The notes under the pieces are model-generated. The model saw only the letters and a list, made by a program, of their open reading frames with translations. It made no database searches and was not told the origin of the DNA. Below are positions 1-41,001 of a DNA stretch of 41,001 nt, piece after piece; the first letter of the stretch is position 1, and every line of letters begins with the position of its first letter. Origin of the DNA: Trichodelitschia bisporula (lineage: Eukaryota); assembly GCA_010356995.1 (NCBI GenBank), contig ML996703.1, forward strand, positions 744,001-785,001. Reading direction: 5' to 3'. The position numbers and the translations under genes were made by a program.

Positions 1-1003
1 GGATCTACGGTAGCATGGGATGCTCGGCTTTGACCACGCCTGTGGATACCCGATGTCCCAAAGCTCACACTATTGCTTTGCGCCGAACTATCCCACCCTT
101 TTAGGTTCCGATGTCCCTCATATCAGCCGGGGTATCAAAGCTCATCACCATGTTGAAGTCTGTGCTCCGGTCGCCATGCCAGACTTGAACGTCATCTGTG
201 TCACCCATATGATGAACCGGAGACAGAGACGGCAATACTGGCCAACTGATGAATTGACTTCTCTTAGTGGCTGTTCAGAGCTTACCTCCAATCAAACTCT
301 TTAAGTTCCGCCATTCACTATGCGTTCATCATCACCAGTACCACGTGACCTGGATATCTCGACGTTCTCATGAGCAGCCTCAATGTCGAAGGAAAACCGA
401 TCTCATGCTCATCTAAGTCTCTGTGGTCATTTCAGTCTTATTGCTTACCACCACTACTAGGAATTTCTTCTAAGTGGTCTCTCGGAGTGTTTTCTCCTAC
501 GTCGGAGTTCCGAGGACGACTTCAATTTCGGCCTATCATCCCACCAATGCGGCGATCATGGTCCAAACGACGTCCTCTGATTAGTGCCAAACTTATCAAT
601 GAGTTAAGGAATCCATCCGCTCAGGATTTCTAATCAGACATGAACATCTTTGGAACAAAGTGGATAGAAATGAGATGACTTGATTGTTGACTTGGGGGAA
701 ACCCTCACTATCTACACAACCAGTATGCTTGCATCTCTCAGGCGTAACTGCAGTGACAGTAATGGTGATTTCCCTTGAGTAACCAGACAGGCACGGCGGT
801 CTCGGTGGGAAGTGACCAATCGAGGACCTATTGCACCTGGCAACATCAGTCGGTCTGTTGTTTACAGAGGTAGCATCCTACGAGTTCTCTGCCCAAGGTC
901 AAGCGATATAAAGGCCGTTACAGCCAGGTGCCGTTGTCTCCCCGCTCAGATTCTGTTTCAATCGTTCCACAATTATCTGACATCATCTCAATTCACTTAT
1001 GCA

Positions 1004-2488
1004 ATGACCGCCAAGTCTGCCAGCGATATGTCAACTCTAACAGCTCAGAAGTCCTATCCACTGGGTCTCGGAGACCTGACTCTAGGGACCAGGATCGTAT
1101 CGGCAACAGAATCCTCTTCCCGGGCACTCGCTTCTGATGATATTCACCGTCCGGTCCCGGGTGTATACACAGCCCAAGAGCTCGTCCAGCGAACCTCCCC
1201 TCTCCTCGACTCCGTCATCGCCCAACTCGGTCTAGATCCTTCAGGCGGCCCCTCCGCCCAGGACATTCTTCTCGACAGCCTTGCCGAAAGCCTTTCATCC
1301 ACAGGTAAACTCTCCACCTTACCCATCATGAAAACCGACCTCAAAACCGACGAGATAATCCGGAACTCCGATATTATCGGCCTTACCCTCGTCACCTACG
1401 CCCGCTCGTCCAGCAACCCCTCCACCGGCAACCCAGCACTCCACATCCGCTGCCGCGAACGCCACCCCTGGGCGCGCACAGTCAGAGTCCTTCTCTTAGG
1501 CTCGCGCGGCCACCCTGACCTCCTTCAGGTCTACGACGAATGGCCGCACCGGCTGATCCGCCTACGCGATGCACTCCTACCCTTCGAGAACTTCGCGGAA
1601 GTGCCCCTTGTCATAACTAGCCGGCACGGTCTTCGAAGCGTGGAAAAACACTGCGGCATTAGCTTTCCGCGTGCCCTTTCCGGCAACTTCTCCAAAGGAG
1701 ACGGGTTCCCCCTTGGAGGGGTCATCATGCTCGCGAAGGCCCTGATGGGCCCGATCTCCAAGGCGGCGGGTACGGATTCCAGTACGCCCACGGCACCGTG
1801 CTGCCGGCTTTTCTATCGGGCTCTGCGAGCCGCAATCTTTTGCGCTACCACCCTGCCTTCATTGATACCAGCCAGACGGCTCGGCTCCCCGTTGGCGCCA
1901 AGCAGTGGTACGAAACCCCACGCGTGGAGATCGCGCATTCGGGAGCGCCGTCAGGTTTGGCGGAGGAGCACTGGCCCGCTGCTGTGCCGGTGGTCCGCTC
2001 GAAGCTCGAGGTCGGCTCGGTGATGGGCCCGGATTGCTGCGGGTTGAATCTGCGGGCTGAGTATGGGTGTGGAAATCGGGCGGTTGTTGACGTTGGGCAG
2101 GTGGGCCGTGGGTGGAGGCGTTCGTCTGTGGCTGGGACAGAGGGAGAAGAGCCTTGGGTTGTGGTTGCTGACGTCAGGCAGGTGTGCGAGGGGCGGTGGG
2201 ATTCGCTTGTGACTGGGAGAGAGGGAGTGGAGATTGAGCCTGTAGATGATAGGGTGTGGGTCCATGAGCTAGGTGAGGTTTTTGGGCAGGAGGGTTTACT
2301 CGCTTGTGGACGGAGGGGGGATATACATGTTGTCCGTGTGTCCGGAGCGGTTGGGACGTTAATGGTGCTTGGGAAGGTGTATACCGAAAACACGGTTCTT
2401 GTGGAGGGCAGTGGAGATGTTGTGGATAGGGCTTTGGGGGCGGGTAAGAGTTACCCTGGGCGCAATTGTTATTGCGAGGATGGGATAG
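1004..2488 (+). pseudogene. Frameshifted hypothetical protein gene (pseudogene or sequencing error)
   Basis: TATAAA at 907-912 and ATG at 1004. Protein-like sequence runs in the frame of ORF 812..2023 to about LAKAL (~1745), then continues in another frame (GGGYGFQYAHGTVLPAFLSG..LLRYHPA..LGKVYTEN). No intron signals at the switch. A second shift near 2460 would give AIVIARMG* ending 2488 (inferred). Confidence 0.5.
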
Positions 2489-3204
2489 GAACTGATGGTA
2501 TTTCATTCATGGCTCGGCTGGCGTTGATATCATTGACTGGTAGTGGTAACTTCCTTGACATTGGTGTACATGCCAAACCAGACTGTGGCTGGGCCTTGAT
2601 CGTGACGCATCACTCCATGGAGCGGCTCGGAAATCCACCCAACCTGAACAACCACTTCCATCCCAGCACGACCTAGCTAATGCAATATCCAGCACATGGA
2701 CGCTCCATCGGACATCTTTCCAGCCGTAGATAACGTGGCCACCAAGTCGGCTCGCTCCGTGGAACCCAGCCTCGTCAACCTACGCCTGCGCAGTATTCAG
2801 GCACACCCGCCCACCACCGGCCGAAGATAGCAATATTTTCCGTCATCCACAATAAGGCACTATGGAGCTTCTGGAACCCGCTACTAGTGAAAATAGCCAC
2901 TTCCACTCTCATATCCTGCCTCGAACCGCCGCTCCGAAACCCACCAATCAGCAGCCTCGGGCAATATAAATCATCCACTACTCTCCATCCCCTCCGCTCA
3001 AAGCCAGGAGCACGGATAGACCGTTTCATGTCCATTGAACCGAAGCCGCCGCGCGGACGATCGCATTGGCGATAAGCGGGATATGAATGCGGCGGCGAGC
3101 ACGTCGCTGCGGCCGCTGTATCCTCACCTCCACGCTCTTTCAGAAGCCCACACTCGTTAGTATAGGAATCGACTCACTCGTCGCTCCTTCCGTCCCTCGT
3201 TAAA

Positions 3205-5021
3205 ATGGCCCCCCACTTTCTGGTCGCGCTTGCCCTCGCCCTCCCCATCTCCGCCACGCTACACCCGCGCCAACGGTCCCCGACCGCAGCGAGCAGTTGC
3301 ACCGTAACCGCCTATGCCGACATCCCGCGTGCAACGTCCTCCTGCACGAGCATCGTACTCAGTGCTCTCACTATCCCGCCGTGGAAGCAAATCGACCTGC
3401 GCAAGCTGAAGGATGGCACGAGCGTAACCTTCGTCGGGAAGACGGTGTTCCAGCAGCAGCGGGCAGCGGTAGGTGGGGGCCGGGATGATGGGGACGATCG
3501 GAAGGTGAAGAGCGTGGCCGTGGATGAGGAGGAGCCAATGATTCGGTTGGGCGGGAAGGATATCTCGCTCATTGGGGCGCCGGGGTCGCTGCTTTATGGG
3601 AGTGGGGAGGAGCTTTGGGATGGGATTGGGTCGAATCCGGGGCATACGGTTAAGAAGTAGGTCTTCCACAAGGATGAGGGGAGTGAGATGTGGCTGATGC
3701 GGCCCAGGCCGAAGGACTTCATGAAGTTGAATAAGATCAAGGGGAACTCGGTTGTGCGGGGTCTGCATGTACAGAACTGGCCGGTGCGCCTGTTCAGCCT
3801 GTTTGACGTCAACGGGCTGGTGATGGAGGATCTGAATCTCAACAACGCGGATGGGGATAAGCGGGTCCAGTGGACGAACACGGAGAAGGGGACCACAGGG
3901 TCTGGCACTGCAGCGCATAATACCGATGCGTTTGGCCTGGCGAAGGCGTATAACATTACTATTCGGAACTCGCGCATTCATAACCAGGATGATTGTATTG
4001 CCATCACATCTGGAGGCAATATTCTTGCGGAGAACATCACCTGCATTGGAGGCCATGGGTTGAGCATCGGGAGTATTGGCGGGAAGGGCAAGGGGGGATC
4101 TGATGAGGTCGAGCGTGAGTTCTGCACTCCTTCATCCTCTTCCCATCTAACATGTATCAGGCAACACGGTAAAGGGCGTGATATTCAGGAACAGCCAGGT
4201 CCTGGATAGCCAAAACGGCGTCCGGATCAAGTCGAACGCAGGCGAAAAGGGCCACGTTGAGAAGTCAGTACCTCCATTCATAGCACGAGCCATACTAACC
4301 GTCTCAGCGTAACCTTCGAAAACATCTTCATCGGCAACGCAACCTCCATTGGCGTCGCCATCCATCAAGACTACAGCAACGCCAAGGCTAAGTCAGGTAC
4401 TGCCTCTCATCACCCCATGTCAGAGCCAGGCTAAAACCCGCAGGCACAACCTCCAACCTTGTCATGTTCAAGGATATCGTCCTCACCAATGTTACCGGCA
4501 CCGCGTCTCCCAAGGCTCAGAACTACTATGTAAAGTGCGGCGACGGTTCGTGTGTCAACTTCAAGTGGACCGACGTCCGTATTACCGGCGGTCAAAAGGA
4601 CAGCTGCTCGGCCACAGACGCGAACGTCGAGATTGCGGGTAACTTCCTGTGCGGCGCTGGAGAAGGCCCGGCCACGGGCTCCGGTAGCTACGATCCGGCC
4701 GCCAAAAAGCCAGCGGCTACCAACTCCAGATTGGACAGGCCCGCCAAACTCCAGCCTAGTAAGCTAGCCAAACCCGAGTCTTCCAAATCCGCTAAAATCA
4801 CGTCCACAAAATCAGTTAAGGCGGAGTCAAGCAGGAAGGTTAAGACTCAAGCAACGAGCACGGCAGGTATTACGAAATCTCTGCCTCTTGAAGCGTCAAG
4901 GCCTTGGCCTACTAGCGCTGAGGCCACGAAGGGTGTACATTTGGATGCTACGGCCCCTCGAGTGGAGTCTACGAGAACTGCTGAATGGCTGTGGGAAACG
5001 TCGAAACCGGGCATGTTATAG
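3205..5021 (+). CDS. Secreted endopolygalacturonase (GH28) with basic low-complexity C-terminal tail; 4 introns
   Basis: Signal peptide MAPHFLVALALALPISA. All four GH28 motifs present: HNTD, QDD, GHGLSIGS, RIK. Introns at 3657-3707, ~4115-4160, ~4264-4307, ~4397-4443. Confidence 0.93.
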
Positions 5022-5130
5022 TCTAAAAGTCAGCGAAGTTGGCTATGAAGCCGCAAAGCCATAACTTACAGGTGACTCGGCTGGCCAGAACCGATGCCTA
5101 CTCATAACGAGTAGCAGCGACCAGCACTTT

Positions 5131-5580
5131 TCAGCTCATGAGCAAATTCCAACCCCATCCCGCAACCCCCAACATCCACCCCACAGTCCCATAATACCCC
5201 ACAATACGCCCCAACCCAGCCCTCCCCTTCCAAAACAGGCCCAGCTCCGCATGGGCAACTCTAAACGCCAGCAGTGCGCCCATTGCCCAGCCCAGCGTCC
5301 TCTTCTCCGCACCATTCGCCTCCGCCAGCGCCGCCAGGATCAGCGCAAGGGGAATGTTGTCCATGTAGTTGGCCTCAGCGCGCACGGCTGTGTGCAGTGG
5401 GTCGTCCGCGAGATTGGGGAAGGCGCCGGCGTACGCGGGCGAGGCGCTGACGCGGTTGCCTGCGATGACGTAGTACTTGCGGCGCTGGTAGGCGGTGCGG
5501 AAGGACAGGAGGATGTAGTAGGCCGTGAAGGGAAAGGCCCAGGCGCCAGTTGTCGGAAGGAAGGGACGGATGGTCGTCAT
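5131..5580 (-). CDS. MAPEG family membrane protein
   Basis: R-A-x-x-N-Y-M-D-N-I-P-L pattern, LAEANG, RVAHAELGL, GRIVGYYGT and four hydrophobic segments. ATG at 5580. Confidence 0.85.
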   Translation of the reverse strand: MTTIRPFLPTTGAWAFPFTAYYILLSFRTAYQRRKYYVIAGNRVSASPAYAGAFPNLADDPLHTAVRAEANYMDNIPLALILAALAEANGAEKRTLGWAMGALLAFRVAHAELGLFWKGRAGLGRIVGYYGTVGWMLGVAGWGWNLLMS

Positions 5581-6151
5581 GATGGCGGGGAGGTTAGCCT
5601 CTTTGTGGTGAGCTGCACTGATCAATTGAGTCTGTGGGGGAGGTGCGAGGTAATGAGGTATAGATATGCTTAAAGATTCAATATCAACAACAGGAAAAGC
5701 TGGAGACTATTAACGAAAGAGATATGAGGGCCACTTCGCGGTTAGGTTTAGAGGATTGGGATGCTATATTAGCAACGGATACAAATGGTTCGCCCTTGCG
5801 TGGTGGAGGTTCATACGATTGCATATGCGATGACGGCATCCTGGCATCGGCTATGAAGGCTCGATCCAGCGGCCGTCCCACAGGTGGTGGATCCTAGGGG
5901 ACCGATGGTGGCGCATGGAGTAGGAGTGTGGCTGGAATGCGCCTTCTTTCAGAGCTTGGAAGGATAAAAGCCTCATGCACTTGATATCGTAGTTGGATTC
6001 CACTTCACCGTAGAAGGCCAAAGCGCATGCCGTCGTCTCATCTCAACCGGACAACGTTTGCCATACCATCGTATTCCGATAACGTTGTGTTCCCCTAGTG
6101 AAGCATTCGACGCCCAAAAACGCCCAAGAACGTTACGCCTTCCTCAATAGC

Positions 6152-6742
6152 TCACTTCCCCAAATCACTCGGCCCAAACGACATCGGCAACATCTACCAT
6201 CATCAGCCTAGCCCGCTCACACACCACCTGTAAAATGACTCACCTCTCCAACCGTAATCCACGCCGTATCGCCGTTCCCCGCCACCATAATTACCGGCAC
6301 ATCCTCGGCGCAAAACTCGCGAATAAACTGCCTGCACATGCCGCACGGCGAGCATGCGCGTTCCCCATCCGTCGCCACGGCAATCGCGCGAAACGCCCCT
6401 GAGCGCAACCCGGACGCAGCGGCATGACCCAGTGCGACACGCTCTGCGCACATCCCGACAGGGTAACTGGCATTCTCGACGTTGGCGCCCGTTATTATGG
6501 TGCCAGCGAGGGACCCGGCGGCGGAAGAGAGGAGCACAGCACAGCCGACACGGAAGTTAGAGTATGGGCCTGGGAGGAGTAAGTGGCTGGTAGGGGGAGA
6601 AAGGAGTGGCGGGCGTACAGTACGCCCTGGATTTGGCTTCAATGCATTTTTCCTTGAGTGTGGAGACCTCCACACTGGTCAGACCGTAGGTTGGAGAGGA
6701 GGGGGGGGGGTTGGAGGGAGTGGTGATGTTGCTGGTGGACAT
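6152..6742 (-). CDS. CDD1: Cytidine deaminase (homotetrameric type); 2 introns
   Basis: AYC/PYSNFRVG, GANVENASY, CAE and PCGMCRQFIREF zinc motifs. Last exon MLPMSFGPSDLGK* with stop at 6152-6154. Confidence 0.95.
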
Positions 6743-6972
6743 GGTGAGAGAGAGGGGGAGCTGGAAGCTGAGAGCGGGTCTGTTGACGTAGGTGCAGCTG
6801 ACGGCTGATGGGACGGGATATTATTGTTCCGCGGAATGCCGTGGCGGTGGCCTGGTGATGCAGTGCAAGTGAAGGAGGACGGAATGCGGTAAGATTTCTG
6901 TTACTTTGTGTACAGACTAACGGTGATAGGTATGTGGTGGTTGAAAGTGCGAACGCTGGATACATTTCTGGC

Positions 6973-8328
6973 TTAGAGCTCATCCTTCCGGTGAACGGCC
7001 TCTTCAGCCTTGCCTTCAGCCTCAGCCTCATCGATCTCCACATCCTTCTCCGCCTGCTTCTTCTTTTCTATCTTTCCATCCTCCTTCTTCGCCTTCTTCT
7101 CTTCCTTCTTTCCACTCTTCTTTTCTTCCTTCGCTCTCTCTTCCTTCAGCTCCGCCATCTGCTTCTTCAACTCTCCCGCCTCCGGCAACTCATGCGCCTC
7201 GAACCACTTCAACGCCTCCTTCGTGGCATGGAAGAACGGCAGTCCAGGCGGCGTAACCGAGATCTTATTGATCACAACCACCTCATCCTTCTGCAACTCC
7301 GCCCCCCTCGGCCACACATGCCCAACCCCCCTCAGCGAATAATGCAAGTTCGTCAACCACCTCTCCTCCCTCAAATCCACCTTCCCCCTAACCTCCTCCT
7401 TCCCGCTCCCAACACAAGCATGCGCCACCCGGACAGCGCCCCCGCCGAACACAACCCCCTCACTCACCCACCCCCCTATCATCTCAGTCTCATACGTCGC
7501 ATCTGAATACTCACTCTTCTGCGGCCCCCCCACCACCTCCCCACATCCATTCCGTCCCCTCCACCCCTCAATCCACTCCACCACCTTCACCGTCCTCTCA
7601 TCCCCCGCCCCCTCGGGAGGCCAATACGGCGCAACCACATCTGCATTCCCATGCATCTCAAGCAACGGCACCGGCCTGCGCCCCGGCCGACACCGCGCCC
7701 ACGCTCGCCCGCTCACACTCTCGTCCCCGGGTTTAGCCTCGAAGAACAACCCCCCCACGATCGCAACGCTAGCAATCCGCGTACTCAGCACAGGCGAACA
7801 AGCGAATAGATGCGTCATCCCGCCCCCTGTTCCGAGGCCCGCGACATGCACGCGCCGCGTATCGATGCAATACTTTGTCCCGAGATGGTCCAGCAGCGCC
7901 GCGGTGCGGACGATATCCGAACGGTTATCCCGCGTGTGGTCCGGCTCGTAGTCGGCCATGGGGTCGGACGTCCAGTATCCCTCCCCGGGTCAGCACTGCC
8001 CATAGCAACGTACGGGAAGGGAACTCACTTCTTTAGCGTTGGGGTACACGACCACCCACCCCGCGTTCTTGTCCTCGTCGTGGAAACCCGTCCCAATGCC
8101 CATCGTTTCCCCGGTCTCCCCGCGGTCGTGCAGCGCAATGATGACGCCGGTTGGCGTGCGCCCGTCGTATGTTGTCGGCAAATGGACGCGCAGCTCGCGG
8201 CCGTCGAAGTCGTATATCCGTTCGCCGGCTTTCACCTCGCCGGCGCCGGCGCTGATGCTGCAGCCGGGACTCGGGTCCGCAGCCACATATGCGCAGAGCA
8301 GCGCGAAGAGCGCGATGGTGAAGTGCAT
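6973..8328 (-). CDS. Secretory-pathway CE1/LpqC (PHB depolymerase/feruloyl esterase)-like alpha/beta hydrolase homologue; nucleophile Ser absent; C-terminal KDEL; 1 intron
   Basis: Signal peptide, SPGC, VHLPTTYD, VVYPN, YCIDTRRV, LEMHGNAD, GHVWP. Intron ~7981-8029 (GTGAGT..GCTGAC..AG) joins to GYWTSDPMADY. Protein ends HRKDEL*. Confidence 0.85.
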
Positions 8329-9134
8329 GGTTGCCGTCTAGCTTCCACGATACCCCGGCGAGCCTTTTGTGACGTCTGCCCTCACCTCAAAAATTCCAAA
8401 GACCACCTCACCACGCCCAGACTACGTCCATGCGCGAGCATACGCACATAACGCCGATCGCCGCAAATAGCCCTCTGCCACGCTGGTGTGTCGCGCATAG
8501 AGTGCCGAGCCCGGGAGGCATATTGCCTCGACCGATATTCGAGGCATTGACGAGCCCTGTGCGCACAGACCGGTCCGGTGGTATGATGCAACCAGAGTGA
8601 AGGGCACGGAGGTGGGTGAGGGCTCCGGGCCAGAGGTTGCTGAGATAACGCCGGTACGTACCCGGCAGAGTGACGCCCGAAGATGGGCAGGCCGCCCCCT
8701 GTCGGCTTGAGACGCAGCGGCGGCGCCACGAGGCGGGACGGCCGTCTCATGCGCGTGGGGGAGGTCGCGGTGCGGGGCTTGTAAAGCTTGAAACGTCATT
8801 ATTGTCCGCTTCGGTTTACTTCGGTATGCGGGGAAGCTAAGGCTTGCTGCAATGTTAATCACATTCGACCACCCGCACATCGAAGGATGGGTTAGGACGC
8901 GGAGATGCGGGGGCGGCGAGGATAAGGCTACTGTCACACAGCAGCAGATACCACAAAGGCAACTAGAAAACAGGTCTGGATTTACTGGATGCTGCACTTG
9001 AACGGCAAACCACATAGGCCCTTCTTCGGGGTGTCTTCTTCCTCCACATGCTGCTGTGGCTGCGGGGCTGCAGCTTTCGCGGCACCCGCACCGTTAGACG
9101 TGCCCGCAGCCGCGCCCTTCTCACCTCCATCTAG

Positions 9135-9919
9135 TCAAGAATGGGCCTTCGCAACAGCCTCGTAAAAGGCCTTGCCCTGCGCCTCCGCAATGCTGAGTTC
9201 CAACGCGCTAGGCTGGCGAGAGCCATCTGCGCCCGAAAACGTGCCGGCACCCCACGGGCTCCCACCGTGCACCTCGGACAAATTAGCCAGGCTCGCGAAG
9301 GTCGTCTTGTACCCCAGCGGGACGTAGATGATGCCGTGGTGGGCCAGCGTGGACATGGCCGCGATGGCAGTCGACTCCTGCCCGCCGCCCTGTGTGCCGG
9401 TGCTCACGAACAGGCCGCCGTATTTGCCCCAGTAGCCGCCGGTTTGCCATTGCCCGCCCGTCTTGTCCCAGAAGGTTTTCCATTGCGCGGGGAAGTTGCC
9501 GTAGCGCGTTGGGATGCCGAAGAGGATGCCGTCGTACTAGGGGGGGATGTTAGATGGAAGCTTGCGGGTGGGGAGGGGGGAAGTATTACCTGTGTCAGTG
9601 TGGCGGGGTCGTCGAGGGTGGGGATTGCGGAGTCCTTAGGCGGTGCGTGCATCTTCGCCAGGACCTCTTCGGTGAGCGTCTCTGGGACCCTAAGGCGGGG
9701 TTAGCGATGGGGTGGGAAGGTGAGGGAGGGGCTCGTACTGGTAGAGGTCGACGGTGCCACCGGCGGCTTCAATACCCTTCTTCTCCGCTTCGGCCAGCGT
9801 CTTGATGTGGCCGTACATGGAGTACTGGAGCGGGGGCGTCAGCATGTTGCACTGCAGGGTACATAGAGGGGTAGGCGGGGCAGGGAACTTACGAAGACGA
9901 TAGCGATCTTGGGAGCCAT
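9135..9919 (-). CDS. Flavodoxin-like NAD(P)H:quinone oxidoreductase (WrbA / Pst2-Ycp4 family); 3 introns
   Basis: [54 protein letters not shown]. Confidence 0.95.
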
Positions 9920-10050
9920 TGTGAGTGTGGGGGGAGAGGAAGATAGGATCTGAGTGTTGAGATAAGGTCGAGAGTTGTTAAGATGGAGTCTCAATGGGAA
10001 GAATCTGGAGGAATGATGATGAGGGCATGATTGCAGCGAAAGGCGAATGC

Positions 10051-10056
10051 TTTATA
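10051..10056 (-). promoter_or_regulatory. Putative TATA box of the WrbA-like gene
   Basis: TATAAA on the minus strand ~130 bp upstream of the ATG, followed by a CT-rich leader. Confidence 0.4.
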
Positions 10057-10823
10057 TGCCGGCGGGGTTGACCCCCATCTGCGGTGGAACACGCCATGGG
10101 AGGGGCCGGAGGGGGGGAGCTTTGGCTACAGTGGGCGGCGAGAGCTGCACCTACGTGCACGGAGAGGGTAAACGCTGCAAGGGCCACTCAGCATGCTCCA
10201 TTGATTCATACTGATTCGAGTTGCTGTTTGGAGCGGGGTAGGGGAGGACGGTGAGCTTAGCAACGGCTTGAGAGCGGAGTGCATAGAATGACAAAGGTGT
10301 TGGAAATCTGCCATTACTAATGCTGACCAGCACGGCAAGCTCTCTCGGAACCTCCTCCTCCGGCCGCCCAGGGGTCAACGGGTACCCGCTGCGGATAGCA
10401 GAATAACGTGAGGCTCCCACAGAGACTGTTGACAACATCTCAAATCAATTAGCAATGCTTTGTGTATCTCCCCTTCAATTGGTGATCGCGACAAAATCCG
10501 TAGTACCGTACATCATTAAACTACATTGGACACCATCGAAACTCCCGCCCTGGCGCGCTGAATTTACAGCAAGGGCCCACAGTGCCTTGATCACTATTCT
10601 CCAACGGTATTTACACTCGTACACCAACAGACGATAAGCCGAGGTCAATCGCGCATCCCTATAAGCACACAAAAGCCACAACACTCGCACATCATGCTCT
10701 TTTCGCACCATTGTGCCGCAAGCACGCTTCCCCACAACCGCATGCCGCCGGCCAATCCGGTCAGCGCCGACACCACTTCTTGCATGCGGCGAGCTGAAAC
10801 AACAATGAACTCTCCTCCGACTC

Positions 10824-11949
10824 TCATCTCTTCGGCGGCACCAGCGAGCTGATGTTAACGCCCATTCCGGCGAGCGCAGGCCCAACGTCCAGCATCGTCC
10901 GCATAGGATTCGACTGCAGCGCCGCCTCGTAGTACGTGAGGTGCTTCCCTTGGTACACGCTCCAGCGACCAACGATGTCCACGGGGATGATGCCATCGTG
11001 GTACTTCTTCATGATGGCCGTGATGACGCCAGCCTGATCCGTGTTGGAGCGCATCTCGGCGATGTTCTCGCCCGGCTTCAGTGTCAGGTCCTTCAGCGTC
11101 GAGTTGCCGATCGACGTGCCGTCGACGAAAAGATCTAGCGTCACGTCGCCCATTTGCAGGGTGATTGGAGACGCGTTCGGGATCGACACCTTGCCAATCA
11201 TGTTCGTGCCGTCGGGCTCGCGCGACAGCGAGATGTTGAAGTCGAGCACCTTGAAGCCGGCGAGCTTGTTGAGGCCTGGGCATGTTAGCGACGTAAGAGC
11301 ACGAGAACGGCATCCATACCCTTCGAAGTGACGATCTTGTTGAAGTTGACGTTGGTCTTGGGGAAGCCGCCCTGCTTGAGGCCCATACGGCCCCTGATTC
11401 CGACGCGGTACGTCTCGCTGTTCATGACGACCTTGTTGTACTCCTCGAACTGGCGCAGGTTCTTGATTTCCAGGGTCTGGTTGACGAAGATGATGCTGCG
11501 GTGCGTCGCCTTGACGCGGGGGATGGTGATGTAGCCGAAAGGCTGGATGGGCTCCGGACCCTCGAGGAAGAGCGCCGCCTCGAAGGAGTCGAGCCACGGC
11601 TCGAAGGAACTCTTGCTCTTGCTGATAGTCGTCATGGCCAGCTGAACGGAGTCGGGTGTCGGGTCCATCACGACCTGCGACTCCAGCTCCAGTTCGGCAT
11701 CATTGATACCATTTTGAGCTATGTTCGGTATGCCCACAAACATGCTGTCCGCGGTCAATGATGCTCCCTCGCAGTTGCGCGTGATACTTACAGCAGCAGT
11801 AACACCAACAGGAATCCGATGATGAAGATGATCAGATGTAACCACCAAAAACGCCTGAAATGTGCCTTGAGCTTGCCCTGCTTGCGCGGCGGCGCCGAGT
11901 ATCCCGGCGAGGAGACATGCTCCAAGGTGTCGTTCTTGTAGTCAGGCAT
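10824..11949 (-). CDS. Single-pass type II membrane protein, DUF3712-like; 2 introns
   Basis: Exon 1 MPDYKND..HFRRFWWLHLIIFIIGFLLVLLLL, then PNIAQ, PFGYITIP, KIVTSKG|LNKLAGF, IPNASPITLQMGDVT, LTLKPGEN, YYEAAL. Confidence 0.8.
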
Positions 11950-12518
11950 CTTGTCCAACGGCCAGAGAATGTTTTCTCAGAGACTGAAGCCGGTCCAGGT
12001 AGCTGGCGAAGGGAGACCGAGAAGGAAGTAGCGCAGCAGACGCACGACAGATATCCCAGATTGGTGTCAAGCCTCAGGTCCAAGCGGGCGGGTGTTCAAG
12101 GGGACCACGAGAGCATTAAGAACCTACAGCAGGCCAAGCTCCAGATGTCATTTTGGGGCGAATAGTGGGGGAGCCCAACGGCGACGCCAACGCAATTAAG
12201 ACCGAGGGAAGATCACAAGGGGGCCAGTGGGATGGTGGACGGAGGTTGAACTGCTTTACGAGTACTTCGCCATTATTATTGGGACAGGGTAGACTTACTC
12301 TGATACAAGAATCTCAAGCATGCGACAGCTACGCAATAGCCAATGAGCCGGCGTGGACCAACACTGTTTTGGGCGTCAAGGCCGAACATGCGCCAGTCCC
12401 GCGTCCAGGATATATTAGGTTATCCTGGACAAGGGCCTCGCCTCGGTTGCCTCGTGAGGCTGTGGAAGGGTTACAGAAGGCACATGCTGAAGAGTGGCAA
12501 TAATAATGACGGTCTGTG

Positions 12519-12548
12519 GGGGAGCAGACTGGGGAGCAGACTGGGGAG
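12519..12548. repeat. Short tandem repeat, 12-bp unit GGGGAGCAGACT x2.5
   Basis: Read directly from the sequence. Confidence 0.7.
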
Positions 12549-14335
12549 AGGCCTGTTGTCGGAACCGTACATTGCCGCTCGAGCCTTTGTGTTTCTCAAC
12601 GTCGTTTCTGGAGATATTGCGACAGAGTTGGGAGGAATCAATTCCCCGCAGTTTCTCCACATCCCCAATTTCCACTTTTTCCTTTTCGTTAGTCCCACGG
12701 CGGACCCCGCGCGGGTTCTGGTCGCCGGTCGCCTGCAAGCTAGAACTAGATATTGTGGGGATCGCGAAGCGAAAAGAGAGATGACAGACAACCAAGCGTA
12801 AGCGCAAGCGTGGCAAAGGCCCGGATGATGTTGATGCTGGACAGTTGACAAAAACCTTGGACGGCAAGTCCCACTGCATATTCAACGGTCAGGCTTGTGC
12901 AGATTGAGCGGTACAAGGGCAGCTTGCAGCAGCGCGCGTGCTACTACGGTATACCAAGCAATCGGGAAGAAGTAAAGGCATCCTGGATGATGCAGGTGGA
13001 GCCGTCGATGCAGGTGTCGATGCTAATGGGACAGTCGACTCGATAGCGCGCGAGAAGCGACCGTAGTGAGATTGATGGGTGGAGATAGACGCGGGGCGAG
13101 CTTTTGCCTCAGCGGTCATTTTACTACACCAGGTCTAGCCTTGTCCTTGGCTCCTTCCTACTAGACAACCCGCTCAGCACTCAGTATTCCCCCGGGAAGA
13201 CACCAGGCAAGGATAATGGAAAATAGAGTGAGCTTAGAGACTACACCAAAGAGTAAAGGAGGGGCAAGGTTCATCCCTAGAGGCGAAACACGATATTAAC
13301 TTCGGCGCTGAACTCACGCTTTCATATGAAGCCGACCCGTCCCGGTGTCCACCTTCAAGCGAGAGAAAAGCACCATTTAAGCTTGTTGCACGAAAGCCCG
13401 GGCGCAGAAGCGAAACGGACAGCAAGAGATGCTATCCCAATCTTCGTTTCGGCCCCTAAAACACCCCCCGACACGAGGTTGTTCAGTTCAATCATCACGC
13501 CCTAATTGGACGGCGAAGAGTGCTGTTCATCAACGTGTCCTGCATCAAGGCCGTGCCCTGCGGCGGGCGTTAAGCACGTAACACATGACCTCACTAAGTA
13601 ACGCCCATCGTCCCCACGCCCTTCCCCGCCCCCGCCAACTCAAGCCACTAGCATGCCGGCTAAATTTTTCAAGCGACTTGACGATCTTTAGCTCACTTAA
13701 CCTGCTGTCCAAGTGTGCCCGGGCACGGGAGAGCAAACCCGGGGCAGCCTTCAACCGCTGCAAAGCGCTCAAGGTTGATAGGTGTGCGCGACTCATTCAA
13801 TTGCATTAAAGGGCTGAGATATGCTTTCACGTGCTGAATGCTCGGTATCACAGGCAGCGACTTATCGGCGCTGATGGAGTTTGGAACATGTCAAGGCATG
13901 TAGTAAGCCCAACAACGATAAGGTTTGGGTCTCTATGTATCCTCACCATCGGGTGCTGCTGAGATGTGATGTTTGGAGTTGCACACTTCGGAGCAGCGGA
14001 TGCAAGCCCCCAGGGGCACCGGCTGGATATACGGTACGAGACGGCATCACTCTGTCTGGAACGTCAGTGCAACGGTTGGTTTGAGGCTCAGCGGAAGGCT
14101 GAAGGTGAATTGGCCAACCGGAAATCGATGGAGTGTTTTGCTGGTGATTGCGTGTCCGATTCGCCTTGACGTCAAGTTAGTGTCTCGGAACGCCCGCTCA
14201 CGTGCATTTCCTTGGCAACAGCTGTCAATCAATGACGACCAATGCATCTCGATTGCGAAAGCCGCCGAACAGTTCATCAATCTCCCAAGCGCCTGTTCGC
14301 CACAGCACGGCTAATATCGCCTATCCATTAGAACC

Positions 14336-15326
14336 ATGGCCGACGAGGAGGACGATTACATGACCATGGCGATAGCTGAGCCGAGCAAACCGGTCAAGGA
14401 AACTTCCATCCAGCGGACCGCGCGTCTAAAACGAGAGGTTGGTACGGTCTGGCCCGATCTACCGCAAAGCGCACGACCTAACCTATAGATAGGCTGAGCT
14501 TCGCAGTCGGCAGAAGACCAAAGAAGAGCGCGCGGCTGAGGCCGAGGCGGCGACTCAAGCTGCACTCGAGACTGAACTCGACACCTCGAACAAGGGGTTC
14601 AAACTCCTGTCCAAACTCGGCTACAAGCCCGGCACCGCGCTCGGAAAGACCCCCGGTGCGCGCACGCAACCCATTGAAGTCAGCAAGAAGGAGAACCGCG
14701 GCGGCATTGGGCTGGATACAGAGAAAAAGCGCAAGTTCCGCGAGGAGATGGAGGAGCAGGTCAAGCGGGTGAAACAGGACGTCGTCAGTTACAGGGACCG
14801 TGTGCGGATGGAGCGCGAGGAGAAGCGGCTCGAGGGACAACTCATTGGGGCGCAGAAGGTGGCTGAGCAGCTGGATACCGCGGATGATGAAACCGGTCTC
14901 GGCCTCTTGGCTCCCGGCGAGAAAGGCCACAAAAAGTTGGCACCGCTCAAGAGTATCAATGTGCTCTGGCGGGGCCTAGTAAAGTACCGGTTGGAGCGCG
15001 AGAACGAGAAGCGTATGCGCGAAGCCATGCTCCAGCGGACCTCCGATCTGACCTCAGATTTGCCGACCTATGATGATTCGGATGAGGATGCGGACGACCG
15101 GCAGGCTCTCGGGAAGGACGAGAAGCCGGAGGCCGACTTTGTAGACGACTTAGACGAGGAGGATACAGAGCTTGACGAATTCAACGCCTTAGATCCGGCG
15201 GAGAAGGTCGAGAAGCTCGTCATGTACCTGCGGGACAAGCATCTCTATTGCTTCTGGTGTAAACATCAGTATGCCGATGCCGAGATGGACGGATGTCCTG
15301 GCCTAACGGAAGATGATCATGATTAG
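14336..15326 (+). CDS. G-patch domain protein with C-terminal DUF4187 zinc-finger-like domain (GPATCH11-like); 1 intron
   Basis: MADEEDDYM start. G-patch SNKGFKLLSKLGYKPGTALGK..PIEV..RGGIG. C-terminus YLRDKHLYCFWCKHQY..CPGLTEDDHD. Intron from 14438. Confidence 0.9.
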
Positions 15327-15554
15327 ACAGGGCTGGAAAGCTTAAGTTGAAGACATCAATGCAAGATTCTCATAATGCAGCACACTAAACCCTTGAAGGT
15401 CCGATTGATATAGTCTATGACTCGTGAACCCTTAGCTTGCTGTTACGGTAACATTGCGCAATTGGTACCTACCCGGTAATTGGAGAAGGACTGAAACGGA
15501 GCGATGGACTGGTCCGTGCATTTATGCAGCTCAAACCCACCAGTCCCGTGAGTT

Positions 15555-15564
15555 CGCGACGCGT
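15555..15564. promoter_or_regulatory. MCB-like element (CGCGACGCGT) in the ORC3 promoter
   Basis: ACGCGT at 15559-15564 plus further CGCG cores within 90 bp of the ORC3 ATG. MCB boxes are established in fungal replication-gene promoters. Confidence 0.5.
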
Positions 15565-15639
15565 CTAGATTCTCTCGTGACTTCGCGTTGGCGAACACCT
15601 CCGTTATCCCCTTTCAGCACGTAACCAGCTCGCGTGGCA

Positions 15640-17850
15640 ATGGAGCACCAGAAGACCTACCTGTATGCGCCGGACTCTTCCCGGCCGACCAAGCGTGGAC
15701 GCACCGAGGCCCCAGAGTGGGAACTACAGTCATCATGGAAGATGCGCGAGGAGACATGCCACCGACTTTGGTCCGAGCAGCAGAAACGCATTCAGAAAGT
15801 ACTTGATGACGCGAACTCCGATACCCTGAGCGATATTCTGGATTTTCTCGAAAAAGTAGAGCATCAACGGCAACGGTCTAAGATTCCGTGCGGATTCATA
15901 CTCGCCGGGTCTAGTGTTACGACGCAGACGTCCTTTTTCAACCAACTTTCGGAGAAGGTCCTGGCCTCGGGAAAGAACAGCTTTGCGTCGATTTCATCTG
16001 GAGAAGCTCCAAATTTGAAAGGCTTTCTCAAACTGCTTATCAGAAGGGCCATCGCGAAGAAGGATGCCTTTGACGGAGACGACGAAACCATCACTACGAA
16101 GGGCCGACGGCTTCTGGATTACGATCTCGGGGTGCTGCACGAATGGGTGAAGGAGAAAGAGATACAGGAGGTTGTTGTCACGTTCCAAGATGGAGAAGCC
16201 TTTGATGCGTCGCTGCTAGCCGATGTACTTGAGCTCACGCAGTACGTTTCGCCACTCCGCAATCCAATGCCGCTGACCTTCCCAGCTTGTGGTCGAACCG
16301 GATACCATTTGTTGTCTTAATAGGACTAGCAACATCAGTTGAAAATCTCCACCGAAGACTGCCTCAATCCATCGTCCGAGTGCTGCAGGGTCGCCAGTTT
16401 GACATCGTCCAAGCAGAGGTTCTGCTCGAGCGGTTATACTGCTGCTCCATGATCGACAGCGAACCCAGCCTTTGTATTGGACCTCGTCTCGGCACCGCGA
16501 TACTGGAACGTATCCGGCTCCATACGCAAAACCCGCAGGACTTTGTTGATGAGCTCCAAGTAAGTCAAGGTTCATTCGCGAGGGCACAGCGCTGACTGCC
16601 CAGTATGCCTACATGACTCATTTCTTCTCCAATGGACTAAGTGTCTTTCTCAGCGAGGACCTGGAATGGGGAGATTGGGCCCGGGAACATGTGGAAGCTC
16701 TGCGGAACCTGCCATCATTCCGAAGGTACAGTTTTCCGCATGCAGGGGTTCATCGCTAACGACAGTAGGTTTGCCGAGGAGAAGGTCAAATACCCTCCAT
16801 CGCATTTCTCGGTCAGACAGCTTCTGGACAGAGATGATCTTCTGTTCAACTGGGCCCGTGATACCGTTGCCAAAAGCCATAAGACGATGCACCTAATGGC
16901 GGAGGCCGCGAAAGTCGTACACGCGTGTCGAAGTTTAGTTGGCAAGTCAAACCTACTACTCTCCGACCTGTTTATGGAGGCACTTTCCGGACAACTCCAC
17001 GATGCGTCTCATGTCCGGGAACTGTTCCTCACCATAAAGAGAGCTCCATCGGATCAACTGTCTCGGCTTATCAGCACCCTTCTTCCCCTGGTACCTGACG
17101 AAGCCTCTACGCTGGAGCAAATACAAGAGAAGCTGGACGCCCTCGAAGCTGAAAATGATTCAGGTCATCCGCTGAAGAGCGAACATGACGTTCAGAATCA
17201 GACCCTGCGGGCCACCGTGGTCGCGCGGAGAGTAGAGCTCAGTAAACTGAAAGCGAGCCTGTCGAAGGCCGATGCAGAATATACGGATATTTTGCTACAA
17301 TTCCACGAATGGCTGGAGGGCTATTTGAGCGACTTGCTGATTGATCCTGAAGACGTCTTACTGTCGGAGATCACCATCTATGATCGGAAGGCACCACACA
17401 AGCTGGCCTTTGAGCCAAAGCCGCGGCATGCCATAGAGCGTGCTTTGTTCGCGCCTCATGACTATCTCAATTGCGACTGCTGTCCGGTCGGAACGGGTCC
17501 GGACTCGGAGGTAAGCTTCAAGGCAACACTTGGTTTGGCAAAGACTGATCCACTCTAGGGCACGCTGTCCTTCACACAACCTCCCACCTCCATACTCTAC
17601 CAGCTGCACCTTGAGTCCGGCCCCTTGATCAACGTCAGCGATCTCTTCTCCGCCTTCCGGGCAATCATGGACGAGGAGGCGGAGGAGAAGCAGATATTGT
17701 GAGTGCAACACCCTATTGGGAGAGCAAGGCTGACTGGAATGTAGATATCTCTTCCAGCGGGCGCTGGCCGAGCTGAAATACCTCGGCATGGTCAAGAGCA
17801 CCAGGAAGAAGACAGACCACATCGCGAAAGTGTCGTGGCGGGGTCTCTAA
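15640..17850 (+). CDS. ORC3: Origin recognition complex subunit 3; 5 introns
   Basis: IPCGFILAG, EAPNLK..LK, RLLDYDL, FQDGEAFD, RIPFVVLIGLATS, YAYMTHFFSN, PKPRHAIERAL..PHDYL, LINVSDL, winged-helix end RALAELKYLGMVK..DHIAK. Confidence 0.93.
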
Positions 17851-17871
17851 CGTAAGGAGTAGATATTACAT

Positions 17872-18603
17872 CTAAGCATCTGGCACACTCTGCGGTGTTT
17901 TCCACGTAACGTCGCACACAGTCCCACACTTTTTACACGTCCTGGCCTCCTGATCGTCCTTGAACTGGTTCACAGCCTCCTTAATCTGCGTCCCCAGATT
18001 CGTACAATGGAATGCATTCTCATGCACCAACTCGGAACAATTCTGGCAGTACCACCGCAGCCTATCAATCGCGCTCTCGGGTCTCGGCTGCTCAAGCACA
18101 ATGCCGACTGTGTCAGCGAAGCGCACGGGGTTGTGAGGCGTGTTTGGCGGCAGGAGGAACATCTCGCCTTCGCGGATGGGGATGTCGCGGAAGCGGCCCT
18201 CGTCGACGGTCTTAAGCAGCATAGCGCCCTTGTATTGGTAGAACCACTCCGGCGTCTCGTTGATGTGGTAATCGGTTCGCTCATTCGGGCCGCCAACAAT
18301 CTACACGTGAATATCAATCGCTTATGCCCGTGAGTTTGAGACGTCAGTGATATGCCTACCATAACCGTCATGTGCTTGTTCGTAACGCAGTAATTATTCA
18401 CCGGCGGCTTAAGCAAATGCCCATTCTGCGCCAACCTGTTTTCCAATTACCACAATGCACTCAAACTATCTCGGGCAACTGAACACTCTTGCTTACCACT
18501 TCGGGATATTCAAAGGCGGACCGAGCGCGCGCCTGGCGGCACTCGAGCAAAAACCCCGCCTTGCAGCCACACCCACAAGATTCAGGACCCCTCGACCAAC
18601 CAT
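17872..18603 (-). CDS. BNA1: 3-hydroxyanthranilate 3,4-dioxygenase with N-terminal extension; 2 introns
   Basis: [52 protein letters not shown], rubredoxin-like CQNC..CKKC. The only in-frame ATG seen is at 18603. Confidence 0.93.
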
Positions 18604-18863
18604 CGTGCTCACACAAGCAGCGCGTCTAATGCGCGCAAACGTTCTCGAGTCGGTGTGGGGAGTGATGTGGCGTGGTTCAGGTGGGGTTTGCCGTGCAGGT
18701 ACCCGCCTGGCGCCTGAGGCCGAAACCGGGGTCGTGCTGGGCTGGGATGTGGAGCTGGGCGGGTGCTTAATAAGGCTGGTCGCCCCCCAACCCCGGACTC
18801 GTGTGAGACGGATCGGAGACGACAGACACCGACCGCACGACTACACGCGCGAACATACCCACG

Positions 18864-19648
18864 ATGGACCACATGCACCACGCGGGAATGGACCACGATA
18901 TGCCTGGCCACATGCCTGGACATACGATGCCGGGGCATGATATGCCGGGCATGGGCGGGCATAAGTGCAATATGAATGTTGGTAGCCCGTCAGCCGTACT
19001 ATTGCGCGGAGTGGTGGAAGCTAACGGCGCGCCTGTCAGATGCTGTTCACCTGGGATACTACCGATTTGTGCATCGTGTTCCACGGCTGGCATATAAGCT
19101 CGACGCTCAGCCTGATCGCCAGTCTTCTCGCGATCGTAGCGCTCACGGCGGGTTATGAGAGCGTGCGCGAGCTGAGTCGCCGGTATGAGGCGGGCTATGC
19201 ATTGAAGTTGGAGAATACGCCTCGTAAGTACCCGTCACTCCGTCCACATCCCTTCCCTATTCCCCTTCCCCAATATCATCTCGGAGCCTTGGAAGAATCC
19301 ACGTTAGTACCGGGCTGAAGCTCCCCACCCAGCCGCTTCTGCCCCAGACGCAGAGGGCGCAACGGGCGTTGACGAAGCGAGCTCATTACTTTGGCCAGGG
19401 AGGTCGAGGGGCGAGGTTGAGCGCAGTGGGCGCATCGTCAAGGCGGCGTTTTATGCCGTGCAGGTGTTTTACTCGTTCTTCATCATGTGAGTTTGAAGAC
19501 CGGAAGTGGGGTGGCTGGGGCTTATGTGTGTAGGTTGCTCTTCATGACGTACAATGGCTGGGTCATGCTGGCGGTTGCGGTTGGCGCGTTCGTTGGCTAT
19601 CTAGCGTTCGGGAACTCTTCGGCTACCAAGTCGGTTGCTTGTCATTGA
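18864..19648 (+). CDS. CTR2: Ctr family copper transporter (Ctr2-like); 3 introns
   Basis: Met/His-rich N-terminus, CNMN|MLFTW, FFIM|LLFMTYNGW (MxxxM motif), GAFVG, C-terminal ACH*. Confidence 0.9.
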
Positions 19649-19847
19649 GAGCGTAGGAGAAGGGATTGAGTCCATGTCTGTCACATCTGGAACGGAGTCT
19701 GCTGGTGTTAGGATCCTGAATAGGTTATTCGAATCGCGAAAATTGCTACAGAAGTTTTATCCCGAACCGCCTATTCCTACACCCAAACCCATGCGCTACC
19801 GTTGGTTTACATCTCCAGCTGATCTACAGTCTACGATCGCCCAAACT

Positions 19848-22800
19848 CTACTCATCCTCCATTTCCTCATCCTCATCCTCGTCCATGCCCTCCGCAGCAT
19901 CAATCGTGAACGTCGGCGCCTGGTCCACCCCAAAGTAGCTATCGCTCATCAAGTACAGCGTCAGCTCCTGCTGTCCAGGATTCTGCACAATGTAGTCCAG
20001 CTTCGTCTTCAGCGACCTGCCCACCGTAATCCGCTTGATCCCGTACAGGCTCTTGGTCGCCTCATTCCCAACTACCAGCCACCAATTCTCCGCCTTCTCA
20101 AGTGGGAAGAACGGCGCATGCACCTTGGTATTAGGCTCCTCATCCTCATCAAGCTGCCGCTCAATCGTAACCTCTAAGAACGCCGGCTCGCCCGTGCTAA
20201 TATCCTCCTTGCCAAGCACCTCAAACGACAAATCCAGATTCGGGTACGTCGTGTTGGTGAAGTTCGCCGCGTCGGCTAGCTGGCGATTGCTAAGCCCCAG
20301 CGCCGCAACGAGCTGCTCGTACTGCGCGTTCTCCGACGGATCCATGGCCTCCATGAAGGAGTAAATGTCCTCGATACCGGCGGCTGTGGCGGCACGGATG
20401 GCCTTGTCGTCGAAGTGCGGGATCTGCATTAGCGGGCTGTCGCGGTCCCACATGGCCTGCACGACCATCTGCGACATCTCCATGGCGTTCATGGCGTTGA
20501 GGTGGCCCTCGGAAGAGAGGATGTCGACACATGCGCTGAGCAGGTTGAGAGCCTTCTTGAGGATGACTTCCTGATCCTTGGCGAGATCGATGGGGAGCTG
20601 CATGCGCGAGAAGTGCGCTTGCAGAAGCACAAAAGCCTTAAAGTGGGGCGAGTTGTAATCAGGCTGCGACATCTTGACGGGCACACGGTCGTAAATGCGC
20701 CTTAGGACCGTGTCTTCGTGGCGGCGGATCTGGATGTTTTCGAACTCTGTCGCTGAGGTGACGATTTCCAGGATACCCTTAAGCTTTGTCTTTGCGTTAA
20801 GGGACAGGAGGAAGGTTTGCATCGTGATGAAGGAGATCTTGTAGTATGCAGCGATCCGAGCAGCGTTCATGGGGGTGATGCTGTCGTCTTCTTCGTCCAG
20901 CTCAATCATCTTGGCCTCGACAAGATCCTTCAATGTCGTCTCCACCAATTCGGAGAGGAATGCGCTGAGACCTTCGTGCGAGGTGTCGGTAAGACCGTAG
21001 AAACTCGGGTTAGCCAGTAGGCGACGGTAGAAATAAGTGTACGTCGACCAATCCACAGCATCCTGCGTCGAAGAGATCATGCCCGTGCTGATTTCGCCGA
21101 CGAAAGCGTCATGAAGGTAGCCTTGAAGCTGGCTCTCAATAGGTAGAGCCTCGTTGAGGAACTTCTTATAGTAGTCTCGCTTGACAGCAGGCAGCATGAG
21201 AACGCCCTTGCTGATCTTGTCCTTGCCTATCTGCCCTGACTTGCCAAACATCTGAAGGATCTCAGCGATGGTGTAGTCGATGTACCTGTGTTCCCGGCCA
21301 TCGAAAAACTGGGTCCCCATCACCACAACTAGATGGGCGTTGACATCGAGCTCCCAGCAGCAGTCCCGAGATACGAGTAACACCTGAATGGCGCCGATCT
21401 GGAACAGATGCAGCACAGCGCGCTTGTCAAACGAGTCCAAAGCTTCATGATAGTATCCAATGCCATGCTGCAAGGATTCCATCAGAGCCCGCTCGTTGAT
21501 TTTCTCCAGAACAGGTTGCAGCTGTTCCAGGGGCGCATTCAGGAAGCGGTCCTCGTTATCATCAGCGGTGGCCGCGGCGAGCAGATCCAAAGCAGTTGCC
21601 CGGCTCTGCTTCCGGTTCGGGACAAATACAAGCGCCGGCTTGTCCACGGAGAGTGTGAGAATGGACTGATATACCGGCTTGGCCATGGCGAGCATCAGCG
21701 AAGGGAAATGGGGGATTGTGAATGACTGAATGTGGAGCTCCAGGGGAACAGCGCGAACGGCAGGGCTAAAGTTGAAAATGGTGTGCTTTGTCGCGCCGAT
21801 CCATTCGCCAATGTCACGGGCGTTGGAAAGCGAGACACTAAGTCCGACGATTCGGAGACCAGACTCCAGTTGCTGGGACATGGCGTGCATGCGCGAGACA
21901 ATCGCCTCGTAGATGTAGCCACCAAATCCACCAAGCAGATGCAAATCGTCGGCGATGAAGAGCGTCACGCTTTGGACATTCTTCCGGCGCTGCCACTGGC
22001 CAGAAACGACATCCCACTGCTGCGGTGTGGCCAGAATGAGATCTCCACGCTCGAGCAAGCGAAGATCTGCCGTGCTCTCGCCCGTGAGCTTGACTAGCTC
22101 CTTGCCCCCAGCCAGGCCGGAGAGACGCTTTTGCCAGTCCTTGAACCGCAAGTCCACGAGCTCCTGGAATGGCGCAATGTAGACTGCCCGACCACTCTCT
22201 GGGTTCCTCCAGTGGCGAAGCAGAGCGAATTCTGCGCAAACCGTCTTGCCAATGCCGGTCGGCGCACCTAGGAAGACATTGTCGTCGGTCGAGTAAAGCG
22301 ACTGGAAAACCTGGGTTTGAACCTTGTTGAATTGTCCCCAGTTGGGGTAGAGATTCTGGTACTCGGTCACCTTCAACGCGCTAACAGGTAGGGCTTGGAG
22401 ATCCAGCAGAGGAGTATGGGGCGGGAACTTCTCAGGCAGGATCAGTTTCTGAAAGGAGACGGCAACCTTCGATTCTGAGTGCATCCAGCGATCGGAGATG
22501 ACGGTGATGAAGTAGTGTGGAGGCATAGGCTCCGAGATCGGGACGGTGAAGTCCACCAAATGCTCCTTCATCTCACCGACAGCATAGTCGCGACGCAGAA
22601 AGAACAGGTCGTGGTAGAGGATTTCTTCACCGTCGCAGTCCTCGACGAGAATCCAAAAGCTTTCCGCCGCACCATGGATGGTATCATCCCATTCAAAATT
22701 GGGAGTGATGGTAAGGTCGACGCGAAGCACTGACCGCGTCACGGGCTGGACTTGTGCCTGGAGATCCAGTCTTGGGAATTTCTCGACGAGAGAGCACACG

Positions 22801-25800
22801 TTCTTCCCCGCCTTGGGCATACCAAGTAGTTCGCTCATGCGCGGGGGGTCGAGGTCGAAGTAATGAGACCAAGGCACGTCTATGCGCTCGGCCTTCTGGA
22901 TAATATCGCGAGAGCAATGCGGGAACTGCCGAAGTGGCGACATAGTGGGCCACATGCGCTTCTCCGCCATTTTGCACAAATCCAGGGCAACCTTCGCAAC
23001 CGACGACCAGCCCTTCCTGAGACAGATCTCGAAGATGGCACGGAGAATACGTCCCGCGGACTGGGTCACGTAAACCATATCGGCCATCAGCGCCAGTCCT
23101 TCAAGCTTGAGGCGAGAAATGTAAGCCTGGAGGAGGACATTGATCTTCGCATGCGGCTCCTCAATTGTCTCCTTGACGGGGATAGGAACCCGTCCGATCA
23201 TCTTCGCGATCTCGAGTTTCTCGTCCTGGCGCACTGGGATATATTTGAACTCGTCGCTGAGGGCAAATATCCGGAACAGCTCGATCTGCGAGATGGAGGG
23301 TTGGATGTGTTGGTTGTAGACCGCCATAGAGTTGTGCGTAATATAGTAGTGAGAGGCGATCCGACCGAGTTCAGTTGTCTGGAGCTTCCCGCTGCGGAGG
23401 TCATACTTCGCCAGCCCGCACTTCTCCAGAACCGTGGCAGCGGAATGGATTAAATCAACACGCTTCTGTTCAAGCGCTACATCATCTTGATACTCGGGAC
23501 CGACGCTGTAGAGCCCTGGAGACCGCAGCATCCGGACGAAGAGATACGTGTAGCCGAGCCACTCTACACCCTCGTCGCGATTGCGCACATTCCCAAGCAC
23601 AATCTCGGCATTGAGATTGTCAGCGAGTTTGCTAACGAATTGACTCTCAATGGGGAGCTGTTGATTGAGGAGTGAGAGGTAGTACTGGATTTCGGCTTGC
23701 GTGGTGATGATGATACCCTCGCCGTATGTGTCGTATTGCGGACGACCGGCACGCCCTAGCATCTGAAGAACATCCTGAGGACTGAGTTCTACCCAACTGC
23801 CCTTCTCAGGCGAGTAGATCTGCGTCCCCTTGATGATGACAGTGTGGGCGGGCAGATTGACACCCCATGCAAGGGTAGCTGTGCAGACCAAAACCTGGAG
23901 CTGACCGCCGGCAAACAGTTCTTCCACTGACGTGCGATCAGCGCGAGTCATTCCTGCGTGATGGATGCCGAAGCCGTACGGCATGAGATCTTTCAGATCC
24001 GCATTGTTGATAGCGTCAGCCTCTTCCCGCAGAATTTCACGACTTGCCGCATCACTCCGCAAAATCTGACCGATCGTATCCTCCTCGAGCGCCTTGTCCC
24101 GGATGTATTTGGCGGTTTTGGCAGTCTCTTTGCGAGAGTGGACAAAGATCAACATCTGGTTTCGGCTCTGGCCAACTTGCTCCAGTACCTTGCGGTAGCA
24201 CACATCGTTCATCGTCTTGAGCTGCTTGATGGCCTTTTTATCGGTAACACCAATGAACTCCTGCTTCAGTGGGCAAGGCCGGAAGGAGCCATCGAAGTGG
24301 AAGAGACCCTTGATGGGATCGACTCGGAGGAAGCTCGCAACATCGCGGTAATTTGGCAACGTGGCACTGAGACCGAGGATTCGAACGGGATCACCGGTCT
24401 GCTCGGTCCGACGAATGGTCCTGCTCACGATGCTCTCCAGAACTGGGCCACGATCATCGTGAAGGAGATGGATTTCGTCGATACAGATCAGCCGAACCAG
24501 ATTAGTATAGCTCGTGTCAGTAGCTTTCCGCGTAATCACATCCCACTTCTCGGGCGTCGTGACAATGATCTGAGTATCAGCAATTTGCTGCTTCGTAAGC
24601 TGGCGATCGCCCGTAAGTTCCGACACGGTAATGCCGTAGGGTTTTAACCGCGCACCAAAGTTGCCAACTTGCTCTTGGACGAGGGCCTTCAGCGGGGCGA
24701 TGTAAATGATCTTGAACTCGTCAAGGTTGATCTCGCCCGTCTCTGGGTTCCGGTGCTTTCCGATTTCGCGAAGCATCGCCAGCATGGCCACATTGGTCTT
24801 TCCGGAGCCAGTGGGTGCACACACCAGCATGTTGCCATCATCTTCAAATGCTGACGGGTAACAACGAGTCTGGATGCGGTTGAGCTTCGCCGAAGAGCCA
24901 AAACCTATCCGCGCCCACTCGGGCAAAGTGGACGTCGGCAGATCTGGCGTTTCGTTGGCATCACGTTTTGGCTTCGGGGCGGGGACGTGGATTTCTTCGT
25001 AGCCCTTGAATGTGCGCTTCGTCGATCCCTGGGGAAGCTTGACGTTGGAGTTCGTCATGAGATGATTTCCCTGTTCGAAGACCAGGTTCTCCAAGTTGAT
25101 CAGACGTTTGGGCTGGAGACCACCTTTAAGTCCTTGTTCCTTGCCGTCAGCTTCTTCAGCCTTAGGCTCGGGGCGGTCGATGTCCATCAGGTCCAGTTTC
25201 ATCTTTTTCGCTCCGGAGGAGTCGTCCTCGGCGACTTCACGCGTTCGCAGTTCGGTCAGCATATTGCGATGCCCAGCAGCAATCATTTCGCGCTCGATCA
25301 CTTGCCGGGCGTCCTTATCGTCCGCTGCACGCCGCCATCGCGTGACCCAGACGATCTTGTCGCGGTTGAGGACTAGCTTTGAGACGAGCTCCGGATGCTC
25401 GTAGTCGAACAGATCCATGAGTTCGTTCTCAATTTCACGAAGGGGCTTTTCCTCGCCTTCCTCATCTGTGCCAGCAAGAATCTCAAGAGCGTCCTTAGTC
25501 TTCTCCTGCTGGGTGTGAGGGTCCTCGTAGATGCGGCCGATCTGACGCTGCAGCCAGAAGGCGTCGATATCGTACGCTTGAATGATCGATTCGCCTTTTT
25601 GTTTTTTCGCCACATCGTCCACTCCCGTCCGAATGATCAACTCGCCGTCTGCATCGAGTTCCGGGCCGGTTTCGTTCCCGGCGGTGATATCTCCGTCTTC
25701 GACGGGCTGCTCCTCTTCGTCTTCCAATTCTTCATCGGAGGTGTCGCCTTCATCTCGGATCTCAAAGGTCTGACCGGCAGCCTCGTCATCTTCATCCTCA

Positions 25801-26549
25801 TCGAAGACAACTGCCACACCCTGGCGGTCGTCGACCTCGCCGTCGGCCCCCTCTCCAGCATCAGCCATATGTTCATCCTCATCTTGAGCATCGTAGTCGG
25901 TAATCTTCTTGCCCAGATTGACCAGCTCGTTGAACTCCTTTGAGCTCATGGTGACACCCAAAATGTCATCCACCTCCTTCTTTTTGTCAAAGTCCTTCAA
26001 ATCTTCGTCCTTCAAGTATTCCAATACGGCATCCGCAGCGCTGCGCGTGACTGTGTTTGGCACATCACCCAACTTGCGCGCAACCATCGTCGTGATCAAC
26101 TCGAACGTGGCCCGGGTAGCCGGCGTCTTGGGGCGGTACTTCAGCCCCTCAACCAGCAGATCCTGCTGCGACAGAATGCCCGCGCCACGTAGCTGTGCTG
26201 GCTCGCCGCGACCCTTCTTCTTCTGTTGTTGTAGGACCGACGCACCCTCGTCGAACTTGCCGCGCTCCACATCCAACGTCTGACGCGGTTTCTTCTGCGT
26301 CGGTAGATTGTCGCGCCCGGTACGCCCACCCATGTCTTTGATGCTGATGCGGCCAGCGAGCGATTCGGGATCACCAGTGTTCTCATCGGTACGCCGCGTC
26401 ACGAAGCGCCGGTCGGCTTGCAACACCAAGTTGGACATGGCTGTGTATTTGAACTGCGACAGATTGTTGGACTTCTCGCCCTGGCCACCCTGCCCTCCTT
26501 GAGCGCCCTGCCCTCTTTGGGCGCCTTGCCCTCCTTTGCGATCGGCCAT
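19848..26549 (-). CDS. BRR2: U5 snRNP 200 kDa Ski2-like RNA helicase Brr2 (2233 aa, no introns)
   Basis: APTGSGKT, DEIH, SAT, QMLGRAGRPQYD; second degenerate helicase cassette (ADDLH); two Sec63 domains; N-terminal SNLVLQADRR. Confidence 0.99.
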   Translation of the reverse strand: MADRKGGQGAQRGQGAQGGQGGQGEKSNNLSQFKYTAMSNLVLQADRRFVTRRTDENTGDPESLAGRISIKDMGGRTGRDNLPTQKKPRQTLDVERGKFDEGASVLQQQKKKGRGEPAQLRGAGILSQQDLLVEGLKYRPKTPATRATFELITTMVARKLGDVPNTVTRSAADAVLEYLKDEDLKDFDKKKEVDDILGVTMSSKEFNELVNLGKKITDYDAQDEDEHMADAGEGADGEVDDRQGVAVVFDEDEDDEAAGQTFEIRDEGDTSDEELEDEEEQPVEDGDITAGNETGPELDADGELIIRTGVDDVAKKQKGESIIQAYDIDAFWLQRQIGRIYEDPHTQQEKTKDALEILAGTDEEGEEKPLREIENELMDLFDYEHPELVSKLVLNRDKIVWVTRWRRAADDKDARQVIEREMIAAGHRNMLTELRTREVAEDDSSGAKKMKLDLMDIDRPEPKAEEADGKEQGLKGGLQPKRLINLENLVFEQGNHLMTNSNVKLPQGSTKRTFKGYEEIHVPAPKPKRDANETPDLPTSTLPEWARIGFGSSAKLNRIQTRCYPSAFEDDGNMLVCAPTGSGKTNVAMLAMLREIGKHRNPETGEINLDEFKIIYIAPLKALVQEQVGNFGARLKPYGITVSELTGDRQLTKQQIADTQIIVTTPEKWDVITRKATDTSYTNLVRLICIDEIHLLHDDRGPVLESIVSRTIRRTEQTGDPVRILGLSATLPNYRDVASFLRVDPIKGLFHFDGSFRPCPLKQEFIGVTDKKAIKQLKTMNDVCYRKVLEQVGQSRNQMLIFVHSRKETAKTAKYIRDKALEEDTIGQILRSDAASREILREEADAINNADLKDLMPYGFGIHHAGMTRADRTSVEELFAGGQLQVLVCTATLAWGVNLPAHTVIIKGTQIYSPEKGSWVELSPQDVLQMLGRAGRPQYDTYGEGIIITTQAEIQYYLSLLNQQLPIESQFVSKLADNLNAEIVLGNVRNRDEGVEWLGYTYLFVRMLRSPGLYSVGPEYQDDVALEQKRVDLIHSAATVLEKCGLAKYDLRSGKLQTTELGRIASHYYITHNSMAVYNQHIQPSISQIELFRIFALSDEFKYIPVRQDEKLEIAKMIGRVPIPVKETIEEPHAKINVLLQAYISRLKLEGLALMADMVYVTQSAGRILRAIFEICLRKGWSSVAKVALDLCKMAEKRMWPTMSPLRQFPHCSRDIIQKAERIDVPWSHYFDLDPPRMSELLGMPKAGKNVCSLVEKFPRLDLQAQVQPVTRSVLRVDLTITPNFEWDDTIHGAAESFWILVEDCDGEEILYHDLFFLRRDYAVGEMKEHLVDFTVPISEPMPPHYFITVISDRWMHSESKVAVSFQKLILPEKFPPHTPLLDLQALPVSALKVTEYQNLYPNWGQFNKVQTQVFQSLYSTDDNVFLGAPTGIGKTVCAEFALLRHWRNPESGRAVYIAPFQELVDLRFKDWQKRLSGLAGGKELVKLTGESTADLRLLERGDLILATPQQWDVVSGQWQRRKNVQSVTLFIADDLHLLGGFGGYIYEAIVSRMHAMSQQLESGLRIVGLSVSLSNARDIGEWIGATKHTIFNFSPAVRAVPLELHIQSFTIPHFPSLMLAMAKPVYQSILTLSVDKPALVFVPNRKQSRATALDLLAAATADDNEDRFLNAPLEQLQPVLEKINERALMESLQHGIGYYHEALDSFDKRAVLHLFQIGAIQVLLVSRDCCWELDVNAHLVVVMGTQFFDGREHRYIDYTIAEILQMFGKSGQIGKDKISKGVLMLPAVKRDYYKKFLNEALPIESQLQGYLHDAFVGEISTGMISSTQDAVDWSTYTYFYRRLLANPSFYGLTDTSHEGLSAFLSELVETTLKDLVEAKMIELDEEDDSITPMNAARIAAYYKISFITMQTFLLSLNAKTKLKGILEIVTSATEFENIQIRRHEDTVLRRIYDRVPVKMSQPDYNSPHFKAFVLLQAHFSRMQLPIDLAKDQEVILKKALNLLSACVDILSSEGHLNAMNAMEMSQMVVQAMWDRDSPLMQIPHFDDKAIRAATAAGIEDIYSFMEAMDPSENAQYEQLVAALGLSNRQLADAANFTNTTYPNLDLSFEVLGKEDISTGEPAFLEVTIERQLDEDEEPNTKVHAPFFPLEKAENWWLVVGNEATKSLYGIKRITVGRSLKTKLDYIVQNPGQQELTLYLMSDSYFGVDQAPTFTIDAAEGMDEDEDEEMEDE

Positions 26550-28049
26550 GATGAAAGAGTATGTTTAGGACGCGGGAGAGATGGTGATGATGGGCGGACG
26601 TTTGCGCAAGTAAAGCGCGTTGGTGAGTTGGAGGATGTCCTAGTCAAAGTTCGGTGCGGTGATTTGAGTTGAGATAAGGTAATGCGGAGAGAATTAACGC
26701 GCTTCCTATGTGGCGAAGGAGCGGCGATGTAGAAGTTGACGATTCGCGACGCCGTTCTGAAATGTCCGGGCAACATAGGCTGAAGCTTCTCCACGTCCGG
26801 AGAAAGGTTTTCCCGGTGGCGTCCAAAGTTTGGCGGGCTTGAACATCAGAGCCATGTCGTTCAAGCAACATCAAACATCCTAAGTTGTGTTCTTAAGGAC
26901 AGAAAGGATCACCATGATGAAGTCCACTATATTCGGTTCAGCCGTGATCCATCGCGTTGAAAGAACTGCTTTGACCTAAGGCATTTCGGATCAAAGATGT
27001 GACTCCTGTCAATAGTGAGATGGAAACTGAAGCAACCAGTGCAAGCAAAGCGAAAGCGGTTACTTCCCACGCGACTGGACTCTTGCGGAACCCGACCAGT
27101 TCCCCCCGTACAATCTCGGCCAACGCCTGTCACGATTCATGTCTCCCCCTCCGTCGAGGACGCGCGTAACTTTCGGTTCCCCAAAATCCGATATGTGGGC
27201 TTTCATCTTCACAAATCGACATGTCGTCCAGTAACTCACATGGTATTGGAGATTGTCATGGTTCCCGCTGATCTGCAGCCAACACCATCGGCTCCGGTAT
27301 CTCAAAGCCCTAAAAATCGGTATGTTACAGATGCCGGCCGAATCCAAGATTTGTCGCATCTACATCGGACGTCAGACAAAGAACATAAAACATCATCACA
27401 CCAACCCAACTACTGAAAACGCCAGGCTCATAAACTTCACGGCCGTGGCGGACTTAACCACAGTAGTTCTAATATGGGTCAATCTTCGGCCACAAGGAAT
27501 AGGATCCCAGATACGATCGATATACAACTGATATACCATGGAGGCCCGTGCTCCCCGCCAGATGTCTCTTTACCCCAATGCCTACGGTTCGTCCTCTTCC
27601 GCCTACCGCCACACCGTCTGACGCCCTCCGGCCGGTGGTCGGCACGCAGGGTTAACGCCCTCTAACGGTCCACGCGAACGGCATGTAAAGTAGCTGGGGC
27701 GGATATTGCGCGCCATTTATCTAGCGCACGTATACAGCCTGAAAACGAGCGACAGCCTCTTGTGGTGTGAACCCTAACTGCCGCAGCCTATTGGCAGCCC
27801 ACCATCGTGGGCGCCAACAGAGAGTCTCGACAGCAATATGCACGATCCAATATCTCGCCGGCATTTCACAGGGTATGTGTAATCTGTTTGGCTGTTTGTC
27901 TATGCCTTCACTGTATCCTTGGACGGATGGCAATTTATGTCGCTGTTTGCAAAAGGGATTATATGAACCTACAACCCAGCCTTCTCCAAACACATCCAGC
28001 ATCCCACACTCTCTAGCCAGTCCGCCTTAGAACCACCGCCATCGTCGCC

Positions 28050-28877
28050 ATGAAGGCCTCACTCACACTCGTTTTTCTGTCCGCGGTCTCGCCGATCTGG
28101 GCGCAAAAGTGCCAGACACTGCCCAAGGAGGTTAAGCTGGGTCCCGCCATCGAGATGAAGGCGTCCGACATCCCGCAAGGCTGCGCCGACTTCGAAGTCC
28201 TCGTGGGTACGTTACCCACGCCGCTACCCGCATGCGTCCGATCAGAGCCCCCTGCTAACACCCTGCCACAGCCCGCGGGACCAGCGAGCCAAACTACGCT
28301 AACGGCGGCAAATTCGGCGTCGTCGTCGGCGACCCTGTCGTCAGCAATCTGACCAAGGTGCTCCCGGGGGCGCGCGGCTACCCCGTGCAGTATCCGGCGA
28401 GCAGCAGTGCAATGACTGGCGTGACGCAAGGCGCGGCCGACGTAGTCAACCGCCTCAAGAAGCTGGACAAGGAGTGCCCGAACATGAAGTTCGCCCTTGT
28501 CGGCTACTCGCAGGGCGCGGCCGTCATGCACGCTGCCGGCAACAAGATTCCCGCTGAGATTCAGCCGAAGGTGGTCGCTCTCGTCATGTTCGGTGATCCG
28601 GCCCTGCGCAGTGCAAGCAGTGGCGCCCCGTTTCCTCCGTTGCTGCAGGGGCGGTTGTTGGAGAACTGCGCTGAGGGCGATTCGGTACGTTTTGCCTCGC
28701 TTTCATCGTTTCAGGGGAACTTGGGACTAACAGATCCAGGTCTGCGACAAGGGCTCATGCTTCTACCCTCATTTGACCTACATGAGGATAGAATGGGTGG
28801 ACAGGACGGTCAACTTCCTTGTCAATGCCTTCAAGGGGACACCTCTACCGGCGAAGCCCAGTGGCGTGGGATTGTAA
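28050..28877 (+). CDS. Secreted cutinase (CE5); 2 introns
   Basis: Signal peptide, ARGTSE, GYSQG nucleophile, VMFGDP, NCAEGDS|VCD, PHLTY. Catalytic triad complete. Confidence 0.93.
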
Positions 28878-29669
28878 ATTCGATATATGGGAGTAGACAT
28901 GAGCAGCATCGCGCATCCCGGGCTATCGGAGTGTCAGCAGAAAATTGTAGTACCAAAAAGGGACGCAGAGACTGCTCCCCCTGAATTGTTGCATCCCGTT
29001 GTGCCACCTACCTGCTCAGCCGAACACTTATTGCACTGATATGTTAACCTATATGGGGCTCGAGCTTCAAGCGAAAACTTGACGGCGCAAGACGCATGGA
29101 CGAACAATTGCAACCAGCTACACGCTTAGCATCGATGTCGTGTCCAGGACTTGGGAGGAAAGTGATACAAGTCCATCCGGCACTACCATAACAGTAGCAT
29201 GCGGCGCAAATTTCCGGTCACTAGCTAGCGAGCATTCGGGTCCGCACGAGGACGCGACAAAGACGCGTCTTCCCAGTCACATTCCCCAGGATCGGGCGTC
29301 CAGGTCATGAACCAGCCGTGGGCGCGCGAGGAGTCGATCCTGTCAATGCAGGCCGTTGAAAAGGGCGATGCTGCGGGGTTGGTGTTTCGAAAACGGGGTG
29401 ACGCAAGGCGCGGGTCGAACGTTACGCAGAGCACCCTAGCCAATTTCGGCATCGAGATGGCAGGAACCGTTGCCTTTGGGATAGTCGGAAGGTCCGGAGG
29501 ACACAGAGATGCTACCCATCGCAGATACCCTGTGCTGCGAGAGGGAAATCTGGCGGGTGCAACAAGGCGGCCAAGTCGTATGGGACACGGCTACTTGAAG
29601 AGGGGCATCCGCAGGTTAATGGTGTACTCCAGCAACACTTCCAGAGATCTTTCGCCCTAACTGCGCAGC

Positions 29670-30192
29670 ATGAAGTTCATATCCCTCGTCCTCTCTGCTT
29701 CGGTTGTTGCCGCGCGATTCTGGCTGCGCGACACCCCGGCGCCCAGCTCTGACCCGATTGATCCCAATGACAGCGAGGCGCAGAGTCCCGAGCCGAGCCG
29801 TAAGTCGATACCACAACCTACTGTAGAGAGATGCTGACCCATACGCAGAGGTGTACGTGACCGGCTTCCCCATTTGCAATGTCTCCGGATTCACCGAAGT
29901 GCCCGTAAGTCTTGCGATCTCGCCAAGTATCGCGACAACTAACACCGGGCAGGGTCGTTATATTGAGACAATATTTAAAGACGGCGGGATGACGCTTCCG
30001 GACTGCGCGGACGCGTGTCGGACAAACGATACGTGTATGTCGATTGCCTTTGCTCAATTGTATGGCGAGTGTCTATTCTTCGACCATTCGACGGAGGATG
30101 TGCAGCTGTTGGAGGACGACACGAGCATCTTCGCGCACTATGACAATGAATGCGATATTGACTGCGACCCGGAAGACGAAGGGACAAAGTAA
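29670..30192 (+). CDS. Small secreted acidic Cys-rich protein (~157 aa) with Apple/PAN-like domain; 1 intron (29800-29848)
   Basis: MKFISLVLSASVVAA signal peptide. GTAAGT..GCTGAC..CAG intron restores the frame. Cys pattern CNVSG..CADAC..CMSIAF..CLFF..YDNEC. Confidence 0.8.
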
Positions 30193-31075
30193 GGACCTAG
30201 CCGAATCCTTAGAGACGTGAGACAGCAGGTGCGGATAGCCTAGATGGATGATGGCTTGGTTCCTTGAGGTGTTAGAAAGTGGGGAGAGCAAGATTAGCCT
30301 GCGATACATTCCAAAAGTACCCTTCTCCTCCAGATGAAAAACGAGCGGTGAGATGGATGTCTCTGCCATGCCTTTGACACACACTACCGTACAGTAGAAT
30401 CGTCACTTATCAGTTGTGGTGCACCAACAACCCCGGTCCCTGAGCTGGTGGCGCTCGCTTGCGAGGATTCCATTCGACGCATTTCCCCGCCATGCCAAAG
30501 CTGACGAGCATGGTGATGTTAATCTGGGGCATATGTGCAAGGCATCGAATTCCACCTTGATGATCGACGTCCTCGTGATGGTGAGATGGTGCTTGGGAGC
30601 GTGGGGTGTGGGAGTAGTTCGAGAAGATGCGTTGACGGGACTGTGGTTCTTGGAGACGAGAGACGTCAAGAAAGTTTCTAGTTCCAGTTCTAGTCCACTG
30701 TTCTGGACCCGCCAACTGGAACTAGTTCTACCAGTCCAAGCTACAGTAGAGATCGTATCCAGGACTGCCAACTCCTTGGTCGTTGCACGGTTGGGAGGGA
30801 GGAGTGTCAAAGTGAAATTCGCCCACCCACTCTCTTGCCCCAACCCCATCGCCTTGCCTCACACTAGCGCCAACGGCTGCAACCCCGCTGCAAGCTGCAA
30901 GCCCCTCAACGCGCGAAATAAACTTGGATGAATGAGAGAGGAATGCCACTGCGCTGAATCGTCGCAGCCTCGTCGCTGACCCACAATCCCATCTGAAAAC
31001 TCTCCCCGCCCTCCTGCATCGTCTTCACTCTCCACTCCTCCATCGCTCCGCTTCCTATCTCTAATTCCCTGCATC

Positions 31076-31847
31076 ATGACGCGTCGCATTGTGTACGGAA
31101 TGGGCCTTTGGGCCACTCTGGCCGGTATATACACCGTCATACTTCCTCACCACAAATCCCGCTGACCCACTTCCCACAGCGACTGCCCTCACTCTTGCTG
31201 CCATCATCCTCCCCCGCTGGCTCTACTGGGACAACGTACGCCATTTACAACTCTCACCATGAGCGAAACCTCGCATTAACCGTCACAGGGCGACTCGGAT
31301 TCTCCTCGTCTTGAATATGGCCTCCATAAAAGCTGCTCTACCGTGCGCAGCGGCTGCACACCGTTTCCGCGCGCCAGCGAATGTCGTACCGACCCACGCT
31401 TTTGCTCCATGTGGCGCACCGTCGGCTTCTTCATGTCGTTTACAGTGATGCTGGAATTGGTTGCGCTGATCGCCTTCGTCGTGGTCATTCTGGGCCCGAA
31501 GCAGCGTCGCGACTTCGGTTGGAAGATTACCTGCCCGTTGCTTGGGCTTGCAGTCGCTACACAAGTGTCGTGCATGGCTATTCTGGTGAGCTCTCTTTCA
31601 CCGCGTGGCCTTCCACGCTCAGTACCCTTGGATACCTGAAATGAAATCTGACAGTTTCCCTCAGATCCATCTCTTCAACAATCACCCGCGGTTCATTCCC
31701 GGCTGGCATTTTGACACCTCCTTCACGTTGTGTATTCTGAGCTGGATCATCGAGCTCGTCGCCGGGGCCGGCATCGCTACTGCAGCTTACCTGTTGCCAG
31801 AGGAGGGCGGCTACGAGCTCATACCCGGCGAATACAATTACTTCTAG
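31076..31847 (+). CDS. Four-TM claudin/PMP22/Sur7-like membrane protein; 3 introns
   Basis: MTRRIVYGMGLW, PRW..YGLHKSC..C loop motif, FCSMWRTVGF, GW..SFTLCILSW, EEGGYELIP. Confidence 0.8.
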
Positions 31848-32965
31848 CTCAGGACACGTGTTACGATTAGCAAAAGGACAGGGTCTCACAGCGTATACCT
31901 GGAGCGGCGTCAGGCTCATTTCTCGGGCGATGACGTCATTGGTGTGGATGATGTGCTTTCGCATGCTCGGTCGATGCTTTTTCTACTGGTTGTGTGGGCT
32001 ACGCAATGGAGAGCTCTGGGCGGCGTTGAAGGTTCACTATGGTCTTGTCAGCGATGATGATTTTGAAGCCATCTCTTGGATGGGGTTCGGTATCAGCTGG
32101 TTCTGCTCGTGTTTTGGGTGGTCTTTGTCTTCAATCCTGGTGTAGTGTGGTATGGGTAATTTGAAATACGACCCATTGAGCAATGACGGCTGTTTGGCGT
32201 TGCTGTCCGAGCTGGCGATGCGAACCAGGCACTTGAACCGGAGAGACGAGAGGGCCGGGAGAAGAGATAAGACGCAAGACGACCAGATAAGCGAATTGAG
32301 TGCAGAGTAACGAAGTACATCAGAAGCGACTATTCAGGTCCCCGGCTCTCAGTGGAGATAGGACATCTCGAGAAATTGGCTTCGGTGTACAACTGTACTT
32401 GCGCTTACGTCCCAGCGGCCCCTGGTGCGGTGGACTTGACCTAACAACTTACATGCCCCATGTAACCCCATATGGACTTTCTCCCCGATCTCCTCCGAGC
32501 CACCACGCCACACCTAACCCACATTCCACCAGCAATTGCTGCCGGAGCTTTCGAGTGTTTAGGCTCGTGCGCCCGAAAGTAGGAATCTACCGGCTGTCCC
32601 AGGTTGGTTCACGGTCAAGTTTACGTATCTCCTGCAATCCATTGATGTTACTGTATCAACGACTTGCAATTACGCTTCTCTTTCGACCGACGGTCTATAC
32701 ATTTGTCATCTAGTTCTATATACTTCACCCTCTTATAAGCTTCAACTGTTTCTTTTATCCATACAATATATACTTGTTCAAAAACTGCACTGTTTCATAA
32801 ACAAGTATGTGCGCCGCTCTAGAATGGTCCCGCATAAAGGCTAACATGAGTGCCAGATTATCATAACCCAACGGGTATGGTACTCTTTGCGCATGTGCGA
32901 AAAGCTCTCCTAGTCACTAGGATCATATCAGATGTATCGGTCGCATATCTTGGTGGCAAATTTCG

Positions 32966-33928
32966 TTACTCGAGCATCCGTTGGAGATTATCGAGAAAGC
33001 CGCCCTTTTCACCCTTCGTCCTCCTCAACGACGCCGCCCTCTCGCGTCGCCGCTGCGGTTCCGTCTCCCGCTCCAGCTCCTTCAATCGCTCCTCTGCCAG
33101 CTTCATTAATCCTTCCACAAAGCGTACCCTAGCCTTCTCCTCTGCCGTACCCTTCCATACCTCGCCTAGATCACGCAACGCTGCAATACGGGTCATGGCC
33201 GCCTCGCACCCGACACGCCGATCCTCGGCACCTACGATAAGGTCGGCAATCTCACCGCGTAGCCTCTCGCCGAATTCGCGTCCCTTCTCCTCACGACTGG
33301 CACTGTCGGCGCCGGGCTCGGGTGCGGAAACGGAGATGAGCGACGCGGTGAGAGAGACTTCGCTGGGTGGGATGGTCCATTGCATCGCTTCGCCGAACAC
33401 TTTGATCACACTTTCGAGACGCTGGCGGACATGCGTCAACGTACGGAGCTGGGTAATGTGGCCGGGCTCCGTGGGCGGTGTCTCGTGCGTCTCGTCGGAG
33501 GTCGCGGCGGCGGCAGACTTGAGCCCTTGCGGGACGAAATGTGCGACGTGCTCGTCGAGGCCATCACTTAATGTCTCCGCCAAACCGAGAGCCTCACCAC
33601 GCAACACCTCCACTTGGTAGGCAAGGCGGCCGCCGGCACGTAGGATGTCATCAGTCAACTGCGTAAGGACAGCTGTGAGCCGTGTGGTATGGGCATTGAG
33701 CTGAGCCAGTAAGATCTGAGTCTGACTTGAGAGTTCGGAGAGCGATGTGACATCCCCCGAGGCAGCACTGCGCGCTGTCGTCGTGTGCGTGGAGAGCGCG
33801 GGAAGGGTCGAGTTGAAGTATGCGGCTGGATCAAAAGTGTCCTGCAAGAAGGGACGCAATGCGGAGTCGGAGACATGTGGAGAGTAAACCTGCGGGTTCT
33901 CGAGGGAGGAGCCGGCCGGAATGGCCAT
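32966..33928 (-). CDS. Conserved coiled-coil protein, COG7-like N-terminus
   Basis: Uninterrupted ORF. PFLQDTFDPAAYFN followed by a long heptad helix, typical of CATCHR tethering-subunit N-termini. Start could be 33928 or 34027. Confidence 0.6.
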   Translation of the reverse strand: MAIPAGSSLENPQVYSPHVSDSALRPFLQDTFDPAAYFNSTLPALSTHTTTARSAASGDVTSLSELSSQTQILLAQLNAHTTRLTAVLTQLTDDILRAGGRLAYQVEVLRGEALGLAETLSDGLDEHVAHFVPQGLKSAAAATSDETHETPPTEPGHITQLRTLTHVRQRLESVIKVFGEAMQWTIPPSEVSLTASLISVSAPEPGADSASREEKGREFGERLRGEIADLIVGAEDRRVGCEAAMTRIAALRDLGEVWKGTAEEKARVRFVEGLMKLAEERLKELERETEPQRRRERAASLRRTKGEKGGFLDNLQRMLE

Positions 33929-35131
33929 GTTGGATGTCTTTGGTGCCTTTTCAGCTTTCTTCAGCTTTTTCCCGTCTGCTTCTGGTGACCCCCACTTGTG
34001 GTTACGGATGGTGTGCCGGAGGAACATATCGCCGGCTCACCGGAAGCTTGAGCAAGGCTGCACAGGCGATCCGAGCGCACTTCCCCACTCATTCCCGTTC
34101 GATAAACCTTATGACGGGAGTTGATTCTGGCGCGCTGTCTCAAGGGGCCTAAAGGTGCAAAGCAGCAGCCTTCATGTTAACAGACATATATTCAGCTTGC
34201 GGGTCATTAACCATTTCATCAGGATCATTAGATGGTAGAAGGCTCCATCAACTTCATGACCCAATAAGCTTCAGCTCCAACCAAGCCTCCGGGCATCAAG
34301 CTGCAGAGATCCCAGCTAGCTTCGAGAACTCGCCGCTTGAACGCCCTTGGCTCCCCACCGGCCCCGCCTCCAAATGTTCTTAATTGGACTTCAACTTGCT
34401 GTTCCGATACGGGTAAAGCCTTGCGGCGAGCCTTGAGCAGGTGCCGATCGTTGTCGGGATCGTAAAAGACGTCGGCAAACGACTTCAGCATGCCAATATT
34501 TCCCCAGCTTTTCCCAATTCAATTTGCTCGCAATATGAGTACAGAGCGGACTGGAAGAATGAGGTTGGCTCGGTTGCTTAGTGGCATGGTGGTGCAGCTC
34601 CCTTGCAGCACCTGCCTTGGGCCGGCATCCAGTCCATACCAGACGAAACGAAATCATTCTTCTGTTGCTTCCAAGACTTCTTTTCTTTGGCAAACGATGC
34701 AACGTGACACAGTGAATATCGGGGGAGGTGTTTCTACGGCTCTCGGCGATTAATGTGAGCGCGCATCCCCGCAGCCTGAGTTCCGAACCCCCCACTTCCA
34801 TCCCCGCGATTGCTGCCATCATCGCACTTCACTTCTTCTCCACCCCAGCCTCAACTTATTTTCTACAAACCTCATTCCTCCACCAGCTCCGTGTACCGCC
34901 TCCATCACTGCATCCATATTTTCTCCTCTGAGCAGCCATTCTCACATCCATTCATTGAGGACACACATCAAGCCTGTACTCACTCTGACACACTACTGGG
35001 GGTAGAAGACTTCCCGGTGTACTAGAGTAGTGCCGTGCACGCTTTAATTTCTTTTCGGTGCCTCACATACGGAATCCGGTACCGCGACCTCTGCCGCTGA
35101 AGTCAGTTTACAGGCCACCACTCGGCATATC

Positions 35132-38100
35132 ATGGCTCGCCTCATGTACTTGAGCGAGCTGTGTCGGCTCTCCGGCTTAGCCCAGGTGGGTAAAATCCCC
35201 GGCATCTCATGCGTCAGCGCTAGTGATGAAGATGGCGAGTTCACATTCATACTGGGCGATGGACAGGACTGGCACTTCTTCACAGTTGTCGTGTCAGGTA
35301 TGTGGCAACACGCTCAATCCGAGCCAATTGATGTGTCTTACTCACCGACCACAGATGTCATGGTGTACCCACATTCACACGTCTTTACGGTCTTCTCCCA
35401 GGGGCATCTGCCAGACGATCTCTCTCAAGCCGTCGATGGGCTTGGATTCCCGTACAACATGGGCGCTACTTTGACCCAGTTGCTGGGCGACATGTCCAGG
35501 CTGTATCGGCATATGGCTGGCCAAGATACATCTGCCACACATCACGACCCGGGGGATGACCTTGCCGCTGAAGACATGGATGCTGACACCATGGAAGAGA
35601 CCATTTGCTCCGATTTGCGGTTGGCGAAGCGGGCTGGTTTTAGGGTGGGCGTTCATGGCAAATTCGCGCTCGATGAGCCTTCATACGTTTTGCTCAGTAT
35701 ACGTATCTCGAAGCTTGGAATATCAAGCGCTGCCATGGCTGCGTGGGAGATGGACCGCAAGGACTACCTTCTGCTGGCTATCCAGTACAGCGAGGGATAT
35801 GTTCCAATGAGCGCGCTGAACGATATGTCACGCCATCAAGTACCTAAGGGGGAAACGATGCTATTTCGAGTAGGAGTCAGCCGCTCGTACAAGCCTAGCC
35901 TGAAGCACATCATCAACGCGTTCTCGAGCAGTCGGTATGGCGGTACCTCCGGCGCTCCGACCGAGAAGCATGGTTTTCGGTGGTTTTTCATCGCGAACAC
36001 TCTGAACAACTTGCTCAACGAGCGCCTCGTACCTATCGTCAACCTACGTGCTACTGGTTTCACCTGGGTGCAGGCGGGAGAGAAATGCGCAAACCAGTTC
36101 GAGAACTCGGGCAATTTCTCGAATGAGGTGGATTCTACCGCCCTGGCTTCCACGCCCACCGGCAGCGTTTTGCCTGGTGTGCCTCCAGTCGTTCAAGCCG
36201 ACCACATCCTCGACGACCATCCGGCGTGGGGGTATTCCTTCCCCTTGGTCGCCATGCAGTTTGTTCTTCGCCGCTTCGTGCGCTGCACCGACTTCTGCGT
36301 GGTTTGCCACCGCAAGATCCCTGGTGACCTGGAGGCGATCAAGCCGGACGTCTGTGACAAACCCCTGTGCCTCTATCAGTACATGGCCCTCGGCCTGGGC
36401 CCGAGCATTGAGAACGACATTCGCTCTCAGCCGTATGTTGTAGATCTCCTGATCAGCTTCGCCTATGCTCGCGCCTGTTCCGGGAATCCCATGGATCATG
36501 CCTGTCCTTCCGGCATGGGGCTCGAGGTACCGAATCCAGAATTCTACACCATGAATATCGAGAACGTACCCCTTACTACGTATCCTCGTCCGTCTGGCAT
36601 CAACGGTGCATTTCGGACGTGGTTTGCCTGGTACACTCCTCATCTTAAGACGCTGAACTTCGTAAACTGCAACACTCCCTGTCCCTTCAGGAATGGAGAA
36701 TGGATATCTGTGCGCACTGGCAATAAGCCGGACGCAAGCCTCTGCTTCAGTGGTGTAGTATCAAACGTTGTCGGAGCCAACATATGCATTCAGGACGTCT
36801 CGAAGTGGCCTAACGCAATTGTGGTCACGCCTATCCCAATTGGTCCGTTTGGGAATAATGTTGCCACTGGAACCATACAGATCTGTTTCCATGTCGCAAA
36901 GTTCGACACGCTCTTTGACCACTTGGTACCTTATATGAAGGCCTGGTCGATGCAAAAGATGCTGTGCGACCTGCCGAGCGTAACGGAGATGCAACAATTC
37001 CTTCAAAACAATCACTGGAGCAATCTTTCAGAGTGGACAAACAGAATTTCATCAGCGGCTCTTGGGATGCTGCGGTGGATCATTGCATCTAACCGTGCGT
37101 TCATTGTCCATGTCGACACTTTCCGGAATGACCCCAGCAGCGTCTGGGGTATGCCCGGCTGGGTGCAGTTCCGCGTCGCCATGGGTGCTCCTGTAAGTCG
37201 GTAACGAGTATTTTGCGATTACTACTGACAAAGACAGGACAAGGAAGCTCGGTTCAAGAAGGCTGTGGATCAATTTGGCCGCATAGCTAGCCCCCGCTAT
37301 CCGACTATCTTCGCCTTTCACGGCAGCCCGATAACAAACTGGCATAGGATCATTAGGGAGGGCTTGAACTACGATTCTATTGCCCACGGTCGTTCATATG
37401 GCCATGGGGTCTACTGCGCTCTACAAGCTGCGGTCAGCTTGCCGTACGCTCGAGACGATCCTGTAAGACACCCCCGCTGCCCACAGAACTCGGCATATTT
37501 GCTTGCGTTTGCTTACTATAGGCTCCAGAAAAACCCGATGTGGCCGAACAGTATGCTTAAAATGACCGCTGCCATTTCACTCAATGAAATTGTGAACGCG
37601 CCGAATCAGTTCGTCTCTCGGGCACCTCACTTTGTTGTCGACAAGGCCGATTGGATTCAGGCTCGGTACCTCTTCGTCCGCTGTGCAACTCTTTTTCCGC
37701 CGGAGCGCTCCACCTCACCGCCGATAGTTCAAGAGCTGGACCCGGTGATGCGGCCGGTTGGCGTAAACGGCGAGATTCTGATCATCCCAAAGTTGAATTT
37801 GATGCCTCAGCGTCAAGAAGGCGATTCGCAAAACCCGATCGAGCTCAGTTCCGACGACAGTGACGAAACCGACTTGGACGACCGGGAGCTTTTGGCTTCT
37901 CCGAAACAGAAAAAGAAGCCAGCCATGCCGCTCACCGACTTCATCCCTGGCACGCTGGACTACAGCGAACTGCCACAGATGGCGGCACCGTCCAACTCGA
38001 CGTCCTCGGCCACGAATCGTCTCCGCAAGGAGTTCCAGCGGATAATCGAGGCGCAGGAGAAGACGCCGTTGCATGAACTGGGCTGGTACACTGATCCCAA

Positions 38101-38608
38101 CCAGATGAGCAACATGTACCAGTGGATCTTCGAGCTGCACTCGTTCGATCCTGCCTCGCTGCTGGCGATGGACATGAAGGGCATGGACATCAAGTCCATC
38201 GTGCTCGAGATGCGCTTCCCCGCCAACTTCCCACTGCAACCACCTTTTGTCCGCGTGCTCAAGCCACGCTTCCTGGCGCTACAGGAGGGTGGTGGCGGCC
38301 ACGTCACGGCCGGAGGCTCCGTTTGTCTCGAGGTACGTCCCCGCTGCTCCACCGCAATGCGAAACCCAACTCAGCTAACATCCACTTAGATGCTCACAAA
38401 CACCGGCTGGAGCCCAACCGTCGCGCTCGAGAACATCCTCCAGCAGATCCGCCTGGCCATGACGTCCGGCGAGCCGCCCGCGCGCCTCAACACCCGCCAC
38501 CAAACAGAGTACTCCGTCCACGAGGCGTATAATGCATATCTGCGTGCCTGTCGTATGCATGGCTGGACGGTCCCGGAGGGCTTCCAGAAGACGGCGTTCG
38601 GGATTTAG
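35132..38608 (+). CDS. PARP6/8-like ADP-ribosyltransferase fused to a UBE2Q-like ubiquitin-conjugating (E2) domain; ~4 introns
   Basis: CVVCH..VCDKPLC zinc motif; LRWIIASNR; MGAP|DKEARF; ART motifs FHGS..W..IIREGL and GRSYGHGVY..SLPY; E2 motifs PPFVRV and GGHVTAGGSVCLE|MLT..GWSP. Introns ~35298-35354, 37193-37237, ~37463-37521, 38333-38389. Confidence 0.9.
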
Positions 38609-39072
38609 GGGTCCTTCTCTGGTCTACTCTCGTTAGTACTCTGGTATGTACCTTGCAGGAACGGCGAGGGAAGTGGGCGTATGGTCCGCGTTTCCTTTTC
38701 TCGGCGTCCGTGGAGTTGATGGCTGGAGTGAGTGGACGGCCTCGGGTGTGTGGAACTTATGGGCTGCTCTCGGGCAATCTGCTCGTTGCAGGAGAGCAAG
38801 ATAGTGGGGTCTATGGTGGTAGATTGCAGCTGTACGAGGGAGTAGAATAGTCATCTCTTTAGAAACAGAAAAATCAAAGGCCATCTGCAATGTGAGGCGT
38901 GCACTTGATAATCTCTTGATGAAGACGTGATTAGCGGACCATCCACTTTCGAAATCGCCGCAGCTCAAAAATTCTTTCACGACGCATGGCGTGCACACTG
39001 AATGGCATTCTAATGCAGACGCAGGGAGCGGATCGTCCTTCGTCTTCAGCACAGTTTTATCAAAAGGCAAAA

Positions 39073-39190
39073 ACATACAGCAGTTGGGATTCGCTGCTGG
39101 TCACCCACGCAACTACTAGTCAACCGGTTCGAAGCTTAACTTCAGTGAGCAGACGGGGACTGGTGTACTCTTCGACCTATAGCCGTATGT
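39073..39190 (-). rRNA. 5S rRNA gene, copy 1 (118 nt)
   Basis: Reverse complement ACAUACGGC..CCCGUCUGCUC..GUUAAGC..UAGUAGUUGCGUGGGUGACCAGCAGCGAAUCC..GCUGUAUGU. Helix I closes the ends, a T-run terminator follows, and TATAA lies at about -27 to -23. Confidence 0.93.
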
Positions 39191-39525
39191 GGTGATCCGT
39201 GCTGCCGGTTGATTATAGCTGGCAAAAAAGACGGAAGCATTGTCAAAAGAAGTGTTAGCTCTCCGAGCGAGAGCGTTCTTGGGTTGGAATAGGGGACGTG
39301 CGTTAAGCTGCGGGCATCTCCCCTCGATCAGCCGGCTGAGCAGAAAGCTTCACGGGCCACCTGAAAAATTATCATGGCAACCTCGCCTGGCTGATTTTGC
39401 GGACGGGACAGCTATGACTTTTTCAACTGGTCCTTCGGCCAGAGTGTCGGCTTACATTAAGCATCGGAGCTCCTCCCGCTGAACGGGCCGATCAGCAAGC
39501 TTCCGGGGTGCAAAGAAGACAAAAA

Positions 39526-39643
39526 ACATACAGCAGTTAGGATTCGCTGCTAGTCACCCACGCAACTACTAGTCAACCGGTTCAAAGCTTAACTTCAGTG
39601 AGCAGACGGGGACTGGTGTACTCTTTGAACTACGGCCGCATTT
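39526..39643 (-). rRNA. 5S rRNA gene, copy 2 (variant or incipient pseudogene)
   Basis: Same length as copy 1, ungapped, 9 substitutions. T-run terminator present, one mismatch in helix I, no upstream TATAA. Confidence 0.8.
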
Positions 39644-39731
39644 TTGCGGCAAAATGCACACCGCCTTAACTAAGCTGCTGACTAATGTAGATACCGTACT
39701 ACAGAGATGGAAAACGCGGCTAGGCGGCAGG

Positions 39732-39747
39732 GTGCGACTAGTCGCAC
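39732..39747. repeat. Perfect 16-bp palindrome GTGCGACTAGTCGCAC
   Basis: Read directly from the sequence. Confidence 0.85.
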
Positions 39748-40175
39748 ACCCCCTTAGCCTTCGTGTACACCCCTTCCGCACCCCACCAATAAGACCGACG
39801 AGATCGTTCCCCGCGCGGCCGTGCGAGCCCTGAAGCAACAGGGTCGATGCACCGCCGGGCACCCGATAATAAATTGCGAAAGTGGTACCAATCGATAGAG
39901 CTCGACGATGCGATCGTTTATCTGTCTTTCTTATTTTGATATCTCTTTATGCAGCCTCTGCATCGTGCTACAAAGGGCTTGGCCAATGTCACTGTCTGTC
40001 ACGGGCAACGTCTGGGACATCAAATGTACTGATGCGTGTATGACTGAAAATACTGCTATGAAGAGGAAACGTGAAAGGTCTAGAACTGAAATGCAGGTGC
40101 GGGGTGGCAGTGGACCCTGGGCTTGGCACCGAGCGGCTGCATCACGTGGTATGGCTCAGCAACGCACTGGCAGGG

Positions 40176-40838
40176 CCTGACATGCTGAGACCATGACACT
40201 GTCAGATGTGGCACTGCAAGAGTTCAATGGTCTGAAGCAACTTAGATTACTCGGTTCAGGAGAGGAAGTCCTCTGGGGGGCTTCCGGACTGTCTACTCCA
40301 GGTGGGGGGTGCGGTGGCCCAAGCTCCCTTGCCAAGCGCGCGCATGGGAGCCGCGTTCACATGCGCGGTGCACCACGTGCCAGGTGTCATACCATGACAG
40401 TGGACGGTAGCCTCAAGCCAAACGTTATTTGCTAAGCTTAAGGAGGAGTTCGCTTCGCCGGCGCGCACGACCATATGGGTTCTGCGTGCACCAAGCCTTC
40501 TGCCCGGGCCGGACCGCCGGGGCTGCCGCGGCCCGTGGCCCCGGGCAGGTGCTAGAACCTTGACAGTAAGCACTTAGACAAGAGGCGCCGGCGGGGATCC
40601 GGGCCCGGTCAGGGCTGGGTCCGCGCCGGCGCCAAAAACTCACGATACCGCGACACGAACATTAAGCGCGCGCCCACATAAACTTTCACTCCTTGTAGCA
40701 ATAACTTCATGTTTCCCAACAACTTGGATTGAGCCCGCGTGACCAGACAAATGTACCCTGACAGCCTGGAGCTAAGTTGCTTGGCCGTGGGCCGTGACAA
40801 TGTCGCACTTCAGATTATCTCAACCATGACAGCTCAGG
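40176..40838 (+). ncRNA. Candidate large structured RNA or cis-element of unknown class
   Basis: More than 15 nested complementary segments, e.g. 40235-40245/40772-40782 (11 bp perfect), 40296-40302/40765-40771, 40460-40466/40668-40674, 40500-40508/40540-40548, 40584-40593/40624-40633. Non-canonical pairs are G-U on the plus strand. Confidence 0.45.
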
Positions 40839-41001
40839 AAAGCTCTCCGTCCCAATATCTTTTGGATATACAGCGTGCCTTGATCTTCCCGACCCCAACC
40901 CTTTTATATGAATTCTTCGAGAAAACTTCCACGAGCAAAATGTAAGTCGTCTCAGAATCATCGGCTTCCCTCCCAACAACGACACATTCCTGCAAGGAAA
41001 T
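40826..41001 (+). CDS. Possible first exon of a gene running off the window
   Basis: CAACCATG context, open frame MTAQESSPSQYLLDIQRALIF.. and a GTAAGT donor at 40942. No recognisable domain. Confidence 0.3.

Follow-up and report, generated by a model that had tools for sequence, protein, structure and literature searches.

The interval at positions 40176-40838 of the window, the whole 41,001-nt stretch of DNA analysed here, is probably intergenic DNA composed of transposon-like modules and located between a HET-domain gene and two 5S rRNA genes, all on the minus strand (Table 1). A sequence-only reading had described this interval as a large, branched, strand-specific fold-back structure and had offered three explanations: an undescribed large ncRNA, a structured 5' leader, or an RNA/ssDNA mobile-element relic. 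In the arrangement that we favour, fragments of a family of short transposon-like repeats would make up the interval. One intact dispersed copy (u1), with TGTCAYGG inverted ends and a 5-bp flanking repeat, would be followed by an older related module (u2), then by an imperfect inverted repeat of ~230 bp with two GC-rich palindromes, and by additional orphan occurrences of the terminal 8-mer as far as 40831. The palindromes would yield a strong local fold on either strand, and copies of the terminal motif in inverted or direct orientation, as well as the short complementary words present in any 660 nt, would allow a folding program or a reader to close the rest around the centre. Directly shown are the location of the folding signal, the end of the gene, the u1 borders, the motif cluster and the presence of other copies, including a rearranged one; we infer that transposition laid down the modules and that this DNA has no function as RNA.

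Table 1. Features in and around the interval 40176-40838, with positions in the window.
Feature	Position	Strand	Basis or description
5S rRNA gene 1, full length	39072-39190	-	Rfam RF00001, 89 bits, model positions 1-120 of 120
5S rRNA gene 2, full length	39525-39643	-	Rfam RF00001, 71.3 bits, model positions 1-120 of 120
u1, discrete dispersed ~200-bp repeat	39997-40198	+	ends TGTCACGG and reverse complement of TGTCATGG; CTGTC on both flanks
Interval of the sequence-only reading	40176-40838	.	composite: u1 3' end, u2, GC-rich palindromic centre, 3' flank and stop codon of minus-strand gene
u2, 200-bp module	40200-40399	+	begins TGTCAG, ends CCATGACA; weak full-length similarity to u1
ACCNTGACAS (reverse complement of the TGTCAYGG terminus), five copies	40190-40199, 40391-40400, 40557-40566, 40755-40764, 40823-40832	+	motif scan
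Central imperfect inverted repeat (~230 bp)	40436-40667	.	arms 40436-40523 and 40585-40667, 63% identity; 58/92 alignment columns identical
GC-rich imperfect palindrome 1	40500-40548	.	24-nt arms, 71% complementary; DNA fold z -1.74 (+), -2.58 (-)
GC-rich palindrome 2	40584-40633	.	22-nt arms, 82% complementary; 10-bp perfect base GGCGCCGGCG/CGCCGGCGCC
Inverted copy of first 14 nt of u1, terminus-like site	40786-40799	-	12/14 complementary to 39997-40010
Probable 3' UTR of HET-domain gene, extent inferred	40721-40833	-	717-nt possible-RNA contig
HET-domain gene 3' end: stop TGA 40834-40836 and last 55 codons	40834-41001	-	protein similarity; gene runs off window end

The interval folds better than chance on both strands

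The complementary strings from which the branched fold had been built are present: 10 of 10 helix pairs tested matched letter for letter at their positions, and both the CTCAA-CCAA/TTGG-TTGAG pair and the side hairpin were found in the printed sequence. Folding of both strands against shuffles, a check that the sequence-only reading had proposed, revealed a real excess of stability. The plus strand of the interval reached -280.9 kcal/mol (z -4.73; z -2.70 with 20 shuffles) and the minus strand -277.4 kcal/mol (z -3.18; z -3.36 with 20 shuffles), with 0/60 shuffles as good in each case. The background z of 13 other 663-nt stretches of the window had a mean of 0.16, an sd of 0.93 and a minimum of -1.48. 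After regression on GC, windows as low as this interval numbered 1 of 122 on the plus strand and 2 of 122 on the minus strand. On the basis of these shuffle and background z values and GC-regressed ranks, we concluded that the interval is more foldable than chance. The overlapping frame 40052-40714 was the most stable plus-strand window of the 122 (z -4.26 on the plus strand, -3.23 on the minus strand).

Since both strands beat their shuffles, the fold is not strand-specific as had been claimed; the minimum free energy structures contain 27 G-U pairs on the plus strand and 24 on the minus strand. The plus strand is somewhat more foldable than the minus strand by the z values above, which counts against the mosaic that we favour. 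The large branched fold thus survives in part: its strings exist and the interval outperforms shuffles, but its strand specificity was lost and the signal proved to be local instead of a nested architecture.

The signal lies in a palindromic centre

The excess stability is located in a 215-nt centre with two GC-rich palindromes, and it is local and two-stranded. This centre (40460-40674) gave z -3.50 on the plus strand and -3.20 on the minus strand, and in a 150-nt scan of the region significance was confined to 40500-40699. Nearly all of the folding signal is borne by the central inverted repeat. Palindrome 2 is the most non-random single element of the interval: its DNA fold gave z -6.13 (plus) and -4.23 (minus), with 0/200 shuffles as good on either strand, and it was also recovered by self-BLAST and by an inverted-pair search. 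An H/ACA snoRNA was considered for the twin hairpins and rejected by eye, as their long, GC-rich stems lack pockets and no ACA lies at a suitable distance.

Outside the centre, the left arm (40176-40459) gave z -0.60 and the right arm (40675-40838) z +0.69. Addition of the right arm gained -13.6 kcal/mol, compared with -8.2 +/- 3.2 kcal/mol for shuffled right arms, and 7/120 shuffles matched it; long-range closure of the arms is near chance. Interactions between sub-domains give roughly 11-13 kcal/mol above expectation, a result that counts against the mosaic. The 11-bp perfect pair 40235/40772, the showpiece of the proposed fold, turned out to be ordinary, with 5 such pairs of spans 300-700 in the 41-kb window. 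When the left arm was locally aligned with the reverse complement of the right arm, the 11-mer alone was found, and its score was reached by 29/300 shuffles. The arms therefore form no degenerate inverted repeat. A fold-back or long-TIR transposon spanning the whole interval was rejected on the same alignment, since the arms are not inverted copies. The side hairpin at 40252-40291 gave z -1.05 (plus) and -0.09 (minus) with DNA folding parameters only. In the frame 40052-40714, words at 40683-40700 pair with 40054-40077 instead of 40424-40445.

u1 resembles a short dispersed transposon

Judged from its letters and borders, u1 looks like a MITE or a solo LTR: it is small and non-coding, has dispersed copies and sharp borders, and gave no Pfam match. 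In the one copy read, its ends match at 7/8 positions when the second is reverse-complemented and are of the TG...CA type, and the 5-bp word CTGTC flanks it at 39992-39996 and 40199-40203. Four possible-RNA pieces stop matching u1 at 39998 or 40198/40199 while the contig continues; these contigs are 603, 1029, 4798 and 4737 nt long, and the last two come from separate runs of a single sample and may represent the same transcript. The borders occur in longer contigs in both orientations. In addition, the sequence before 39997 is dissimilar in 4 DNA contigs, and a variant at 40155 occurs in 9 contigs. Folded alone, u1 is at chance (z +0.31 plus, -0.25 minus), and a hairpin just inside its end, at 40151-40194, gave z -3.06. 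The two outermost left helices of the proposed fold (40176 and 40186) fall within u1.

The CTGTC match could instead be a unit junction of a degenerate tandem array. A plain tandem array was not shown when six ~200-nt units were aligned (42% mean column identity, 3 invariant columns), and Tandem Repeats Finder reported no array in 38500-41001 except a 12-nt microrepeat.

The neighbouring module u2 is related to u1. Their forward comparison scored 54, with 0/500 shuffles as good, and 2/500 after the ends were trimmed. Comparison of u2 with u3, and of u3 with the reverse complement of u4, gave 2/500 shuffles as good in each case; 20 comparisons were made in all, and similarity beyond u1 and u2 is borderline. 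The plus strand of u2 folds with z -1.99 (2/100 shuffles) and its minus strand with z +0.23, which counts against the mosaic.

Clustering of the terminal motif is far beyond chance. Exact TGTCAYGG, the terminal 8-mer of u1, has 5 of its 8 window matches in 39997-40831, where ~0.06 are expected, with one copy on the plus strand and four on the minus strand. Likewise, the ACCATGACAG motif with at most one mismatch has 5 of its 8 window matches in 40190-40832, all on the plus strand, against ~0.05 expected. These expectations are shuffle means scaled by length, and the cluster region makes up about 2% of the window. TGTCACGG also occurs on the minus strand at 40792-40799.

Such a cluster could in principle consist of protein-binding sites on DNA that regulate a neighbouring gene or form a boundary between Pol III transcription of 5S and Pol II transcription of the HET gene, with the fold as a by-product. 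The excess of same-strand copies (five in 643 nt), the palindromes CATG and TGACA/TGTCA within the motif, and the intergenic location suit this explanation. We nonetheless consider it very improbable, as the spacings of 201, 166, 198 and 68 nt are module lengths and do not form a compact enhancer, the motif forms the terminus of a repeat with dispersed copies elsewhere in the genome, and the right-hand gene presents its 3' end and not a promoter.

Taken as a mobile-element relic, the interval is well described in one respect: the inverted ends and 5-bp flanks of u1, the motif cluster and a rearranged copy (see below) all fit. For the RNA or ssDNA intermediate that was also invoked, we found nothing specific.

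The outer helices lie in two unrelated units

To the right of the interval lies a protein-coding gene. The 55-aa C-terminus encoded at 40837-41001 on the minus strand had three hits in the protein database, with identities of 93, 87 and 67% and each covering 98-100% of the 55 aa; 2 of the 3 carry Pfam PF06985, and all 3 end at the same residue. The nearest named proteins come from Trichodelitschia bisporula. The HET domain proper lies beyond the window end; Pfam was blank on the 55-aa C-terminus, and a search of three frames at the right window end at E<=10 returned 0 families. A 717-nt possible-RNA contig spans 40721-41001 with 0 differences and continues past the window. The right arm holds the stop codon and likely 3' UTR of this minus-strand HET-domain gene: the helix TCAGG at 40834 covers the stop codon, and the helices at 40724-40828 lie within the probable 3' UTR. 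Because the left side is a dispersed 200-bp repeat and the right side is the stop codon and likely 3' UTR of the HET gene, the outer helices join two unrelated units.

The same gene disposes of the structured 5' leader, as the sole gene to the right lies on the other strand, with its end and not its start at 40834. AAAATGTAAGT at 40938 had been considered as an intron-split start codon, with the fold as its 5' leader, and was dropped after the minus-strand HET C-terminus was found.

At gathering thresholds, Rfam reported two 5S genes only in the whole window, and at E<=10 in 39600-41001 it gave a chance-level mir-1202 row only (18.8 bits against a threshold of 80; E 1.4). Pfam searches of 9 ORFs in 39569-40800 gave no match at E<=1 except one noise row. 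The 18 large ORFs of the window and the 9 ORFs of the region include no tyrosine recombinase, helicase or other TE protein. Likewise, no transposase, autonomous partner or named TE family was found, which counts against the mosaic.

Further copies of the region

The contigs of a DNA run show additional copies of this region, including one that is rearranged at the module borders. In the DNA run X1, 411 contigs fall on a 2.2-kb stretch here. A 32-kb contig of this run (record 1) ends within 5S gene 1 at 39090, and the remainder is covered by contigs of 138, 295 and 532 nt. From within a 5S gene to a point 18 codons into the HET gene, 39626-40890 is covered by short DNA contigs that show 0-1 differences; the onset of the repeated DNA lies at or before the 5' end of 5S gene 2, and one contig (record 4) begins at 39626. 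The k-mer depth of the short contigs is ~1535-1620, versus 431 for the 32-kb contig, a rough hint since depth is not a copy number. Joints going back 399-445 nt in contigs show tandem 5S units elsewhere. This copy evidence comes from a run that may represent another strain, as it shows G only at 39837, where the window has A.

A diverged copy (record 6) differs at 9/141 and 23/210 letters. Its 40196-40336 part is inverted relative to 40399-40608, and the breaks coincide with the u2 borders (opposite-strand joint 40196/40399), with the first 137 nt of u2 oriented opposite to 40399-40608. When 39000-41001 was compared with the 41-kb window by self-BLAST, no other copy turned up except the 5S pair and the palindromes, and metagenome scans with a 26-mer of the core and with a 27-mer of the 5S gene each returned 0 loci.

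In another explanation, a ~1.3-kb block of 5S gene, repeat modules and HET-gene tail is the end of a larger element, mobile now or recently. This would be an undescribed element that spreads next to or with 5S genes and is either cargo-carrying or one-ended and rolling-circle-like. Alternative sites of termination or recombination would be located at the single 5' terminus (39997) and at the four inverted termini (40198, 40399, 40799 and 40831), and the hairpins beside them would act as strand-specific signals in DNA, with the strand bias of the fold belonging to DNA and not to RNA. We regard this as unlikely, although several observations speak for it: the DNA contigs that run with 0-1 differences from the 5S gene into the HET gene, the one-to-four strand distribution of TGTCAYGG, and the hairpins that lie inside the u1 end and, for u2 and u3, upstream of the ends. 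A further point in its favour is that Starships commonly carry HET-domain genes as cargo. In Pezizomycotina, 5S rDNA is repeatedly targeted by Starship elements, with the families Enterprise, Arwing and Voyager (PMC11162782). Their target sites are reported to be internal to the 5S gene and disrupting (PMC11162782), whereas both 5S genes here are full length; because both are intact, insertion of a Starship in 5S is retained here only as an improbable alternative. The absence from the window of a tyrosine recombinase, helicase or other TE protein also argues against a mobile block.

At the other extreme, the region could be unique GC-rich, low-complexity intergenic DNA with two accidental palindromes, its repeat signals being assembly or strain noise. 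Most helices are indeed near chance, module similarity outside u1 and u2 is borderline among the 20 comparisons, and contig depth does not give a copy number. We judge this improbable in view of the motif clustering far beyond expectation, the u1 borders, which recur in either orientation within 4 longer contigs (2 of them perhaps the same transcript), the rearranged diverged copy, and the hairpin at 40584-40633 that 0/200 shuffles matched on either strand. A mosaic of repeat modules remains our preferred account.

A large structured RNA is highly unlikely

The RNA evidence comes from two runs guessed to be RNA, whose contigs cannot show transcript end or strand. The pieces listed cover 40230-40401 (8 differences), 40380-40623, 40392-40622 and 40721-41001 and beyond, and among them no bridge from the left arm to the right arm was found. 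The contigs at 40380-40623 make some transcription of the centre possible, which counts against the mosaic. Among the pieces listed, 39688-39983 and parts of 38874-39021 have no cover, an observation that carries no evidential weight.

A real large structured ncRNA transcribed from the plus strand (about 40050-40840), antisense to the HET-gene tail, would be consistent with these short contigs on 40380-40623, with plus-strand z values below those of the minus strand in both 40176-40838 and 40052-40714, and with the latter being the most stable plus-strand window of 122. There is also no run of at least 4 T in 40176-40838, and TTTT follows at 40860. Nevertheless, the minus strand is significant too and the signal is restricted to palindromes able to fold on either strand; the arms stay close to chance, Rfam gave no match at E<=10, and the possible-RNA pieces listed do not bridge the arms. 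The putative RNA would have its left end within a dispersed repeat and its right end in the stop codon and likely 3' UTR of a coding gene, and its left part is inverted in the one diverged copy seen. Among the changes listed for that copy, G40265T, G40291A, C40299G and G40307A each break one claimed pair with no compensating change among those listed, and T40274C and G40277A fall in a loop. The undescribed large ncRNA proposed earlier thus finds little room: both strands fold, the arms are not significantly complementary, no Rfam family matches, and the outer helices lie in two unrelated units. We consider it highly unlikely.

Implications

These results remove a candidate orphan large ncRNA from the list and indicate that a GC-rich palindrome combined with repeat ends can mimic a big branched RNA fold. 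The remaining value is modest and lies in an unclassified ~200-bp repeat family with TGTCAYGG ends. A further hint is the joint occurrence of a 5S gene, the flank upstream of it and a HET-gene tail in several near-identical copies; if confirmed on the assembly, this would bear on the multiplication of 5S and HET genes in Dothideomycetes.

Comparison with known systems

Like telomerase RNA, RNase P/MRP RNA, SRP RNA and U3, the interval falls in the range of 0.6-0.8 kb and has a predicted multibranched fold with a negative z. Unlike the large fungal ncRNAs, it has no covariance-model match at E<=10, folds on both strands and carries its signal in palindromes. Moreover, the region has more than one copy, including a rearranged one, and overlaps a dispersed repeat and the stop codon of a protein gene.

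The region recalls the 5S-targeting Starships in that, in a member of Pezizomycotina, a multi-copy block adjoins a 5S gene and has a HET-domain gene as its neighbour. It differs in that its 5S genes are intact, whereas the Starship insertions are reported to be internal to 5S (PMC11162782). In addition, no captain tyrosine recombinase was found among the 18 large ORFs of the window, and the far end lies beyond 41001.

Compared with the MITEs and solo LTRs of filamentous fungi, the inverted ends of u1 are only 8 nt long (7/8), with no primer-binding site, polypurine tract, transposase or autonomous partner known, and the whole 663-nt interval is without significant terminal inverted repeats. 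The likeness lies in u1 itself, which is ~200 bp long, non-coding, dispersed in both orientations and found inside longer possible transcripts; the one copy has short inverted ends, TGTCACGG/TGTCATGG (TG...CA), and identical 5-bp flanks. The neighbouring modules and orphan ends resemble older copies.

The dispersed 5S genes of filamentous ascomycetes reportedly duplicate with their flanks and undergo birth-and-death evolution, a view attributed to Rooney and Ward in 2005. The arrangement here is similar: two full-length 5S genes lie 453 bp apart, and a 5S gene marks or contains the start of the repeated DNA.

Folding of the interval 40176-40838

A sequence-only reading had described 40176-40838 as a large, branched and strand-specific fold-back structure beside the 5S genes. 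The 10 helix pairs tested all lie exactly at the positions claimed, and CTCAA-CCAA/TTGG-TTGAG and the side hairpin are also present in the printed sequence. The minimum free energy (MFE) was -280.9 (plus) and -277.4 kcal/mol (minus), with z-scores of -4.73 and -3.18 against 60 dinucleotide-preserving shuffles per strand, none of which folded equally well (0/60 each); with a smaller set of 20 shuffles, z was -2.70 and -3.36. Elsewhere in the window, thirteen stretches of 663 nt had a mean z of 0.16 (sd 0.93, minimum -1.48), and GC-regressed MFE was as low as that of the interval in 1/122 windows on the plus strand and 2/122 on the minus strand. The most stable plus-strand window was the overlapping frame 40052-40714 (z of -4.26 plus and -3.23 minus; 100 shuffles each). 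Folding of the interval thus exceeds that of dinucleotide shuffles, and chance, on both strands, so that strand specificity was not upheld. G-U pairs, placed on the plus strand in that reading, number 27 (plus) and 24 (minus) in the MFE structures; the earlier impression arose because the helices had been picked on the plus strand. With shuffles surpassed on both strands, a true plus-strand noncoding RNA is the least probable of the readings weighed here; an Rfam search of 39600-41001 at E<=10 returned nothing besides one noise row.

Location of the folding signal

A 150-nt window scan of 39650-40999 was significant only at 40500-40699 (z of -4.4 and -3.4 plus; -2.7 and -2.2 minus). When folded as DNA, the palindrome at 40584-40633 gave z of -6.1 (plus) and -4.2 (minus), matched by 0/200 shuffles on either strand, and it is the driver of the folding signal. 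Under the same DNA folding, a second palindrome, 40500-40548, was weaker (-1.7 plus, -2.6 minus), and the side hairpin at 40252-40291 was not significant (-1.05 plus, -0.09 minus). At the centre, 40436-40523 and 40585-40667 form an imperfect inverted repeat (58/92 columns identical).

Joining the right arm to the rest gained -13.6 kcal/mol, compared with -8.2 +/- 3.2 for shuffled right arms, 7/120 of which gained as much. Alignment of the left arm with the reverse complement of the right yielded only the 11-mer AAGCAACTTAG, at a score not beyond chance (reached by 29/300 shuffles); the window holds five perfectly inverted 11-mer pairs spanning 300-700. In frame 40052-40714, the right-hand words re-pair with another left partner. 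Because the signal is local, the arms are near chance and alternative pairing exists, the nested architecture around the palindromic centre is not demonstrably above chance. It may nevertheless add a little genuine stability, on the order of 11-13 kcal/mol. Pure chance, with the arms near that level and the main palindrome unmatched by its shuffles, is an unlikely account of the whole.

Features of the window, with folding z-scores for the parts of the interval
Feature	Position	Strand	Basis or z
GH28 fragment	4464-5021
Two DUF3712 pieces	10824-11848
ORC3	15634-16320
BRR2/SNRNP200-type spliceosomal helicase	19848-26549	minus	uninterrupted 2233-codon ORF; Sec63, DEAD, PWI, plug domains
Cutinase	28358-28984
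PARP catalytic domain	37265-38389
5S rRNA gene 1, full length	39072-39190	minus
5S rRNA gene 2, full length	39525-39643	minus
Left arm	40176-40459		-0.60 (plus)
Centre	40460-40674		-3.50 (plus), -3.20 (minus)
Right arm	40675-40838		+0.69 (plus)
HET gene stop codon	40834-40836	minus	read in sequence
HET-domain protein C-terminus, last 55 residues, running off window	40837-41001	minus	similarity to 3 database proteins

Modules and a dispersed repeat

The motif TGTCAYGG occurs eight times in the window, five of them within 39997-40831 (one plus, four minus). Its complement ACCATGACAG, at <=1 mismatch, also occurs eight times; five copies lie within 40190-40832, all of them plus-strand and spaced 201, 166, 198 and 68 nt apart. 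About 0.05-0.06 motifs were expected there (shuffle means scaled by length). Clustered protein-binding sites are one reading of such crowding, to which we give a slim chance. The dispersed ~200-bp repeat u1 and the module u2 (40200-40399) align end to end with 0/500 shuffles as good (2/500 after trimming ends). Comparison of u2 with u3, and of u3 with the reverse complement of u4, gave 2/500 each; the pairs were selected out of 20 comparisons, and only u1-u2 survives correction for 20. A search of the region for a tandem array found none.

Contig comparisons show u1 (39998-40198) to be a discrete repeat with dispersed copies. It opens with TGTCACGG and closes with the reverse complement of TGTCATGG, with CTGTC on each side; its first 14 nt are complementary to 40786-40799 at 12/14, and the two outermost left helices of the proposed fold fall within it. 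Matches to u1 stop at 39998 or 40198/40199 inside four longer contigs from runs guessed to be RNA (603, 1029, 4798 and 4737 nt; both orientations), which continue beyond; the last two, from two runs of one sample with the same u1 span, may be one transcript. The letters before 39997 are unlike in four DNA contigs, and T stands at 40155 in nine contigs. In the DNA run X1, a 32-kb contig terminates within 5S gene 1, with short contigs of 138, 295 and 532 nt to its right (0-1 differences); their k-mer depth, about 1535-1620 versus 431 for the 32-kb contig, is a rough hint only. X1 contigs on the 2.2-kb stretch total 411.

One X1 contig, record 6, carries a diverged copy (9/141 and 23/210 letters differ) in which 40196-40336 runs opposite to 40399-40608, which places the breaks at the u2 borders. 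The proposed left-arm pairing could not form in this copy, to judge from its arrangement. Among the changes listed, G40265T, G40291A, C40299G and G40307A each break one proposed pair, and none compensates for these four.

X1 shows only G at 39837 (A in the window), and G makes up most of its depth at 40391; therefore either X1 differs from the assembly or, among the copies, the one in the window is in the minority. A DNA run labelled as another organism (X4, organism B) gave two short low-depth contigs identical to 39924-40133 and 40441-40702, with none of the remaining 2.2-kb stretch represented. These matches could reflect cross-sample carry-over, a relative under the wrong label, or a mobile sequence common to both.

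The HET gene and the 5S genes

Three proteins, 93, 87 and 67% identical to the 55-residue frame, matched it across 98-100% of its length. Each of the three terminates where the frame does and carries the source name Trichodelitschia bisporula; they are paralogues and the nearest database proteins, and two carry PF06985. The proposed helix strand TCAGG at 40834 is therefore the gene's stop codon, and the right arm its 3' flank. A 717-nt contig from a run guessed to be RNA spans 40721-41001 with 0 differences and continues past the window; it fits a HET mRNA whose 3' UTR measures some 110 nt, the contigs carrying no information on transcript end or strand. Many contigs cover 40872-41001 with differences, as expected for a gene family. 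We consider that the interval is most likely intergenic DNA of transposon-like modules and palindromes, between the 3' end of the HET gene and the two 5S genes, a reading we favour with some reserve.

In character, the window is typical fungal DNA, dense in genes. Nine ORFs of the region gave no Pfam match, and metagenome scans for related loci returned 0 loci. The 5S genes, 453 bp apart, are 93% identical (112/120). Contig joints that step back by 399 nt and by about 445 nt suggest that, at other places in the genome, 5S units with this spacer are arranged in short tandem arrays. Several diverged contigs cover the spacer 39191-39524, and a perfect 16-nt palindrome, GTGCGACTAGTCGCAC, lies at 39732-39747, some 90 nt upstream of 5S gene 2.

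A rival reading, in which a larger mobile block that travels with 5S ends in this interval, is improbable in our view. Starships often insert in 5S rDNA, internally and disruptively (PMC11162782), whereas both 5S genes here are intact.
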